Positions 1 to 64,000 of a stretch of 64,000 nt of DNA are shown in pieces. Below the pieces are notes generated by a model. The model saw only the letters and a program-made list of their open reading frames with translations, made no database searches and was not told the DNA's origin. Location: NCBI GenBank assembly GCA_020849535.1, contig JADLGB010000032.1:64613-128612 (forward strand), in the 5' to 3' direction. Position numbers and translations under genes: made by a program. This stretch comes from Candidatus Hydrogenedentota bacterium. GTDB taxonomy: Bacteria; Hydrogenedentota; Hydrogenedentia; Hydrogenedentales; SLHB01. Numbering within the stretch: position 1 is the first letter of the stretch; each line of letters starts with the position of its first letter.

Positions 1-2459
1 CCCCACTCGATCGTGGTCTGAAAATCGATTCGGGCCGAATCCGCCCACAGAACCACGTCCTGAGTGACCCTTGATTTGCTAATGCATCGCACGAAACGGA
101 CGACGGCACGGACCGGCCCCGTCTCCACCACGCTTACGTTTTGCAGTTGCCCGTCCGTTTCAAGGCACTTGTCCTTGTAGAAAACATCAATGTCCCAGGC
201 AGGGCCGCAGGTAGCCATCTTGTCCTCGAACAGAAGCAAACGATTGCCCGTCTCTCCGGGCGCGAGGACTTCGCGCGCGCCAGACTTGTCATAGATACTG
301 CGCAAGCGACCTCTCGCATCGAAGGTAAGCCGAACACGCTCGTTTTCCATGCGTCGCGCGGTTGCCTGCACAGTGGCGGCGGCGACGGACCCTCTCCTCA
401 CTGCGAAGACTTCATGACCGATGGATGGTATGGTGGCGATGAAACGCGCCCGGCCATCTTCGCCGAGTTGAACCGGAGCTTCATGACCCTTCGCGTCCAC
501 GGCCACATAAGCTCCGCCTTTGCGGAGCCCCCTGGGTTCAAAGGTCGCGACGCTCCGTCGCTCCCACGACAGCGAGTTGAAAGCGAGGATGGGCGTTCCC
601 TGAGCAGGGACTTCGACGTGTGCGGCGAGGTGCTCGAGGGCGGCTTCTCTCACTGCCGCGGTTTCGTCGAAGACTTGCGCGTATTGCCGCTCCGACTCAT
701 CATAGACTTCGTCGATGGAGCTGCCGGGGAGGATGTCATGAAACTGATTCAGCAAGACGAGTTTCCAAGCCTCATGAAAACGCCTCTGCGCGTACGGCGC
801 GCCTGTTGCCACGTTCAATGCGGCGAGCATCTCGGTTTCGCGCAGCATGAACTCGGCCTGCCGGTTGTGCTTCTTGGTGAGAGCCTGTGTCGTGTACGTA
901 CCCCGGTGCAACTCGAGATACAGCTCGCCCACCCAGGTGGGCAGATCGTGCGATTCCCTTTCCAATCGCTCAAAGAAGGCCCTGGGGGTCATGGGCGTTA
1001 CGCGCGGCATACCCTCCAGATCCTGATATCGGCGCAGACGCTCCATGTGTGCGGGCGCCGGGCCACCCCCTCCATCGCCATGCCCATACGGAAGAATTTG
1101 TATGGGGCAGCGGTCCTTTTCCACGTATTCGCGCTCGCCGGTACGAATCAACCAAGGCTCGACCTGCGAGCTGTACTCCTCGGCGGGCATGAAATGGGCC
1201 AGCACGCGGCTGCCATCGGTGCCTTCCCAATGGAACGTGTGATAGGGGAAACAGGTGAACTGGTTGATCGCGATTTTCGTGGTGAAGAAGTACCGAATGC
1301 CGCTGCGGAGAAGGATCTGCGGCAGTGCCGCGCTAAAACCGAACACATCCGGCAGCCAGCAGGTTGCCACGTCGAAACCAAATTCAGCTTTGAAGAAACG
1401 GGTGCCGATGAGGATTTGCCGCACCAGACTTTCGCCGCCCGTGATGTTGCAGTCGGGCTCGATCCACATGCACCCCGTGGGGATCCACCGCCCCTTCTTG
1501 GCCATCGCGCGGACGCGCCTGAAAAGCGAGGGATACCGGTCGCGCGCGTACTCGTAGAGCTGTGGCTGACTTTGGGCGAAAATCAGTTCCGGATAACGCC
1601 CCATAAGTTCGAGCACGTTGGCAAACGTGCGCCCCGTCTTGCGCACCGTTTCCGCAAGCGGCCATTGCCAGGCGACATCGATGTGGGCGTGGCCCATCGC
1701 CGCGAAAGTCTGCGCCGAGGCCGTGGCCGGGCACTCGTAGAGGGGTTTCAATCGTCGGCGTACCGCGCGCGTCTGCTCACGCAAGGCCGCGCGAACCGGA
1801 TTGCCGTAATCGAAAAGGTCCACGGCCTCGTTCAACGCGAAGATGATCTGGGCGCGGCGCGGGTCGCCGGTGTCGGGCAGATGATAAGGCTTTCCTGTCC
1901 AGTCAAAATACTGCGTTGGATCGACGATATCGTACAGCGCAGACAGATCCCAGTAGGCGTCCCACACCTCGCGATTTAGTGCGGCGATGCGTGGTTGCTC
2001 CATCGTCCGGATGTCAAAGGCGCCCAGACGCGCGTTCGCGCCCGCCTCGATGTATAGTTCAATGCGCTCGCCGCCGCGCGCCTTCTCTAGGAGGATGTAT
2101 TCCTTTCGCGCCCAACTCAATCCTTGTACAGGTTCGCCGTCGCGATAAATGAGGCATTCGCTCTTGTCGAGGTCGAAAAGGAGCACGGTGCACTCGCCGC
2201 GGAATGCGGCAGGCACCCGGATGCGCAACCGGAACCACGTTGTTCCCCAGTTCTCTCCCCAACGATGACCGCCTCCCACCGGCACGAAGCGCAGGCGTTT
2301 TGCCTGAGCCAGCGTGAGATGCTCCTTCGTATCTGCTGCGGAGACGTCTTCGATGGGGAACGTGGGCGTGTACAGGAAGCGCTCGCCGATTTCCCGGATG
2401 CGGTCCTTGATCTTCTTCAAATAGAGCCGCTCGACCCGCAGGTGACTTGATTCGGGCAT
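1..2459 (-). CDS. GH38 alpha-mannosidase, N-terminal ~820 codons; the C-terminus lies beyond the left edge of the window
   Basis: Absent from the supplied ORF track because it has no stop inside the window. My own reverse-strand translation from ATG (2459-2457) reads MPESSHLRVERLYLKKIKD. I spot-checked 1-120 and 1621-1740 and found no stops there. The frame reads ...YECPATASAQTFAAMGHAHIDVAWQWPLAETVRKTGRTF... (about 1625-1740) and ...DVVLWADSARIDFQTTIEW at the edge. These are GH38-type motifs (GHxHID.AW; IDF.T.V/IEW). The + strand ORF 141..1979 is its antisense shadow. Confidence 0.8.
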   Translation of the reverse strand, partial: MPESSHLRVERLYLKKIKDRIREIGERFLYTPTFPIEDVSAADTKEHLTLAQAKRLRFVPVGGGHRWGENWGTTWFRLRIRVPAAFRGECTVLLFDLDKSECLIYRDGEPVQGLSWARKEYILLEKARGGERIELYIEAGANARLGAFDIRTMEQPRIAALNREVWDAYWDLSALYDIVDPTQYFDWTGKPYHLPDTGDPRRAQIIFALNEAVDLFDYGNPVRAALREQTRAVRRRLKPLYECPATASAQTFAAMGHAHIDVAWQWPLAETVRKTGRTFANVLELMGRYPELIFAQSQPQLYEYARDRYPSLFRRVRAMAKKGRWIPTGCMWIEPDCNITGGESLVRQILIGTRFFKAEFGFDVATCWLPDVFGFSAALPQILLRSGIRYFFTTKIAINQFTCFPYHTFHWEGTDGSRVLAHFMPAEEYSSQVEPWLIRTGEREYVEKDRCPIQILPYGHGDGGGGPAPAHMERLRRYQDLEGMPRVTPMTPRAFFERLERESHDLPTWVGELYLELHRGTYTTQALTKKHNRQAEFMLRETEMLAALNVATGAPYAQRRFHEAWKLVLLNQFHDILPGSSIDEVYDESERQYAQVFDETAAVREAALEHLAAHVEVPAQGTPILAFNSLSWERRSVATFEPRGLRKGGAYVAVDAKGHEAPVQLGEDGRARFIATIPSIGHEVFAVRRGSVAAATVQATARRMENERVRLTFDARGRLRSIYDKSGAREVLAPGETGNRLLLFEDKMATCGPAWDIDVFYKDKCLETDGQLQNVSVVETGPVRAVVRFVRCISKSRVTQDVVLWADSARIDFQTTIEW

Positions 2460-2669
2460 GATGTTTTGGCCTCCCCCGTCCAATGTGAATGCGCCCGGCA
2501 CAGTCTAGGAGAATGCCTGTGTTAAATCCAACGAAGCGCAAGGCATCTCGCTCGTATGTATCTCCTCTGGGACGCACGGTGAAAGAAGTAGCTCGAATCG
2601 ATTAGGATAAGGCCAGCTTCACCGTGCATGCTGGTTTGCCTCCGGTGAAAGCAGGGAGTATATCGGAAT

Positions 2670-3644
2670 ATGCTTTTGCGCAGAGTCGCTCTCGTCCTCG
2701 CCGTGGCCATGCTCACGGTGCTCGTCATTGGACTCATCGCCAAGCAGATTGCGGATGCGCGCTTCTATGAGGGTTATGATCCGCAGGCGCCATTGGCGGT
2801 GAACATCCGCAGTGTGACGGAGAAGCCGGACTACGAACTGTATGACCTCGTTTTCGACGGTGTCCCGGGAATGGCCGTGCCAACCTTGCTCGCGTTGCCC
2901 CTGGACGGAACGGCCCCGTACCCTTGCGTCATCTTCCTGCACGGCATTGGGCAAGACAAACGCTTCATGGAGCAGATCGCGGCGCCGTTTACGCAAGCGG
3001 GATATGCATTTGTGTGCTTCGACCAATACACGCGCGGCGAGCGGAAGCTGGAGAAGGGGAATCCCCTGAAAGATGCGCTGGGCCTGCGCCGGCGTAGCGC
3101 GCTCAATGTTCTCGAAACGCGCCGGCTTGTCGATTATCTGGTCACGAGGTCCGATATTGCGCCGGATCGGATCTATCTCATTGGCGCTAGCTTCGGCGCG
3201 ATTACCGGCGCCACCGCCGTTGCCTTCGAGCCGCGCATCGCGGCGGCGGTGATGTGCTATGGCGGCGGCGATCTGGACAAGCTTCTATCGAGCGACGCGG
3301 CAAAATCCGAATTGGGCAAGGCCCATTGGCTGGTGAAGACGCTCGTGACGTATCTGACCGCGCCCTCGGATCCCGTGAAATACGTGGGACAGGTGGCGCC
3401 GCGCCCACTGCTCTTTCAGAACGGCACACACGATCAACTCATTCCGAATGCCGCCGCGGACGCGCTGTTCGAGGCGGCGAATGAACCTAAGGAGCGCACT
3501 CTGTACGACTCGGATCACGTCGGGCTGGATGAAGAAAACACAAGGGCCGTGCTGAACGAAGGCCTCGAGTGGATCCAGGCAATTGATGCAAAGCGCGCCG
3601 GGCAGTCTCCAGCGGACAATCCTCCGGGGGCCGCGGCCCAGTAA
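2670..3644 (+). CDS. membrane-anchored alpha/beta hydrolase (dienelactone-hydrolase / acetyl-esterase-like)
   Basis: N-terminal hydrophobic anchor (VALVLAVAMLTVLVIGLI). Nucleophile elbow G-A-S-F-G in IYLIGASFGAITG. Later THDQLIP and SDHVG are plausible Asp/His of the triad. Divergent from the GH38 gene. Confidence 0.7.
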   Translation: MLLRRVALVLAVAMLTVLVIGLIAKQIADARFYEGYDPQAPLAVNIRSVTEKPDYELYDLVFDGVPGMAVPTLLALPLDGTAPYPCVIFLHGIGQDKRFMEQIAAPFTQAGYAFVCFDQYTRGERKLEKGNPLKDALGLRRRSALNVLETRRLVDYLVTRSDIAPDRIYLIGASFGAITGATAVAFEPRIAAAVMCYGGGDLDKLLSSDAAKSELGKAHWLVKTLVTYLTAPSDPVKYVGQVAPRPLLFQNGTHDQLIPNAAADALFEAANEPKERTLYDSDHVGLDEENTRAVLNEGLEWIQAIDAKRAGQSPADNPPGAAAQ

Positions 3645-3660
3645 GCGGCAAGGCGTGGCT

Positions 3661-5340
3661 TCAGTGTTTCACCAGTTTCCGGTAGCGGCTGCGCCGGTTC
3701 TCAAAGAGTTTGGTCCCGAACTCCTTCATGCGCCAGTCCTCGTATTCGCGGTAGTTTCCGCTGAACCAGCGGACCTGCCCCTCTCCTTCGAATACCAGCA
3801 GGTGGGTGCAAATGCGGTCGAGGAAGAAGCGGTCGTGACTGGTCACCAGCACGCAACCCCGGAAGTTGAGGATCGCCTCTTCGAGCAGGCGCAGCGTGTT
3901 CACATCGAGATCGTTGGTCGGTTCGTCCAATAGGATGACATTGCCGCCTTCTTTCAACAGCTTGGCCAAGTGGCAGCGGTTTCGCTCGCCGCCGGAGAGT
4001 TCCCCCGCGGTCTTCTGCTGGTCCGCGCCCTTGAACCCAAAACGGGACAGATACTGGCGAATGGGCACGCGCTGCTTGCCCAACACGACTTCATCGGCCC
4101 CGCCGCCGACCTCATCCAGCAGGCTGCGATCGCCCAGCAACTCCGAGCGTTCCTGATCCACATACGACAACTGGACCGTGGAGCCGAGGATGACCTCGCC
4201 GGCGTCCGGTTTTTCGTCGCCGACGATCATGCGCATCAGCGTCGTCTTTCCCGTGCCGTTCGGGCCGATAATGCCCACGATCGCCGACTTGGGCACGATG
4301 AAGGACAGGTCCGTGAACAATTGCGAATCGCCATACTGCTTGGTGACGCTCTGGAATTCGATGACCTGATCGCCCAATTCGGGTCCAGGCGCGATCTGGA
4401 TGATTGCCCCGTCCTGTTTGCCCGCGGCCGCCTCGCGCGCAACCAGTTGTTCATACTGCGCCATGCGCGCGCGCGCCAACTCGTGGCGATCTTTGTTGCT
4501 CATGCGAATCCACGACAATTCGTGCTCCAAGGCGCGCGCTCGCGGCGAGTCCTTCTTCTCTTCCCCCGCCAATTTCGTTAATTTCTGTTCGAGCCAGGTC
4601 GAGTAGTTGCCTTCCCACGGGATGCCGCGCCCGCCCTCCAACTCCAAGATCCACTTCGTGATATGGTCCAGGAAATAGCGGTCGTGCGTCACGATGATGA
4701 CCGTGCCTGGGTAGTCGCTCAGTTGCGCCTCCAGCCAGTCAACCGTCTCCGCGTCGAGGTGGTTCGTGGGCTCGTCGAGCAGCAGCAGGTCGGGGCGCTC
4801 GAGCAGTGCTTTGCACAGGGCGACCCGGCGTTTCTCGCCGCCGCTCAAGGTGCTGATGATGCGGTCGTCGTCGGGGAGGCAGAGTGCTTCACTGGCTTGG
4901 TTCAGCCGGGTGTCTAGATTCCAAGCGTCAGCCGCGTCAAGCTTGTCCTGTAAGACACCCATGCGATCGATGGCGGCCTGCATGGCGTCATCTTCCATCG
5001 GCTCCGCCATACTGGCCGCGAGCGCTTCGTACTCCTTCAGCAGGGCCATGGTTGCCGCGAATGCCGATTCGAGCGTCTGCCGCACCGTGCTGTCCGCATC
5101 CAGAAAAGGCTCCTGAGCCACGATTCCCGCCTGGTATCCCTTGGAGATCTCGGCCCGTCCCTGGAACTCGTGGTCCAGCCCCGCCATGATCCGCAGGACC
5201 GTTGATTTGCCCGAGCCGTTTTCTCCCACGATGCCGATCTTCGCGCCTGGGAAAAAGCAGAGATTGATGTCCTTCAGCACCTGTTTCTGGCCGTAATGCT
5301 TGTTCAGGCCAAGCATGGTGAAAATGTATTGCTCCGCCAT
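3661..5340 (-). CDS. ettA: ABC-F ATPase, energy-dependent translational throttle EttA
   Basis: 559 aa with two ABC cassettes: Walker A GENGSGKST and GPNGTGKTT, and signatures LSGGEKRR / LSGGERNR. N-terminus MAEQYIFTM..LNKHYG and the overall length are typical of EttA. Confidence 0.9.
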   Translation of the reverse strand: MAEQYIFTMLGLNKHYGQKQVLKDINLCFFPGAKIGIVGENGSGKSTVLRIMAGLDHEFQGRAEISKGYQAGIVAQEPFLDADSTVRQTLESAFAATMALLKEYEALAASMAEPMEDDAMQAAIDRMGVLQDKLDAADAWNLDTRLNQASEALCLPDDDRIISTLSGGEKRRVALCKALLERPDLLLLDEPTNHLDAETVDWLEAQLSDYPGTVIIVTHDRYFLDHITKWILELEGGRGIPWEGNYSTWLEQKLTKLAGEEKKDSPRARALEHELSWIRMSNKDRHELARARMAQYEQLVAREAAAGKQDGAIIQIAPGPELGDQVIEFQSVTKQYGDSQLFTDLSFIVPKSAIVGIIGPNGTGKTTLMRMIVGDEKPDAGEVILGSTVQLSYVDQERSELLGDRSLLDEVGGGADEVVLGKQRVPIRQYLSRFGFKGADQQKTAGELSGGERNRCHLAKLLKEGGNVILLDEPTNDLDVNTLRLLEEAILNFRGCVLVTSHDRFFLDRICTHLLVFEGEGQVRWFSGNYREYEDWRMKEFGTKLFENRRSRYRKLVKH

Positions 5341-5491
5341 GGGTCTCCTGTTTCCCGCGGAATAGCCGCCGCGGGCGCCGGGATTGTGGGTGTTGGAAAT
5401 TCAGCGTGGCTGAATCGCGCATAGTGTACACGGATGGGCGCCACTTTCCAACGCCGCCACGCGGGGCGATGGCCCTCGGCGCCGGATTCGC

Positions 5492-7963
5492 TCAGCCCTG
5501 TACGATTCCCCGGCGCGACCGCAACGCAAAGGCGCCCGCGATCCCAAGTCCCAAGACCACCGGCCACGCACCGACGGGTACGCTGGGAGTGTCGAGGGGA
5601 TCGTAGGGGTTGGCTCCGTTTACCCATTCCTGCTCATCGGAGAATCCATCCCCATCGGAATCAACATCCAGGTAATTCGGAATGGAGTCGCCGTCCGGGT
5701 CGATCCCCTCCGGTGCGGCGGCCTCTGCCGCGTCACTGAGCGAGTCGCCGTCGCTGTCGGTATCGAGGTAGTTCTGCGAACCATCTCCATCCCGATCGGC
5801 GTTGCCTTCCACCGTGTCGAGCAAGCCGTCACCGTCTTGATCGGTAGAGGGGATGAACCCATGGACCTTGATCGACCAGTTGGTGAGCGCACCAACGTCC
5901 AGATCCGCCAAATCGGCCACATTGAGCGACCACGTGCCATTGGGATCCTCGCCCATATGTGCCACGGACGTGAACAGCCAATTGCTGAGACCGTCTGCGC
6001 TATCCTCAATACGCTGCCGGGCCAGAGTCGAGACTGTGCCGCTGGGGGCCGTGAGTTTGAATTGCAGGTCGCCTCGCCAAGGGTGGGTTGCGTTTACGGT
6101 GATCTCCACGTGCTCGGCCACGAAATCGGCCGGACCCGAAAGCGCGAGACTGCGAGTTACCCCCACGGGAGTGAAGTCAGGTATGGACACTACGACGGAT
6201 TCGCTATTGGCGAGCGGAGTCGCCTCAGAGGGCACATTAATCCACGAGGCCGCGGCGTTCACCGCGTCAACCGCATTCACGCGCCCAAACCCGTAGGAGT
6301 GGTTGAAATGCAGCCCCGCGCCATTCGTCTGCCATCCCGCACCGCTGGGGTTGTTCTGAGTGGAAGTCTCGGCAAGGATATGTTGCACGTCGCGCCATCC
6401 GAGAAACGGATTCTTCTCCAGCATCAGGGCGATCACGCCCGCTGCAAGCGGCGTGGCGGACGACGTGCCGGAGAACCCCGAGGTATACGAATTCCCCGTG
6501 GTCGTGGTGGTGATGCTGCCGTTGTCCCAGGAGGAAGGCGTGTTGACCAGGATCGCCGAGCCAAATTCGCTGTAGTACGAGAAGAGACCGTTTGCCCCAG
6601 ATGCCGCCACGGCGATGGTATAGCGGCTGGAGGCATAGCCATCGTAACCCGCGTCGTCGTCGTACTCGCGTCCGTTGCCACCTGCCCAGCAGAACACGAT
6701 GCCGCGCCCGCCACGGCCATTGGCCACGGCATCTTCCATGGCAAGTTTGGCGAGTGGGCCGAAAGTCTCCGCGGTGAGTTCGATATCCGGCGGTCCCCAG
6801 GAATTGCTGCTGATCCAAATGCGGTCATCTGGGTCCGCGGGGTCCACGAGGTAGCCGAAGGCATCCGCTTCATCCTGATCCGTGGAGGGCAGAGCGACCA
6901 GACGCACTCCGATGAGTGTTGCGCCCAGGGCCGCGCCGGACACTCCCTGTCCATTGTTTCCCACTGCGGCGGCCACCCCCGCGCAGGAAGTCCCGTGACT
7001 GTCGCCCGGAGCCGGAGTCGGATTATTGTCATTGTTGTTGAAATCGATGCCCAAATCCGAGTTCACGTTGGCCGCAAGGTCGTTGTGTGTCTGCTCCAGC
7101 CCGTCGTCGACGATGGCAATGTTGACACCCTCGCCGTTGACCTCATCCCACGCGGACACGATATTGACATCGTTCCCCGCGACGGCGCCTGAACCTGCGC
7201 TGGCTTGTGCCGTATTGCGAAGGTGCCACTGGTTGCCGAATAGGGTGTCGTTGGGAATAAGGCGCTTCGCACGCGGTCTGCTGATCAAAGGCGTGGCGAA
7301 TTCCACAATTCCGGACTCGTAAACGGCATTGGCGATTTCGATGCTGGCCAAGAGGCCATCTTCCTCGGTGTTCAGGATGTAGGTGTCTGGACTGTACGCC
7401 ACGGTCTCCGTCACGCGCACACTGAACTTCGAGGTGATTTCATCGAGGGAATGGCCTGCAAGTAGCTTCACGCTGATTTGCCCGGTCGGAACCTGCGCGT
7501 TGGCCGCCTTCGGGGCAGCATTTTCCCCGAATAAGACAGGCCGAACATCGTATCCCTCCGGCCTCAACGCGTCCGCAGTCGTCTCCAATGCCGCGGCGTC
7601 CGCCGCGGGCGAAGCAAGCCGGACGCGAAGGGCGGCTGTTCCCGCCTGTGGTTCCGCGGTCGCTCCGGCGAGAATGGATGACACGGCACGCGAGGATGCC
7701 GCGCCATTCTTGGGCGAAGTGACTTCCAGGGTGTCCAAGGACAGGACCATGTTCACCCGCATGTTTCCGTTGTAGTAGTGGATTGATCCGCCCTGCTCGC
7801 CCAAACCTGCTGATCGTTTGCCGCTTCCCTTGGGAGTCTGTGCGCCCGCGCAGAATGTCAAAATGCAGATTATGGCAATACTGAGAGAGAATTCAGGGCG
7901 TCTTTGATTCCACACGCATGTGTCCTCCGGCGTAGTTCTTCCGCTGATTCCACCACGCAACAC
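5492..7963 (-). CDS. secreted kexin/furin-like subtilase (peptidase S8) with P-domain, thrombospondin type-3 Ca-binding repeats and a C-terminal TM/basic anchor
   Basis: Catalytic triad contexts IAIVDDG, HGTSCAGVAAAV and GTSSATPLAAGV. P-domain-like HPWRGDLQFKLTAPSGTVSTL...GTWSLNV. Repeats DQDGDGLLD / DRDGDGSQNYLDTDSDGD / DPDGDSIPNYLDVDSDGDG. The tail VPVGAWPVVLGLGIAGAFALRSRRG looks like a sorting signal. The start is uncertain because the first ~25 aa precede the signal-like segment. Confidence 0.85.
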   Translation of the reverse strand: MLRGGISGRTTPEDTCVWNQRRPEFSLSIAIICILTFCAGAQTPKGSGKRSAGLGEQGGSIHYYNGNMRVNMVLSLDTLEVTSPKNGAASSRAVSSILAGATAEPQAGTAALRVRLASPAADAAALETTADALRPEGYDVRPVLFGENAAPKAANAQVPTGQISVKLLAGHSLDEITSKFSVRVTETVAYSPDTYILNTEEDGLLASIEIANAVYESGIVEFATPLISRPRAKRLIPNDTLFGNQWHLRNTAQASAGSGAVAGNDVNIVSAWDEVNGEGVNIAIVDDGLEQTHNDLAANVNSDLGIDFNNNDNNPTPAPGDSHGTSCAGVAAAVGNNGQGVSGAALGATLIGVRLVALPSTDQDEADAFGYLVDPADPDDRIWISSNSWGPPDIELTAETFGPLAKLAMEDAVANGRGGRGIVFCWAGGNGREYDDDAGYDGYASSRYTIAVAASGANGLFSYYSEFGSAILVNTPSSWDNGSITTTTTGNSYTSGFSGTSSATPLAAGVIALMLEKNPFLGWRDVQHILAETSTQNNPSGAGWQTNGAGLHFNHSYGFGRVNAVDAVNAAASWINVPSEATPLANSESVVVSIPDFTPVGVTRSLALSGPADFVAEHVEITVNATHPWRGDLQFKLTAPSGTVSTLARQRIEDSADGLSNWLFTSVAHMGEDPNGTWSLNVADLADLDVGALTNWSIKVHGFIPSTDQDGDGLLDTVEGNADRDGDGSQNYLDTDSDGDSLSDAAEAAAPEGIDPDGDSIPNYLDVDSDGDGFSDEQEWVNGANPYDPLDTPSVPVGAWPVVLGLGIAGAFALRSRRGIVQG

Positions 7964-8159
7964 CTAGAGTATACCAGTCCAGAGGCACATTTGTGTCATG
8001 AGGTCAACTGCACCCCCGAGTGGCAAGCGGCCTTGCCCATGGAAGTCCGCGCCATAGATCGAAGACGAGCCTTGAACCCTCGATGAACCTACGACCCGAA
8101 CTGAGGAGCGCACAGCTTCGTGTCGAGCGGAGCGCCCGCAAGCGATCCGCGAACACGGC

Positions 8160-9431
8160 TCAAGGTGCGGGAGAGGCGCTCCCCTCCATTGTTATCCGGT
8201 ACTGCCTTTCGATTGGCTTCACCTTCTCGCGCTGTTGGCCTCGAATCTCCTCCTCGATGCGGCGCATCGCGGCTGACGCGTCCGCGGTGGCTTCATAGCC
8301 CGCCAAGGCGAACTCGACATTACGCCACCGCGAGAATGCCGCGTCATTCCGTTTCACCGTCGCGAGCAAAACTTCTACCGCTTGCTTCTTCATCGGAGTG
8401 TCATACAGCGCCAGATTGACCCCGCGGGCCCAGTCCTCCGCGGAAAGTGACACGACCGCTTGTCCGTCGATTTCCAGTGCGTGATTGCCGGGCTCCAAGC
8501 CTTTGATAGCCAGCGATTGCCGGTTCAGCGAATCCGAGAAATCCGTGTGTTTCAATGCGAGTTCCATTTCGGGGGCCGTGGGAAAGGGGAGGGCAGCGTC
8601 ACGCTGCTTCCATGCGCGATTGATGATCTCGCCGACCTGCGCGTGAGTTGCCTGAACGACAGTTGAGGCCGCCACATCCACCGTGACATCACTCACGATT
8701 CCTTCGGCATTCCACGCCTTCAGCAGCGCCGCGGCCATGACCAGGTGGCCGGCGGGGCCCGGATGGATTGCATCGGGGATGATTTTTTGCGCGCTTGCGG
8801 CATCGGCGGCAAGCGCCTTGCCGATGAAGTCCGCGACAGGCCTGTTGAAATCGACAAAGCCGAGTTGCTTCTCCGCGGCCAACGACCGCACATGGTCTAC
8901 GAAACGAAGCAACGAGTCGTTGTATCCATGAAATGGCGTGTCGGGGTGCGCCCAGTCGTCGTACGGCGACGTGCCGATCAGTGTAATGTGGGCGTTGGGG
9001 GCGGCAGTTCCCATGAGCGCGAGCAGTTTGCCATACCACTCCTGATACGCCGACAGTATCTTCTCGTCGAAGGGCACATAGCCGCCGTCGTTCATGCCAA
9101 GCATGATGGTGATCGCGGTAGGATCGCAGGGCTTCACATCCCGGGCGACGCGCTCCTCGATGCTGCCCATCCAGCCGCCCCACGTCGCGTCTCCCCCCAC
9201 GCCCTTCGCGAAGAATTCGACATCAAGATTCGGATAGCGCGTGATCACGAACGCCTCGATGTAGGTGGTATAGAGCCGCTGCTCCGTGATGCTGTCGCCG
9301 TAGAAGACAACGTGATCCCCATTCCTCAATGCGAATCCATCATCGCCCGCCTCCTCGGACGCGGCATAGGCCCAAGAAGCCGCACTGAAAAGAACTGCGA
9401 CTTCCACGAGAAAACGTGCGGTACGGCACAT
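8160..9431 (-). CDS. secreted SGNH/GDSL-family hydrolase with C-terminal extension
   Basis: Signal peptide MCRTARFLVEVAVLFSAASWAYA. Block I VVFYGDSITEQ, block III LGMNDGGY, block V DAIHPGPAGH. Last gene of the LacI/ABC transporter string. Confidence 0.75.
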   Translation of the reverse strand: MCRTARFLVEVAVLFSAASWAYAASEEAGDDGFALRNGDHVVFYGDSITEQRLYTTYIEAFVITRYPNLDVEFFAKGVGGDATWGGWMGSIEERVARDVKPCDPTAITIMLGMNDGGYVPFDEKILSAYQEWYGKLLALMGTAAPNAHITLIGTSPYDDWAHPDTPFHGYNDSLLRFVDHVRSLAAEKQLGFVDFNRPVADFIGKALAADAASAQKIIPDAIHPGPAGHLVMAAALLKAWNAEGIVSDVTVDVAASTVVQATHAQVGEIINRAWKQRDAALPFPTAPEMELALKHTDFSDSLNRQSLAIKGLEPGNHALEIDGQAVVSLSAEDWARGVNLALYDTPMKKQAVEVLLATVKRNDAAFSRWRNVEFALAGYEATADASAAMRRIEEEIRGQQREKVKPIERQYRITMEGSASPAP

Positions 9432-9470
9432 ACATCCTCCTTGCTCACTTCCGGGCTGACGAATGCCGCG

Positions 9471-10322
9471 TCATCCCTTGACGGCGCCGCTCGAAATGCC
9501 TGCTATGAAGTGACGTTGAAATACCAGAAACGCGACGATCAACGGGGCCGTGGCGATGAGACTCGCGGCCATGATCTGTCCATACGGCGTGCGCAATTCG
9601 CCCTGAAGTAAGTAGATCGTCAGTGGAAGCGTGTACATATCTTCCGTTCGCAGGACGATGAAGGCCCACATGAGGTTATTCCAATTGTTGATCAGAACAA
9701 GGATGCCCAATGCGGCCAGCGCGGGGCGCAGCAGCGGCAGCACGATGCGCCAATAGATACCGAACTCGCCGCAGCCATCGATCCGGGCGGCATCCAGAAG
9801 ATCGTGATAGACGTTCTGCTGCACCGCCTGGCGCATCCAGAAAATGCCGAACGCATTCGCAGCCCCGGGCACAATCATGGCGGTGTAGGTATTCACGACG
9901 TGAAGCTTGCACAACACCACGAAGACCGGGATGAGCGTCACCACGCCAGGGATCATCATGGTCGCCAGCACGAAGGCGAAGAGTTTGTCGCGCCCCGGCG
10001 CGTGCGGATAAGCAGCGAAGGCATATCCGCCAAGGGAACACAGGAAGAGCGTCAGGGTGCAGTGGCCCGCCGCGATGACCGTGGTGTTCGCGAACGCGCG
10101 AACGATCGTCGTTTCGCGGAAAACCTCGAGAAAATTGGACAGACGCCACGGATCCGGAATGAACTGCGGCGGCAGCGTGAAGATCGCCTCCTTCGATTTG
10201 AACGCCGAGATGAAGAGCCAGTAGAAGGGAAACATGAAGAGCAGGGCCAGCGCGACGAGAAGCACGTAAAGGGCGCCTCGCTTGAGAAGGTCCCAGTGGG
10301 CAGGGTGTTCGAATGTATCCAC
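9471..10322 (-). CDS. carbohydrate ABC transporter permease (MalG/CUT1 type)
   Basis: Six-TM pattern. EAA-like loop LLDAARIDGCGEFGIYWRIVLPLLRPAL. Sits 3 nt downstream of the preceding permease. Confidence 0.9.
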   Translation of the reverse strand: MDTFEHPAHWDLLKRGALYVLLVALALLFMFPFYWLFISAFKSKEAIFTLPPQFIPDPWRLSNFLEVFRETTIVRAFANTTVIAAGHCTLTLFLCSLGGYAFAAYPHAPGRDKLFAFVLATMMIPGVVTLIPVFVVLCKLHVVNTYTAMIVPGAANAFGIFWMRQAVQQNVYHDLLDAARIDGCGEFGIYWRIVLPLLRPALAALGILVLINNWNNLMWAFIVLRTEDMYTLPLTIYLLQGELRTPYGQIMAASLIATAPLIVAFLVFQRHFIAGISSGAVKG

Positions 10323-10325
10323 GAG

Positions 10326-11186
10326 TCAGTCGCCCTCCCGGCTCTGAAAACGCAAGACGAAAAGCGAAGCCAAAAACACGATGAAGGCCGTCACGTATGC
10401 CAGCGTCGATGCATAGCCAAAGCGAAAATCGGAGAAAGAAAGGTTGAAGAGATAGAGGCCGATGTTCATCGAGGAAGTCCCCGGCCCTCCCGCTGTGAGG
10501 ACGAATATCTCGTCGAACAAGTACACCGTGCCAATGAGCGACATGATCGTGCAGAACACGAAGACGGGCCGCATCAACGGAAGGGTCACGTGACGCATGC
10601 GTTGGAAGGGCCCCGCGCCATCCAGCACGGCGGCTTCGTAGAACTCTTTCGAGATGCTCTGCAAACCCGCGAGCATCAGGACCATGTTGTATCCCGTCCA
10701 CCGCCAGATCAGGACCAGCGCCAGGGAGGGTTTGGACCAATGCTCGCTGAGCAGCCAGGGAATCGCGGGGAGCCCGAGCCTCTGAAGGCCGTAGTTCAGA
10801 ATGCCGTGCTCGAAATCGTAGAGCAGGCCGAATACGACCGCGACCACGACCATCGGTGTGATCACCGGCAGAAAGACTGCGGCCCGGACCCACGCCCGGC
10901 AGCGCAGCCACGACGCATTCAACAGAATGGCAAGGAAGAAGGCTCCGGCCAACATCGGCGGCACATACATCAACCCCAGCACCACCGTATTCCATATCGC
11001 ATCGAGGAGCACCTCGTCCCCGAAGAGATTGACGAAGTTGGAGAATCCCACCCAGCGGAGTTCCGTGAGACCGTCCCAGCGCGCGAAGCTCAACACGAAT
11101 GAGAAGATGAGCGGGTAGAGTCCCAGAACGGCGAAGAGGATGAAATACGGAGAAATGAACAGGTAGAAATGTCTGTGTGCGGCCAT
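10326..11186 (-). CDS. carbohydrate ABC transporter permease (MalF/UgpA type)
   Basis: FYEAAVLDGAGPFQRMRHVTLPLMRP EAA loop and typical N-terminus FYLFISPYFILFAVLGLYPL. I chose the internal ATG at 11186 (MAAHRHFYLF) because the track start at 11240 would overlap the SBP gene by 20 nt. Confidence 0.85.
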   Translation of the reverse strand: MAAHRHFYLFISPYFILFAVLGLYPLIFSFVLSFARWDGLTELRWVGFSNFVNLFGDEVLLDAIWNTVVLGLMYVPPMLAGAFFLAILLNASWLRCRAWVRAAVFLPVITPMVVVAVVFGLLYDFEHGILNYGLQRLGLPAIPWLLSEHWSKPSLALVLIWRWTGYNMVLMLAGLQSISKEFYEAAVLDGAGPFQRMRHVTLPLMRPVFVFCTIMSLIGTVYLFDEIFVLTAGGPGTSSMNIGLYLFNLSFSDFRFGYASTLAYVTAFIVFLASLFVLRFQSREGD

Positions 11187-11220
11187 TCGCCGCCACAGGC
11201 CGGGGGCGCTTGCACGCGTA

Positions 11221-12594
11221 TCAGTTGACGCTCTCGCCATGTGCCTTAGCTTTCAGTGAGAGGGAGCGCGGCGACACCTCGCGGTCAAGCCTCCGCGCTA
11301 ACCGCGTCTCCAACGCCCGCAGGAAATCTTCCGGATTCTCCATGTCATCGCTTGACCAATGACCGAGGGACTGGCGCAAATACGAGACCGTCTCCACCCA
11401 ATCCTTGGTCCGATTCATCGCGGGGATCCGTTCCACATCCGCGGTGAAAAGGCGCCGCACCTGCTGTCCTCCGAAGTACTCGACGCGCTCATCAAAGAAC
11501 GGATCGTCGTAGACCGTGGTCATGGCGGGAAACAGGTCGAAACTCCTATAGTGGCCCAATTGCGAGTCGCGCCGGCACAGCGCGAACTCGATGAAGGCCC
11601 ACGCGGCATCCTTCTGCGCACACTGAGCGGGTATCACCAGCGCCGAACCGCCATAGCTGCTGGTGCGCAGCCCGCCGGGCGTCAACGCCGGAAGCGGGAA
11701 TACCCCCCATGCTCCCGACTTCGCCGGCGCGTAGTCGCGGATGAACCCCCCGAACCAGACCGCCATCGGATAGGTGGCCACGGATTCCGTGTTGAACGAC
11801 GCGAAGAAGGGCTGGCTCCAGTACTGTGTGTTCGCGCTGATACCCGTCTTCACGAATCGGCGCAAAACATTCAGGACGGCCAGGCTCTCGGGAGAATTCA
11901 CCGCGATGCGGCCATTCTCGTCGAACACCTGGCCTCCGGACTGCCTCAAAAGCATCTCAAACAGAATCTCCTGAAAGCCTGTCGGATAGAACAACATCTT
12001 GGTCTTGCCGCCAGAAGCTTCGAGTATGCGTTCGCCCGCGGCGATGTAGTCATCCCAGGTCTGAATCGCCGTGACGTCCACGCCGTACTGCTCAAACAAA
12101 TCCCGCTTGTAGAAGACCGCGCACGGCCCTATATCCCAAGGGATCGCGTAGATGCGTCCTTCGTACATGCAGTCCTTCCACACATTCTCGGGGAACGCAT
12201 CCCGGTACTTCGCGGCAACAAGCGTCAGGTCGGCCAGCCTCCCTGTGCAGGAATACCGGGGCACCTCCTGAAGCTGCAACTGGGAAACGTCCGGAGCACC
12301 CACGCCTGCCACCAGGGACAGCATGAAGCGCGCCTGCAGTTGCGTACCGCTCATGTTGATGGTGACCCCCACGTTTGGATAAGCGGAAGTGAAGGCGGGC
12401 ATCATGGCCTTTAGACCACCTGCGGCAATGTTCCAACTGTCGACCTGGATCTGCCCGCGAATGGCCCCGGGAGAGGCAGACGTTGGCCCCGGATATGGAT
12501 CCTGCGCCGCGGAGGCAAATGCCAGTACAAGCGCTACGACATAGCCGTCAAACCCCCTGCCTGTAAGTAGTCTTTGAGAAGGACGTCGCATCAT
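11221..12594 (-). CDS. extracellular solute-binding protein (family 1, sugar ABC)
   Basis: 457 aa with an N-terminal signal/anchor (YVVALVLAFASAA). Its position upstream of two CUT1 permeases and its overall composition are typical of sugar SBPs. No ATPase gene is in the operon. Confidence 0.8.
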   Translation of the reverse strand: MMRRPSQRLLTGRGFDGYVVALVLAFASAAQDPYPGPTSASPGAIRGQIQVDSWNIAAGGLKAMMPAFTSAYPNVGVTINMSGTQLQARFMLSLVAGVGAPDVSQLQLQEVPRYSCTGRLADLTLVAAKYRDAFPENVWKDCMYEGRIYAIPWDIGPCAVFYKRDLFEQYGVDVTAIQTWDDYIAAGERILEASGGKTKMLFYPTGFQEILFEMLLRQSGGQVFDENGRIAVNSPESLAVLNVLRRFVKTGISANTQYWSQPFFASFNTESVATYPMAVWFGGFIRDYAPAKSGAWGVFPLPALTPGGLRTSSYGGSALVIPAQCAQKDAAWAFIEFALCRRDSQLGHYRSFDLFPAMTTVYDDPFFDERVEYFGGQQVRRLFTADVERIPAMNRTKDWVETVSYLRQSLGHWSSDDMENPEDFLRALETRLARRLDREVSPRSLSLKAKAHGESVN

Positions 12595-12774
12595 CGCTGA
12601 CCATGCCCTTTACCGTGAGCTGGGATATGGCATGTATCGTATGCGCGGGGCCACATTGGAATCCACGGGCCACGCGGTGTGGAAACACGCTGGCGTAGTT
12701 TTCGCATGTGGAGTCCCGGTCTCCCTGCGGCACTGACGCAGGCGCGCGCCGCATTGAACGAAAATACTCAATAC

Positions 12775-12803
12775 ATGCTACACAAAGGTGAACGATAGTT
12801 CAA
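12775..12803 (-). promoter_or_regulatory. candidate sigma70-like promoter of the SBP-permease operon (minus strand TTGAAC-17 nt-TAGCAT)
   Basis: The reverse strand reads cTTGAACtatcgttcacctttgtgTAGCATg. The -35 hexamer lies inside the palindromic operator candidate at 12789..12802. It would give a long (~170 nt) leader. Confidence 0.3.
12789..12802. promoter_or_regulatory. LacI-family operator candidate O1 (perfect palindrome TGAACGATAGTTCA)
   Basis: 14-bp sequence with perfect dyad symmetry (TGAAC-GATA-GTTCA) between lacI and the SBP gene. A 12/14 identical copy occurs upstream of lacI. A weaker half-palindrome TTGAACGAAAATACTCAA lies at 12754..12771. Confidence 0.45.
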
Positions 12804-12855
12804 GCATTAGATGGCCCACTTCGGAAAACCATGTGGTGAGTGGTTCTTAAGAAGG

Positions 12856-13887
12856 TCACACGGAACGCACGGATTCGCGCTCAATGAGCGCATGCTTGAC
12901 CACGTGCTCCAAGAATCCGCGCGGATGCTTGCCCGAAGTCACTTCCAAGAGCATTTCGGCCGCACTTTCTCCGATTTTGCGCGGGAAGATCGAGAGGGTC
13001 GTGAGGGGAGGACCCAAGACTTCGCCCAGTTCGATACCGTCAAAACCCACAACGCTGATGTCGTCGGGAATACGCAGACCCAGCTCGTGTAGTGCCTTGT
13101 AGACCCCGATGGCGACTAAGTCATTACAACAGACAAGAGCCGTGGGGAGGGGCTTGCGGTCGCGCAGAAGTTCCAGCGTGGTGGCATACCCCTCCGCCGA
13201 GGTGTCGCCCGCGCGCACCACCATGGATTCATGGAACTCGATCTCGTGCGCCACCAGGCTTTCGACGAAGCCCAGGACGCGTTCCTTGGCGGTGGCCGAT
13301 CGGGCAGGGCCCGTCAGGCAGGTGATTCGCCTGTGGCCTCTATTAATGAGGTAATCCGTTGCATCACGGCTGCATGCGCGGTTGTCGAAAGACACGACAT
13401 GCGTGGGGATGCCCGGGGCCTTCATGATCGTCACGAGTGGGCGGCCCGACTCCACGACCTTGCGAATGTGCTCCTCGTATCGTTCCATCTCACCCGCGGC
13501 CATAATGTAGCCGCGTAGCCCGTATGCGCCGAGGCTCTCGAACGCGGCGATCCCGCGTTGCGGATCCACGTCGGTCCCGTGGTGCAGCAGGTGATGGAAG
13601 CCCGCGGGCCCAAGCACGGCGTTAATCCCGGAAATCACCTCGGTGTAGAAGGGGTTGCTGATATTGCCGACCACCACACCGACCATCTTCGATAGCTCCG
13701 CCACCAGTGACTTCTGCACCAAGCCGCTTTGAAATCCATGGTCGCGGAGCGCAGCGTAAACCTTCTCCCGGGTCTTCTCCGAAACGCCGGGCTTCCCTTT
13801 CAGCACGGCGAACACGGTCGTTCGCGAAACCCCGCTGAGGAGGGCGATATCCTTGGCTGTGTGAAGCTTGGCTGACTGCTCTGACAA
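12856..13887 (-). CDS. LacI-family transcriptional regulator
   Basis: HTH AKDIALLSGVSRTTVFAVLKG followed by a periplasmic-binding-protein-like sugar-binding core. The ORF is open to the ATG at 13977. However, a TTG at 13887 is preceded by GGGGAGG about 10 nt upstream and gives a typical ~343-aa LacI with the HTH near the N-terminus. Confidence 0.8.
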   Translation of the reverse strand: MSEQSAKLHTAKDIALLSGVSRTTVFAVLKGKPGVSEKTREKVYAALRDHGFQSGLVQKSLVAELSKMVGVVVGNISNPFYTEVISGINAVLGPAGFHHLLHHGTDVDPQRGIAAFESLGAYGLRGYIMAAGEMERYEEHIRKVVESGRPLVTIMKAPGIPTHVVSFDNRACSRDATDYLINRGHRRITCLTGPARSATAKERVLGFVESLVAHEIEFHESMVVRAGDTSAEGYATTLELLRDRKPLPTALVCCNDLVAIGVYKALHELGLRIPDDISVVGFDGIELGEVLGPPLTTLSIFPRKIGESAAEMLLEVTSGKHPRGFLEHVVKHALIERESVRSV

Positions 13888-13996
13888 TGAAGGTAAACCT
13901 CCCCAGTTTCCCCCTGAGACACCGGTATCGTACAGGTAAGGAGGGCATTCGTTCAAACACTTTGATAGCGCGTCCAAAGGCTGTACAGACCTTGGG

Positions 13997-14010
13997 TTGA
14001 CTATCGTTCA
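13997..14010. promoter_or_regulatory. LacI-family operator candidate O2 (TTGACTATCGTTCA)
   Basis: 12 of 14 positions identical to the reverse complement of O1 (TGAACTATCGTTCA). Located in the divergent lacI / GH-like gene intergenic region. Confidence 0.4.
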
Positions 14011-14155
14011 GATTCCTAATTAACATTCTCCGATGAAGTGTATAGTCTCGCATTGTCGACAGATATCGTCTGGCCGCCTTTTCAAGGTTGACCTGCGTTT
14101 CGCTCGGCGCGATCCCCACCAAGCGCGGAATCGTCCGTACCGGCTTTTCTACCTG

Positions 14156-15910
14156 ATGGCTCTTCTGTTGCTGACGGCCCTTGCATCACGCGCGGAACAG
14201 CAGTACTACACCCTCGCGCAACACGGCACTGCGTGGTGGCTGGTGACACCAGGGGGCGAGGAGTTCTTCTCACTGGGCGTCAATTGCACCGGGCCCGGAC
14301 AGACGCTGCCCCCCGACCCCGCCAAACCGCAGTACGCCTATGCGCGTTTCTATGACTCCCTTGACGCCTGGGCGGATGATACGATTCAGCGTTTCCACGC
14401 CTGGAATTTCAACACAGTTGGGGGCTGGTCCGACCCGCACGCGTTGCACCGGGGTCTCCCGGATACGCCGGTACTACACCTGGGCGTTTCCAGCGGGGTC
14501 CATTGGGGCGATCTCTTCAGCGAGGAAGTCGAACGCGAGGTGGACCGCTTGGCCAAGGAGATGGTCTTGCCCCGCGCCGGCGATCCGGACCTGCTCGGGT
14601 GGTTCTCTGACAATGAACTGGGCTGGTACCCGGAGACGATGTTCTTGAGCTATCTCTCCGCACCGCCTACCAGCCGAACGAGACAACGGCTTGTCGCGCT
14701 GTTGATCGAGCGCTATGGCAACAACTGGGAAGCGCTGACTCGGGACTTCACCGCGGCGGGGGCGGATAGTTTTGCCGCGCTGGAGCAAGGAGGCATGCTC
14801 CACCTGCGCGCAGGCGCCAACGGGCGCGAGAAGATCCATGCTTTTGCGGAAGCCGTCGCGACCCGCTACTACCAACTGATGCACGACGCCATCCGCCGTT
14901 ACGATCCCAATCACCTCATCTTGGGCGACCGCTACAACGGGCACTATCCACTGGCGGTGGCACGGGCGGCGGGGCCCTTTGTCGACGTCATCTCCACAAA
15001 CGCGAGCTTCGCCGACACGAAGGACGGCGCGATGTTTCCGTTCTTTCTGAAGACTCTGCACGAATTGACTGGCAAACCGGTGCTCATGTCCGAGTACTAC
15101 GCCGCCGCGATGGAGAACCAGAGTGGAAACCGCAATTCCTCCACAGACATGTTTGCCACGTTGCAGACGCAGACGGAGCGTGTCGCGCTGACGGAGCGCA
15201 CCCTCCGCGACCTCGCTTCCATGCCGTTCGTGGTTGGCGCCCATTGGTTCCAATACTTCGATGAACCGCCTGGCGGCCGCAGCGACGGGGAGGATTTCAA
15301 CTTTGGCCTCGTCGATATTGAGAACCGGCCCTATGAGGGTCTCGTTCAGGCGATGACCGAATTGCAGGGCCGCGTTCCCGAAATCCACCGTGCGTCATTA
15401 GCCGGTGATGCACACTCGCGAAGCGCGGGAGTTCACGTTCCCGGCGGTCCCGCGAATCCCTTCCTCGGACTGCACACGTGGAACAAGGCCGACGGATACA
15501 TCGCCTATACCTCGGAAACCGCATTCGGCGATCTGTACGCATGCCGGGATGATACGTATCTCTATCTTGGACTGCGGGCCGATGACTACATGGATGCGTC
15601 CATCTATGCGGACAAAACAATCCCCGCCGAAGACTTCATGTCACTGCGGATAGGGCTGGGAGAGACTCCGCTATCCATGACGCTGCGCTTTGCGAAGGGG
15701 AATGCCGCGACCTGTGACAACCCGGCCGTGCGTGTGCGACACGATGACCGGGGACTTCGGCAGATCGTGATTGCGGGAATTCCGCTTACGTCAATCCCCG
15801 AATTGAGCGACGGAGGGGACGCACCCCTGCGCTTGCGTGCCGAGGCGACGGGCTACGCGCGCTACATGCGAACCACCTGGGATAGTCCGCTTATCGTTCC
15901 TGCACAATGA
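14156..15910 (+). CDS. secreted clan GH-A (beta/alpha)8 glycoside hydrolase-like protein (GH50/agarase-like, tentative) with C-terminal beta-rich domain
   Basis: Signal peptide MALLLLTALASRAEQ at the internal ATG 14156; the track ORF starts at 14033. Motifs AWNFNTVGGWSD, WFSDNELGW (candidate acid/base NE), GKPVLMSEYY (candidate nucleophile E) and GAHWFQYFDEPPGGRSDGEDFNFGLVD. Confidence 0.65.
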   Translation: MALLLLTALASRAEQQYYTLAQHGTAWWLVTPGGEEFFSLGVNCTGPGQTLPPDPAKPQYAYARFYDSLDAWADDTIQRFHAWNFNTVGGWSDPHALHRGLPDTPVLHLGVSSGVHWGDLFSEEVEREVDRLAKEMVLPRAGDPDLLGWFSDNELGWYPETMFLSYLSAPPTSRTRQRLVALLIERYGNNWEALTRDFTAAGADSFAALEQGGMLHLRAGANGREKIHAFAEAVATRYYQLMHDAIRRYDPNHLILGDRYNGHYPLAVARAAGPFVDVISTNASFADTKDGAMFPFFLKTLHELTGKPVLMSEYYAAAMENQSGNRNSSTDMFATLQTQTERVALTERTLRDLASMPFVVGAHWFQYFDEPPGGRSDGEDFNFGLVDIENRPYEGLVQAMTELQGRVPEIHRASLAGDAHSRSAGVHVPGGPANPFLGLHTWNKADGYIAYTSETAFGDLYACRDDTYLYLGLRADDYMDASIYADKTIPAEDFMSLRIGLGETPLSMTLRFAKGNAATCDNPAVRVRHDDRGLRQIVIAGIPLTSIPELSDGGDAPLRLRAEATGYARYMRTTWDSPLIVPAQ

Positions 15911-15920
15911 GACGATCCGC

Positions 15921-17252
15921 CTACAGCGACCATCCTTCCCTGTAGACCGTCTTCACAAAGGGATCGGCTTCGGCCATGTTGGGGAACTTCATACCCACGG
16001 GATCCCATTCCAGCTTAGTGCCCATACGCTTCGCCACGTTGCCAAGCAAGCACACCTCCGTGAGCGGCCCCGAGTAGGAGAAATCCGCACCCGCTTTCGT
16101 GCCATTCTTGATGGCATTGAGCCAATCATCCTCGTGTTTGCCTTGGACACGCGGTAGGGAGGGCGCGGGCGGAGTGAACTCCTTCATGCGCGAGGCGGGC
16201 AGCAACCTGGGATTCTCTCCATAAACGCCGCAGGTCAAAAAGCCCTCGGAGCCTTTGAATAGTGTGCCGCCTTCGGGGTGCCCGAGTTCATCGTCCTTGC
16301 TCAGTTCTTTTGGACGCGGCGCCCTGACGCCGTCATACCACGTCAAAGTAACCGGCGGCATAGCGCCGCGAGCGGGGAATTCATACCGCACTATGCATGC
16401 GATCGGATGGGTCTCGCTGTTGAGGTCGGTGGCCGAGCCGTCCACACTTGTGGGGTGCCCAAGGTCGAGCGCCCAGAAGATCGGGTCGAAGGTGTGCGCC
16501 CCGCGATCGCCCATCATGCCGCAGCCGAAGTCCCACCAGCTCCGCCACGTGAGCGGGTGGTAGCATGGGTGATAGGGGCGTTCCGGCGCCGGTCCCAACC
16601 ACAGGTTCCAATCGAGCGTTTCGGGTACGGGAGGTGTCTCAGATGGGCGCGTGCCGAGGGGAGAACTCCAATTTGCATGACCCCACGGGTAATAGGTGAG
16701 ACTACACCAGGCGTCCACCTCGCGCACTTCACCGATGACACCGGCCTGGATCCATTCACGCACCTGGCGAATTCCCTCGCCGGAATGGCCTTGAATTCCC
16801 ATCTGCGTGACTACACCCGTCTCCTTCGCGGTTTCGGCAAGCCGCCGCGACTCGTAGATATCGTGGGTGAGCGGTTTCTGGCAATACACGTGCTTGCCCG
16901 CCTTCATGCACGCCATCGCAATCACCGCGTGGGTGTGGTCGGGCGTGGCGATGAGAACGGCGTCGATGTCGTTTTGGGCCGCGAGCATCTCGCGATAGTC
17001 TTTGTAGCGCTTCGCCTCAGGGAACGCCTCGAACGCCTTGGCGGCGTATGTGGAGTCCACATCGCACAAGGCGACGATGTTCTCTCCCGCAAGGTTTCGC
17101 AGATTGGAGCTGCCCATGCCGCCAATACCCACCGCCGCGATATTCAGCTTCTCGACGGAAGCCTGAGCCCGTGCAACCCGTGCCACTCCAAGCGCCGCTG
17201 CTCCGGCAAGAGCGCTGCGCGATAAGAACCCCCTGCGACTCATGAAACCCAT
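15921..17252 (-). CDS. Tat-exported Gfo/Idh/MocA family oxidoreductase
   Basis: Twin-arginine leader MGFMSRRGFLSRSALAGAAALGVARVARA at the internal ATG 17252. The track start at 17435 would overlap the upstream gene. Rossmann motif NIAAVGIGGMGSSN and CQKPL motif. Confidence 0.85.
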   Translation of the reverse strand: MGFMSRRGFLSRSALAGAAALGVARVARAQASVEKLNIAAVGIGGMGSSNLRNLAGENIVALCDVDSTYAAKAFEAFPEAKRYKDYREMLAAQNDIDAVLIATPDHTHAVIAMACMKAGKHVYCQKPLTHDIYESRRLAETAKETGVVTQMGIQGHSGEGIRQVREWIQAGVIGEVREVDAWCSLTYYPWGHANWSSPLGTRPSETPPVPETLDWNLWLGPAPERPYHPCYHPLTWRSWWDFGCGMMGDRGAHTFDPIFWALDLGHPTSVDGSATDLNSETHPIACIVRYEFPARGAMPPVTLTWYDGVRAPRPKELSKDDELGHPEGGTLFKGSEGFLTCGVYGENPRLLPASRMKEFTPPAPSLPRVQGKHEDDWLNAIKNGTKAGADFSYSGPLTEVCLLGNVAKRMGTKLEWDPVGMKFPNMAEADPFVKTVYREGWSL

Positions 17253-17274
17253 CGCCACATCCTCCCTCGATATC

Positions 17275-18546
17275 CTATCGCTTCGTTGTGAACTCCGCCC
17301 ATGCCCGATCAATGAAGTTGCCTGGCCCAGACGCGAATACACGCGTCGATTGAGCGTTCGCCGCGTCATTCGGATGAGAGTCTCCCGCATTGCCGCCAAA
17401 CTCCGCGCGCAGTTGGTTGGCGTGCGCCCCGGCATTGGGCGGCGCAGCCAGGAGATCGAACCAATCGAAAACCACTACATTGTGCAATCCCGTCGCCTTA
17501 GTATATCCGGGCCACCATTCCTTCGTCAGCCAATTGTTGAACGCGCGCGCATTCGCCGCGATCTGCTGGTCTGTCTCCGCCCAACACTCCGGCGGCGCCG
17601 TCACGGTGATGAAGAGCGTGTCGGGATGTTGCGCAAACACGTCCTCCAGCGCGTGGTACGCGTGACCCTCGTGCTCGTACGTTTGCCCCGAGCCGCCCGG
17701 GTGATGGTAGACGGCCTTGTAGTTGGCCAGCATCTTCCAATCGCTGAAGGGGTCGCCCGCGCTGGAGTCCCCGGCCTCCACATGGCTGTTTGGAAAGCAA
17801 CTCTTGAAGATGAGGATGCGATTCACGCCATCCGCGCAACCGTGCTTCTGCACCGAGCCGAGATAGTCGTTAAACCACAGGATCCAGTGATGCATGTCGG
17901 TCAACTCGCCCGACACGGGTCCGAGCGTGTCCGGCCTGCCGGGGTCCGGTTCCACGTCCACCCCGTACGTGATGTCGTTCCGCTCGTCGATGTAGTTCTT
18001 GGCGACGAGGGCATCGTGCAAGCCGCCGTTCAGCCAGTTCTCGCCGCACGAGTGATGGATGAACACGACGTCCTCGCCCTCATCCTGGCCTTCGCCCTCC
18101 ACGGGGGCCTCGGCAGGCGGCGCTTCGGTGGGTGATTCCGCAGGTTCCGCGGCGGGTTCCGCAGGCTGCTCCGTGGTTTCAGGGGCTGAACCGGAAGTGA
18201 CCTTGATACATTCCTGCTTGGTCACGGTCTTTGTGCCCCCACCGGACAGAGTGACGGTCAGTTTTACTGTATATGCGCCCGGACTCGCATACTCGTGCGT
18301 AGTGAAGTCGTCGGCACTGCTCGCGCCGTCCCCGAAGTCCCACTGCCACCCGGTGACCGTTTGAATGAACGCGTCATCTCCGAAATAGTGGAAGTGCACT
18401 TCCAGCGGCGCGGGACCGGTGTCGGGCGCGCCATAGAAGTCGAGCGCAGCCTCGCCCGCGGCGCCGTGTGCCCCGCAAGAGGCCATTGCCCACAAAACAA
18501 CTGCTGCAAGACCGAGTACTGAATAAGCCAACCTGTGTGTGCGCAT
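17275..18546 (-). CDS. secreted PKD-domain protein with P/E/A-rich linker and an unassigned ~270-aa C-terminal domain
   Basis: Signal peptide MRTHRLAYSVLGLAAVVLWAMASCGA at ATG 18546, with GGGGGA upstream. PKD-like WDFGDGASS...HEYASPGAYTVKLTV. Linker APETTEQPAEPAAEPAESPTEAPPAEAPVEGEGQDEGED. The C-terminal domain has motifs FIHHSCGENWL, FKSCFPNS and GDSHPN, which I cannot assign. Confidence 0.7.
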   Translation of the reverse strand: MRTHRLAYSVLGLAAVVLWAMASCGAHGAAGEAALDFYGAPDTGPAPLEVHFHYFGDDAFIQTVTGWQWDFGDGASSADDFTTHEYASPGAYTVKLTVTLSGGGTKTVTKQECIKVTSGSAPETTEQPAEPAAEPAESPTEAPPAEAPVEGEGQDEGEDVVFIHHSCGENWLNGGLHDALVAKNYIDERNDITYGVDVEPDPGRPDTLGPVSGELTDMHHWILWFNDYLGSVQKHGCADGVNRILIFKSCFPNSHVEAGDSSAGDPFSDWKMLANYKAVYHHPGGSGQTYEHEGHAYHALEDVFAQHPDTLFITVTAPPECWAETDQQIAANARAFNNWLTKEWWPGYTKATGLHNVVVFDWFDLLAAPPNAGAHANQLRAEFGGNAGDSHPNDAANAQSTRVFASGPGNFIDRAWAEFTTKR

Positions 18547-18675
18547 GACACGTTCCCCCGGCTGGATCGCACCCAGCAATCAGACCAGATCCTCCCCGGC
18601 TACGCCCCGCAGTCCTTCCCTCCAGAATACCACGGAAACACCCGGCAAGGGTCAACACATGAAAGAGGGCCCATC

Positions 18676-18704
18676 GTAGGGCGGGATTTGTTCCCGCCCT
18701 CTTG
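18676..18704 (+). repeat. solo arm of MITE/REP-like family 1 (GTAGGGCGGGATTTGTTCCCGCCCTCTTG hairpin)
   Basis: Self-complementary GGGCGGGA-TTTGT-TCCCGCCC. Near-identical to the arms at 18742, 18890(rc), 38163 and 38306(rc). Confidence 0.6.
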
Positions 18705-18741
18705 CGTACCGTGAAGTCCGGTCATGACGTTCATCCCTCTA

Positions 18742-18917
18742 GTAGGGCGGGGTTCGTTCCCGCCCTCTTCCTTCCCAATAACGAAGTGGCACAAACCAAA
18801 CCGGGACCTGCAGAGGCGAGATGCGCCACCAGGAGCGCCGGCATCCCTGCCGGCTCTTTGAATAGGCCGGTGGTGATACCAAGTCCTTTAAGAGGGCGGG
18901 AACAAATCCCGCCCTAC
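18742..18917. repeat. MITE/REP-like family 1 element, copy A (~176 bp, terminal inverted hairpin arms + central GCCGGCA-TCCC-TGCCGGC hairpin)
   Basis: Left arm gtagggcggggttcgttcccgccctcttc. Right arm aagagggcgggaacaaatcccgccctac, which is the reverse complement of the arm consensus. The central ggagcgccggcatccctgccggctctt (hairpin 18837..18854) is shared with copy B. Confidence 0.6.
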
Positions 18918-19050
18918 TTACTGCGTTCAACTCGTTCGTCCCGCGTGGTCCCAATGCGGGTTAAGTGAATTCCGCTCGCCGCTTCTTCCCGATTCCCGGT
19001 ATAGTGGCGGGGTGGGGCTTTCGGTGGAATGCTCCCTGGAGGATTGCGGC

Positions 19051-22000
19051 ATGCGCACGTTTGTGGCCCTTGCGGCATCGCTTCTGGCTCTCGTTTCCGC
19101 ATCCTCTTCCGCGGATATACAGGGCCTGGAAGATTCATTCAGAAATCCGCCTTCATCCGCGAAACCCTGGGTGTACTGGTTCTGGATCAACGGCAATATC
19201 ACGCGCGAGGGCATCACGGCGGACCTCGAAGCGATGAAGCGCGTGGGTATCGGCGGGGTCCTCATCATGGAAGTGGACCAGGGCGTGCCCGCAGGCCCCG
19301 TGGCGTTCATGAGTGATGAGTGGCGCGAACTGTTTCAGCACGTAATCGCGGAAGCGAAGCGCCTGGGCCTTGAAGTGAACATGAACAACGATGCCGGTTG
19401 GAACGGCAGCGGCGGTCCCTGGATCCTTCCGGAGCAGTCCATGCAGAAGGTCGTGTGGTGTGAAGTCGAGGTGGAAGGACCAACGCGTTTTGATGCAGTT
19501 CTTCCTCAGCCCGAAACCATCGCGGGGTTCTACAAGGATATCGCGGTCCAGGCGTTTCCCACGCCGGGCGACTATCGCATCGAAGACATCCAACACAAAG
19601 CCTGCTTCGTAACCGGCTTTGTCTATCCGTCGATTCCGGGCGAGATTCCCGTGGAAATGTGCGTCGAGCCCGCGCGCCTGACCGACCTCAGCACGCATAT
19701 GGATGCAACCGGCCACCTCGCGTGGGATGTGCCACCTGGCCGATGGACCATCATGCGCTTTGGCCACACCAGCACCGGCGTCGAGAACGCGCCCGCACCT
19801 CCCTCCGGTCGAGGGCTCGAGTGCGACAAACTCAGCAAGGATGGCATCGAAGCGCACTTCAACGGGATGATGGCCAAACTCATTGCCGACTCGGGCGACT
19901 CCGCGGGTCCGGTCCTCTCGGCGACGCACATCGACTCGTGGGAGAATGGGGCGCAAAACTGGACCGCCCGCATGCGGGAGGAATTTCAGAAACGACGAGG
20001 CTACGACCTCCTGCCATATCTTCCCGTGATGTCCGGGCGGGTTGTGGGCAATCTCGAGATATCTGAACGCTTCTTGTGGGACTTGCGCCAGACGATTTCA
20101 GACCTGCTCGTCGAGAACTATGCGGGTCACCTGAGTACGCTGGCGAAACAGCATGGAATGAAACTGACCATCGAGGCCTACGGCGGGCCCTGCGATGATC
20201 TGGTGTATGCCGGCCGCGCAGACGAGCCTATGAGTGAGTTCTGGGTCGGTGGGAACGCGTTGAGTGTGTGCAAGGAGATGTCTTCCGCGGCGCACATCTA
20301 CGGCAAACCCATCCTGGGAGCCGAGTCGTTCACGGCCAATGACCGGGAGCGCTGGCTCGAACACCCCGCCACATTGAAGCCGCTCGGCGATCAAGCCTTC
20401 TGCCTGGGCGTGAACCGCTTCGTGGTGCATCGCTACGCCCTGCAGCCGTGGACGGATCGAAAACCCGGCATGACGATGGGGCCGTGGGGCGTTCACTACG
20501 AACGAACGCAGACGTGGTGGGAATTGTCTGCGCCCTGGCACCAGTATCTCGCGCGGTGCCAGCACCTCCTGCGCCAGGGCCGCTTTGTGGCGGACATCTG
20601 CTATCTGCAACCGGAAGCGGCGCCTCAGGGCTTCCACGAACACAACCGAAACGGATACGACTACGATAGCTGCAGCGCGGACGCCGTGCTCACCCGCATG
20701 AGTGTGAGCGACGGAAAGATCGTCCTGCCGGATGGCATGCAATACCGCATGCTGGTTTTGCCCAACGTCCCCACCATGACTCCGGATTTGGTGCGCGCGA
20801 TTCGGGGACTTGTACAGGCAGGCGCCACAATCGTGGGGCCTCGTCCCTTGAAGTCGCCCAGCCTGTCGGGATATCCAGAATGCGACCAGGAAGTTGCGCG
20901 CATTGCCTCGGAAGTCTGGGGCGATTGCGATGGTGTCCGCGTGAAACAGCATGCCTTCGGGAAAGGCCGCGTCGTTTGTGGGATGGTCCCTGAGGATGTT
21001 CTTGCGCGGGACGGCGTTCGACCTGATTTCGCCAGCGCGGCCCGTCTCGAGTACATCCACCGCCGCGTCGATAGTACCGATGTGTATTTCGTGGCAAACC
21101 CCCGGCCTGTGCGTGTGACTGCCGCGTGCGCGTTTCGCATCTCGGGAAAGCGTCCCCACGTATGGCATCCCGAGAACGGCCGCACCGAGCCCGCGGCTGT
21201 GTTCGCGGCGAACGGGGACAGCACCAACCTCGCCCTCGAACTCGGTCCGTGCGAGTCCGTGTTCGTCGTGTTCTCGGACGGCCTTGCCGCCGAGGATCCC
21301 GTCGTTGCGCTCACCCGCGACGAAGTGGCGCTCCTATCCGCGGCGGACATCTGGCCAACGATGACGATCCGCAAAGCGGTGTACGGCGTGCCGGGCGAGC
21401 CGAACCGCACCCGCGATGTCCGTGATGCAGTGCAACGCAAGGTGGACGTGGGCGACTACCATTTCCAGATTGCGCAGATGGCGGAGAGCGGCGATCCCGC
21501 CGTGAACGAAGTAAAGATGCTCTCCGTCGAGTACGAAGTGGGCGGTCGCCGGCTTTCGGTGAAAGGACAAGACCCCGACACCGTGCACCTCACGAGCGAT
21601 ACGGCTGCCATCACCGTCGAGAAGGCGCTCTACGGCATCCTCAATGATCCGGCGAGGACGCGCGACGTGCGTGAGAAGTTGCAGCACATCCTCGATACGG
21701 GAGAATCGAGCTTTCAAGTTGCGCGCCTCGCGCAAGGCGATGACCCCGCCGTTGGCATTGTGAAAACCCTGGAACTGACGTACACGGTGGAGGGCCGTCA
21801 TACATCGCTTTCCGCAACCGATGCGGACCGGATACACCTGTATGAAGCACCGGAAGCGGAGCAACCCGCGGGAGTGCATATCGGAGAAGAGGGGACGCCG
21901 GTATTGGAAGTGCGCGCCAACGGCCACTACACAATCACGACTGCGTCGGGAGAAGTACACAATACCCAGGTCGACGATATCCCACGCTCGCTCGCAGTAG

Positions 22001-22563
22001 AAGGGCCATGGGAAGTGCACTTCCCCTCAGGGACCGGAGCCCCCGGCCGCGTGAAGATGCATCAACTCATTCCCCTGAACGAACACGAAGATCCGGGCGT
22101 GCGGTACTTCTCCGGCGAGGCAACATACTCCACGAACCTCGACGTCCCCCAGAATCTTCTTGGCGCGGAGCGGCGTATCTATCTCGACCTTGGAAAGGTG
22201 CAGGTAATCGCCCGGATCGCGCTGAACGGAACCGGCCTGGGTACCCTCTGGAAACCTCCATTCCGCATGGATATCACCAGCCATATCCGGCCTGGCACAA
22301 ACACACTTGAAATCCGCGTCGCGAACCTCTGGGTGAACCGCCTCATCGGGGATGAGCAATTGCCCGAGGATACTGTTCGCAGCGAGGAAGGCGCGCTCGC
22401 TGAATGGCCACAGTGGCTCCTCGATGGCCAACGCAGTCCCGCGGGCCGTATCGCCTTCTCCACATGGAGGCTTTGGCGCATGGATGAGCCCCTGCATGAG
22501 TCTGGCCTGATCGGTCCCGTCACGCTTCAAGTGACGAAACAGATAACCCTCGGCGCAGGGTGA
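19051..22563 (+). CDS. secreted GH106-like glycoside hydrolase (alpha-L-rhamnosidase-type family, tentative) with two internal ~80-aa tandem modules
   Basis: Signal peptide MRTFVALAASLLALVSASSSA at ATG 19051. N-terminal FRNPPSSAKPWVYWFWINGNITREGITADLEAMKRVGIGGV. C-terminal sugar-binding-type ARIALNGTGLGTLWKPPFRMDITSHIRPGTNTLEIRVANLWVNRLIGD. Confidence 0.75.
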   Translation: MRTFVALAASLLALVSASSSADIQGLEDSFRNPPSSAKPWVYWFWINGNITREGITADLEAMKRVGIGGVLIMEVDQGVPAGPVAFMSDEWRELFQHVIAEAKRLGLEVNMNNDAGWNGSGGPWILPEQSMQKVVWCEVEVEGPTRFDAVLPQPETIAGFYKDIAVQAFPTPGDYRIEDIQHKACFVTGFVYPSIPGEIPVEMCVEPARLTDLSTHMDATGHLAWDVPPGRWTIMRFGHTSTGVENAPAPPSGRGLECDKLSKDGIEAHFNGMMAKLIADSGDSAGPVLSATHIDSWENGAQNWTARMREEFQKRRGYDLLPYLPVMSGRVVGNLEISERFLWDLRQTISDLLVENYAGHLSTLAKQHGMKLTIEAYGGPCDDLVYAGRADEPMSEFWVGGNALSVCKEMSSAAHIYGKPILGAESFTANDRERWLEHPATLKPLGDQAFCLGVNRFVVHRYALQPWTDRKPGMTMGPWGVHYERTQTWWELSAPWHQYLARCQHLLRQGRFVADICYLQPEAAPQGFHEHNRNGYDYDSCSADAVLTRMSVSDGKIVLPDGMQYRMLVLPNVPTMTPDLVRAIRGLVQAGATIVGPRPLKSPSLSGYPECDQEVARIASEVWGDCDGVRVKQHAFGKGRVVCGMVPEDVLARDGVRPDFASAARLEYIHRRVDSTDVYFVANPRPVRVTAACAFRISGKRPHVWHPENGRTEPAAVFAANGDSTNLALELGPCESVFVVFSDGLAAEDPVVALTRDEVALLSAADIWPTMTIRKAVYGVPGEPNRTRDVRDAVQRKVDVGDYHFQIAQMAESGDPAVNEVKMLSVEYEVGGRRLSVKGQDPDTVHLTSDTAAITVEKALYGILNDPARTRDVREKLQHILDTGESSFQVARLAQGDDPAVGIVKTLELTYTVEGRHTSLSATDADRIHLYEAPEAEQPAGVHIGEEGTPVLEVRANGHYTITTASGEVHNTQVDDIPRSLAVEGPWEVHFPSGTGAPGRVKMHQLIPLNEHEDPGVRYFSGEATYSTNLDVPQNLLGAERRIYLDLGKVQVIARIALNGTGLGTLWKPPFRMDITSHIRPGTNTLEIRVANLWVNRLIGDEQLPEDTVRSEEGALAEWPQWLLDGQRSPAGRIAFSTWRLWRMDEPLHESGLIGPVTLQVTKQITLGAG

Positions 22564-22688
22564 ACTTTGTTGCGGCGCTCCGCATCGTCATGGCCGCATT
22601 GACGCGGTCCGGCAGCGCATTCTATAGTGCCCTTTCACCCAAGTCCGGCTTCGAGGCCGTGCCCGCGGGTAAAGGAGGGGAGGGGACT

Positions 22689-25600
22689 ATGCTGGCTACG
22701 AACCGCGCGCTCGGACTCCTTGCATTGACGGTGGCTCTCGCCCTGTCCGCAGCCGCGGAGGACGTCCGCATTTGGGAAGAGCCGATCACATTGCCCACCT
22801 ATGCGGTGCAACCCGCCGACCCCAATCCGCGTTTCGAGGAGGGGCGCGTTTATCAGGGCGCCCGGGGTCCGGTGTATCCATACGCGATGCTGGACAGCCT
22901 CACCGACGTAAAGGTCGACCGCACGTACACGGCGCTCTACCTGGAGAATGAGTACGTACGCATCTGCGTTTTGCCGGAGATTGGCGGCCGCATCTTCGAA
23001 GCGCTCGACAAGCCCAATGGTTACGATTTCTTCTACCGGCAGCACGTCATCAAGCCGGACCTCATCGGCATGCTGGGCGCCTGGATTTCCGGCGGAGTGG
23101 AGTGGTGCGTTTTTCACCACCATCGCAACACCACCTTCATGCCCGTGGATTACTTGCTCACCGAGAATCCCGACGGAAGCAAGACTATCTGGATCGGCGA
23201 AATCGAACGGCGCCATCGTATGAAGTGGACCATCGGCATGACGCTGTCTCCAGGGTGCTCGCGGCTCGATGTGACGGTGAAGCTGTTCAACCGCACGCCG
23301 TACACGCACAGTGTTTTGTACTGGGCCAATGTTGCGATTCATGCCACGGATGGCTATCAAGTGATCTTCCCGCCGTCCGTGCAGTTCGCCACGTATCATG
23401 GGAAGAACGAGTTCACCCATTGGCCCATCTCCCACGAAGTTTTCCACGGCATGGACTACACGAAGGGCGTCGATGTGAGCTGGTGGAAGAGTCACCCCGG
23501 CGCGACCTCCCTCTTTGCATGGAATCCGCAGGAGGATTTCTTTGCGGGTTACGATCATGACAAACATGCAGGCGTAGCGCATGTGGCCGACCACAACATC
23601 GCGCCCGGAATGAAGCTCTGGACCTGGGGAACCAACTCGACCTGGGATCGTACGAAGCTCACCGATAGTGACGGTCCCTACGCGGAGATCATGGCAGGGG
23701 CCTATTCGGATAACCAGCCCGACTACAGTTGGATGCAGCCGCACGAAGTGAAGATCATCACGCAAAGCTGGTTTCCACTGCGTGAAATGGGCGGCATGCT
23801 CAATGCCAACCCGGAGGGCGCGATCAATCTGACGGTGAGCCCGCGGCGTCTCGCGCATATCGCTGTCAATACAACGTCAATGCGCGAGCGCGCCCGGGTC
23901 GTGCTGAACGCAGGCGAAGTGAGGATCTACGAGGAAGAAGCAGACATTGATCCCGCGAAACCGTTTGTGGACGAGACGCCGCTTCCAGAAGGAATCGATC
24001 CAGCGAAGCTGAGTTTGAGCGTTCTAGCGCCGGATGGCCGGGAGCTGGTCTCCTACACACCGCGGAGCTACCCCGTGCAGGAAATGCCCAAGCCCGTGTT
24101 GCCTCCTCCTGCCCCGGAGGATATCAAGACCAACGAAGAACTCTATCTCACAGGGCTGCGCCTCGAGCAGTTCTACAATCCCACGGTCGATCCGCGTCCG
24201 TATTACGAAGAGGCATTGAAGCGCGACCCGGACGATGCGCGCGTCAACACGGCGCTCGCCGTTGGCGACTGCAAACGCCTCGATTTCGTCTCGGCCGAAG
24301 CGCGTCTGCGGCGCGCCGTGGAGCGGCTCACCCGCGACTACACGCGACCGCGCGATGGAGAATCGCTCTATTACCTGGGCGTGGTTCTGGCGGCTCAGGG
24401 AGAGGAAGACGAGGCACGCGATAACCTGAATCGGGCCGCGTGGAGTCTCGCGTGGCACTCGGCAGCAGAGTACGCGTTGGCGGAGTTGGATTGCCGCGAC
24501 GCAGATTACGCAAGTGCGTTGCGGCGCCTGGACAATTCCCTGGCGGCCAACACGCGCGACACGAGGGCCATGGCCCTCCGGTCCGCCGCGCTACGCGGGC
24601 TTGGCCGGAATCAAGATGCAGTGGAGCAGGCGCGCGCCGCGCTCGCCATCGATCCGCTCGATTACTTCGCGGGCAATGAAACGTATCTTGCGGACAAGGA
24701 GAAGTCCGAGGCCGCACTTCAAGCATTGGTCGTCCGCATGCGCGGGGACGTCCATTCGCATTTGGAGCTGGCTTCCGATTACATGAGGGTGGGGATGTGG
24801 GATGAAGCCATCGACGTCTTGAAGCGGCTGGACGCTTCGGGCGAAGCGGCGGGGACCACGTACCCCATGCTCTACTACTACCTCGCGTATTGTCTCGATC
24901 AGTCTGGTGACGCAGATGCCGCTGCAAAGTACTACCAAACGGCCGCCTCCATGCCACCGGATTACTGCTTCCCCTACGGACTCGAGTCCATGCGCGTGTT
25001 GGAACGGGCCATAGAGGCGAATCCCCAAGACGGGCGGGCGCCCTACTACCTGGGCAATCTCCTGTACGACATTCAGCCGGAGAGGGCCATCGCATCGTGG
25101 GAGAAGGCCCGAGAGACGAGTCCCGATCTGGCAACGCTGCACCGCAATCTGGGGTATGCGTACGCCAGGAAGGAGGAAGTGGACAAAGCGATTACTTCCT
25201 ATGAGGCGTCGGTTCACTGCAACTCCACCGATCCCCGTGTGCTCTATGAGTTGGAATTGATTTACGAGAAGGCGGGAGCCGACCCTCACAAGCGGCTCGC
25301 GATTTTGAACACGAATCCGGAGACTGTCCTCAAGCGTGACGATTTGATCGCACGCAAGATCCAGTTGCTTGTTGATACCGGCCAATACGACGAGGCTGTC
25401 TCGATGCTCACGAGCCGCACCTACGACACCTGGGAAGGTGGCGGCGGGATTCACAATGTCTACGTCAATGCCTATTCGCTGCGGGGTCTGGCCGCGCTGG
25501 GCCGGGGTGATGCGCAAGCCGCGCTAGAGGATTTCACGGCCGCACTCGACTATCCGGCGAATCTCGGTGTCGACAGGCCGTTGCAGGATCCGCCCGCTGC

Positions 25601-26006
25601 CCGGACCGAATACCTGCTGGGACTCGCCAGCGAAGCCGCAGGACACACAGACGCCGCACGCACTCATTATCAGAACGCCGCGGCGATGGACGTGCAGAAT
25701 ACCGAGTTTCGCTTTCACAAGGCCCAAGCCCTGCTGAAGCTTGACTCAACCGCCGAGGCGGCGCCGCTCTTCGACGCGCTGATCGCCGATGGCACAAGGC
25801 AGCTTGCCGAGGGCGCCAAGGTGGACTTCTTCGCCGCGTTCGGGGAGAAAGTCTCCCACGACAAGGCGATGGCACAGGCGCACTACCTCATCGCGCTCGG
25901 CCATTTGGGCAAACGCGAGACTGACAAGGCCGCGGTAGAGTTCCAGGAAGCCTTGAGAGCGGATCCGAATCACCTGTGGGCACGTGCGGACTCGCAGGGC
26001 CAATAG
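22689..26006 (+). CDS. secreted DUF5107-domain protein with long C-terminal TPR region
   Basis: ATG 22689 preceded by AAAGGAGGGGAGGGG. Signal MLATNRALGLLALTVALALSAAA. DUF5107-like LPTYAV..PNPRF..VYPYAMLD..YLENEYVRICVLPEIGGRIFEALDK and GGVEWCVFHHHR. TPR-like helical repeats follow through the C-terminal half. Confidence 0.8.
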   Translation: MLATNRALGLLALTVALALSAAAEDVRIWEEPITLPTYAVQPADPNPRFEEGRVYQGARGPVYPYAMLDSLTDVKVDRTYTALYLENEYVRICVLPEIGGRIFEALDKPNGYDFFYRQHVIKPDLIGMLGAWISGGVEWCVFHHHRNTTFMPVDYLLTENPDGSKTIWIGEIERRHRMKWTIGMTLSPGCSRLDVTVKLFNRTPYTHSVLYWANVAIHATDGYQVIFPPSVQFATYHGKNEFTHWPISHEVFHGMDYTKGVDVSWWKSHPGATSLFAWNPQEDFFAGYDHDKHAGVAHVADHNIAPGMKLWTWGTNSTWDRTKLTDSDGPYAEIMAGAYSDNQPDYSWMQPHEVKIITQSWFPLREMGGMLNANPEGAINLTVSPRRLAHIAVNTTSMRERARVVLNAGEVRIYEEEADIDPAKPFVDETPLPEGIDPAKLSLSVLAPDGRELVSYTPRSYPVQEMPKPVLPPPAPEDIKTNEELYLTGLRLEQFYNPTVDPRPYYEEALKRDPDDARVNTALAVGDCKRLDFVSAEARLRRAVERLTRDYTRPRDGESLYYLGVVLAAQGEEDEARDNLNRAAWSLAWHSAAEYALAELDCRDADYASALRRLDNSLAANTRDTRAMALRSAALRGLGRNQDAVEQARAALAIDPLDYFAGNETYLADKEKSEAALQALVVRMRGDVHSHLELASDYMRVGMWDEAIDVLKRLDASGEAAGTTYPMLYYYLAYCLDQSGDADAAAKYYQTAASMPPDYCFPYGLESMRVLERAIEANPQDGRAPYYLGNLLYDIQPERAIASWEKARETSPDLATLHRNLGYAYARKEEVDKAITSYEASVHCNSTDPRVLYELELIYEKAGADPHKRLAILNTNPETVLKRDDLIARKIQLLVDTGQYDEAVSMLTSRTYDTWEGGGGIHNVYVNAYSLRGLAALGRGDAQAALEDFTAALDYPANLGVDRPLQDPPAARTEYLLGLASEAAGHTDAARTHYQNAAAMDVQNTEFRFHKAQALLKLDSTAEAAPLFDALIADGTRQLAEGAKVDFFAAFGEKVSHDKAMAQAHYLIALGHLGKRETDKAAVEFQEALRADPNHLWARADSQGQ

Positions 26007-26052
26007 TGGTGGACATTGCCGCTGGGCAGGCACAGTGCTCCCGGCAGAAAGG

Positions 26053-27087
26053 ATGAATCAAGATATGTTGAGTGTATGCGCGATCATTGGCGTGCTGCTG
26101 GGCGCTGCCGAAGTGCCTACGGAACCCCTTCACCTCGTAGTAGCCCCTGTGGGAGAGGCGAATCCGCGCAATAGCGAAGCGGCGATTGTTCCGCTCACGG
26201 ATGGGACGCTGCTTCTGGGGTGGACGGAGTTCTACGCCGGCGACGCGGCTGACCATGGGCCCGCGCGCATTTCCGGAAAGATATCGTCTGATGCTGGAAG
26301 GACCTGGGGCGAGAAGTTCACGCTCATCGAGAATGATGGCGGCTGCAACGTCATGGAAGTCAATTTCATTCGCCTGAAAGACGGCAAGCTGGCCCTTTTC
26401 TATTGCCAGAAGAACAGTGAAAGCGCGGACTGCCGTGTGATGATGCGCACGTCAGGCGACGAAGGCAAAACGTGGGGGACTGCCAAGCAGATCAGCCCCG
26501 AGGCCAAATACACGGGCCTGACCAACGGCCGCTGCATTCGCCTCGCGTCTGGCCGCATCCTGCTCGAGGCTTGGGAGGGCGGATTCAGTTACTGCTATCT
26601 CTCGGATGACGAGGGCGAGACGTGGCGCGAATCGCAGCGCCTCAAGCCCGGCGATGGATCGTGGGAGCCTGCCGCGATCGAATTGAAGGACGGGCGTGTC
26701 CTGATGTTGATGCGCACGCAACTCGGTGGGCAGTACCAGAGCTTCTCCTCGGACGGCGGCGAGACGTGGACCGAGCCGGTCGCGTCCGCGCTCGTGGGCA
26801 CCGCCGCGCCGGTGTCCATCAGCCGCATACCGGAGACGGGCGACCTCCTCGCGATTTGGAATCACAACCCGGGTGCCTCCAGCAGAAACCCGCTGACCGC
26901 CGCGATCTCCAAAGACGAAGGCGCAACGTGGGTGCAGTTCCGCAACATCGAAGACGATCCGGGCGACGCGTGGGCATACCCCGCTGTGACGTGGGTACAG
27001 AACCGGGCGCTTCTCACGTACTTCAATTACACGGGAGGCCTGTCGCTTCAGCTCAAGATACTCCCGGCCTCGTGGTTCTATGAGTAA
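26053..27087 (+). CDS. BNR/Asp-box beta-propeller, sialidase (GH33)-like
   Basis: Five Asp-box repeats: SSDAGRTW, SGDEGKTW, SDDEGETW, SSDGGETW, SKDEGATW. Short signal-like N-terminus from the internal ATG 26053. Confidence 0.8.
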   Translation: MNQDMLSVCAIIGVLLGAAEVPTEPLHLVVAPVGEANPRNSEAAIVPLTDGTLLLGWTEFYAGDAADHGPARISGKISSDAGRTWGEKFTLIENDGGCNVMEVNFIRLKDGKLALFYCQKNSESADCRVMMRTSGDEGKTWGTAKQISPEAKYTGLTNGRCIRLASGRILLEAWEGGFSYCYLSDDEGETWRESQRLKPGDGSWEPAAIELKDGRVLMLMRTQLGGQYQSFSSDGGETWTEPVASALVGTAAPVSISRIPETGDLLAIWNHNPGASSRNPLTAAISKDEGATWVQFRNIEDDPGDAWAYPAVTWVQNRALLTYFNYTGGLSLQLKILPASWFYE

Positions 27088-27261
27088 GATGCCGCCCGTT
27101 CCAATTGAGGCTCTCTTCAAAGACGAGACCGACAGAAGATGGCTCGCCCGGCGGAGCGCGACGTGGAGAGCTTTCCAGATGACGAGAATCGGCAGAAGCA
27201 CCAGTGAATTTCCACATCCAAATTCTCCTCTGAAGATGGTGTGTCGGAAATCAACCCGAAG

Positions 27262-27429
27262 AACATCCCCCTTGATCCCCCTTCAAAGGGGGAATTGTGC
27301 AATACTATGTCTGTCGTCTGTGAAACGTCTTGAGGGCAACCGATGGCTTTGGGTGCGCAGAATGCGCGGCCTGCAGGGCCCTCTGAATTCCCCCTTTGAA
27401 GGGGGTGGCCCGCAGGGCCGGGGGATGTT
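27262..27429. repeat. MITE-like family 2 element (~168 bp) bounded by inverted arms AACATCCCCC...CCCCCTTCAAAGGGGGAATT
   Basis: Left arm 27262..27296 is aacatccccc-ttgat-cccccttcaaagggggaatt. The reverse complement of the right arm (27386..27429) is aacatccccc-ggccctgcgggcca-cccccttcaaagggggaatt. Each arm contains a CCCCCTT-N3-AAGGGGG hairpin. Confidence 0.5.
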
Positions 27430-27479
27430 GCGCCCGCAAGGAGACTCTTGCCGGTCCGGTCTTCAAAGGAGAATGACAC

Positions 27480-28304
27480 ATGATCAATCCGACACGTCGA
27501 GAAGCGCTTCAGGCCGCGGCCGCATCCGTGGTGACTCTCGCGGCCGCCCGTGCGCATGCGGCCGAAGCGCCTGCTCTGGAAATGCCCCCACTCGACTATG
27601 GCCGCTCGTTCATCTGCTGCACGGCCGCGTTCAACGCCGTGCGCTTCTGGGTCGAAAGCAGAACACGCATCATCGACAGCAACAGCGGCACATGGACCGA
27701 CTACTACCAGTGCGCTTCGTGCAAGAGTGAGAATACCTTCGCGGAACGCGATCTCTTCATGAAGGACAACTACGACTTCCTGCCCATCCTGGGCAACGAC
27801 CGGTGGCTCGTATTCCGGCGCACGGTTCGCCTCAGCGACCGGTACCGCACGGTCAAGTCTACGGCTGAGATGTGGGGCGCGCCCAATCTGAAACTTGCGG
27901 AGGCCCAGGACGTCACCGTGCTGGACACCTGGGAGCAGATTCGCGACGCGACCGCCGCGGCACTCCCCCTCGTCACGCAAACGGAAATCGCAGATGCCAA
28001 AACAGGACTCCGCGCCATCATCGAATGCCCGACAAAGACGATGAATGTCAGCATCGAAAAGCAGCTCTATCAGGTGGACACGGGCCCGGTCGCATTTCCC
28101 GATCTCACCTCGCGCCGCGACGCGGAGATCGAATGCCTGAGCCTGGCGTTTGTCGCGTTCAATGCGCCGGGTTTCGCCGACTTTGTTATCGAACAGCCCA
28201 CGCGCGTTTCCGAGGAGACCGGGCCGGAGTGCCAAGTCTACCATTACTCGAATCCGGTCAGTCTCGAGGCCAAGAATCGCGTGTTCGCCCTGGGGAAACT
28301 CTAA
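27480..28304 (+). CDS. Tat-signal hypothetical protein, Cys-containing, no family recognised
   Basis: AAAGGAG 7 nt upstream of the ATG. Twin-arginine leader MINPTRREALQAAAASVVTLAAARAHA. The composition is coding-like, whereas the overlapping 375-aa minus ORF is R/G/A-rich shadow. Confidence 0.65.
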   Translation: MINPTRREALQAAAASVVTLAAARAHAAEAPALEMPPLDYGRSFICCTAAFNAVRFWVESRTRIIDSNSGTWTDYYQCASCKSENTFAERDLFMKDNYDFLPILGNDRWLVFRRTVRLSDRYRTVKSTAEMWGAPNLKLAEAQDVTVLDTWEQIRDATAAALPLVTQTEIADAKTGLRAIIECPTKTMNVSIEKQLYQVDTGPVAFPDLTSRRDAEIECLSLAFVAFNAPGFADFVIEQPTRVSEETGPECQVYHYSNPVSLEAKNRVFALGKL

Positions 28305-28358
28305 GCATCGGGCTGACGCATTCCCGTTGGCGTTCAGGAACCGGATAGGAGTGTGAGA

Positions 28359-29615
28359 ATGAAAGTCAGATTCGTGTTACTCGTCGTAGCGTTTGCAGTC
28401 ATCGGCGTTTTCCCGGTTCCAGCGCAGACTCCTGCGGCCGCAGGGCTGGAACGCGTTGCGGGGCTGCTCGAGTCGGGCGCCGAATCGGTACGCATTGTGT
28501 GCTTTGGGGACAGCGTTACCGGTGTGTATTACCATACGGGCGGTAGGCGCGCCTACGCCGACATGCTGCAGATCGCACTTCAGCGGACGTATCCCAAGGC
28601 TTCAGTGACCGTGATCAACGCCGGTATCAGCGGAAACAACACCGCAAATGCGCTGGCCCGTATTGGGACGGACGTTCTGGCGCATCGGCCCCACCTGGTT
28701 ACGGTGATGTTTGGCCTGAACGACATGACGAATCTGACATTGGAGGAGTACTCGGCGAATCTGACGTCCATCATCACGCAATGCCGCGCCACCAGCGCGG
28801 AACTGCTGCTGTGTACTCCCAATGCTGTCGAGGAGACGGACAGACGACCTTCTTCCAAGCTGGAAACGTATGTGGCGGCGATGCGCCAGGTGGGCGCGGA
28901 CAACTCGGTGGCTGTCGTGGACTGTTACGCGGCATACCAGCAGGAACGGGCCGCCGATCCCCTCGCATTTGCACTGCTGATGAGCGACGAGATTCATCCC
29001 AATATGGACGGGCACAGGTTGTTCGCTAAGCTAATCGCAGAGCAGATCTCGGGCAAGCCCGTCAGCCTCGACGATGTTGGATTTCCCTTCCCTGCGATGC
29101 CGAAAACCTTGGCCTTACTGAAAGAGGGCAAACCGGTCCGCGTGCACGCGATGCCGCCCTACGACACGTTGATCGCGCCCGCGCTGCTGTCTGTCTTCCC
29201 CTCCGCGAATCTTGAAGTGACTGCGTGGCCGGTGGAGGGCCGCAGCGTTCCCCAACTCGAGGAAGATGCCAAGGCCGTGCGGAAAATGGGAGTCGACTTG
29301 GTCATTGTTGCGGTGTCGGCTGAAGCAAACGCGGAATCGCGGGAGAAATACCTACGCTCCTATTCCTGGGTGATGAACCACGCGCTGAGCTTCGCCTACC
29401 AGGAGTGGGATGTCATCGCGTTTCCGCCTTCTACTGCGAATCCCGCATTGGCCGGAGACGAGAAGGAGGCCCTCGCCCGGCAGCGCATTCGCGCGCAAGA
29501 CCTTGGCACGATTACGCGGGCAGATCGTGACGAAACGCCCGTCGCACAACTCCTCGAAACGTGGATCAAAGAGCAGTTCACCGAAAGCGGGACTGCCACA
29601 TCCGCGAAGGAGTGA
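28359..29615 (+). CDS. secreted SGNH/GDSL-family hydrolase with C-terminal extension
   Basis: Signal MKVRFVLLVVAFAVIGVFPVPAQ. Block I IVCFGDSVTG, block II NAGISGNNT, block III VMFGLNDM, block V DEIHPNMDGH. Confidence 0.8.
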   Translation: MKVRFVLLVVAFAVIGVFPVPAQTPAAAGLERVAGLLESGAESVRIVCFGDSVTGVYYHTGGRRAYADMLQIALQRTYPKASVTVINAGISGNNTANALARIGTDVLAHRPHLVTVMFGLNDMTNLTLEEYSANLTSIITQCRATSAELLLCTPNAVEETDRRPSSKLETYVAAMRQVGADNSVAVVDCYAAYQQERAADPLAFALLMSDEIHPNMDGHRLFAKLIAEQISGKPVSLDDVGFPFPAMPKTLALLKEGKPVRVHAMPPYDTLIAPALLSVFPSANLEVTAWPVEGRSVPQLEEDAKAVRKMGVDLVIVAVSAEANAESREKYLRSYSWVMNHALSFAYQEWDVIAFPPSTANPALAGDEKEALARQRIRAQDLGTITRADRDETPVAQLLETWIKEQFTESGTATSAKE

Positions 29616-29627
29616 CGGCACATCGGG

Positions 29628-30497
29628 CTAAGGCGTTGGCGATTCTTGCGCCAAGAGTTCCTTCAGCTTGGTCCACACGGCGAACGACTGCCCGAGATGT
29701 TCTCGCGGGTCACCCGGAATCAAATAGCACTGCAATCCAACCGGACCACGATAGCCCGCATCGCGAAACGCCTTGAGCACGCCATAGTAAGTGTCGATGT
29801 CCTCCTCCTCCAACGGTCCGATGTCATGCGGACCTTCATCGCCGTTGATCGACATCAGAAACATGCGTGGCGCGATCAATCGCACAGTATCCTCGAGCGG
29901 CAACTTGCGTTCCCCGAGTGCATTCCAGTGAAACAAATTGAACGAGGTGCCGAAATTCGGCCGATTGACATTGTCCGCGAGGCGGGCTGTGTCTTCGGGA
30001 GTCTCCACCCACATGCCGATGTGCGGGTATGGCGCAACCCGTACGCCATACGGCGCGGCGAGATCGGCGATGCGCTGAAAGATCGGCACCGCAAACTCGT
30101 CACCGGCAGGATCAGACGGTTTGAAGCGTTTGCTGTGCGTGTTGCACCACAGCACTGTCCCCCGGTTCTTGAGCAAGGGCAGCGCCGCTTCCAAGCCCGG
30201 GTTGAAAGGCTCCTCTTCCGGATCGATTCGCACGGTGAAGTAAATGCTGTACAGCTTCAGCCCCGCCCGGTCGAGCGCCGCGAGCGCCGCAGGAAGATCA
30301 TTCAAGTCGCGGTTATCAAAGCCATCAAAACCGATCTCTTTGAGAATCTTCACCTGCTCGTCAACAGAAGCGGGCCCTCCGCTTTCCATACTGTTCTTGA
30401 ACGCGAAGAGGGGATTACCCGTATCGTCCGCGGCATCCGCCGCGACACTGGCGATCAGGCCCACGAGCAAAATTCGTGTAGAGAGATTCCATTTCAT
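29628..30497 (-). CDS. secreted xylose-isomerase-like TIM-barrel protein (sugar phosphate isomerase/epimerase family)
   Basis: Signal MKWNLSTRILLVGLIASVAADA at the internal ATG 30497; the track start at 30683 overlaps the upstream gene. Typical family pattern: IGFDGFD..., NLFHW..., GYRGPVGLQCY. Confidence 0.75.
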   Translation of the reverse strand: MKWNLSTRILLVGLIASVAADAADDTGNPLFAFKNSMESGGPASVDEQVKILKEIGFDGFDNRDLNDLPAALAALDRAGLKLYSIYFTVRIDPEEEPFNPGLEAALPLLKNRGTVLWCNTHSKRFKPSDPAGDEFAVPIFQRIADLAAPYGVRVAPYPHIGMWVETPEDTARLADNVNRPNFGTSFNLFHWNALGERKLPLEDTVRLIAPRMFLMSINGDEGPHDIGPLEEEDIDTYYGVLKAFRDAGYRGPVGLQCYLIPGDPREHLGQSFAVWTKLKELLAQESPTP

Positions 30498-30516
30498 CTT
30501 CGTTGGCTCCTGAGTT

Positions 30517-31842
30517 TCAGGCTTGCATCCAATCGCCGCGTACCGATCGCGTGAGCAGGGCGTTGGCGGCTTCATCATCGGGGAAACGCTCCGCCACGGG
30601 GTCCCAGGTGAGCTTGCGCCCAACTTGGATGGCGATATGCGCGATCTGCCCCATCGAACACGTGCGGTGGCCAATCTCCGCATCGGACATTACCGGCTCG
30701 CCCGTCTTGATGCCGTAAATGAAGTCGTCCTTGTCCATGCGGTCCGGCACGCGGACATCGCTGTCCTTCAATTCGACTTTCAGCAACGAATCCGAACTCG
30801 CCGTGACGCCTGCTTTGAGCCCGCCGCCATCAAACCACGTGCTCTGCACCCAGCCTTCGTCCCCCTCGAAGCGAACGTAGGGCGCCTCGCTCGTGCGGTA
30901 ATCGATCTCGACACCATCGGCATAGCGGAAGCGCGCGCGAAAATTCAGCAGCACATTCCACAACCCCGACCCTTCAGCGGGGTATTCGCCGGTTCCTTCC
31001 ACTTCGACCGGCCCGGTTCGCTCGCTGTTGTGGGCAAGTTGCGCGATGTCGAGCAGATGCGTGCCCCAATTCGTGATCATCCCTTCGCAGGTATCGCGGC
31101 ATCGCATCCATCCGGGCCGGCCGTAGCCTTCACGCGGATGGACCCGGTCGACGCAGTACGGCTTCAGCGGAGCAGGGCCCACCCACATTTCATAATCCAA
31201 CTCCGGAGGTACCGGAGCGGGTTCCGCGCTGCCCCCGGCGGCGTCGCCGGTAGGCACCGTAACTTCTATTCGCTTCAGCGCGCCGATGTAACCGTTCAGG
31301 ACCAACTGCGCAGCGGTCCGCATGTACTCGTTGGAGCGACATTCGCTATCTGTTCGGAAGACGACGCCCTTCTCGCGGGCCGTATCGGCGAGCAGCCGCC
31401 CCTCGGCCACGGAAAGTGTCAGCGGCTTTTCGCAGGAGACGTGCTTGCCCGCGCGAATGGCCGCGAGCGTCATCGGCACGTGCCAATGATCCGGCGTGCT
31501 GATCATCACCGCGTCCACATCGTCCCGCGCGATGATCTCGCGCCAGTCACGGTAGGCCTTGCAGTCCGTGTTTCCGTACCGCGCATCCACATCCTGCTTG
31601 GCATTTTTCATGCGCCATGCATCCACATCGCACACGGCGAGCACGACGGTGTCTTTGCATTGCAGAAAGGGAGGCAGATTCGCATGCCGCGCCTGCCGGC
31701 CCATACCGATCATGCCGATAGTAATGCGCTTCGACGGCGCCGCCGCGCCAAAGACCCTGGAAGGAAGGATGACAGGGACGGAAGCCGCGGCCATGACTTT
31801 CATCGCGTTGCGGCGTGTGATGTCTTGCAAGGATCTGCTCAT
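30517..31842 (-). CDS. Tat-exported Gfo/Idh/MocA family oxidoreductase
   Basis: Leader MSRSLQDITRRNAMKVMAAASVPVILPSRVFGAAAP. Rossmann ITIGMIGMGRQARH. SCEKPL motif. Sits 19 nt upstream of the TIM-barrel gene. Confidence 0.85.
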   Translation of the reverse strand: MSRSLQDITRRNAMKVMAAASVPVILPSRVFGAAAPSKRITIGMIGMGRQARHANLPPFLQCKDTVVLAVCDVDAWRMKNAKQDVDARYGNTDCKAYRDWREIIARDDVDAVMISTPDHWHVPMTLAAIRAGKHVSCEKPLTLSVAEGRLLADTAREKGVVFRTDSECRSNEYMRTAAQLVLNGYIGALKRIEVTVPTGDAAGGSAEPAPVPPELDYEMWVGPAPLKPYCVDRVHPREGYGRPGWMRCRDTCEGMITNWGTHLLDIAQLAHNSERTGPVEVEGTGEYPAEGSGLWNVLLNFRARFRYADGVEIDYRTSEAPYVRFEGDEGWVQSTWFDGGGLKAGVTASSDSLLKVELKDSDVRVPDRMDKDDFIYGIKTGEPVMSDAEIGHRTCSMGQIAHIAIQVGRKLTWDPVAERFPDDEAANALLTRSVRGDWMQA

Positions 31843-32060
31843 GAATACGCCCTTTCAATCAGCGAGAAACCGGTTACGCTGCAAGTTGGCTTCTTAGTAC
31901 TGCCGCGCTCGTCACGCCTGAGGCGTGACATCCAAGCGCCACCATTCACATGTTGCCGATGGCTTGGCAAGGTCACCGTGCCGACGTTCTTTGCATACCG
32001 CAGGCAAGCCTGCTTCATCAAAGCAGCGGCAAGCCGCCGCACTCCAAAGCCCGCCGCATG

Positions 32061-32840
32061 CTACTTCTTGATCGCATCTGCAAGGGGCAGGCTCATCTCC
32101 TTGATCGTATCGACCACCAGTTTGCTGACCGCGCGGGCCCCTTCCTCGCACAGGTGGGTGCCGTCCTCCTTGCCATCGGGATAGTTGGGCGACTCGCCTT
32201 TCGCAAGATACAGAAACAGGCCTCTTGTCGCGTCCGGGCCGAGCGACTGAAACAAGTCGTGGGTCCGCTGGTGCAGGTCGATCAAGGGGACGTCCAGATC
32301 CTTCGCCAGCGCGCGCACGGCGTCCGGGTACGCTCCCATCGTGTCCACGAGCGCCTTATTCTCGTCCCAATGATTGCGATTGATGGACGTCAGCAGAACC
32401 GGGATCGCCCCCTTCGCGCGTGCGTCATTGACGTACGTCGTCAAGAACTGCCTATATGTCGAGTCCGGCTCGGTGTACCGTTTGGGATCTTCCTTTTTCG
32501 AGTCATTGTGCCCAAACTGGATGAAGACATAGTCCCCCGGCTTCAATGCGTCGCGGATGGGCGCCCAGGCGCCCTCCTCCAGGAAGCTCTTGGAACTTCT
32601 TCCACTGCGCGCCTTGTCCTCGATCACCACGCGGGCAGGATCAAAGTGCTCCTGCAAAGCCTCCGCCCACCCCGCCAGCGGCCGCCGATCCTCCGGATAC
32701 GCCGCCGCCGTCGAGTCCCCGATGACATATAGTCTGCACGGTGCGTCAGCTATACCCGCAAAGGACGCAAACGACAGGCTTGCAGTTACAACCAGGACAA
32801 GACGGTTCAGGCTCAATTGAGGCACGTCGTAGATCGCCAT
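32061..32840 (-). CDS. SGNH hydrolase, rhamnogalacturonan acetylesterase-like (CE12-type)
   Basis: LYVIGDSTAAAY...GWAEAL...DKARSGRSSKSF...IQFGHNDS...DGTHLCEEGA, which follows the CE12 block pattern. Signal-like N-terminus from ATG 32840. Confidence 0.75.
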   Translation of the reverse strand: MAIYDVPQLSLNRLVLVVTASLSFASFAGIADAPCRLYVIGDSTAAAYPEDRRPLAGWAEALQEHFDPARVVIEDKARSGRSSKSFLEEGAWAPIRDALKPGDYVFIQFGHNDSKKEDPKRYTEPDSTYRQFLTTYVNDARAKGAIPVLLTSINRNHWDENKALVDTMGAYPDAVRALAKDLDVPLIDLHQRTHDLFQSLGPDATRGLFLYLAKGESPNYPDGKEDGTHLCEEGARAVSKLVVDTIKEMSLPLADAIKK

Positions 32841-32961
32841 TCTGTATACTCCTTGCCAGAACATGCTTTAGCCTACTCGCGCCCTAACTTGTCTGCAACT
32901 GCGCATTGGTCCCAGCGTTCCGACTTGAGTATCATGTGCTGCATCGAACGAGGTGAATTCC

Positions 32962-34353
32962 ATGAGCACAATCTCGCGTCGCAGTTTCCTGGGGAGCAGT
33001 TCGCTCGCGTTGGGCGGGGCGCTGCTTGGCGCGCGGAGTCATGGCGCCGCACCACGTCCGCCGAATGTCGTGTTCTTGCTGGGGGACGACCTGCGCCCGG
33101 ATGGACTGGCCTCGCTGGGCAATCCGGTGGTCACGAGTCCGAACATCGATTCCGTGGTGGAGCGTGGCTATTGTTTTCGGCGTGCCTATACCATGGGATC
33201 CATGGTGGGAGCCGTGTGTCTGCCGAGCCGCACGATGCTGCTGACGGGCCGTTCGCTCTTTCATGCCGAGAACGAGGCCAGTGGCGTCGACCCCGCATCC
33301 TATACCTTCCCCAAGGTGATGAAGGATGCTGGATACGCGACCTTGCACGCGGGGAAATTCGGCAACTCTCCCAAGAACATCACCACCGAATTCGACGAGA
33401 CCGTTGACCCCGGTCAGGCGGCAGACGTGGCCGGGCACGTCGTGGATTTCATCCGCCGCCGCGCGTCAGAGGCGCCATTGTTCATCTACATGGCGGGACG
33501 CGAGCCGCACGATCCCCAATATGCGCCCGATACCTTCTACGCGCAGTATAACCCGGCGGAGATTCCGTTGCCCGCATCCTTCGCCCCGTTCCATTCGTTC
33601 GACAACGGCGAGATGACCGTACGCGATGAGATGACCTTGCCGTTTCCACGCACACCCGAGGCGCTGCGCGCGAAGCTCGCCCGGTATTACGCGTCGATTA
33701 CCTATTGGGACTCCGAGTTCGGGCGCGTGCTGCAGGCCCTCAGAGATGCGGGCCAATACGAGAACACGGTGTTCATCATCGCGGGGGACAACGGCCTGTC
33801 GCTCGGCGAACACGGCTTGCTTGGCAAGCAGAATCTCTACGAGTTCGGCGGCATGCACGTCCCGCTGGTCTTCGCCGGCCCCAGCATCCCCCGCGGCGAG
33901 ACCAACGCGTTGGTTTATTTAATGGACGTCTTCCCCACGGTCTGCGACCTCGCCGATGTGTCCAATCCGTCCCAAGTCGACGGCTCCAGTCTTGCTTCCG
34001 TGCTTCGCGGACGCTCGCGTGGCGTGCGCGAGTGGCTCTACACCGCCTACGGCGAAGTGCAACGCGCCGTGACCGATGGCCGCTGGAAGCTCATCCGCTA
34101 CCCCCTCATCGACAAGACGCAACTCTTTGACCTGCGCCATGACCCCCACGAAGCTACCGACCTCGCCGCCCTTCCCAAACACGTCAAGCGGGTGCGTTCG
34201 ATGCTGGAGAAGCTCGGCGAACTGCAGCGTCAGAACGACGACCCGGTGCCTCTCAGCGTCGCGTCACCCCGCCCAGCGGACTGGTCCCCCGAATTGCTGA
34301 CGCCGGAGCAGCTCCAATACCAGGTGGAGGAGACCAAACGCAGCGGAGGGTAG
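32962..34353 (+). CDS. Tat-signal sulfatase (formylglycine-dependent, arylsulfatase A family)
   Basis: MSTISRRSFLGSSSLALGGALLGA leader. FLLGDDLRPD. Sulfatase signature C-L-P-S-R-TMLLTGR. Confidence 0.9.
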   Translation: MSTISRRSFLGSSSLALGGALLGARSHGAAPRPPNVVFLLGDDLRPDGLASLGNPVVTSPNIDSVVERGYCFRRAYTMGSMVGAVCLPSRTMLLTGRSLFHAENEASGVDPASYTFPKVMKDAGYATLHAGKFGNSPKNITTEFDETVDPGQAADVAGHVVDFIRRRASEAPLFIYMAGREPHDPQYAPDTFYAQYNPAEIPLPASFAPFHSFDNGEMTVRDEMTLPFPRTPEALRAKLARYYASITYWDSEFGRVLQALRDAGQYENTVFIIAGDNGLSLGEHGLLGKQNLYEFGGMHVPLVFAGPSIPRGETNALVYLMDVFPTVCDLADVSNPSQVDGSSLASVLRGRSRGVREWLYTAYGEVQRAVTDGRWKLIRYPLIDKTQLFDLRHDPHEATDLAALPKHVKRVRSMLEKLGELQRQNDDPVPLSVASPRPADWSPELLTPEQLQYQVEETKRSGG

Positions 34354-34539
34354 GGAGATTCAGATCGTTGGCGCCTTGGCACTTGCGGATCCTCCCGATG
34401 TTTAACGAAGGGCACGTGAATCGCCCATGCTAATATGATTCAGGTAGTCCGGGTTGGCACCTTCTAATATTCAGTTGCCCGATTTCCACACGCAGTTCGT
34501 GTGACAGGTCTTTTTGATCTTACACAGGGAGGATGACAG

Positions 34540-35952
34540 ATGACTCGACATGGCGGAGCCCAGACCATAACGGAAAGTCTAGCACCCCTGAGGCGCCGTG
34601 ATTTCCTGGGATTGGCGGCAGCCGGTGGAATCGGATTGTTGGGTGCCGGCCGTGCCCGCGCGGTCGAATCGGGCGTGCAGCCCGCCGATGACGCCGCCGC
34701 ACCAGGCCGCAGACCGAACATTATCATCATCGTTGCGGACGATCTGGGTTACGGCGATCTGAGCGTGCATGGAAGCACCGAAATTGCGACGCCGAACATC
34801 GATTCCATCGCGCAAGGAGGGGTCCGCTTCACCCAGGGGTATGTCTCCTGCCCTGTGTGCAGTCCGACGCGCGCGGGACTGATCACGGGCCGGTACCAGC
34901 AGCGCTTCGGTCACGAGTTCAATCCTGGACAGGATGCCGATCACAGCACATTCGGTCTTCCTCTCTCCGAGATCACGGCCGCCAACATCTTGAAGTCCGC
35001 AGGTTACGCCACCGGCATGGTGGGCAAATGGCACTTGGGCTTCTCACCGGACCGCGTGCCGACGGCGCGTGGTTTCGACGAGTTCTTCGGCTTTCTAGGA
35101 GGTTCCCACTCGTACGTGAAGCTGGAACCAGACGGCGAGAACTCCATCTTTCGAGGTACCGAGCCTGTGGCGGAAAAGGAACATCTCACCGACGCCTTCG
35201 CGCGCGAGGCCGTTGCCTATGTTGATCGGCACAAGGATCACCCCTTCTTCCTGTATCTCACCTTTAACGCGGTCCACAACCCTCTTGAGCCGCAGCCCCG
35301 TTACCTCGATCGCTTTTCTGGAATCGCCGATGAGAAACGCCGCAAATATGCCGCGTTGCTGACCGGATTGGACGATGCGGTCGGCCAGGTCTTGGGTAAG
35401 GTCAGAGAGGCAGGCCTGGAGAGCGACACGCTTATCTTCTTCATCAGTGACAATGGCGGTCCCACCGCAAATGGATCGAGCAACGCCGACCTCCGCGCGA
35501 TCAAGGGAACCGTATACGAAGGCGGCGTGCGTGTCCCTTATTTCGTTCAATGGAAGGGTCACCTCCCTGAAGGAATCACCTACGATAAGCCGGTCATCTC
35601 CCTGGACATTTTGCCGACGGCCGCAGCCGCTGGAGCCGCCGCACTACCAGGGGATCGCGAAATCGACGGGGTGAACCTGTTGCCATACATCACAGGCCGA
35701 AACGCCGCACACCCTCATGAATACCTTTACTGGCGCTTTGGCGAACAAGCGGCCATTCGCAATAAGGAATGGAAACTCGTGCGCAACCAAGGGGCGGAAG
35801 AGCTGTTTCACATTGCCCTCGATCGCACCGAAAAGCAGGAGTTGCTCGCGGAACAACCACAGATTGTAGAAGAACTCGGGGCTGCTTACGCACAGTGGGA
35901 GACGAATCTCGTCGCGCCTCTGTGGGCCCGGAAAGTCAGAACCCAAGCCTGA
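34540..35952 (+). CDS. Tat-signal sulfatase (arylsulfatase A family)
   Basis: AGGGAGG 7 nt upstream. RRRDFLGLAAAGGIGLLGAG leader. IIIVADDLGYGDL. Signature C-S-P-T-R-AGLITGR. GKWHLG. Confidence 0.9.
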   Translation: MTRHGGAQTITESLAPLRRRDFLGLAAAGGIGLLGAGRARAVESGVQPADDAAAPGRRPNIIIIVADDLGYGDLSVHGSTEIATPNIDSIAQGGVRFTQGYVSCPVCSPTRAGLITGRYQQRFGHEFNPGQDADHSTFGLPLSEITAANILKSAGYATGMVGKWHLGFSPDRVPTARGFDEFFGFLGGSHSYVKLEPDGENSIFRGTEPVAEKEHLTDAFAREAVAYVDRHKDHPFFLYLTFNAVHNPLEPQPRYLDRFSGIADEKRRKYAALLTGLDDAVGQVLGKVREAGLESDTLIFFISDNGGPTANGSSNADLRAIKGTVYEGGVRVPYFVQWKGHLPEGITYDKPVISLDILPTAAAAGAAALPGDREIDGVNLLPYITGRNAAHPHEYLYWRFGEQAAIRNKEWKLVRNQGAEELFHIALDRTEKQELLAEQPQIVEELGAAYAQWETNLVAPLWARKVRTQA

Positions 35953-35981
35953 GAAAACACCCGGCATTCTGGAGAGTGAAC

Positions 35982-36470
35982 ATGACTACGGAGTCTTCGC
36001 GACGGACCGTGAGCAGAAGAGACTACCTGAAGACCACCGCCGGTGCGCTCGCCGCCGCCGGACTCGGCAGTCGCGTGGCGTCAGGACAAGGTGCGGCGCG
36101 CTCGCCCAACATCCTGGTCATCATGTCCGATGAGCACAACGCGAACGTTCTCGGGTGCTATGGCAACTCGCTGGCCCGCACCCCAAATGTGGACGCGCTC
36201 GCGGCACGGGGTGTCCTCTTTGAGAGCGCCTACACCAATTCGCCACTCTGCGTGCCGTCGCGGCTCTCATTCACCTCGGGAAAGTACTGCTCGCGCGTAA
36301 GCGCGTGGAGCAACGCGTGCTCGCTGCCATCGCCCGCATGCATGCCGCGCTTAGCAAGGAGATCGGCGAAGATCCTGACAAAACCGAACAGCGAAGCCGC
36401 TCCGAATTGGCCAAGGGTTATGGAGCCAAACCGGAAACCGGCGAAGCCAAGGGCGCAGCCTGATCGATAG
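35982..36470 (+). pseudogene. sulfatase remnant: N-terminal ~110 aa fused to a short out-of-frame tail after an internal deletion
   Basis: Intact start (GGAGAG then ATG), Tat leader SRRDYLKTTAGALAAAGLG, ILVIMSDEHN and signature C-V-P-S-R-LSFTSGKY. After ...SAWSNACSLPS the frame turns into P/R/K-rich nonsense and stops at 163 aa, against 463-500 aa in its neighbours. An alternative frame (36299..36463) reads KRVEQRVLAAIARMHAALSKEIGEDPDKTEQ..., which looks like a native C-terminal helix. Confidence 0.6.
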
Positions 36471-36482
36471 GAGCCACGCGCA

Positions 36483-37985
36483 ATGAAAGCAACATGCACG
36501 CGCCGCCAGTTCTTGGAACGGACAGGAGCCGCAGGGCTGTCCGTGACGGCCCTGAACATATTGACTCGCAGAGCCACCGCTCAAGCGAGCAAGCCGCCGA
36601 ACATCCTGTTCTTCTTTCCGGACCAGCACCGGCCAGATTGGACCAGCATCCACGGCGGCATCGCGGTGAGGACGCCCAATCTGGAACGAATCGCGCGCAA
36701 TGGCGCGCGTTTCACGCAGGCCGTGTGCCCGGCGCCGCTATGCGCGCCATCGCGTGCGTGCCTGGCGCTTGGACGCGAATACGATCGCACGGGCGTGCCT
36801 TCAAACAAGGTAGACCTCCCCGACGGCTCCATCACGTTCTACAAGCTGCTGCGCGACGCTGGATACCGCGTGGGCGGTGTCGGCAAATTCGATCTGCGCA
36901 AGGCCGCCAGCGACTGGGGCACCGACGGCCGGCACCGCGTCAACGGCCGTGTCTACTTCGATGAATGGGGTTTCACGGACGGCATCGACAGCGAAGGCAA
37001 AGGGGGAAGCCTCATTCGTATCGTGAACCGCGACACACCTGAACTCGCCCGCGGCGAATCGCCTTATTCCAAGTTCCTTACCGACCGCGACGACGGCACC
37101 TTGCAGCGTTACCTGGCCTGGAACAAAGAGCACCGGAAGGCCGAGCACAACTACGCCTTCACGAAACCCATGGAAATTGCGGACGACGCATACAACGACA
37201 ATTGGGTGGGGCAAAACGGTTTGAACCTGGTTCAAAGCTTTCCGGCCGATCAGCCGTGGTTCCTCCAAGTCAATTTCCCCGGCCCGCATCCTCCCATGGA
37301 TATCACCCCAGGCATGGCCGAATGGTATCGCAATGCGGCCTTTCCGGGTCCGCACAAGAACGACGAGTTGCCACCTGACGTGCACACGGCGATCCGGCGC
37401 AATTACTCCGCCATGGTCGAGAACATCGATCGCTGGCTGGGCCGCTATTTCGAGGCCATCGAGCGGCGGGGCGAATTGGACAACACCATCGTCGTGTGGA
37501 GCAGCGATCACGGCGAAATGCTTGGCGATCACAACCTCTGGGGCAAGCAGTATCCGCTCCAGCCTTCGGTGGGCGTGCCCCTATTGGTGTCAGGGCCGGG
37601 AGTGCGAAGAGGCCATGTGCACGGCGGTCCCGCGACTATCCTGGACCTTACCGCGACGTTCCTCGACTACGCGGGCGTTTCGCGACCGGAGGACATGGAC
37701 AGCACAACGATGCGGCCGCTCCTCGAAGGCCAGACAAATGAAGGTCGGCCTCATGTGCTTTCCGGTCTCAACACGTGGCGGATGGTGTTTGACGGACGTT
37801 ACAAGCTGATCCGGGGTTACGACCCGACGAACCCGAAGAACCAGGCATACGACAGCGCTGGAGGTTCAGCCGATGCGCCACCACTGCTGTTCGACCTGAA
37901 GTCCGACCCGTTGGAGGACACGAATATCGCGGCGGCGAACCCGGACGTGGTAACGCGGCTGTCTGCGTTCCTGCAACCCGCGTGA
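36483..37985 (+). CDS. Tat-signal sulfatase
   Basis: TRRQFLERTGAAGLSVTAL leader. ILFFFPDQHRPD. Signature C-A-P-S-R-ACLALGR. Confidence 0.9.
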   Translation: MKATCTRRQFLERTGAAGLSVTALNILTRRATAQASKPPNILFFFPDQHRPDWTSIHGGIAVRTPNLERIARNGARFTQAVCPAPLCAPSRACLALGREYDRTGVPSNKVDLPDGSITFYKLLRDAGYRVGGVGKFDLRKAASDWGTDGRHRVNGRVYFDEWGFTDGIDSEGKGGSLIRIVNRDTPELARGESPYSKFLTDRDDGTLQRYLAWNKEHRKAEHNYAFTKPMEIADDAYNDNWVGQNGLNLVQSFPADQPWFLQVNFPGPHPPMDITPGMAEWYRNAAFPGPHKNDELPPDVHTAIRRNYSAMVENIDRWLGRYFEAIERRGELDNTIVVWSSDHGEMLGDHNLWGKQYPLQPSVGVPLLVSGPGVRRGHVHGGPATILDLTATFLDYAGVSRPEDMDSTTMRPLLEGQTNEGRPHVLSGLNTWRMVFDGRYKLIRGYDPTNPKNQAYDSAGGSADAPPLLFDLKSDPLEDTNIAAANPDVVTRLSAFLQPA

Positions 37986-38162
37986 CACCCGCCTTCGTAT
38001 CTGTCACGACGTACTTTCGGCCATCGCTTCGTGGAGACTCGTCACCGCAAGCAGGTAGAAGACGTTATGAACCAGCCATGGCTCACTTGTCCGGTATGAA
38101 GGATAGGCGCGTCCCCTGCCCAATGCTGCGGCGTAACACTACTCCCCGAACGAGTGCGTATC

Positions 38163-38333
38163 GTAGGGCGGGATTTGTTCCCGCCTTCTTGCCTTCCGAC
38201 TTGTGAACAAGAGGAAAGTCGAACCTGAACATGTGTGACGTCCTACCGGGAGCGCCGGCATCCCTGCCGGCTCTTGGACGAACCGGCAGTGATTGCCCCC
38301 TCGCCAAGAGGGCGGGAACAAATCCCGCCATAC
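38163..38333. repeat. MITE/REP-like family 1 element, copy B (171 bp)
   Basis: Left arm gtagggcgggatttgttcccgccttcttg. Central gggagcgccggcatccctgccggctcttgg (hairpin 38254..38271). Right arm aagagggcgggaacaaatcccgccatac. Same architecture and size as copy A at 18742..18917. Confidence 0.6.
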
Positions 38334-38445
38334 TCAATGCGCACGTCCTCACTCGGCTGCCCTGAGCGGGTATTGGCCTTGAATTACTCGAGTCCCGCGC
38401 TGTGGTATTCTAGAAGCGTTCCGGAGGGGGGGCCGGACGGAAAGG

Positions 38446-39513
38446 ATGGGGGAGATGCACGCACTATCCAACGGCCATGGCTGTATGCTTGGACGCCGGG
38501 GATTCCTGAAACTGACCGCGGGCGGACTCCTGGGAGCCGCCTATGGGCTGCGCGTACGGGCCGCCGAAGTTCCTGTTGCATCAGAGCTGGCGCGAAGTCC
38601 AGTGGCCATTTGTCAGAGCGATTCCCGCGCCGGGAATGTTTTGGAAGCCCTGAAGCGTATCGAGCCACAGATCCGCGAGATCCTCGCGACGAAGAAGCGC
38701 GTTATCATCAAGCCGAACCTCGTCAGCACAGAGCAGCAACTCAGCGCGACCCATGCGGAGTGCCTGGAAGGTATCCTGGAGTTCTTCACTCCGTTGACCC
38801 AGGAAGAGATTGTCGTTGCGGAAACCTCAGCCAATGGGCCTACCATCGACGGCTACAACAATTATGGCTATCCCGCCCTGGAGAAGAAGTACCGTGTGAA
38901 GTTCCTAGACATTGACGACTTGCCCTGGGATACGGTTCATCTCGTAAATGAAAGACACCACGCGGTGCCCGTTCGGTACTCCGCATACATGCGTGACCCG
39001 GAGGCGTTCGTCATCAGCACTGCGCCGATGAAGACGCACGATCGCGCGGTGGTCACGCTCGGGATCAAAAACCTGACAGTAGGAGGTATCCTCAAAGACA
39101 AGGGGGCCGGTTGGGGCTCGGGCCGCAAGGGCATCAGTGACAAACCCCTGGTGCATGGCGGTCCCGAGAATCAAGGCATCCATTACAACCTGTTCCAACT
39201 AACTCAACAGTTGCGGCCACACCTCACCGTGCTCGATGGTTTCCAGGGAATGGAAGGCAACGGGCCTGTCGGCGGTACCCCCGTGGACCACCGCATCGCG
39301 GTTGCCAGCACCGACTGGGTCGCCGCGGACAGCGTGGGCGCGCAACTCATGGGGTTTGACGCACACAAGGTCGGATACCTGGTCTTCTGCGCCCAGGCAG
39401 GGATGGGACAGATTGACCTTGATAAAATGGAAATCTTGGGGCCAGCGGTGTCTGAGGCTGCTCGGACCTACAAACCCCACGACGCCATCGAACAGCAGTA
39501 CAAGTGGATGTGA
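38446..39513 (+). CDS. Tat-signal DUF362-domain protein
   Basis: MLGRRGFLKLTAGGLLGAAYG leader; the true start may be the internal ATG at 38485. DUF362-like VIIKPNLV...THAECLEGILEF...MKTHDRAVVTLGIKNL...TVLDGFQGMEGNGPVGGTP. Confidence 0.75.
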   Translation: MGEMHALSNGHGCMLGRRGFLKLTAGGLLGAAYGLRVRAAEVPVASELARSPVAICQSDSRAGNVLEALKRIEPQIREILATKKRVIIKPNLVSTEQQLSATHAECLEGILEFFTPLTQEEIVVAETSANGPTIDGYNNYGYPALEKKYRVKFLDIDDLPWDTVHLVNERHHAVPVRYSAYMRDPEAFVISTAPMKTHDRAVVTLGIKNLTVGGILKDKGAGWGSGRKGISDKPLVHGGPENQGIHYNLFQLTQQLRPHLTVLDGFQGMEGNGPVGGTPVDHRIAVASTDWVAADSVGAQLMGFDAHKVGYLVFCAQAGMGQIDLDKMEILGPAVSEAARTYKPHDAIEQQYKWM

Positions 39514-39533
39514 GCGTTATTGCCCGGATCCAA

Positions 39534-40238
39534 TCAGTTTGAACTGCGGCGTCTGCTCCTGGCTGCCCAGCACACAAGCCCGCCCACGCCCAGAAGCAAT
39601 GCGGAGGCCGGTTCGGGAATAGGCGTTTCCTCATTGTAGATGTGGATATTGTCGATCCACATCGTGCTGTCGCCACCGATGCGATTCAGGCCATTCAGAT
39701 CGAACGCGGGGATGATCCAGCTATACGCGGTCGTGAAAGAGACCGTGTAGTGCCGCCAGTCGCCGCCAATGGAACTGGCGGTCACCGTGCCGCCGAAGAA
39801 GCTCTCTGAATCCGCAGTCAAACCCTGCAAGGAAAGCATATCGTCGGGTATATCGCCCAAGACGAAGGTGCCGCCCGAATTCGAAAACGCGAGCCACGCG
39901 AAGTGTTCGTCCAACGTGGATTCATACAATTGGTTGTCCGAGAGTTCGCTCAGAAAATCGTATTCGAGGGTGAATGTGCCTGGTCCCAGATTCAGGGCTT
40001 GATAGAAGGCACTGTAGGTGTTGGGGTCATTCCCCGGAGTGCCTGCGGGTCCATCGTACAGCGACGCGCTGAAACCATCCGGCGGCGTAGCCGTGGCCGC
40101 GATGACATCGCCTACGATTGTCCAGCCGGTCATGCCATCGGAGAAATCCTCCGTGAACGATACAGCCCACACCGGGCAGGCTGCGATCACCAGCGCGCCC
40201 GCGGCCATCATGCTTCGCCGTGAAATTCCGTATGCCAT
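39534..40238 (-). CDS. PEP-CTERM sorting-domain protein
   Basis: Signal-like N-terminus. C-terminal TPIPEPASALLLGVGGLVCWAARSRRRSSN is a PEP motif + TM helix + Arg cluster, i.e. a classic exosortase signal. Confidence 0.8.
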   Translation of the reverse strand: MAYGISRRSMMAAGALVIAACPVWAVSFTEDFSDGMTGWTIVGDVIAATATPPDGFSASLYDGPAGTPGNDPNTYSAFYQALNLGPGTFTLEYDFLSELSDNQLYESTLDEHFAWLAFSNSGGTFVLGDIPDDMLSLQGLTADSESFFGGTVTASSIGGDWRHYTVSFTTAYSWIIPAFDLNGLNRIGGDSTMWIDNIHIYNEETPIPEPASALLLGVGGLVCWAARSRRRSSN

Positions 40239-40412
40239 AGTCCCGCACCTTTCGCGACGTATTCAACATAGAACTACGGTTGAATGACTTTGTGTAGCGT
40301 GTGTAGTTACAGAACGGCCAACCCTCAGCACCTCAACCGCTCTGTGGGAGAGAGTGTAGCATGTCTCGACCAAAAGCGCCACCATTGATTTCATGGCCTA
40401 TGAGACGGCGGC

Positions 40413-41546
40413 CTACCAAATCGTACGAAAGGACTCAAAGAGTTCTGCGAGCGCCTCAGGCGATAGCGGCGTGCTCAGGGCAATGGCGAGTCCCTTGGGA
40501 CTCAGCACGTTACAGAGTTCAAGCACCTCATTCGCGGGGCAGAAGATGTAGAGTGAGCGTCCCTTTTCCTGGATCTTCTTCAGCATGGGCGCCCAGGCAA
40601 GCGCCGAAGGCGTACCTTCGCCGGGGGTGAATTGGATCGCCTGTATGGAAGAAACCTCCAAGAGCGCGTCGATGTGGCGCGCGGCGCCCGGCCCATCGAG
40701 ATGAAACACCGCGCGATCCACCGTCGCGGCCTGCCGCGCAATATCCGGAAGACATACCGAGTTGAATTGCTCAGGACCGATCATGAAGTTAAAGTCGCAC
40801 GCGGGGATGTGGTACGGCCGGTTCGACCAGATCCACAGCCAATGGATCAGACCCGCGCCGTGAGGGAGGCAATCACGGTACAAGCACGTGAACGCGTCCC
40901 ACCAAGCGGGGTATATCGCGTCAGCGGTCATGCGCACCAAATCCGGGTTTACCATGACGTCCATGCAAAGCTGTTGAGAGCCCCGCAGATTCAACAACAC
41001 ATCCGCCGACGCGCCAAGGTCCGGCGAACAGACGAGGTAGCGCCCCGCGGCATCGCGCGCCACCATGTTCGTGAGTTCACGCAGCAGCCGCCACCAGGGA
41101 TTGGAACCTTCAAGCCGCCAGTCCGGGGCGTTGGACCAATTGTCGTCGATGAATGCCTTCGTCCAACCCGTGTCGGCGCCGAATTCGAGATGGCCCCCGA
41201 GCATGCCGCCCAACAAGACCGGTCCGAAATCGGTGCGGATATGCGGCAGCGCATCCCCCGCATAGTACGTTTGCCGCAGGTCGGCGAGCTTCGCATCAAA
41301 CCATGCGGACGGGTTCGTCAGCAGGTCGAGCCGTCTCGTGATCGGTCGGGCCGGGTTCGTGTTGGCCGTTCCGAGAAAGATCGGCCTATCGTCGACATCG
41401 TGGTTCCACCATGCCTCGAAACGTCCCGCAATCGCGGGGAAGTCCTCACAAAACTCGAGCGGATTCTTCGCGACGGCCTCGAGCTGTCGAGTCCATTCGT
41501 CCAGTTCCGGAATCGGTGCGACTGGGAGATGTTGGATCTGCGGCAT
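40413..41546 (-). CDS. cytoplasmic hypothetical protein (possibly uroporphyrinogen-decarboxylase-like TIM barrel; weak call)
   Basis: ATG 41546 preceded by GGGGGA. Coding-like composition and no signal peptide. C-terminal FHLDGPGAARHIDALLEVSSIQAIQFTPGEG resembles the URO-D/MtaA-like family layout, but I cannot verify it. Confidence 0.55.
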   Translation of the reverse strand: MPQIQHLPVAPIPELDEWTRQLEAVAKNPLEFCEDFPAIAGRFEAWWNHDVDDRPIFLGTANTNPARPITRRLDLLTNPSAWFDAKLADLRQTYYAGDALPHIRTDFGPVLLGGMLGGHLEFGADTGWTKAFIDDNWSNAPDWRLEGSNPWWRLLRELTNMVARDAAGRYLVCSPDLGASADVLLNLRGSQQLCMDVMVNPDLVRMTADAIYPAWWDAFTCLYRDCLPHGAGLIHWLWIWSNRPYHIPACDFNFMIGPEQFNSVCLPDIARQAATVDRAVFHLDGPGAARHIDALLEVSSIQAIQFTPGEGTPSALAWAPMLKKIQEKGRSLYIFCPANEVLELCNVLSPKGLAIALSTPLSPEALAELFESFRTIW

Positions 41547-41740
41547 AGCGTGGCTCCCCCTGAACGTCCATTGGCCCCGGTGCGGGCCTGGCAAATGATC
41601 GGCCCTTCGTACCTTTCCTGCCGCTGAGCGCGGCCAAACCAGGCACACTATACCCGATCCGCATCGCAGCGTGGAAAACGGCAGCGGGGGAGAGCCCAAC
41701 AACGGCCCGGACGTCCGCCAGAATGCAATGGACTGGCCTC

Positions 41741-42979
41741 TCAGAAGGTGGGCAGCTCCGGATTGTCTCCGGCGATGCAGGCCCGGCCCTCAATTTCCAC
41801 CAGCCAGCCAGGACGGCACACCGGGGCGTGGAGTACCGCGAGCGGCAAGGTGCCGCACTGCGCGCTCAGTCTGCGCGCGACCATTGCGAGGTCGGCCGGG
41901 TCACGTACATAGGCGATGAGAATGCCCAGGTCGGCAAGTGCGGCGCCCGCCTGTTCGAGCAAGGCCCGCACATTCTCCACCGCACGCTCCAACTGCCGCT
42001 CGGCATCGCCTGGATGGAGAACCCGGCCTTCGGGATCGATGCTTGCCGTGCCTGAGATGAAGATGTGCTTGCGGTCCCTATAGGCTACGGATGTGGCCCT
42101 CTCGAACGTCACTCCGTATAGGTGGGTTGGCCCAAGATGACCGGGAGCCCTCAGATACTCGATCTGTTCCTGCCGTACCCCGCGAATGGCGTAGGCATCC
42201 ATGGCGATCAGGGCTCGGCTGTCCGCCATCGCTCCTTCGATTCCTGTGCTCGCCACGAAATGCGTATCCGGCGTAAGCCCGTGCAACGCGAAGAATTCCC
42301 TGCGCGCCGCGACCAATCCCTGATAATTGACGTCCACGTTCTTCACGAAGAACCACGTGCGGATTAGATTGCGATCCAGTGACATCCCCTGGGTGCGGAG
42401 GAATTGCTCGTACTCGCTGAGGATCCCCGTCGTCTGGTCAAAGGGCGTATCCGTTTCCACACAACTTGCGCCAGTGCTCCAATAGTGCGAAAGCGCGCCC
42501 CGATCCAGTCTCAACGAAGTGGCATTGAGAATCCGTGCCAATGGCCCTCTGGAGTCACGCAGGTGATGTGCCCACAGCACCACTCTCGCCGGAGTCTCCG
42601 GCGCCTGGCATATCCAAGACTCCGCGCACGGTTCGCGCAGTGTACGTGACACCGACAGCGGCCAGCCATGCCGGGCGGGCGTCTGATTCTTCAAGTCGCT
42701 GCAGAAGTAGCGTCTGAAAAGCGCTGTCTGCGCATCGAGTTCCAATGCTTCAAGGGCATCATGGTAGGCGCGCGAGATCCACTCGACTTGCATCGCGAAG
42801 CTCGCGTATTCCATGGGCCGGAACGTCAAATCGAATTCATCGACGCCCAGACTGCCCGCAAAATGCGCCACATTCACCACCACCGGGACGCTGGCGTGTT
42901 CGTGACTCGTGACGCACATCGCCGGTACGTGAATGTCTGCGTCTTTCTGGCCCGCTCGGTTTTGTGTGAGGATAGGCAT
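41741..42979 (-). CDS. RidA/YjgF-fold protein with long N-terminal extension, FkbO/Hyg5 chorismatase-like architecture (tentative)
   Basis: C-terminal HIFISGTASIDPEGRVLHPGDAERQLERAVENVRALLEQAGAALADLGILIAYVRD...LVEIEG matches the RidA pattern. A ~260-aa N-terminal extension and IRTWFFVKNVDVNYQGLVAARREFF resemble the FkbO family. Its start is 2 nt downstream of the preceding gene's stop. Confidence 0.6.
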   Translation of the reverse strand: MPILTQNRAGQKDADIHVPAMCVTSHEHASVPVVVNVAHFAGSLGVDEFDLTFRPMEYASFAMQVEWISRAYHDALEALELDAQTALFRRYFCSDLKNQTPARHGWPLSVSRTLREPCAESWICQAPETPARVVLWAHHLRDSRGPLARILNATSLRLDRGALSHYWSTGASCVETDTPFDQTTGILSEYEQFLRTQGMSLDRNLIRTWFFVKNVDVNYQGLVAARREFFALHGLTPDTHFVASTGIEGAMADSRALIAMDAYAIRGVRQEQIEYLRAPGHLGPTHLYGVTFERATSVAYRDRKHIFISGTASIDPEGRVLHPGDAERQLERAVENVRALLEQAGAALADLGILIAYVRDPADLAMVARRLSAQCGTLPLAVLHAPVCRPGWLVEIEGRACIAGDNPELPTF

Positions 42980-42981
42980 CG

Positions 42982-45369
42982 CTACTGTTTCACAATCTCA
43001 ATGGGGATGGCCGGCAAGTAACCCAACGAAGGTCTCCGCTTCGCGGAGGGTCCCTTGCCCTCTTTCGCGTCGGCTGGCGGTTCACCGAATGCCTCAACGA
43101 TGAGGTTGTCGACGAGCCCAGCTTTCGCCGCCGCGGCGTCCGCCCTTATGTGGAATGCCAGTCCGCCTTGCACCGGAGTTACACCGTCCAGTGACAATCC
43201 CGCCGGCGGATCGCGCAGTTCGAGCTGCACGCTTGCGAGAAGCGGGCTCTTGGGAACCGACACCTGGACCTCCGCCGAGCCCCCAAGCGCAATGCGGACA
43301 GTCTCTCCGGACGCAAGCCGGACTGGCGGCACCCGGAACTTGCTCTTTTCCACGGTGGCCAGAAGCTGTTGTGAGGGGGCTAAATGCCGGTAGAGGAACG
43401 CCTGCATCAAATCTTCCGCGGGCAGCACGGGGCGCACCACCGTTTGCCCGCCGATAGAGGCCACCCCTTCCAGGTGTAGTTCCCAAGGCTGACTGACCGC
43501 ATCGCGCGGTCCCGTCAGCGTCATACGAATCTGGTCACAACCGGATGGTATTCGCCCTCCGTCCAGCGTGAGACCAGCCAGCGTATCCTTCACGCGCACA
43601 TCGATTGCGCCATCAAAGCCGTCCTTGCGCAGCGCATAAATGCAGATGGGCGTGGCGCGGCCCGAACGCAGGTTGATACTGGACGGAGTGATACGCAGCG
43701 CGAAGTCCGGCAGGGGAGGGCCGACGCGAAGCCGATAGGCGAAGTCCTTCCCGCCATGGCCCTGTGAATCGGCAAGCTGCAGCCGGTACGTGCCATCTCC
43801 AGGCAAGGTTGCCCGAAGATATGAATCGGCGTGGTGCGTGAGCATGCCCGATCCCTTGTCTTCGTGGTCGTCATTCCACTCGACTACGTTGCCTGATGCA
43901 TCGGTCAGCCGCAGCAGCGAGTCCAAAGATGAATTCAGCCTGCGCGCCACGACCTCGGCGACAAGCTCCGCGCCGGCTTTGCCCTCGAACTGAAACACGT
44001 CCACGTCGCCCGGCCGGACGATGCGGCCGTTGACGATACACGGGAGCGTAATAGGTTGGGCACTCCGCGCTTCGCTGTTGGGTTCGTTTTCGGCGCATTC
44101 GGGCAACGAACCAACGGCATAGAGGATCGTGTTCGAGCAGGCGACATCGGTCGTGAGTGCGGTTTCCCGGATCCCCGCCCCCTCCGGCCGGGTATCCAGA
44201 GCAATCCGCGGCACGGGCAAATTCCATCCGTCGATGGAGGCCGCGGTTTCAATGTTACCTGGACCGCCCAAGGGGAAGATGTGGGTTACAAAGGGCTGTT
44301 CCCCAATGGCGATCCGGTACACGAAATCCTCACGGCCTCGGTAGACCGCATCATGGATTTCCAGTGTGTATTCGCCCGTCTTGGGAACTTCGAACTGCAG
44401 TACCGGGTCCGGATCGAACTGATAGTCGTCCGCAGTGGCGATCTCTCTGCCAGCGGAATCGTAGAGCGTGATGGTCGATTGAAACCACCCCGGCACGGCG
44501 TCAGCCAGGTACGGGATCAGATGACGCGCCTGCACCTGAATGATGAGCTGCTGCCCTTGTTGCGCGCGGAACCGGAACCGATCCACATCTCCAGGTTTGA
44601 CCTGTCCGTTTAACACGACTGGCAACTCGATCGGGGCTTCTGGCAGTGGCAGAGCCTTGGCATGTGGGTCATTCGGTTCCTCTTCGCACAACTCGGCAAA
44701 TGTCCCCACCTGAAAGCACAGCGGGTTGGAGAGACCTGCCGGTGTCTTGATCCGGAGTTCTCGATCGCCTGGCACGGCGCCGGCGTCAATCGTAACTTCG
44801 ATCACCACCGACTCCGCAATCTGCATGTTCATCTGCTTTTTTCTATAGTTGGCGATTTCATTGGTCAGATTCTGCAGTTCCCTCAAACTCATATTCTCGA
44901 TATCGCGCAGCATCGGATGGTTCGGCAGTTGCACCGTTTCTGCTACTTCCATAGCGGCGGGTGCCGTCTCGACGTGGGCGGGGGGAACTCCAACTCCCGC
45001 CGACTTAGGTTCGGCCAAGCGCGCATCTCGCGCTACCTTCATGCGGCGCGTGAGTTCGTCGCGCTGTTCCTTGTCCAGAGGGCGCAAGGGCGGAACGAAT
45101 TCAACCACGGAAGCACGCACGCCTTCTCCCGACACGTAGACCGCATCACAGCCGCGCAAAGATTGTCCCCCTGCCCAAATCTGAAATACGGTACCTTTGC
45201 AACCGCCTGCGGGATATACATAACCGATATGAGGCCCCTTCGGTCCGGGCTGTCCCCATGCCGCAACAGATGACATGAGCATCAGTGCGAGCGCGAAGCC
45301 TGCGCAGGAACCCATGGCGCGTGCCCTCACGAAAGAACTCGGGTGTTGACTGTTCGCAATGGGCGTCAT
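42982..45369 (-). CDS. secreted protein with two pre-peptidase C-terminal (PPC) domains, third member of the DUF1549/DUF1501 cluster
   Basis: Signal MGSCAGFALALMLMSSVAAWG. PPC-like LNGQVKPGDVDRFRFRAQQGQQLIIQV...LYDSAGREIATADD and VNGRIVRPGDVDVFQFEGKAGAELVAEV...LTDASGNVVEWNDD. The ATG abuts the DUF1501 stop with a 0-nt gap. Confidence 0.75.
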   Translation of the reverse strand: MTPIANSQHPSSFVRARAMGSCAGFALALMLMSSVAAWGQPGPKGPHIGYVYPAGGCKGTVFQIWAGGQSLRGCDAVYVSGEGVRASVVEFVPPLRPLDKEQRDELTRRMKVARDARLAEPKSAGVGVPPAHVETAPAAMEVAETVQLPNHPMLRDIENMSLRELQNLTNEIANYRKKQMNMQIAESVVIEVTIDAGAVPGDRELRIKTPAGLSNPLCFQVGTFAELCEEEPNDPHAKALPLPEAPIELPVVLNGQVKPGDVDRFRFRAQQGQQLIIQVQARHLIPYLADAVPGWFQSTITLYDSAGREIATADDYQFDPDPVLQFEVPKTGEYTLEIHDAVYRGREDFVYRIAIGEQPFVTHIFPLGGPGNIETAASIDGWNLPVPRIALDTRPEGAGIRETALTTDVACSNTILYAVGSLPECAENEPNSEARSAQPITLPCIVNGRIVRPGDVDVFQFEGKAGAELVAEVVARRLNSSLDSLLRLTDASGNVVEWNDDHEDKGSGMLTHHADSYLRATLPGDGTYRLQLADSQGHGGKDFAYRLRVGPPLPDFALRITPSSINLRSGRATPICIYALRKDGFDGAIDVRVKDTLAGLTLDGGRIPSGCDQIRMTLTGPRDAVSQPWELHLEGVASIGGQTVVRPVLPAEDLMQAFLYRHLAPSQQLLATVEKSKFRVPPVRLASGETVRIALGGSAEVQVSVPKSPLLASVQLELRDPPAGLSLDGVTPVQGGLAFHIRADAAAAKAGLVDNLIVEAFGEPPADAKEGKGPSAKRRPSLGYLPAIPIEIVKQ

Positions 45370-46743
45370 TCACATGATCTCCGTGAGAAGGCCCGCGCCT
45401 TTTTTCACGCTCTGTTCGCTTGGCAACACGCAGACATCAAGTCCCGCGGCGTTTGGTAGCTTCCCTTCCGGGTCGATACCCAGCAAGGTGTACATACTGC
45501 CGATGAGGTCGCGCGGGTGGACCGGGCGCTCCGCGACTTCGGAGCCTGTGGCGTCGGATGCGCCAACAACATGGCCCCCTTTGAAACCGCCGCCCGCCAC
45601 CACCGAAGTGAAGCATGTGCCGTAGTGGCCCCGCCCGCCGTTCCATGGAGCTTCCCATTGCACCTTCGGGGTGCGCCCGAACTCGCCTCCCCACCAGACG
45701 ATCGTGCTTTCCAACAGTCCGCGATCGGAGAGGTCCTGCAAAAGTGTTGCCATGGCGCGGTCCATTTCCGGGAGTTTTCGTTTCATGATCTCGAAGTGCT
45801 GCTTGTGGGTATCCCACCCCTTGTAGTTGATCGTGACGAAGGGCACCCCTTGCTCCACCAGGCGCCGCGCCACAAGACAACATTGGCCAAACGTGTTCTT
45901 GCCATACTGCTCACGCACGGCATCCGTCTCCTGCGAGAGGTCGAACAGCTTGCGCGCGTCGCCGAACATCATGCCGTAAGCGTTCTCTTCCGTCTTATCC
46001 ATTTCCTGGAAGCGCACATTCGACGGCATGGCTTTGCCAAGTGTGTCCAGTGTGTGAAGCAGATCGCGCCGGCTTCGCTGGCGTTCATCGGAAATCCCTT
46101 GTGCGATGATCCCTTCCACCGTAAACCGGGCTTGATTGGGATCGCCCCCCGTGACAAATGGCTTGTATCGCTGACCGAGGAGACCCGCTTCCGAGAAGCG
46201 GCCCTGCGCCTCAGTCAACACGACGTATGGCGGAACCAGCCCCTTGTACCCATGGTCGTACCCATTGAACAAGGACACAACCGCGCCCGCCGACGGATAG
46301 ACGAGCCTGTCGGGTTCCCGGCCGGTCTGCGTGATGTACGATGCTGTCTCGTGCGCGTTGACCCCATGCGTCATGCTGCGGATGATCGAGTACTTGTCGG
46401 CCTGCTGCGCGAGCATGGGAAGCAGCTCCCCAATACGTATTCCCTCCACGTTCGTGGCGATGGGTTTGTTCAGCGGACCGCAATAGTCTGACCCGGCGTC
46501 CGGTTTCGGATCGAAGGTGTCCAGATGCGAGGGTCCGCCCCACATCCAAATTTGAATAACCGACTTCGCCTTCGCCGGTTGTCCCGATGCGGCGTGTGCC
46601 AGCGCGCCGCTGCGCGCCGCAAGCGCCAGCCCGGCCATCCCCAAGAATCCCTGCTTCAGCGCATCGCGCCGCGTGATCGCTTGCCGCACTCGGTTTGCTG
46701 TCTTGAATGTCACGTTCATCTCGCTGTCCTTCGATGCTCGCAT
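45370..46743 (-). CDS. Tat-signal DUF1501-domain protein (sulfatase-fold)
   Basis: TRRDALKQGFLGMAGLALAA leader. WMWGGPSHLDTFDPKP, GWDTH and WWGGEFGRTP are hallmark DUF1501 motifs. Confidence 0.9.
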   Translation of the reverse strand: MRASKDSEMNVTFKTANRVRQAITRRDALKQGFLGMAGLALAARSGALAHAASGQPAKAKSVIQIWMWGGPSHLDTFDPKPDAGSDYCGPLNKPIATNVEGIRIGELLPMLAQQADKYSIIRSMTHGVNAHETASYITQTGREPDRLVYPSAGAVVSLFNGYDHGYKGLVPPYVVLTEAQGRFSEAGLLGQRYKPFVTGGDPNQARFTVEGIIAQGISDERQRSRRDLLHTLDTLGKAMPSNVRFQEMDKTEENAYGMMFGDARKLFDLSQETDAVREQYGKNTFGQCCLVARRLVEQGVPFVTINYKGWDTHKQHFEIMKRKLPEMDRAMATLLQDLSDRGLLESTIVWWGGEFGRTPKVQWEAPWNGGRGHYGTCFTSVVAGGGFKGGHVVGASDATGSEVAERPVHPRDLIGSMYTLLGIDPEGKLPNAAGLDVCVLPSEQSVKKGAGLLTEIM

Positions 46744-46759
46744 GGACTGCTCAGTGATT

Positions 46760-48310
46760 CTAATGCCGGTAGAGGAATTCTTTGGTGTTGATCAGTGCCC
46801 ATGCCAGGTCGCACAGGGCCTGGTCGCGTTTGAGTCCGCTGTTCTCCACATAGCTGAGCGCGGCCGCCGTCTCGCTCTCCGTGGGCTTTCGCGACAGGAT
46901 GGTCAGATACACGGACTGCACGATGCCCCGTTGATCTCCCTTGCCGCCTCCGGTCGCCAACCGCGAGCGCACACCTTGCTCGATCTTCCGCTGAATCTGA
47001 GTCGAGTTGAGCAGGTGCAACCGCTGCGGATCGGTCATCGCGTTTGTGCGCTCGGACTCGAAGCCGGTGTCCCGCGTAGGCCGGCCAAACATCTCGAGAA
47101 ACGGGCTTGTGATACTGCCATCCGCCAGCGCGATCGACCGCTGGTACTCAGGGATATACGAGAAAGGCTCCGGCACGGCGCTCGAGTACGTTTCTCTGGT
47201 TCCGGTGATTCCACACACGGCGTCGATCAGTGCCTCGGCATCTATTCGCCGCACCGGGTAACAAGCGAACAGCGTGTCCGCCTCCGGAGCTTCGCTGCGT
47301 GCAATGGAAGACCGTTGGTACGTGTGAGAATTCAGGATGATGAGGTACAAGTGCCGAAGGTCATACCCTGACCGTATCAATGCATCCTCCAGGTAAGAAA
47401 GCAGCGCGGGATTGGATGGCGGATTGTCCGGCCGGATGTCATCCGCTTCGTGAATGATGCCGCGACCCAGCAGCCACGACCACACGCGGTTCGCCATATT
47501 CCGCGCAAACCAGGGGTTGTCCGCGGCAAGCAGCCAATCCGCGAACAGGTCACGCGGGTCCTTGTCGGGGTCGAGTTGCACCGTGACCCCGTCCGGCAGC
47601 ATCGCGCTCATGGCCTCGACCGGCGCGGGGTCGAGATACACGATCTCCTCTTTCCATTCCGCCGTGGATTTGTAGGCCACGCGCGAGAAGAACTTCGCCA
47701 TGCCCTCCCGTTGCTCCGGCGTCCAGTGCTCGATTCTCGCTCCCATGAAGGGCAGGGCGACCGCCCCCGCGATTCCCGCCGGCTCCCTGTTCTGAACGGC
47801 ACGATAAAAGTTCACCGGTGGCACGCGGAAGTTACTGCCGCTGGAGGTCAGCATCTCGCGCACAAACTCATCGCAGGGTTTGTTGTCACGGATGGACTCG
47901 CGGATCCAGCGGTGATAGCACTGCACCGCATTGGGCCAGAGGTTGATCGGAAACTCCGATTTGACCCGCAGGATGTCGCACCACTTCAATGCCCAGTAAT
48001 CGGCAAACTCCTGCCGCTGCAACAAGTCCTCGATCAGCGTGTACCGCTTGTCCGGTGTGGAGTCCTCCATGAAGTGCTCGACTTCATTAGGTGTGGGGAG
48101 GGTCCCGATGACGTCCAGGTAGATGCGCCTTACAAACACCTCATCCGAGCACAGGGGCGCGGCTTCGATCCCGTGCTTGGAGAGCTCGACGAGGACCAGC
48201 GTGTCGATGGCACTTGATGAGGCGCCCGAGTCCGCCATCTCGAAAGGGGATATCAGTTCCTGCCCCGCGGCCAGACTAGCCAATACCCCCAACAGCAATG
48301 CACTTACCAC
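46760..48310 (-). CDS. DUF1549/DUF1553-domain protein (no cytochrome domain seen)
   Basis: DUF1549-like FVRRIYLDVIGTLPTPNEVEHF...EFADYWALKWCDILR. DUF1553-like RRIDAEALIDAVCGITG...DPQRLHLLNS. The ORF is open to 48484, but that start would sit inside the ars promoter -35. A GTG at 48310 preceded by GGGGGAG gives MVSALLLGVLASLAAG, so I prefer it. The start remains uncertain. Confidence 0.8.
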   Translation of the reverse strand: MVSALLLGVLASLAAGQELISPFEMADSGASSSAIDTLVLVELSKHGIEAAPLCSDEVFVRRIYLDVIGTLPTPNEVEHFMEDSTPDKRYTLIEDLLQRQEFADYWALKWCDILRVKSEFPINLWPNAVQCYHRWIRESIRDNKPCDEFVREMLTSSGSNFRVPPVNFYRAVQNREPAGIAGAVALPFMGARIEHWTPEQREGMAKFFSRVAYKSTAEWKEEIVYLDPAPVEAMSAMLPDGVTVQLDPDKDPRDLFADWLLAADNPWFARNMANRVWSWLLGRGIIHEADDIRPDNPPSNPALLSYLEDALIRSGYDLRHLYLIILNSHTYQRSSIARSEAPEADTLFACYPVRRIDAEALIDAVCGITGTRETYSSAVPEPFSYIPEYQRSIALADGSITSPFLEMFGRPTRDTGFESERTNAMTDPQRLHLLNSTQIQRKIEQGVRSRLATGGGKGDQRGIVQSVYLTILSRKPTESETAAALSYVENSGLKRDQALCDLAWALINTKEFLYRH

Positions 48311-48477
48311 GACAAACTCCCCCGGAGAGGCGATTCCCCCGACGCCAGTGCGCTCTCGCGGACCTGTGAGGGCCGGGCAAAGCCACACGCGGGGTCGATC
48401 CTGTTCCTCGTTACATGGAACACCATGTGCGACGCGTGGTTCCGGCGGCCGCGCCCTGGACAAGAAATTGCGAAGCC

Positions 48478-48506
48478 TTGACAAAAGATAAGTAATTGGC
48501 TAAAAT
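48478..48506 (+). promoter_or_regulatory. sigma70-type promoter of the ars island: TTGACA - 17 nt - TAAAAT
   Basis: Consensus -35 TTGACA (48478..48483), exactly 17-nt spacer, then -10 TAAAAT (48501..48506). This is an AT-rich patch in an otherwise GC-rich context. AGGGGG RBS and the arsR ATG follow at 48521/48532. Confidence 0.55.
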
Positions 48507-48511
48507 GCCAA
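48496..48511. promoter_or_regulatory. ArsR operator candidate: inverted repeat TTGGC-TAAAAT-GCCAA overlapping the -10
   Basis: Perfect 5-bp arms flank the -10 hexamer. ArsR/SmtB repressors typically bind dyads overlapping their own promoter. Confidence 0.4.
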
Positions 48512-48531
48512 GTAGGCAACAGGGGGTGCCA

Positions 48532-48852
48532 ATGGACCCACAACTTCAGTCCCGTTATCAGGCCCGCGCCAAGGTCATAAAAGCGTTGGCCCACCCGACT
48601 CGCCTGTTCATCGTGGACCAACTCGCAGATCAGGAGAAATGCGTCTGCGAGCTGACGGAGATGATAGGCGCCGATATGTCCACGGTTTCCAAACATTTAA
48701 GTGTGCTTAAGGACGCAGGGGTCGTTTCCGACGAGAAGCGCGGGCTCATGGTCTTCTACCGGCTTCGAGTGCCGTGTATCCTGAACCTTTTTGGCTGCAT
48801 CGAGGGGGTGCTGAAGGCGAACGCGGAAGCACAACTTGCCGCGATGAAGTAG
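48532..48852 (+). CDS. arsR: ArsR/SmtB-family repressor, type with CVC site in the DNA-binding helix region
   Basis: KALAHPTRLFIVDQLADQEKCVCELTEMIGADMSTVSKHLSVLKDAG is a winged HTH with C-V-C, as in R773-type ArsR. I chose ATG 48532 (RBS AGGGGG) because the track start at 48496 is a TTG inside the promoter. Confidence 0.85.
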   Translation: MDPQLQSRYQARAKVIKALAHPTRLFIVDQLADQEKCVCELTEMIGADMSTVSKHLSVLKDAGVVSDEKRGLMVFYRLRVPCILNLFGCIEGVLKANAEAQLAAMK

Positions 48853-48863
48853 TCCGGCGTTTC

Positions 48864-48899
48864 GTTTTATCTATTATTTGGCTATTTGGCAATATATCA
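48864..48899 (+). promoter_or_regulatory. AT-rich box upstream of the permease gene (ATCTATT...ATTTGGCAATAT); possible internal promoter/operator
   Basis: gttttATCTATTatttggctATTTGGcAATATatca precedes ATG 48900 with no obvious SD. It shares ATCTATT...ATT(T/A)TTGGnAATAT with the box upstream of arsR2, and TTGGC with the arsR1 operator. Confidence 0.3.
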
Positions 48900-50213
48900 A
48901 TGGATTGGCTTATGAACTGGAAATCGGAATGGAAGATCCTCGCGGCCATTGTCGCCGTCTTCTTCGCATGCTTTTACCTCCCGGTGGGCCTTCCCCGCTT
49001 CGACAACGCCGTGATGGAAGCGCTCCACCTGGTCAAGTGGTACGCGCGCGAGCATGTGGTGCTGTGCCTGATACCCGCCTTCTTCATCGCGGGCGCAATA
49101 TCGGTTTTCATCAGTCAGGCATCGGTCATGAAGTACCTCGGCGCCGGGGCGAACAAGGTCCTTGCCTACGCCGTCGCGTCTGTGTCGGGGACGATTCTGG
49201 CCGTGTGCTCCTGCACCGTCCTTCCGCTGTTCGGGGGTATTTGGCGTAGGGGCGCCGGTTTGGGACCGGCAACAGCCTTCCTGTACTCCGGTCCGGCGAT
49301 CAACGTCCTCGCCATCGTTCTCACGGCTCGTATCCTGGGAATGGAGCTAGGTATCGCGAGGGCCGTGGGGGCGATAGCCTTCAGCGTGATCATCGGATTG
49401 TTAATGCACGTGATCTTCCGCAAGGAAGAGGAAGAGAAGGCCCTTGCCCAGGCGGCCATGCCCGTCCCCGAAGTAACGCGCCCATTGTGGCAGACGGCCA
49501 CATACTTCGCGTCCATGGTGGCCATTCTGGTCTTCTCCAACTGGGGGAAGCCGGAGACCGACACCGGGCTTTGGTACGCCATTTACAGTGCCAAATGGAT
49601 CATCACGTCCATCTTCGCCGTGGGATTCGGCGTCATCCTGACGGTTTGGTTCCGACTGCCATGGTGGAAAGTGGTACTTGGCGCTGTTCCGGCGATTATT
49701 CTTGCGGCACTCTTTCCTCACGAACCCATATTGGCCTTTGCCGCAGCATCCGTGGGGCTCTCCATTATTACCAGCACCAGCGACGGGGAAATGGGTGAGT
49801 GGTTCGGTGTGACGTGGGGGTTTGCCAAGCAGATCCTCCCGCTCCTACTCGGTGGTGTGTTGGTTGCGGGCGCGTTGCTCGGCAGACCCGGCATGGAAGG
49901 CCTGATCCCCAATGCCTGGGTCACCTGGGCGGTGGGCGGAAACTCGCTGATGTCGAACTTCCTTGCGGCCCTGATTGGCGCGTTCATGTACTTCGCCACC
50001 TTGACGGAGGTGCCAATTCTGCAAGGACTCATCGGATCCGGCATGGGTAAAGGTCCTGCCCTGGCCCTATTGCTTGCGGGCCCCGCGCTTTCTCTGCCGA
50101 ATATGCTCGTGCTGAACAGCATCATGGGGTTCAAAAAGACGTTCGTATACTGCTCGTTGGTTGTGGTCATGGCTACGATGAGCGGGATCTTGTATGGAGC
50201 CATCCGGGGCTGA
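48900..50213 (+). CDS. PF03773-type (DUF318/ArsP-like) permease with intramembrane Cys pair
   Basis: Multi-TM protein from the internal ATG 48900 (MDWLMNWKSEWKILAAIVAVFF). SGTILAVCSCTVLPLF motif. The classical partnership with a small Trx-like gene occurs immediately downstream. Confidence 0.8.
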   Translation: MDWLMNWKSEWKILAAIVAVFFACFYLPVGLPRFDNAVMEALHLVKWYAREHVVLCLIPAFFIAGAISVFISQASVMKYLGAGANKVLAYAVASVSGTILAVCSCTVLPLFGGIWRRGAGLGPATAFLYSGPAINVLAIVLTARILGMELGIARAVGAIAFSVIIGLLMHVIFRKEEEEKALAQAAMPVPEVTRPLWQTATYFASMVAILVFSNWGKPETDTGLWYAIYSAKWIITSIFAVGFGVILTVWFRLPWWKVVLGAVPAIILAALFPHEPILAFAAASVGLSIITSTSDGEMGEWFGVTWGFAKQILPLLLGGVLVAGALLGRPGMEGLIPNAWVTWAVGGNSLMSNFLAALIGAFMYFATLTEVPILQGLIGSGMGKGPALALLLAGPALSLPNMLVLNSIMGFKKTFVYCSLVVVMATMSGILYGAIRG

Positions 50214-50305
50214 TCTCAGTGCTCTCGAAACGGAAGGCAATCTCGCGCCGCATGAAAGCGAAGCCGGGACGCACTGTGTAACGCCACGATGGCGGGAGGA
50301 AGAGT

Positions 50306-50539
50306 ATGAAGACACTTCAGGTTTTGGGTCCGGGATGTTGGAAGTGCAAGAAGCTGGCCGAAAACACGGAAGCGGCGGCGAAGGAGCTGGGGATCGAGTA
50401 CGACCTCGTCAAGATCACCGAGATCAACGCCATCATGGGATTCGGTGTAATGATGACACCGGCGCTTGTGGTTGATGGTGCGGTCAGGATATCCGGCAAA
50501 GTGCCGTCGGTCGATGAAATCAAGGCGTTGTTACAGTAA
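50306..50539 (+). CDS. small thioredoxin-fold protein (redox-active disulfide protein 2 type)
   Basis: 77 aa: MKTLQVLGPGCWKCKKL...GVMMTPALVVDGAVRISGKVPSVDEIKALL. CxxC plus the cis-Pro context of this family. GGAGGAAGAG RBS. Confidence 0.85.
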   Translation: MKTLQVLGPGCWKCKKLAENTEAAAKELGIEYDLVKITEINAIMGFGVMMTPALVVDGAVRISGKVPSVDEIKALLQ

Positions 50540-50574
50540 GCGCACGGTTTGCGGGCGCTCACAAGGAGATTTCC

Positions 50575-50973
50575 ATGTCCACTCAAGCATCGTGCAATTG
50601 TGGGGATTCGGGCTACAACTTGGTGTTCGCATGTTCGGGTGCGGCCGATGTAGGCGCAATCAGCGACCGTGCCGCCCGCAAACTCGCGGCGGAAAAGGTG
50701 GCGGGTATGTGCTGTACGGCCGCTATCGCCGCGAGAATCCCGGAGATACTGCAGAAGACGAAAGGCGCAGCCGCGCTGGTAGTTTTGGACGGATGTGAGA
50801 AGGAATGCGCGCGCAAGGTTCTCGAGGAAGCCGGGTTCACAGCGCATGCCTACGTGCAACTGGTCCGGGCCGGCATGGAAAAAGGAAAGACTCCGGCCTC
50901 AGAAGAAAACACCGCGAAAGCGGCGGCTTGGGCTACCGAAGCGCTTGCAAATGCAGGAAGCGGCAGAGCCTAG
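50575..50973 (+). CDS. DGC-domain Cys-rich putative metal-binding protein
   Basis: NLVFACSGAADVGAISDRAARKLA...GMCCTAAIAA...LVVLDGCEKECARKVLEEAG follows the DGC domain pattern (ACSG..., DGC..C). AAGGAG RBS. Confidence 0.7.
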   Translation: MSTQASCNCGDSGYNLVFACSGAADVGAISDRAARKLAAEKVAGMCCTAAIAARIPEILQKTKGAAALVVLDGCEKECARKVLEEAGFTAHAYVQLVRAGMEKGKTPASEENTAKAAAWATEALANAGSGRA

Positions 50974-51052
50974 CCGCTTGTGCCCTGGTCAAAGGCAGGG
51001 CAACCCTGTTCAAGCTGCATCAACAAACGGGAGAGGATACCGCGGGAGACAG

Positions 51053-52429
51053 ATGATGGGAACCAATGATTCGAGCGCACAAACAGGGGCGAGCACCCTC
51101 CAAAAGATCCTGACGGTCGTAGTCCTCCTCATTGCCATTGGGGCGGTGGTTTATGTCAAGCGCATGAACAAAGAGAGTGGCAGCGCCGTTGTCCCCGCGC
51201 CGGAAGCCTCCAATTCTCGCGCGAACGCCACTCCACCTGCCTCGCCGGATATCGCGCCGCTCTCCAAGGACGTTCCGCCCACAAAATCGGGGCTGCCCCG
51301 GCTCGTAGACGTGGGGGCGGGACAGTGCATTCCCTGCAAGTTGATGGCTCCCATTCTCGAAGATCTCCGCCGTGAATGCGCCGACAAGCTGGAGGTTGAG
51401 TTCATCGATGTGTGGAAGGACCCGGACGCCGGCGAGGGATACGGAGTTCAGACAATACCCACGCAGATCTTCTATGACGCCACGGGGCAGGAGCGTTTTC
51501 GGCACCAGGGCTTTCTCGGCAAAGAGGACATCCTCGCAAAATGGGAGGAACTCGGCGTGGACGTGGGTGGTTCCGCGCAGGCCACCCCGGCCTTCAGCCG
51601 ATGGGAACCCGCACAACCCGATACCCGTCCCAAGGACCAGGTCTGCTATCTGTGCGACGGCGACATCAACGCCAAAACGCGCACCATCTTGAATACGCCA
51701 GGAGGCGATGTGCTTTTCTGCTCTACTCACTGCTATCTCATCACTCACGCGAGTCTCACCGACCCGGAGAAATCTCATGAGAAAGCCTCGACCACGGACT
51801 GGGCCACGGGCGCTCTTCATCCGGTGACGGCTTCCACCTATCTGTACGGAATGGACTCCCAAGGCCGGCCCACTGTCAGAGCATTTGCGGACTCCGCAGC
51901 CGCCACGGCGGAGCAGCAGAACTTTGGCGGTAACATCCTCAACTGGCGGGCCTTTGAGCGGAAAGAGTTGAGCACGCGCTGCGCGTTCTGCGATCGGCCG
52001 GTCTACCCCGAGGACGCATCCGTGGTACACGTGGACGGTGGCATTCAGACGTGGGCCTGCTGTGTGATGTGCGGGCTTGGAGTTGTTGCGCGAACCGGCA
52101 GCGACATCGACCTCGAGGCGAAAGATGCGCTCACAGGCGAAGCCCTTCGTGTAGTGACGTACGAAGGACACGTCGCTGTGCTGGAGCCTTCCACTATGGT
52201 TGCGTGGGCGGGCGCCACAAAGGATGCCGCAGGAAAGATATCTTCCACCGGGTGTTTCAAGCAGGCGTTCTTTGCCACGGACGAGCATCTGAGACAGTGG
52301 GTCGAGCAACACCCAACCGCCACCGGTCAGCGCGTGACGATTCGTCAAGCGCTGGAAGCGAAGTTGAAGCTAACTCCCGAGCAAATCAGTAAGGCCTGCA
52401 AGATAGGGGAGTGCACGCCCAAACAATGA
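51053..52429 (+). CDS. membrane-anchored thioredoxin fused to two TRASH-type Cys4 modules, each followed by a ~100-aa NosL/MerB-like(?) segment
   Basis: Internal ATG 51053 (GGGAGAGG upstream). TM helix ILTVVVLLIAIGAVVYV. Trx fold with GQCIPCKLMAP...IPTQIFY. CYLC-x21-CSTHC and CAFC-x20-CCVMC fit the TRASH spacing C-x2-C-x19-22-C-x3-C. C-terminal CKIGEC. The N-terminal 86 codons of the track ORF overlap the DGC gene and look non-coding. Confidence 0.7.
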   Translation: MMGTNDSSAQTGASTLQKILTVVVLLIAIGAVVYVKRMNKESGSAVVPAPEASNSRANATPPASPDIAPLSKDVPPTKSGLPRLVDVGAGQCIPCKLMAPILEDLRRECADKLEVEFIDVWKDPDAGEGYGVQTIPTQIFYDATGQERFRHQGFLGKEDILAKWEELGVDVGGSAQATPAFSRWEPAQPDTRPKDQVCYLCDGDINAKTRTILNTPGGDVLFCSTHCYLITHASLTDPEKSHEKASTTDWATGALHPVTASTYLYGMDSQGRPTVRAFADSAAATAEQQNFGGNILNWRAFERKELSTRCAFCDRPVYPEDASVVHVDGGIQTWACCVMCGLGVVARTGSDIDLEAKDALTGEALRVVTYEGHVAVLEPSTMVAWAGATKDAAGKISSTGCFKQAFFATDEHLRQWVEQHPTATGQRVTIRQALEAKLKLTPEQISKACKIGECTPKQ

Positions 52430-52451
52430 GTCAGAAGCAAGGACAGGCATC

Positions 52452-53150
52452 ATGGAACGCCTCTTCACCGCATTGAATCACGCAGTTGAGGGCAGCGCAT
52501 CGGTGGCCCTCACGGCAGCCTTTGCCTGGGGCGTGCTCAGCATCGTGCTGAGCCCATGTCACCTTGCGAGCATCCCCTTAATCATTGGATTCATCGGCCA
52601 GCAAGGGCGTATGGGAATGCGATATGCGTTCCTCCTGTCATCACTGCTTGCCTGCGGCATCTTGGTCACCATCGCATTGGTAGGATTCGCCACGGCCGCT
52701 GCAGGGCGCATGCTGGGCGACGTGGGACCGTATGCCAACTACGCCATCGCCCTCCTCTTCTTTCTGGTCGGCTTGCACTTGCTTGGTGTCATCCCCATGC
52801 CATGGTCCGGCCCCGGCTCGGTGACCATGCGCCGGAAAGGCGCATTGGCTGCCCTGTTTCTGGGCCTGGTATTTGGGATTGCTCTGGGTCCCTGCACGTT
52901 CGCCTACATGGCTCCGATGCTGGGCGTGACATTTGCTCTGGCGCGAACCGACCTTATCTACGGTGTTGCTCTGCTCCTAGCATACGGCCTGGGACATTGT
53001 TCCGTTATCGTTTTTGCGGGTACGTTCACTGAGGTTGTGCAGCGTTACTTGAACTGGACCGAAGTGTCCAAGGGGGCAAGAACCGTCAAGAATATCTGTG
53101 GAATCCTGGTGATATTAGGCGGCCTATGGCTGATTTACACGGCGCCATGA
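52452..53150 (+). CDS. ccdA: CcdA/DsbD-family transmembrane thiol-disulfide electron transporter
   Basis: Six-TM protein with the two conserved membrane cysteines, LSPCHLASIPL and ALGPCTFAYMAP. Confidence 0.85.
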   Translation: MERLFTALNHAVEGSASVALTAAFAWGVLSIVLSPCHLASIPLIIGFIGQQGRMGMRYAFLLSSLLACGILVTIALVGFATAAAGRMLGDVGPYANYAIALLFFLVGLHLLGVIPMPWSGPGSVTMRRKGALAALFLGLVFGIALGPCTFAYMAPMLGVTFALARTDLIYGVALLLAYGLGHCSVIVFAGTFTEVVQRYLNWTEVSKGARTVKNICGILVILGGLWLIYTAP

Positions 53151-53240
53151 CGCCGCACACACATAGGACCCTGCCGCTTTGTGCCTGAGGATGACGGGCC
53201 TTCTGTCAGAGAAAGAAGGTACTCAGACAGAGACGACAGG

Positions 53241-53276
53241 TTGCTTCCCTTTCATCTATTCTATATTATTGGAAAT
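53241..53276 (+). promoter_or_regulatory. AT-rich box upstream of arsR2 (TTGCTT-17-TATTAT candidate promoter; ATCTATT...ATTATTGGAAATAT)
   Basis: ttgcttccctttcATCTATTctatATTATTGGaAATATgg ends at the arsR2 ATG (53277). No SD is visible, so a leaderless or very short-leader transcript is possible. The motif is shared with the 48864 box. Confidence 0.3.
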
Positions 53277-53654
53277 ATGGAAACTTCAGCCGCCATTGAG
53301 GTGTTGTCCAGTCTGGCCCAGGAAACTCGCATGGAGATATTCCGTCTTCTGGTGCGGCAGGGTCCAAGCGGCATGGCCGCCGGTGAAATCGCCTCAACGC
53401 TGAATGTGCCCAGCCCCACACTCTCTTTTCACCTCGGCTTGCTTACGCGGTCCGGCTTGTTGAGGTGTCGGCGCGATGGGCGATCGCTTGTCTACGCCGT
53501 TAATTTCGATGTCATGCGGGATTTGCTCCTCTTTCTGACAAAGGACTGCTGCCAGGGGCGGCCCGAACTGTGCGCGGGGATTCCGTTGGCGGCCACTTGC
53601 ACGGCCGATGCATCGGGCAAGTCCCGGAACAAGGCAAAGGTGAGACATGGCTGA
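53277..53654 (+). CDS. arsR: ArsR/SmtB-family repressor, type with C-terminal CC-x5-C As(III) site
   Basis: LAQETRMEIFRLLVRQGPSGMAAGEIASTLNVPSPTLSFHLGLLTRSGLL is the winged HTH. The C-terminal KDCCQGRPELC has Cys at n, n+1 and n+7, as in the Acidithiobacillus-type ArsR. Overlaps arsC by 8 nt. Confidence 0.85.
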   Translation: METSAAIEVLSSLAQETRMEIFRLLVRQGPSGMAAGEIASTLNVPSPTLSFHLGLLTRSGLLRCRRDGRSLVYAVNFDVMRDLLLFLTKDCCQGRPELCAGIPLAATCTADASGKSRNKAKVRHG

Positions 53655-54093
53655 GGATTCGGTCAAGTTGAAGGTTCTATTTCTGTGTACCGGAAACTCC
53701 TGCCGGAGCCAAATGGCGGAAGGCTGGGCACGTGCCTTGAAGGGAGACTTCCTGGAAGCGCATTCCGCGGGTATCGAGACTCATGGACTGAATCCCCATG
53801 CCGTAACGGTCATGAAGGAGGCGGGTGTCGATATATCCACGCAGCGCTCCAAGAACGTCCGCGAACTGATGGACACGGAATTCGACTATGTGATCACCGT
53901 GTGTGCCAACGCACACGAGACCTGCCCAGTCTTTCCGGGCAAGGCTCGGGTTGTCCACGTAGGTTTTGACGACCCTCCGCGGTTGGCGGCCTCGGCAAAT
54001 ACGGAAGAGGAAGCAATGAATTGTTACCGCAGGGTGCGGGATGAGATCAGGGCTTTTGTGGAGACGCTCCCCGGAGGTCTGGAATGGCGCTGA
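53647..54093 (+). CDS. arsC: arsenate reductase, LMW-PTPase/thioredoxin-coupled type
   Basis: VLFLCTGNSCRSQMAEGW P-loop (C-x5-R-S). Downstream Cys pair in VCANAHETCP. GFDDP. Confidence 0.9.
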   Translation: MAEDSVKLKVLFLCTGNSCRSQMAEGWARALKGDFLEAHSAGIETHGLNPHAVTVMKEAGVDISTQRSKNVRELMDTEFDYVITVCANAHETCPVFPGKARVVHVGFDDPPRLAASANTEEEAMNCYRRVRDEIRAFVETLPGGLEWR

Positions 54094-54262
54094 GCGCCGG
54101 GCGTCACGTACTGCTGCGTGCGAGGATCTGAAGGCCGCCGCCAAATTCCCAAATTGATGCAAGTGGAGAGGATTTTTCCCCGGTATGAAGAATCGCATTG
54201 ACCTCGGAGAAGCGCAGCACTCAGGCAGGGAGGACTCGCGGCAGCACTGTTCTTCGAAGCGG

Positions 54263-55318
54263 ATGAACTCCTTCGAGCGCTATCTCTCCCTGTGGGTACT
54301 CATGTGCATGGCCGTGGGTATCCTGCTGGGCAAACTCGTTCCTGGCGTAGTCGCGACTCTCAGCAGGCTCGAATTCGGCCAAGGCTCACAAGTCAATATC
54401 CCCATTGCCGTGCTGATCTGGATGATGATCTACCCCATGATGCTCAAGATCGATTTTGGCGGCTTGGCAGGAGTTACGAAGCGCCCCAAGGGGCTTATGG
54501 TGACCCTGATTGTCAATTGGGTGGTCAAACCATTCAGCATGGCCTTCTTCGCGTGGGTGTTTATCCAGTACTTCTTCTCCGCATGGATCGATCCGGAGAC
54601 TGCCAAGGATTACACGGCGGGCCTGATAATACTGGCCGCCGCCCCGTGCACGGCCATGGTTTTCGTGTGGAGCTACCTCACGGACGGCGATCCGGCCTAC
54701 ACCCTGGTGCAAGTGGCGGTGAACGACCTGATCATGCTCGTCGCGTTTGCGCCAATCGTGATGTTCCTCTGTGGTGTTGCGGATGTCGTCGTGCCTTCCA
54801 AGGTTCTTGTCACATCCGTGGTGGTCTTCATCGTCATTCCCCTTGCCGCAGGTTGGCTCACGCGCACTGGCTTGTTAAAGGCGTTCGGGAGCGATTGGTT
54901 CGAGCAGCGGTTTTTGCCTCGCTTTCATCCGGTCACCGTCGTGGCGCTGCTGTTGACGCTGGTTTTGATTTTCGCTTTCCAGGCGGAGAATCTGACCACC
55001 AAGTGGTTTGCCGTTCTTCTCCTGGTTGTCCCTATCCTGGTGCAGGTCTATTTCAACTCCACTCTTACCTATCTTCTGATGCGCACGTTCAAGGTCCCCC
55101 ACAACGTCGCTTCGCCCGGCGCGCTCATCGGCGCCAGCAACTTCTTTGAACTCGCCGTGGCCGTCGCCATCACGCTCTTCGGTCCCGGGTCCGGCGCGGC
55201 ACTTGCCTGCGTAGTGGGAGTGCTGGTGGAAGTTCCCGTGATGCTCTCCGTCTGCAATGTCTGCAACCGCTCACGTGTATGGTACGGGAAGGCGCTTCCA
55301 CCCGCTGAATCGAGGTAG
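54263..55318 (+). CDS. acr3: ACR3-family arsenite efflux permease
   Basis: MNSFERYLSLWVLMCMAVGILLGK...IPIAVLIWMMIYPMMLKIDF...LAAAPCTAMVFVWS is a typical ACR3 N-terminus with the conserved Cys-containing motif. Internal ATG 54263 chosen. Confidence 0.9.
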   Translation: MNSFERYLSLWVLMCMAVGILLGKLVPGVVATLSRLEFGQGSQVNIPIAVLIWMMIYPMMLKIDFGGLAGVTKRPKGLMVTLIVNWVVKPFSMAFFAWVFIQYFFSAWIDPETAKDYTAGLIILAAAPCTAMVFVWSYLTDGDPAYTLVQVAVNDLIMLVAFAPIVMFLCGVADVVVPSKVLVTSVVVFIVIPLAAGWLTRTGLLKAFGSDWFEQRFLPRFHPVTVVALLLTLVLIFAFQAENLTTKWFAVLLLVVPILVQVYFNSTLTYLLMRTFKVPHNVASPGALIGASNFFELAVAVAITLFGPGSGAALACVVGVLVEVPVMLSVCNVCNRSRVWYGKALPPAESR

Positions 55319-55654
55319 TTCGGTCGAGGGCGCCCTGCATGAGGAACATGCCTGACAACGAAGGGACAATGCCGTCGGTTCCATTTACCCTATGGGCCCT
55401 GCATCATGCACAGGAAACGCTCATGACCCCGACGTTTCTCGCGCAAAGGAACGTCCATTTCGTGACTCTTTCACAGAGCCCAGACTTTGCGAGAATCGGC
55501 AAGAGCTCGGAAAAAGTCCGAAAACACACGGGAAGCAGCATCCGAGAGCTCGGTACTCTCAAGAACCAAGGGTTCAGTGGCAGACCCAAATAGCGCAACC
55601 TTTTTGATCGCGCGGAATCTGGAATCATTCAGAACGCCGCGCAAAACAGAACCA

Positions 55655-55716
55655 CCTGGGAGCGCCGTAATCCCGGCCGACTCTCCAAGAGCCAGCAAGG
55701 ATGCTGGCGCTCCCGG
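55655..55716. repeat. degenerate copy of the central segment of MITE family 1, plus local inverted repeat
   Basis: gggagcgccgtaatcccggccgactctcca resembles the family-1 core gggagcgccggcatccctgccggctcttgg. GGGAGCGCC (55658..55666) pairs with GGCGCTCCC (55706..55714). No terminal arms are recognisable. Confidence 0.3.
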
Positions 55717-55924
55717 TTGATGCGCTTTCAGAAGGAGTTCTGGTCTTTTCCTGTCTTCCGCTCTCTCCATTTGCACGCTGCCCTCAGATTGCGTATAAGG
55801 TGGAACTGAACGGGTTGTAGTTCTTCTCAACGGTATGCGCGTGCAATGAAACGGTTTGGACTGCGCTGGCCGTGTGGCCTGACGCAGTCCAGGTCCATGC
55901 CCCCAACGACCGGAGGGCCAGAGA

Positions 55925-57529
55925 ATGAGCGTTCGAACTGCCTCCACATCCTTCGCAAGTGCACTCTTCATCGCGTTGCTTTTCGCGGTGCCCGCGATAG
56001 CGCAAGTCAGTATGCACAAGGTGGAAATTGTCGGTGCGCGCGGAATCCTCCACCGTGCGCCGCAGACCACGGAGGATCCAGTCACCCCGAGCCCCGGCGA
56101 GCAGAAAAACAAGGAGGTTGCGGAACGGCTCGACAAGGCGGGTCTGCTCTATACCGGCAAGGTCGTGGTCGACAAGGATTCAGCCATGCTGAAACCGCCC
56201 GCGGTCGTGGCGGAATTCGCTGGCACTGGCTACACCCTCGCCAAGGAACCGCCAACAATTGAGTTCGGTGTCATCCCGGTGACGCCGCTGTTTCTGAACG
56301 AGTCCCCCGTCAAATCCAAATCGGACAAATCGAACGAGCCGACTCCTTGGGCCAATTGGGGGCAGGCGGCCATCGACACGCGCACGGGAAAGTTCTATGG
56401 ATCCATCGGAGACGATGGCAAGTACGACGCCCGCATTCTGCTCGTGGAATACGATCCCGCAACGAAGATCATCAAGTGCCTGCCAGAAGTGAACAAGCTC
56501 CTGGGCCGCACGAAAACGCACTTCGGCGATGGCAAGATTCACGGCTGGCTGGACTGGTATCAAAGCAAGGATTTGGACACGCCCCACCTGTGGTTCTGCA
56601 CCTACTGGACCAAATACACGGAACCTGACGACGAAGACTTCGAGACCGGTTATGACGGCGGCCACGTCATGAGCTGCGATGTGATCACCGGCGACATGGT
56701 CGACTACGGGGCTCCGGTGAAGCGCTCCGCTTGGCCCTACCACCGGGTGGACACCAAACGCGGCACGCTATATGCCGTCGGTATGTTCGGCGAGTTCTTG
56801 GCATGGGACATCAATAGTCAGACGACGCTGTGGGCGGGCTATCTTCCCAAGGGCATGGGTTGGTGGGAACGGGCGCTCCTGCTCGACGAGACCACCGGCA
56901 TGGTATACACGTCCAACCGCGACACCGAAGCGGATCCCGAACACCATCTCATCAAGTACGATCCACACCGGAACCGTTTCACGAAACTCGAATGCCATGT
57001 GCCCAAGACGACGGGCCAGGCATCGGGCAAGGGCCAACCCGGCGCGTACAGCGCCATGCGCGCCCAGACGCGCCACCGCGGCCCTGACGGCCTGTTCTGG
57101 TGCGTGACCAACGGTGGGCAGTTGTTCACCTTCGATCCCGACAAGAAAATCATAAAAGACAAGGGACCCAACTGGCCCGGCGAGCAGCGCTACACCGCCT
57201 CCATGGAACGCAGTCCCGGCGGGCGCTATCTCTATTACATGCCGGGCGCGCACGGACACGGCTATTCGGATGGATCGCCCCTCGTGCAATTCGACACGCA
57301 AACCGGCACGCTGAAGGTGCTCGCGTTCTTTTTCCCCTACTACTATGAGAAGTACGGGTACACCGCCGGCGGCACCTTCTCCATCGTGCTGGATGAACGC
57401 GGCGAGAGCCTGTTCATCGTGTGGAACGGCGCCTTCATAGAGAACAGTGGCGACGTCGCGGGCGGAGACACCTTCGGCCAGTGCGCGATCTCGCTCGTGC
57501 ATATCCCCGAATCGGAACGGCAGGAATGA
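55925..57529 (+). CDS. secreted hypothetical protein (beta-propeller-like composition; no family recognised)
   Basis: Signal MSVRTASTSFASALFIALLFAVPAIAQ. Coding-like composition throughout. Its stop overlaps the start of the next gene (ATGA). Confidence 0.65.
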   Translation: MSVRTASTSFASALFIALLFAVPAIAQVSMHKVEIVGARGILHRAPQTTEDPVTPSPGEQKNKEVAERLDKAGLLYTGKVVVDKDSAMLKPPAVVAEFAGTGYTLAKEPPTIEFGVIPVTPLFLNESPVKSKSDKSNEPTPWANWGQAAIDTRTGKFYGSIGDDGKYDARILLVEYDPATKIIKCLPEVNKLLGRTKTHFGDGKIHGWLDWYQSKDLDTPHLWFCTYWTKYTEPDDEDFETGYDGGHVMSCDVITGDMVDYGAPVKRSAWPYHRVDTKRGTLYAVGMFGEFLAWDINSQTTLWAGYLPKGMGWWERALLLDETTGMVYTSNRDTEADPEHHLIKYDPHRNRFTKLECHVPKTTGQASGKGQPGAYSAMRAQTRHRGPDGLFWCVTNGGQLFTFDPDKKIIKDKGPNWPGEQRYTASMERSPGGRYLYYMPGAHGHGYSDGSPLVQFDTQTGTLKVLAFFFPYYYEKYGYTAGGTFSIVLDERGESLFIVWNGAFIENSGDVAGGDTFGQCAISLVHIPESERQE

Positions 57530-58617
57530 GCGGCCAGGAGAACGGCGTGGTACGAATCGGTGTGGTCGGCGGTGGCACGTACGGTGAAAGTCACCTGTCC
57601 ACATTCAAGGACTTGGAGCAAAGCGGCAAGGTGCAGCTTGCCGCCCTCGCCGAAATGAACGACGAGCGTCGCGAGCAGCGGCGTCAGCAGTTTGATATTC
57701 CGGTGTACAAGAGCCATGTGGACATGCTGGATGCCGAACGTCTGGATGGCGTAACCGTGGCCACACCCGATCATCTGCACCTCGGCATCGCGTTGGACGT
57801 TCTCGAGCGCGGTATGCACTGCATGGTCGAGAAGCCACTCGATGTGACCACTGAAGGCTGCCGGAAGCTCATTGCGCTGGCGGCGCAGAAACCGCTCTTG
57901 CTTCAGGTGGATTTCCACAAGCGCTTCGACCCCTACCACATCGAGATGCGCGAGTCCTTCCTGGAAGGCAAATTCGGTGAGATCGAATACGGCTACGCCT
58001 GGATGGAGGATCAGTTATTCGTCCCCGTGAGCATGCTGCGCGCATGGTCCGAACACAGCTCGCCGGTCTGGTTTCTCGGCGTGCACATGTACGATCTCGC
58101 GCGGTGGATTATGGGCTCGCCCGCGCCCGCCGTGGTGTACGCCACGGGCTCGCGCAAGAAACTCAAGTCCATGGGCATTGACTGTCCGGATGCCGTGCAA
58201 GCACACGTGACCTTCAGCAACGGCGCCTGCATCACGTTTCACAATTCCTGGATACTGCCCGACCAGTATGAGGCGGTCGTACACCAAGGCATCAAGCTTG
58301 TCGGCACGGAAGGGATCTTCGAGTGCGACTCTCAGTATCGTGGGGGCCGCGGTTGCCTTAAGGGAGAGAAGATGCGCACTTGGAACCTCGGCATCAAGTA
58401 CCGGGAGCGCGACAAGCGGAACCGGCTTCGCCATCGAGGCTACTTCTACTCATCCATCGCGGATTTCGCCGAGAATCTCCTTTTTCTGAAAGAGAGCGGC
58501 ACACTCGCGCAATTAGACGGACTCTACCCCTCGGGTGTGGACGGTCTCGCCGCCACGCAGATCGCCTGTGCCGCCGAAGAAAGCATGCGGTCCGGGCGGC
58601 CTATCGAGATTACCTGA
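57526..58617 (+). CDS. cytoplasmic Gfo/Idh/MocA family oxidoreductase
   Basis: MSGQENGVVRIGVVGGGTYGESH Rossmann N-terminus without a signal. VATPDHLH and MVEKPL motifs. Start chosen at the ATGA overlap; the track start at 57421 lies inside the previous gene. Confidence 0.85.
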   Translation: MSGQENGVVRIGVVGGGTYGESHLSTFKDLEQSGKVQLAALAEMNDERREQRRQQFDIPVYKSHVDMLDAERLDGVTVATPDHLHLGIALDVLERGMHCMVEKPLDVTTEGCRKLIALAAQKPLLLQVDFHKRFDPYHIEMRESFLEGKFGEIEYGYAWMEDQLFVPVSMLRAWSEHSSPVWFLGVHMYDLARWIMGSPAPAVVYATGSRKKLKSMGIDCPDAVQAHVTFSNGACITFHNSWILPDQYEAVVHQGIKLVGTEGIFECDSQYRGGRGCLKGEKMRTWNLGIKYRERDKRNRLRHRGYFYSSIADFAENLLFLKESGTLAQLDGLYPSGVDGLAATQIACAAEESMRSGRPIEIT

Positions 58618-58632
58618 TTCGCCGCTTGGCCA

Positions 58633-61600
58633 CTATTTCGATTCCACCGGCCTGTTCACCTCGATGCGATTGTTCTCCTCCAGAATCTCGAGTACGAGGT
58701 CGTTCTCGTCAAGGATGATGGCCCGTCCCTTGGAACTGCCTTGTTGCGTAAACGCGACCTCAAAGCGTTGCGGAGCGAGATCAATGCTTGGATCCCCCAA
58801 GGCATCGACGGAAACAGTCTCCAATGTCGCACCTTTCTTGTCGACAAGGGCCACGGTAAAGGGCCCCGCCGTGACCGCGCCGATATTGTGCACCACGGCG
58901 TGAATCGCGCCGTCCGTGTCTTTGCGAATGTCGCGTGTGCCGATGGCGAGGTCCGGGAGCGGACCCATCGGCGCGGCGGCTTCTACCTGTTCGATGACCA
59001 CGGCCAAATTCTGACGCGGTGCAGCCGTTACCGGGATCGTGGAGAAACGCCGCAAGTCGCGAACTTCATCGTGAAGAACAGCAGAGGCGTTGCCTTTGGG
59101 GGCATCGATCGTGCCATCGTCGTTCTCGTCCACCCCGATGCGCACGCTGTACCTGCCCGCGGCCAGCCGCCAAACTCGCATGGTGGCCTCTACAGGTTTC
59201 CCGGTGAAGTTGTACAGGTTTACGACGAGCCTCTTGTCATCCGCGTAGGACACCAGGCGCGCCAAATCGACGGTGTCCACTCCTTCCCAACTCACCGCGA
59301 TGCCTATCGGATACGGTTCAACGCGTCCTTGCACCCGCCCGCCCAAGGCGGAGGCTATCAGCACGTCGCGTCCGATACCCCGCTGATTGTCGGTGTGAAT
59401 CATACCTTCGGTCAACGCAAAGAGGGCCGGTTCATCGGTGGCGTGGACGACATGCATCATCTGCCGCGCGATATCCTCGCGGTCCGTGATCTGGTGGGGA
59501 GCCGGTGGTGGTGTCAACCCCCAATACGCGCGCAGATGGGTCAGTGAATAATTGCGAATCTCCGCATCGACTTGTTCGACCAGGGTGGCGCCGTTTTTCT
59601 CGCGATCTTCAGCGTTTCCAGTGAGCGGCGGTAATCCCTTCTCCGCTCGTTTTGCATCCACCTCGCGAATCCGTTCCGAATAGCGCTGGGACGTGCGCAT
59701 CTCGCGCTCAACCACATAGGGATCGCCCAGCGCAAAGGCTAGCATGAGGCCCCTACTGCCAATGAAGTCCGTGATGTGCAGCGGGTCGATGGGCCAGATG
59801 TCGCAATACCCGTCGTAGAAGATTCCCATCTCTTCGAGACCTTCGTAGTACCGCAACCAGGAGCGGCGGGCCCGCTCATTACCCAGGAGCGGGATTCCCG
59901 CATACCCGAGCGGGATGAAGCAATCATCGTTGGAGCCACCCCAAAACATACCGTCCGCGCGCTGGCGCGAGATGATCCATTGCGTTGCGGTGTCGTTCAA
60001 TCGGTGGAGTTCCCGTTCCCAAACCGCCCAGGCAGGCGCTCCACCCGAATCCTCCACGGGCACGGGCGTCCGCACATCACCGGTGTCGGCCGCGCCGGGC
60101 CACGTCCGGTTCAGCACCAGCTCGCGATAGATGTTCGCGATGCGATCTTCCGGCGCATGACGAAGCACCGCCAGCGGGGAATACGCCATGTCATACGGGC
60201 CGCCGAAATTGCTCCAATTCTGAAGTGAAATGACCTCACCCGTGAAGCGCCAGGGACGGTAGTTATACTCCTTGATGTATTGCACCCGCCCGGACACCAT
60301 TTCATGCTTGACGTACGCCTCCAAGGTGCGCTTGGGATCGGCGGACTTCACGACAGAAAGAGTCGAAGGAGAGGCTTCATCACCCACAACCAGATTGCCT
60401 CCTGCCAGGAACGTGAGTTCCACCCACAGACGGTCTTCACTCGCGAGCATCAGGTCGATGATGTCCAGGCTGATATCCAATGATTGCGGCGACCCTGTGG
60501 CGGGGTAATCAACGCGCACCCACGTCTGGGCCCAGATTCGCCCGGGATTTCCGGGATCGCGCAATCGGATGCGGACATGGTCGGCCAGTGTGGAGGGCAC
60601 GATGCTCAGGCCCAAACGCACAGCGTCAACAGGCATGTCCTCGTTCAGATCCGGCCCCAGGACATGGATGGACTCCATGGGCCGAAGCGGGATCTCGGTC
60701 CTATCCGGCAGGTCCAGTCCCGCTGTTACTGCCCGTCGATCGCGTGCCGCCATGAGCTTGTTCAGCGCGGGCCCATAGCGCTCGATGGATGTGCTTGGCA
60801 CCTCGCCTAACAGATACCATGTGCGGTCCTCTCCCTTCTTCCTTTCAGAGACCGGGGTGAGTTGCTCCCACAACTGGATCTCGTGGATCCGCGTATCGCC
60901 GCTCAGGGGGAGCTTCGCGCTGCCTTGCAGGTCAGAGGGAGACCCATAACTCTTCACAAGGGGCACGCGTAGGGCCGTTGCCCCGGCGAGGTCAATGCGT
61001 TTCGAACAGAAGAACGAAGGTTCCTCGCTGTCCGGAAGCAAGGTGTTACTCTCTCCGAATTCGCCTGGGGTTCCGGTCATCAGATTGAGATCATCGAGAA
61101 TGCCTTCAAACGAAATGAACTGCGGTTGTTCTCCCGGCTCCAATTCGAGTTCGATCCGCTCGCCATGGAAATCAGCATCCCCGAGGATGAACGTGAACAA
61201 GCGATACGGGTGAGGCCACGCCAATTCGTACCGGCCGTCCATGACCCACCACGCCGGGATCAGCTCGTCGCGGCATTCCTTCACGCGCGTCTGCTTGAGA
61301 TGTAAAGGCGCTGCACTTGCGCTTACCGTAGGAACTTCCTGCCGGCCGGGGTCACCGTATGCCGCCAGGATCCGCTCGCTCGCGTCCTCTGGCAACGGCA
61401 GTGGGGGAGATGCGGAGGCGCCGATGGTGTTTGTCTCGAAAAGCGACGCAACCTGCGCATCCTCCAACGCGACGTCAAACATACAGATCTCATCGTAGAA
61501 GGACTCGGGAAGAAAAGGACTGAAGAGTCCCGGTTGCGTGGTCTCCCACCAGGCATCCTGCCCCCATGTGGACCCAACGACAATGCCGTTGTGGAACAAT

Positions 61601-62229
61601 TTCATGCCATACGCGTGATCAAAGGTCACTGCCACGTGTTGCCATTCGCCATTCTTCCAGGTGGGCTGCTCGGCGGCAACCCGATGGTAGCGGTTTGCGA
61701 TATCACGGATGAAGGCGCTGAAGCGGCCGTCCCCATCCACCTCGATCGCGAAGAGGTCCCGCTCCTTGCGGCCCCACGCGATGCTGCCCTGCATGAAGAC
61801 AAAGCCGGGTTCCAGCTTGTCGCTTTTGACCCAAAACGCGACCGTCCCCTCGTTGCCGTGAAACGCCCCCGCGCCCCAGTAGTGAGGCTTCTTGTGCCAT
61901 TCGCCCCACATGACGGCCACGATGAGATCGCAATCCAGGCCGGACTCGTTCCAGGTGTTCTTGGAGATGGGCCAGCCATTGACGATGTGAAGGGCGTTGC
62001 CGAAGCGCCCCGGCTCGACGGTCAATTCGCGTTGGACGAGGCTCTCCCGCCCCATCACGCGGTAACGCTCGGCCTGCGACACGAAGTCGCTGAGCACCTC
62101 CAACTCGTTTTCAAAGCCAAGGTGCAAGTTCGCTCCGGAAAGTTGTGCCTGGACCGCGCAGGCGAGTCCCCATGCGAGGCCAATCGCGCAGTAGTGACGA
62201 AACGATGTGTGCCGCTGGTGCTGGTTCAC
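58633..62229 (-). CDS. large secreted protein: N-terminal LamG/concanavalin-like domain, central unassigned (alpha/alpha-barrel-like?) region, C-terminal CARDB-like domain
   Basis: Signal HYCAIGLAWGLACAVQA. LamG-like GTVAFWVKSD...FMQGS...FAIEVDGDGRFSAFI...WQHVAVTFD. Central QRADGMFWGGSNDDCFIPLGY. C-terminal LPDLAI...VVHNIGAVTAGPFTVALVD is CARDB-like. Confidence 0.7.
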   Translation of the reverse strand: MNQHQRHTSFRHYCAIGLAWGLACAVQAQLSGANLHLGFENELEVLSDFVSQAERYRVMGRESLVQRELTVEPGRFGNALHIVNGWPISKNTWNESGLDCDLIVAVMWGEWHKKPHYWGAGAFHGNEGTVAFWVKSDKLEPGFVFMQGSIAWGRKERDLFAIEVDGDGRFSAFIRDIANRYHRVAAEQPTWKNGEWQHVAVTFDHAYGMKLFHNGIVVGSTWGQDAWWETTQPGLFSPFLPESFYDEICMFDVALEDAQVASLFETNTIGASASPPLPLPEDASERILAAYGDPGRQEVPTVSASAAPLHLKQTRVKECRDELIPAWWVMDGRYELAWPHPYRLFTFILGDADFHGERIELELEPGEQPQFISFEGILDDLNLMTGTPGEFGESNTLLPDSEEPSFFCSKRIDLAGATALRVPLVKSYGSPSDLQGSAKLPLSGDTRIHEIQLWEQLTPVSERKKGEDRTWYLLGEVPSTSIERYGPALNKLMAARDRRAVTAGLDLPDRTEIPLRPMESIHVLGPDLNEDMPVDAVRLGLSIVPSTLADHVRIRLRDPGNPGRIWAQTWVRVDYPATGSPQSLDISLDIIDLMLASEDRLWVELTFLAGGNLVVGDEASPSTLSVVKSADPKRTLEAYVKHEMVSGRVQYIKEYNYRPWRFTGEVISLQNWSNFGGPYDMAYSPLAVLRHAPEDRIANIYRELVLNRTWPGAADTGDVRTPVPVEDSGGAPAWAVWERELHRLNDTATQWIISRQRADGMFWGGSNDDCFIPLGYAGIPLLGNERARRSWLRYYEGLEEMGIFYDGYCDIWPIDPLHITDFIGSRGLMLAFALGDPYVVEREMRTSQRYSERIREVDAKRAEKGLPPLTGNAEDREKNGATLVEQVDAEIRNYSLTHLRAYWGLTPPPAPHQITDREDIARQMMHVVHATDEPALFALTEGMIHTDNQRGIGRDVLIASALGGRVQGRVEPYPIGIAVSWEGVDTVDLARLVSYADDKRLVVNLYNFTGKPVEATMRVWRLAAGRYSVRIGVDENDDGTIDAPKGNASAVLHDEVRDLRRFSTIPVTAAPRQNLAVVIEQVEAAAPMGPLPDLAIGTRDIRKDTDGAIHAVVHNIGAVTAGPFTVALVDKKGATLETVSVDALGDPSIDLAPQRFEVAFTQQGSSKGRAIILDENDLVLEILEENNRIEVNRPVESK

Positions 62230-62430
62230 GGAAGTCTCTCCCCTTTCCCCAAAATGGATTGAGCCTTGAGATATCCGGCAAGCAAGGCCCCGTGCGCTTG
62301 CGCACGCGAACCGCTATACTTCACCCGCGTATTGTACTGCATTTCGGTTCCGGCTTGCTCCGGTAGTGAAAGCAGACGTGAGGTCTCCGCGCAAGAACGC
62401 GGTTCGGGCGCGTCCAACGAGGAGGTATGT

Positions 62431-63915
62431 ATGCGTTTCAATCGCCGGCCGCTCGCGGTCATCCTGTATGCGGCGGCTGTGGGGCTGCTTCTCCCGGCTC
62501 GCGCGCTGTCGGAACCCACGGCGCAAGAAGTTCTCGACGCCATGAAGCAGGCATCCGATTTCATGATGAACACGGTTTCGTATCGCGGCGGGTTTGTGGA
62601 TAAGTACACGGACGATCTGAGCGAGCGCTGGGGCGAGGTGCCCGCGCGCCCCACCATGATCTGGGTTCAGGAAACCGGGACCGTCAGCGTGGGCAAGGCC
62701 ATGCTCGACGCTTACAAGCGCACCGGCGACGCGGCCTTCCTTGCGTATGCCGAGCGCGTGGCGAACGCCCTCATCTGGGGACAGCTCCCCTGCGGTGGTT
62801 GGCACTACTTCATCGATTTCGATCCGGAGGGCACCCAGCAGTGGTACCATGAGGTGTTGGAAAAGGCCTGGGGTTGGGAAGAGTTCTATCACTGGTCGGG
62901 CAATGCGACATTTGATGACAACACTTCGATCGGTGCGGCCTCCTTTCTGCTGGATATCTACGAGACCACGCAGAAGCCTGAGTATCGCACCCCCGTGGAG
63001 AAGGCAATCCAATTCGTGTTGGATGCCCAGTATCCTCTTGGCGGCTGGCCCCAGCGTTATCCGCTCTCGCACGATGCACCTTTCGAAGGCCGTCCCGACT
63101 ACTCGCCCTTCTACACCTTCAACGACGGCGTAATCTCTGGCTGCATCCAATTCCTGCTGCGCGCACATGCCCTGTTTGGTGGCGAGCGCTATCACGATGC
63201 CGCCATCCGCGGCATGTTTTTCACGGTCCTCGCGCAGATGCCGAGACCCCAGGCGGGGTGGGCGCAGCAATACGACATGGATTTGAAGCCGGCCCAGGCG
63301 CGTAGTTATGAGCCTGCCTCGGTGAATCCCAGCCAGACGGTCGAGAACATCCACACCTTGATGAAGTACTACAAGATGATTGGCGACCGCCGTTTCCTGC
63401 AGGGCATTGCGGATGCCATTGAATGGCTGAAGAACAGCCCGCTTCCGGCGGGACAATCCAGCGATGGCCACACGCACGCGCAGTTTCTCGAAGTCGGCAG
63501 CAACAAGCCGCTCTACGCCCATCGCTCGGGGACCGGGGTTGAAGACGGTCGCTATTGGGTAGACTACCAGCCCGGCAACTTCCCCGATCACTACGGCATG
63601 CAGGTAACAATCGATGTCGATGCATTACGTGCTGAGTACGAGCGCGTGAATGCGCTCACGCCCGAAGAGGCCATTGTGGAAGGCCGCAAGGAAGCGGAAG
63701 CCGCGGAACCTGCCTCGACGCCAGCCGCGGACACCATCGCGAAGATGATCCAAAGTTTGGACAGCCGTGGGGCGTGGGTGGAAGAACTGCAGGTCGTCGA
63801 TTATACGGACTGGAAATACAAACCGCGCCGAATCTTCCGCGGCTACAGCACCGCTACTTTTGTCAACAACCTGCGGGCGCTGTCCGCCTACGTACAGACT
63901 CGCTCCGAGCGCTGA
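62431..63915 (+). CDS. secreted PL10-like pectate lyase family protein (PelA/Pel-15E type; tentative)
   Basis: GGAGG RBS and signal MRFNRRPLAVILYAAAVGLLLPARA. Motifs CGGWHYF, ATFDDNTSIGAASFLL, PLGGWPQRYPL, YTFNDGVISGCIQFLL and GWAQQYDMDLKPAQARSYEP match my memory of the PL10 family pattern. Confidence 0.6.
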   Translation: MRFNRRPLAVILYAAAVGLLLPARALSEPTAQEVLDAMKQASDFMMNTVSYRGGFVDKYTDDLSERWGEVPARPTMIWVQETGTVSVGKAMLDAYKRTGDAAFLAYAERVANALIWGQLPCGGWHYFIDFDPEGTQQWYHEVLEKAWGWEEFYHWSGNATFDDNTSIGAASFLLDIYETTQKPEYRTPVEKAIQFVLDAQYPLGGWPQRYPLSHDAPFEGRPDYSPFYTFNDGVISGCIQFLLRAHALFGGERYHDAAIRGMFFTVLAQMPRPQAGWAQQYDMDLKPAQARSYEPASVNPSQTVENIHTLMKYYKMIGDRRFLQGIADAIEWLKNSPLPAGQSSDGHTHAQFLEVGSNKPLYAHRSGTGVEDGRYWVDYQPGNFPDHYGMQVTIDVDALRAEYERVNALTPEEAIVEGRKEAEAAEPASTPAADTIAKMIQSLDSRGAWVEELQVVDYTDWKYKPRRIFRGYSTATFVNNLRALSAYVQTRSER

Positions 63916-64000
63916 GGTATCCCTGGCACGTTACATGCCTGGAGTAATGACCCCGGTGGCCAGCTGGTATCACTCCGCCGCCTTCGCTTCCTTGGGCCGG

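Follow-up and report, generated by a model that had tools for sequence, protein, structure and literature searches.

A thioredoxin-NosL/MerB fusion protein is a conserved, uncharacterised component of arsenic-resistance operons of uncultured bacteria

The window analysed here, a stretch of 64,000 nucleotides, contains an arsenic-resistance (ars) operon with a gene for a fusion protein, which from N- to C-terminus comprises a TM helix, a thioredoxin (Trx) domain with a CIPC motif, a NosL-like module, a MerB-like module and a CKIGEC motif. This Trx-NosL/MerB fusion is a conserved yet uncharacterised component of arsenic-resistance operons of uncultured bacteria. The preliminary description of the gene knew of no characterised ars component with this architecture, and in the literature we too found no experimental characterisation of the family. 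The link between TRASH fingers and the NosL/MerB fold is not new, having been published in 2014 and 2016, and databases already name these proteins automatically, as 'organomercurial lyase', 'thioredoxin' or 'NosL'. Our preferred reading of their function, plausible if still somewhat short of probable, is that of an exported thiol protein, recharged through CcdA, which binds trivalent (organo)arsenicals at the site equivalent to those of MerB and NosL. In this it would resemble Scs/CueP or NosL, which serve copper. The protein probably handles arsenic compounds outside the cytoplasm, with electrons passed through the membrane.

The gene and its operon

The fusion gene is an uninterrupted open reading frame (ORF), the translation of which yields a product of 458 residues, and a Shine-Dalgarno-like GGGAGA lies 4 nt before its ATG. 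The genes around it are ordered ArsR-ArsP-Trx-DGC-X-CcdA-ArsR-ArsC-Acr3, X being the fusion gene:

48478..48506, + strand: sigma-70-like promoter candidate, TTGACA-17-TAAAAT, 11 of 12 matches, a consensus match only
48496..48852, + strand: ArsR/SmtB repressor 1 with CVC motif (E-K-C-V-C-E-L); HTH_5 E 6.6e-16, NF033788 90.7 bits
48900..50213, + strand: ArsP_1-family permease (PF03773, E 4.9e-70) with a Cys pair in A-V-C-S-C-T-V-L-P
50306..50539, + strand: cytoplasmic mini-thioredoxin of 77 residues, MTH895/ArsE family, Thioredoxin_3; TIGR00412 106.8 bits, cut-off 62
50575..50973, + strand: DGC-domain Cys-rich protein; PF08859 E 5.3e-25
51053..52429, + strand: fusion protein, TM-Trx-(TRASH/NosL-like)-(TRASH/MerB-like)-CKIGEC, 458 residues
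52452..53150, + strand: CcdA/DsbD_TM-type membrane thiol-electron transporter; DsbD E 4.5e-5, residues 15-222
53292..53654, + strand: ArsR/SmtB repressor 2 with C-terminal CC-x6-C (DCCQGRPELC in the translation)
53647..54093, + strand: ArsC, thioredoxin-coupled arsenate reductase of the LMW-PTPase type; LMWPc E 1.9e-20
54185..55318, + strand: Acr3 arsenite efflux permease; TIGR00832 377 bits, cut-off 282.8

The fusion gene thus has the neighbours first assigned to it, a DGC-domain gene (PF08859, E 5e-25) on one side and a DsbD/CcdA-type gene on the other. Since the promoter candidate at 48478..48506 covers the TTG start of the first ArsR ORF as listed, the true start of this repressor is probably the Met codon at 48532. 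The CVC motif of the repressor recurs in all 42 clustered ArsR neighbours of homologues, and the CSC motif of the ArsP-type permease in 53/55 homologues. Against the SO_0444 and SaoE efflux families the window permease scored 107-109 bits, under their cut-offs; the PF03773 family also contains Cu/Zn exporters. The window ArsC reached 152 bits against TIGR02691, below the equivalog cut-off of 174.3. For the window CcdA, Pfam returned no match even at E 10, nor did a sequence search of the PDB. We base its assignment on the NCBIfam DsbD match, on the motifs L-S-P-C-H-L and L-G-P-C-T-F (conserved in 47/47 and 43/47 cases, respectively) and on PF02683, which was found on the corresponding neighbour gene of the homologue P0028.

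Homologues and their gene neighbourhoods

Relatives of the fusion protein are encoded in at least 263 species-representative genomes; among the relatives listed, nearly all come from uncultured MAGs of Hydrogenedentota, Planctomycetota, Verrucomicrobiota and Nitrospiraceae. Across 121 homologues of 50-68% identity, 14 Cys residues, together with H226, are either invariant or conserved to at least 90%, which is far above chance. No Sec codons occur at the conserved Cys positions in 91 loci.

In 53 well-flanked loci, the most constant neighbours were CcdA (53/53; on the same strand and at most 3.6 kb downstream in 62/63), the ArsE-family mini-thioredoxin (51/53; on the same strand and at most 2 kb upstream in 62/69) and ArsR (51/53), followed by ArsP (39/53) and the DGC-domain protein (29/53). 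ArsC was found in 27, Acr3 in 27 and ArsM in 25 of these loci (the ArsM neighbour cluster scores 315 bits against NF008823); at least one of the three is present in 39/53, and all three are absent within the flanks of the other 14. An ArsF-family protein occurs in 14 loci and a Tat-signal FMN reductase in 26. Some related loci encode a further exported, SurA-like Trx protein.

No mer, cop, cus, czc or nos genes were seen among the 30 largest neighbour clusters (80 loci), and no ccm, ccs or res genes among the conserved neighbours; the absence of the latter leaves the idea that the CcdA pair serves cytochrome c maturation without support. The neighbourhood survey that had been proposed as a check therefore places the homologues with ars genes and CcdA, whereas genes of cytochrome c maturation and cop, nos and mer genes are not linked to them, and by its consistent co-location the Trx-NosL/MerB protein is a component of ars operons. 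A metagenome scan for lipoprotein relatives without Trx yielded only two full-length loci, both without ars genes.

Anchor, thioredoxin domain and export

Within the fusion protein we distinguish the following parts:

51107..51157, + strand: signal-anchor TM helix, residues 19-35 (AF2 helix 15-41)
51281..51556, + strand: thioredoxin domain, residues 77-168, with C92-I-P-C95 (PF00085)
51635..51967, + strand: module 1, NosL-like, residues 195-305, with TRASH Cys4 (C198, C201, C223, C227)
51968..52372, + strand: module 2, MerB-like, residues 306-440, with TRASH Cys4 (C310, C313, C336, C340)
52373..52426, + strand: C-terminal tail with the C449-K-I-G-E-C454 pair, which is invariant in homologues

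A single N-terminal TM helix, a Trx fold with CIPC (PF00085, residues 83-162, E 2.4e-9), a first Cys4 motif (C198-x2-C201-x21-C223-x3-C227) and a terminal CKIGEC had previously been read from the translation, and all are present. The second Cys4 motif, C310-x2-C313-x22-C336-x3-C340, also fits the TRASH spacing, but its gap is 22 residues and not the 20 first given.

The Trx domain has its cis-Pro motif at I135-P136 and finds as its top PDB match a Bacteroides fragilis thioredoxin (3hxs/3hyp, TrxP; E 8e-12); with the corresponding domain of a signal-peptide protein from related loci it shares 47% identity. Hallmarks of the CcdA pathway are present, namely a Trx fold with CIPC and cis-Pro next to a DsbD_TM gene with LSPC and LGPC, and, as for the CcdA/DsbD-dependent exported thioredoxins ResA, CcmG, TlpA and TrxP, the DsbD_TM gene adjoins that of a membrane-anchored Trx. 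In the Scs/CueP system, a metal-induced DsbD-like/Trx-like envelope reductase system works with a periplasmic metallochaperone (PMC10907172). ScsB/ScsC/ScsD-CueP is induced by copper, whereas the inducer of the fusion system is presumably arsenic, and, unlike in Scs-CueP, reductase and presumed metal-binding modules are here on one polypeptide. The fusion system further differs from the CcdA and Scs systems in bringing its own cytoplasmic mini-thioredoxin and in the absence of a cytochrome c maturation context.

Across the family, the flank ahead of the TM helix has a median length of 6 residues (e.g. MKTxPK), and the net charge flanking the helix amounts to +1.65 N-terminally and +0.5 C-terminally. 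As the K/R counts of the two flanks are equal (2.2 vs 2.3), the positive-inside rule alone gives no verdict on orientation. We infer that the soluble part is extracytoplasmic, as is suggested indirectly by the signal peptides or lipoboxes of relatives without Trx, the resemblance of the family N-terminus to a signal anchor, the TrxP match and the 47%-identical Trx domain of the signal-peptide protein. The window protein itself carries a KRxxK directly after the TM helix, which is why a cytoplasmic orientation was weighed; we judge it unlikely in view of the balanced K/R counts of the family, a net charge favouring N-in, and the relatives with signal peptides or lipoboxes. An Fe-S cluster at the Cys4 motifs also appears unlikely, because proteins exported with a loaded cofactor normally go via Tat and the signal anchor at the N-terminus is of the Sec type.

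Two modules of the NosL/MerB fold

The relationship to NosL/MerB and TRASH suspected in the preliminary description is supported: Pfam, profile searches of the PDB, and Foldseek searches with an AlphaFold2 (AF2) model all recovered MerB, NosL and TRASH-type (L24e) relatives. The predicted models are confident, both for the full-length protein (pLDDT 89.5, pTM 0.77) and for residues 185-458 (pLDDT 93.6, pTM 0.88); pLDDT drops to 76-89 in the CKIGEC tail, which is present as CK[IL]GEC in 64/67 cases. With the model of residues 185-458 as query, the only significant Foldseek matches were to MerB (E 1.5e-7 to 1e-4) and NosL (7og7, E 1.3e-3, target TM 0.58), after which ranked L24e treble-clef matches with weak E-values (rmsd 1.6-2.3 over 32-40 columns). 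The internal duplication proposed earlier is indeed weak by sequence (hhalign E 0.0017, probability 16%); the comparison of module 1 with module 2 is confident over the Cys4 stretch only, the remainder being collinear at permissive settings. What stands is that each module separately matches families of the NosL/MerB fold.

The signature C-x2-C-x19-22-C-x3-C occurs twice, the variable gap being x21 in the first module and x22 in the second, and all eight Cys residues are invariant; this is reportedly the TRASH consensus spacing given by Ettema et al. in 2003. As in TRASH and treble-clef fingers, the motif sits on a knuckle-hairpin-helix element in both modules, for which DSSP assigns the hairpins 211-215/218-222 and 323-327/331-335, followed by the helices 225-234 and 338-348. 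The Cys4 parts match L24e, zf-FCS/FLZ, ATPase-cat_bd and TRASH_HVO_1752_C, and by analogy with NosL the sites are predicted to hold structural Zn(II). In the view of Kaur and Subramanian (2014, 2016; PMC4999995), the NosL/MerB fold derives from duplicated TRASH units, with a core that now does without zinc stabilisation. Unlike this published fold, the Trx-NosL/MerB family retains the full Cys4 set within it and looks like a living intermediate between the TRASH finger and the NosL/MerB fold.

At E <= 0.1, 23 of 24 module-1 sequences match PF05573 (best 4e-8), and a precomputed match to this family exists for 34 of the 120 homologues listed; the window protein itself scores 14.6-18.7 bits, with a gathering cut-off of 24. 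The module 1 profile matched the NosL structures 7osf (E 4.7e-4) and 7og7, the latter aligned across the entire module. Its Cys4 part matches L24e, zf-FCS and ATPase-cat_bd and forms a knuckle, a hairpin and a helix in the AF2 model. H226 is invariant in this module, and a ligand at the cargo position is absent.

In NosL, a structural Zn is held by CxxC...CxxxD, the soft-metal cargo site lies adjacent, and the Cu(I) ligands Cys62, Met64 and Met145 show strict conservation (PMC8457098). Of these, module 1 keeps Cys62 as C201 and has G203 and G271 in place of Met64 and Met145; G271 lies roughly at the position of C401 in module 2 by the collinear alignment of the modules, and at that of the 'PCC' motif of the lipoprotein relatives. 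NosL, a copper chaperone for the maturation of nitrous-oxide reductase (Shewanella denitrificans 7OG7; NosDFYL 7OSF/7ZNQ), and the fusion protein have in common the NosL/MerB fold, a CxxC...Cxxx(D/C) site at matching positions, and an exported, membrane-tethered state, export being a prediction for the fusion. In contrast, NosL is a lipoprotein, whereas in the fusion two tandem modules are joined to a TM anchor and a thioredoxin; Asp is the fourth Zn ligand of NosL, and Cys that of the predicted Zn site here; Met64 and Met145 are absent, with Cys at the cargo positions of module 2; and the gene context is nos for the one and ars for the other. We therefore reject a genuine NosL, or a role in copper/N2O reductase maturation, on account of the missing Met64 and Met145 ligands and the lack of a nos context.

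Module 2 matches the MerB domain PF03243 with 71.2 bits (cut-off 27, E 1e-19, residues 324-436) and MerB2 (5c17) with E 2e-11, where C337 aligns to C102, C340 to S105 and C401 to the conserved second catalytic Cys. In MerB, Cys96, Asp99 and Cys159 are strictly conserved and catalytic (PMC8261052). Besides its Cys4 set, module 2 has a Cys at the position of Cys96 (C337) and of Cys159 (C401); the Asp99 position is taken by the invariant C340 and that of Trp95 by Cys336. With MerB and MerB2 (PF03243; 3F0O, 5C17), the module thus shares the Pfam match, the top structural match (E 1.5e-7) and both Hg-binding Cys residues, but the upstream CxxC knuckle, lost in MerB, is kept in the fusion, the N-terminal domain of MerB is absent, and MerB is cytosolic whereas the fusion is predicted to be exported and has no mer context. 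As an invariant Cys, itself one of the TRASH ligands, stands in for the proton donor Asp99, the protonolysis mechanism of MerB is not conserved. Against the MerB equivalog models NF033555 and NF009710 the window protein scored 29.8 and 30.5 bits (cut-offs 200 and 193). The Asp99 substitution, scores of about 30 bits against cut-offs of about 200 and the absence of mer neighbours lead us to reject a genuine MerB or mercury system; the Trx-NosL/MerB protein is not an organomercurial lyase (EC 4.99.1.2) of the MerB type.

In relatives at 22-32% identity, the four TRASH Cys residues of module 2 are invariant and C337 and C401 variable: P0130 has lost both, P0132 C401 alone. Since distant relatives keep the Cys4 set and lose C337 and C401, we tentatively distinguish a structural Cys4 from a separate functional pair, C337/C401, a division into four Zn and two cargo residues that follows motif logic and the patterns in distant relatives.

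Proposed role and alternatives

In the mechanism we tentatively favour, a type-II membrane anchor would leave the entire soluble part facing the periplasm, and electrons would run from the cytoplasmic ArsE-family mini-thioredoxin, encoded two genes upstream, through CcdA/DsbD_TM to C92/C95 of the fused Trx domain. The latter would keep the Cys residues of both NosL/MerB-fold modules reduced, or recycle them. On the model of Shewanella NosL and its Zn site, the ancestral TRASH Cys4 of each module may hold structural Zn(II), and the predicted cargo site consists of C337, which adjoins a Zn ligand at the Cys96 position of MerB, and C401, which is at the Cys159 position of MerB and would correspond by module equivalence to NosL Met145. 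A third thiol could come from the flexible CKIGEC tail, or the tail could act as a disulfide shuttle to the Trx domain. Given the position of the gene in an operon under ArsR control, alongside ArsP, Acr3 and ArsC, a trivalent arsenical is the most likely cargo; a site of two thiols would suit methylarsenite or aromatic As(III) compounds, and arsenite if the tail joins in. The protein would then serve as an extracytoplasmic thiol binder or chaperone for arsenicals exported by the permeases or arriving from outside. Stoichiometric binding without onward transfer of the cargo makes for weak resistance, and an outer-membrane partner is not evident.

A near-universal dedicated electron relay would equally fit a catalytic reductive role. 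The protein might thus be an enzyme, a periplasmic thiol-driven catalyst that processes arsenicals, which we regard as unlikely but worth serious consideration. As a reductase it would act on pentavalent arsenicals, with C337/C401, C449/C454, the CIPC of Trx and CcdA forming an ArsC-like disulfide cascade; as a lyase, it would cleave C-As (or other carbon-metalloid) bonds independently of oxygen, re-using the MerB pocket. The nearly invariable co-inheritance of the relay (CcdA 53/53, ArsE-type Trx 51/53) suggests turnover over occasional repair. The arrangement of an active Cys pair, a flexible tail pair and Trx resembles the relay of Trx-coupled ArsC, exemplified by pI258 ArsC, the mechanism of which is a Trx-coupled Cys relay, and the MerB fold is kept along with both Hg-binding Cys positions. 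Genes connected to organoarsenicals are nearby (ArsP in 39, ArsM in 25, an ArsF-family protein in 14 and the Tat-signal FMN reductase in 26 loci), and several MAGs stem, by their isolate names, from anaerobic bioreactors or digesters (AnMBR). Against catalysis speak the replacement of Asp99 by an invariant Cys that doubles as TRASH ligand, at odds with the known MerB protonolysis, the increase in toxicity that extracellular reduction of As(V) or MAs(V) would bring, the cytoplasmic ArsC already present in the operon, and an oxyanion-binding motif that is not demonstrated.

A further parallel for an enzyme is the SAO system, found in Clostridioides difficile and further anaerobes, in which the MerB-like SaoL, the ArsP-family SaoE and the Trx-like SaoT occur together and for which an organometallic role has been proposed (Haft 2022 preprint). 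As here, a MerB-like protein, a PF03773 permease (that of the window scores 107 bits against the SaoE model) and a small Trx-like family are combined outside a mer operon. Yet SaoL is a cytosolic CU selenoprotein, fused to neither Trx nor NosL, whereas the fusion protein has no Sec codons at its conserved Cys positions, and SAO loci, unlike those of the fusion protein, lack ars genes and CcdA. It is a rather improbable proposition that the fusion protein is the catalytic end of an O2-independent extracytoplasmic organoarsenical system that cleaves C-As bonds or reduces pentavalent methyl or aromatic arsenicals. If true, it would fill the place of an anaerobic equivalent to the O2-dependent lyase ArsI, or that of the MAs(V) reductase, neither of which has, to our knowledge, been identified so far.

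It is improbable, if slightly less so, that the system performs an arsenic-induced repair of envelope thiols, in which Trx would reduce or de-arsenylate As(III)-blocked periplasmic Cys residues, for example in apocytochrome CxxCH motifs, and the modules would be a scaffold or bind clients or partners. CcdA-Trx pairs classically reduce periplasmic clients, metal-induced analogues exist (Scs), and CcdA and Trx genes occur in ars operons without any MerB-like domain (Castillo and Saier), so that the redox pair can be the core; the missing cargo-position ligand of module 1 and the extra SurA-like Trx protein of some loci also fit. Scaffolding, however, leaves unexplained the invariance, over 121 homologues, of C337, C401 and the Cys pair of CKIGEC; all characterised NosL/MerB folds handle metal, and the exported relatives of the tandem module without Trx imply that the modules are functional in their own right.

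We consider it very improbable that the protein is a chaperone or scavenger of another thiophilic metal (Cu(I), Hg(II), Cd or Zn) that is merely co-regulated with ars. NosL, with its Zn/Cu site, chaperones Cu(I), the window permease attains an equal score against the SO_0444 family of Cu/Zn efflux, and many metals are sensed by regulators of the ArsR/SmtB type. Ser is the natural residue of MerB2 at the Asp99 position, and Wahba et al. are said to have found in 2016 that MerB2 and MerB D99S bind copper. One residue change at the metal site of MerB can yield a copper-binding protein (Haft preprint). But cop, cus, mer, czc and nos genes are absent from the 30 largest neighbour clusters, the NosL Cu ligands Met64 and Met145 are missing (G203, G271), both regulators bear arsenite-type Cys motifs (CVC; CC-x6-C), and 39/53 loci contain ArsC, Acr3 or ArsM.

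Implications

The lack of the catalytic Asp and the ars context correct the annotation of these proteins; automatic names such as 'organomercurial lyase' can inflate merB counts in metagenomic mercury surveys. With a full TRASH Cys4 within the NosL/MerB fold, the family looks like a natural intermediate on the proposed route from zinc finger to MerB.

Arsenic resistance as described consists almost wholly of cytoplasmic chemistry and efflux. To this, an exported ars component that draws electrons through the membrane by a supply of its own would add the extracytoplasmic capture, hand-off or transformation of arsenicals, and were the protein an enzyme, anaerobic degradation or activation of organoarsenicals would become directly testable. 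An extracytoplasmic arsenic step would matter for the diderm bacteria that prevail in anoxic sediments, in groundwater and in digesters.

Gene, operon and conserved cysteines

The fusion protein is encoded by a stop-free open reading frame of 458 codons, with a GGGAGA motif just 5′ of its start. A longer, GTG-started frame from 50795 was rejected, since it shares sequence with the DGC gene and the N-termini of homologues do not support it. The translation confirms most of what the preliminary description had read from the sequence, namely a hydrophobic transmembrane helix (residues 19-35), a thioredoxin domain with a CIPC motif (C92-I-P-C95), a first TRASH-type cysteine set (C198-x2-C201-x21-C223-x3-C227) and a terminal CKIGEC (C449-KIGE-C454). 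The second TRASH-type set is likewise present, but its central spacing, previously given as x20, is x22 (C310-x2-C313-x22-C336-x3-C340). An alignment of 121 homologues (50-68% identity) shows each of the 14 cysteines and H226 to be either invariant or conserved in 90% or more of the sequences; this level of conservation marks the cysteine sets as selected features and not as chance clusters.

The gene order on the + strand is ArsR1, ArsP_1 permease, mini-thioredoxin (TrxE), DGC protein, fusion protein, CcdA/DsbD_TM protein, ArsR2, ArsC and Acr3.

Features of the operon
48478-48506: promoter-like site, best candidate, 11 of 12 matches
48496-48852, + strand: ArsR1, with a C-V-C motif in helix 3
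+ strand: ArsP_1 permease, with a CSC motif
+ strand: mini-thioredoxin of the MTH895/ArsE family, 77 aa
51053-52429, + strand: fusion protein
52452-53150, + strand: CcdA/DsbD_TM protein
53292-53654, + strand: ArsR2, with a C-terminal D-C-C-Q-G-R-P-E-L-C (CC-x6-C)

No convincing internal terminator was found across the operon. The promoter-like site runs across the TTG listed as the ArsR1 start, so that the true start is probably the downstream methionine (MDPQLQ...) at about 48532. A gap of 141 nt divides arsR1-arsP-trx-DGC-fusion-ccdA from arsR2-arsC-acr3, and the differing types of cysteine site in the two ArsR proteins hint that these are two regulatory units. The CcdA assignment is based on a match to NCBIfam DsbD (E 4.5e-5), on PF02683 (DsbD_TM) recorded for the corresponding gene beside one homologue (P0028) and on conserved LSPC and LGPC motifs. 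A search of the window protein with hmmscan returned no Pfam family even at E 10 and adds no support, probably due to the HMMER bias filter acting on a transmembrane protein or to a difference in model version.

Compared with its closest relative (L010, Hydrogenedentota SJ204, JADLCA010000135.1), the operon is 95% identical in ArsR1 and ArsP, 88% in Acr3, 85% in ArsC and 83% in ArsR2, whereas the middle genes have diverged (DGC 49%, fusion protein 57%, CcdA 76%, TrxE 80%). This suggests a mosaic operon whose central cassette was swapped by recombination. The GC content of the operon is slightly below that of the rest of the window (0.583 vs 0.603). The genes on either side (42982-48484 and 55925-62229) are typical of Planctomycetota-like genomes and appear unrelated to the ars cluster; they encode a DUF1501-like protein bearing a twin-arginine motif, a secreted protein of very large size and another large one with repeated domains.

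Distribution and genomic neighbourhood

Relatives are encoded in at least 263 of the 185,579 species-representative genomes scanned. The best 80 loci are almost all from MAGs of Hydrogenedentota, Planctomycetota (Pirellulales, Sedimentisphaerales, Phycisphaerae), Verrucomicrobiota, Nitrospiraceae and Omnitrophota. A few loci are assigned to taxa outside the main Planctomycetota/Verrucomicrobiota/Hydrogenedentota range (L070, Bathyarchaeia; L022, Bifidobacteriaceae; L038, Alphaproteobacteria), perhaps through horizontal transfer or errors in binning. At 50% clustering and E <= 1e-30, the tandem module matched just 17 of 1.84 billion representatives and thus defines a compact, specific family. 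Public annotation names its members variously 'organomercurial lyase', 'thioredoxin' or 'NosL'; no NCBIfam model captures the fusion, and our literature search found no paper describing or testing it.

At the 53 loci with adequate flanks, CcdA is a neighbour in every case, ArsR and the ArsE-type thioredoxin in 51 each, ArsP in 39, DGC in 29, ArsC and Acr3 in 27 each, a Tat-signal FMN reductase in 26 and ArsM (315 bits to NF008823) in 25; at least one of ArsC, Acr3 and ArsM occurs in 39. Families of mer, cop, nos and cytochrome c maturation genes are absent from the 30 largest clusters of neighbour ORFs. The linkage to ars genes and CcdA that had been noted in the window thus extends across the homologues, which are tied to ars and not to ccm, cop or nos genes.

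Several loci carry further genes. In 12-14 of them (e.g. L060 6256-7227, L020, L025, L029, L033), the gene for a signal-peptide protein, SurA-like in its N-terminal part and ending in a thioredoxin with a CRPC motif, lies between the fusion gene and CcdA. The FMN reductase belongs to the FMN_red family of flavoproteins and has a signal peptide of the Tat type (clusters c5/c13, e.g. L052 4354-5043, L021 4-495), and directly upstream of the fusion gene 14 of the 53 loci have a lipoprotein-like member of the ArsF family (NF040494, 'nitrophenyl compound nitroreductase subunit'); these two suggest additional exported redox chemistry acting on aromatic arsenicals. Some genomes encode a pyrroline-5-carboxylate-reductase-like F420_oxidored protein (L092 7124-7900; cluster c18, e.g. 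L054 6320-7120) between the mini-thioredoxin and the fusion protein, the DGC position in the window. Lipoprotein relatives that lack the thioredoxin but have both modules, each with 'CCPHC' and 'PCC' motifs (L081 6001-6840, L082 5622-6533), sit outside ars contexts; an FtsX/MacB-type permease gene follows the one in L082, and that in L081 has a transposase-like gene and a second, truncated copy close by.

Topology

Across the family, counts of lysine and arginine on the two sides of the transmembrane helix are equal (2.2 vs 2.3), and the net charge favours an N-in orientation (+1.65 vs +0.5). The N-terminal flank is short (median 6 residues, MKTxPK-like) and the linker after the helix is acidic and rich in Ala, Pro and Ser; in flank, charge and linker the family resembles a Sec signal anchor. 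Tandem-module relatives without the thioredoxin (P0151, P0157, P0162) have a signal peptide or a lipobox at the N-terminus. Among PDB structures, the thioredoxin domain best matches a Bacteroides fragilis thioredoxin (3hxs/3hyp) named TrxP, which is periplasmic, and the domain is 47% identical to that of the signal-peptide-bearing SurA-like protein of related loci. These features give good, though indirect, support to the predicted export of the fusion protein.

Fold and relationship to NosL and MerB

Pfam searches matched Thioredoxin at residues 83-162 (E 2.4e-9), MerB (PF03243) at 324-436 (E 1e-19, 71 bits, cut-off 27) and, below threshold, NosL at 208-300. A profile of module 1 (residues 190-306 plus distant relatives) found the NosL structures 7osf (E 4.7e-4) and 7og7, the latter aligned along the entire module, followed by archaeal and eukaryotic ribosomal protein L24e along the Cys4 part. 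Of 24 individual module-1 sequences, 23 matched PF05573 (best E 4e-8), and some matched the TRASH-clan models zf-FLZ, zf-FCS, ATPase-cat_bd and TRASH_HVO_1752_C. AlphaFold2 models were confident for the full length (pLDDT 89.5, pTM 0.77) and for residues 185-458 (pLDDT 93.6, pTM 0.88). In Foldseek searches against PDB, the latter model matched MerB/MerB2 (E 1.5e-7 to 1e-4) and NosL (E 1.3e-3, target TM 0.58) and no other kind of structure significantly; L24e and Rlp24 ranked after these as weak treble-clef matches. The suspected relationship to NosL/MerB and TRASH is therefore supported by Pfam, profile and structure searches alike, and the fusion protein, MerB and NosL have a common fold.

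The TRASH signature occurs twice, each Cys4 set forming a classical treble clef of CxxC knuckle, β-hairpin and helix, with the last two ligands at the helix N-terminus. Of the weak internal duplication seen earlier, profile-profile comparison bears out, at weak significance, the Cys4 stretch alone (E 0.0017, with a probability of 16%); the remainder, though collinear, is not significant. These findings match the proposal that the NosL/MerB fold arose from duplicated TRASH treble clefs (PMC4999995). In contrast to the published fold, whose core is described as having lost zinc stabilisation (PMC4999995), this family retains the complete ligand set in both modules.

Residues of the fusion protein aligned to MerB2 (5c17); for MerB, the numbering and the equivalence to MerB2 positions are as we presume them from the two sequences
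C336: MerB2 Trp101, MerB Trp95
C337: MerB2 Cys102, MerB Cys96
C340: MerB2 Ser105, MerB Asp99
C401: MerB2 conserved second Cys, MerB Cys159

By the alignment of C337 and C401, both Hg-binding cysteines of MerB are kept. The position of Asp99 holds an invariant cysteine, which is also the fourth TRASH ligand. Cys96, Asp99 and Cys159 are essential, strictly conserved catalytic residues of MerB (PMC8261052). An identification as MerB was rejected, since the catalytic Asp is absent and equivalog score and context fail. In Shewanella NosL, a structural Zn is bound by the equivalent CxxC...CxxxD set, with the cargo Cu(I) next to it on Cys62, Met64 and Met145 (PMC8457098). In module 1, Met64 aligns to G203 and Met145 to G271; by module equivalence, the counterpart of the latter position is approximately C401 in module 2 and, in the distant lipoprotein relatives, the 'PCC' motif. 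The score against PF05573 is below gathering, and an identification as NosL was rejected, the Cu ligands Met64 and Met145 and a nos context being absent.

In a comparison of nine sequences that covers distant relatives (22-43% identity), C310, C313, C336 and C340 never vary, whereas C337 and C401 are both missing in P0130, C401 is missing in P0132, and three of the four module-1 cysteines are gone in P0128. These patterns support a division of labour among the module cysteines. Together with the site mapping, they lead us to read module 1 as a predicted Zn-only module, structural or partner-binding, and module 2 as a predicted Zn site with C337 and C401 as a cargo pair. The CKIGEC tail, invariant and modelled with less confidence, might supply a third ligand or shuttle a disulfide.

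Proposed role

The evidence supports the architecture, the fold relationships and the link to ars genes and CcdA; a metalloid as cargo and a mode of action are what we infer. The cytoplasmic mini-thioredoxin, the DsbD_TM protein and the fused exported thioredoxin, which are invariably linked, would make up a complete, split-DsbD-like electron relay, running from the mini-thioredoxin through DsbD_TM and the fused thioredoxin to the NosL/MerB modules.

The main competing explanation has the fusion protein itself as catalyst, working either as a reductase with an ArsC-like disulfide cascade or as a C-As lyase derived from MerB. It would account for the near-universal dedicated electron supply and the many organoarsenical genes nearby, and Haft's SAO system joins a MerB-like protein, an ArsP-family exporter and a Thioredoxin-like protein; yet the Asp of MerB is lost, and pentavalent arsenicals reduced externally would become more toxic. 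We consider catalysis unlikely. We think it quite improbable that the protein belongs to an arsenic-induced envelope thiol-repair system, and more doubtful still that it is an anaerobic, extracytoplasmic enzyme transforming organoarsenicals. That it is a chaperone for a different metal seems least likely.

The most economical reading, which we tentatively prefer, is a relay-reduced, extracytoplasmic binder of trivalent arsenicals. It has precedents in NosL, with its structural Zn and neighbouring soft cargo site, and in the copper-induced Scs reductase system, which works with the periplasmic chaperone CueP (PMC10907172). The relay would maintain or regenerate reduced thiols in module 2, and these would bind trivalent arsenicals on the outer side of the cytoplasmic membrane; the MerB-type two-thiol pocket would fit R-As(III) species and, with a tail cysteine added, possibly arsenite.
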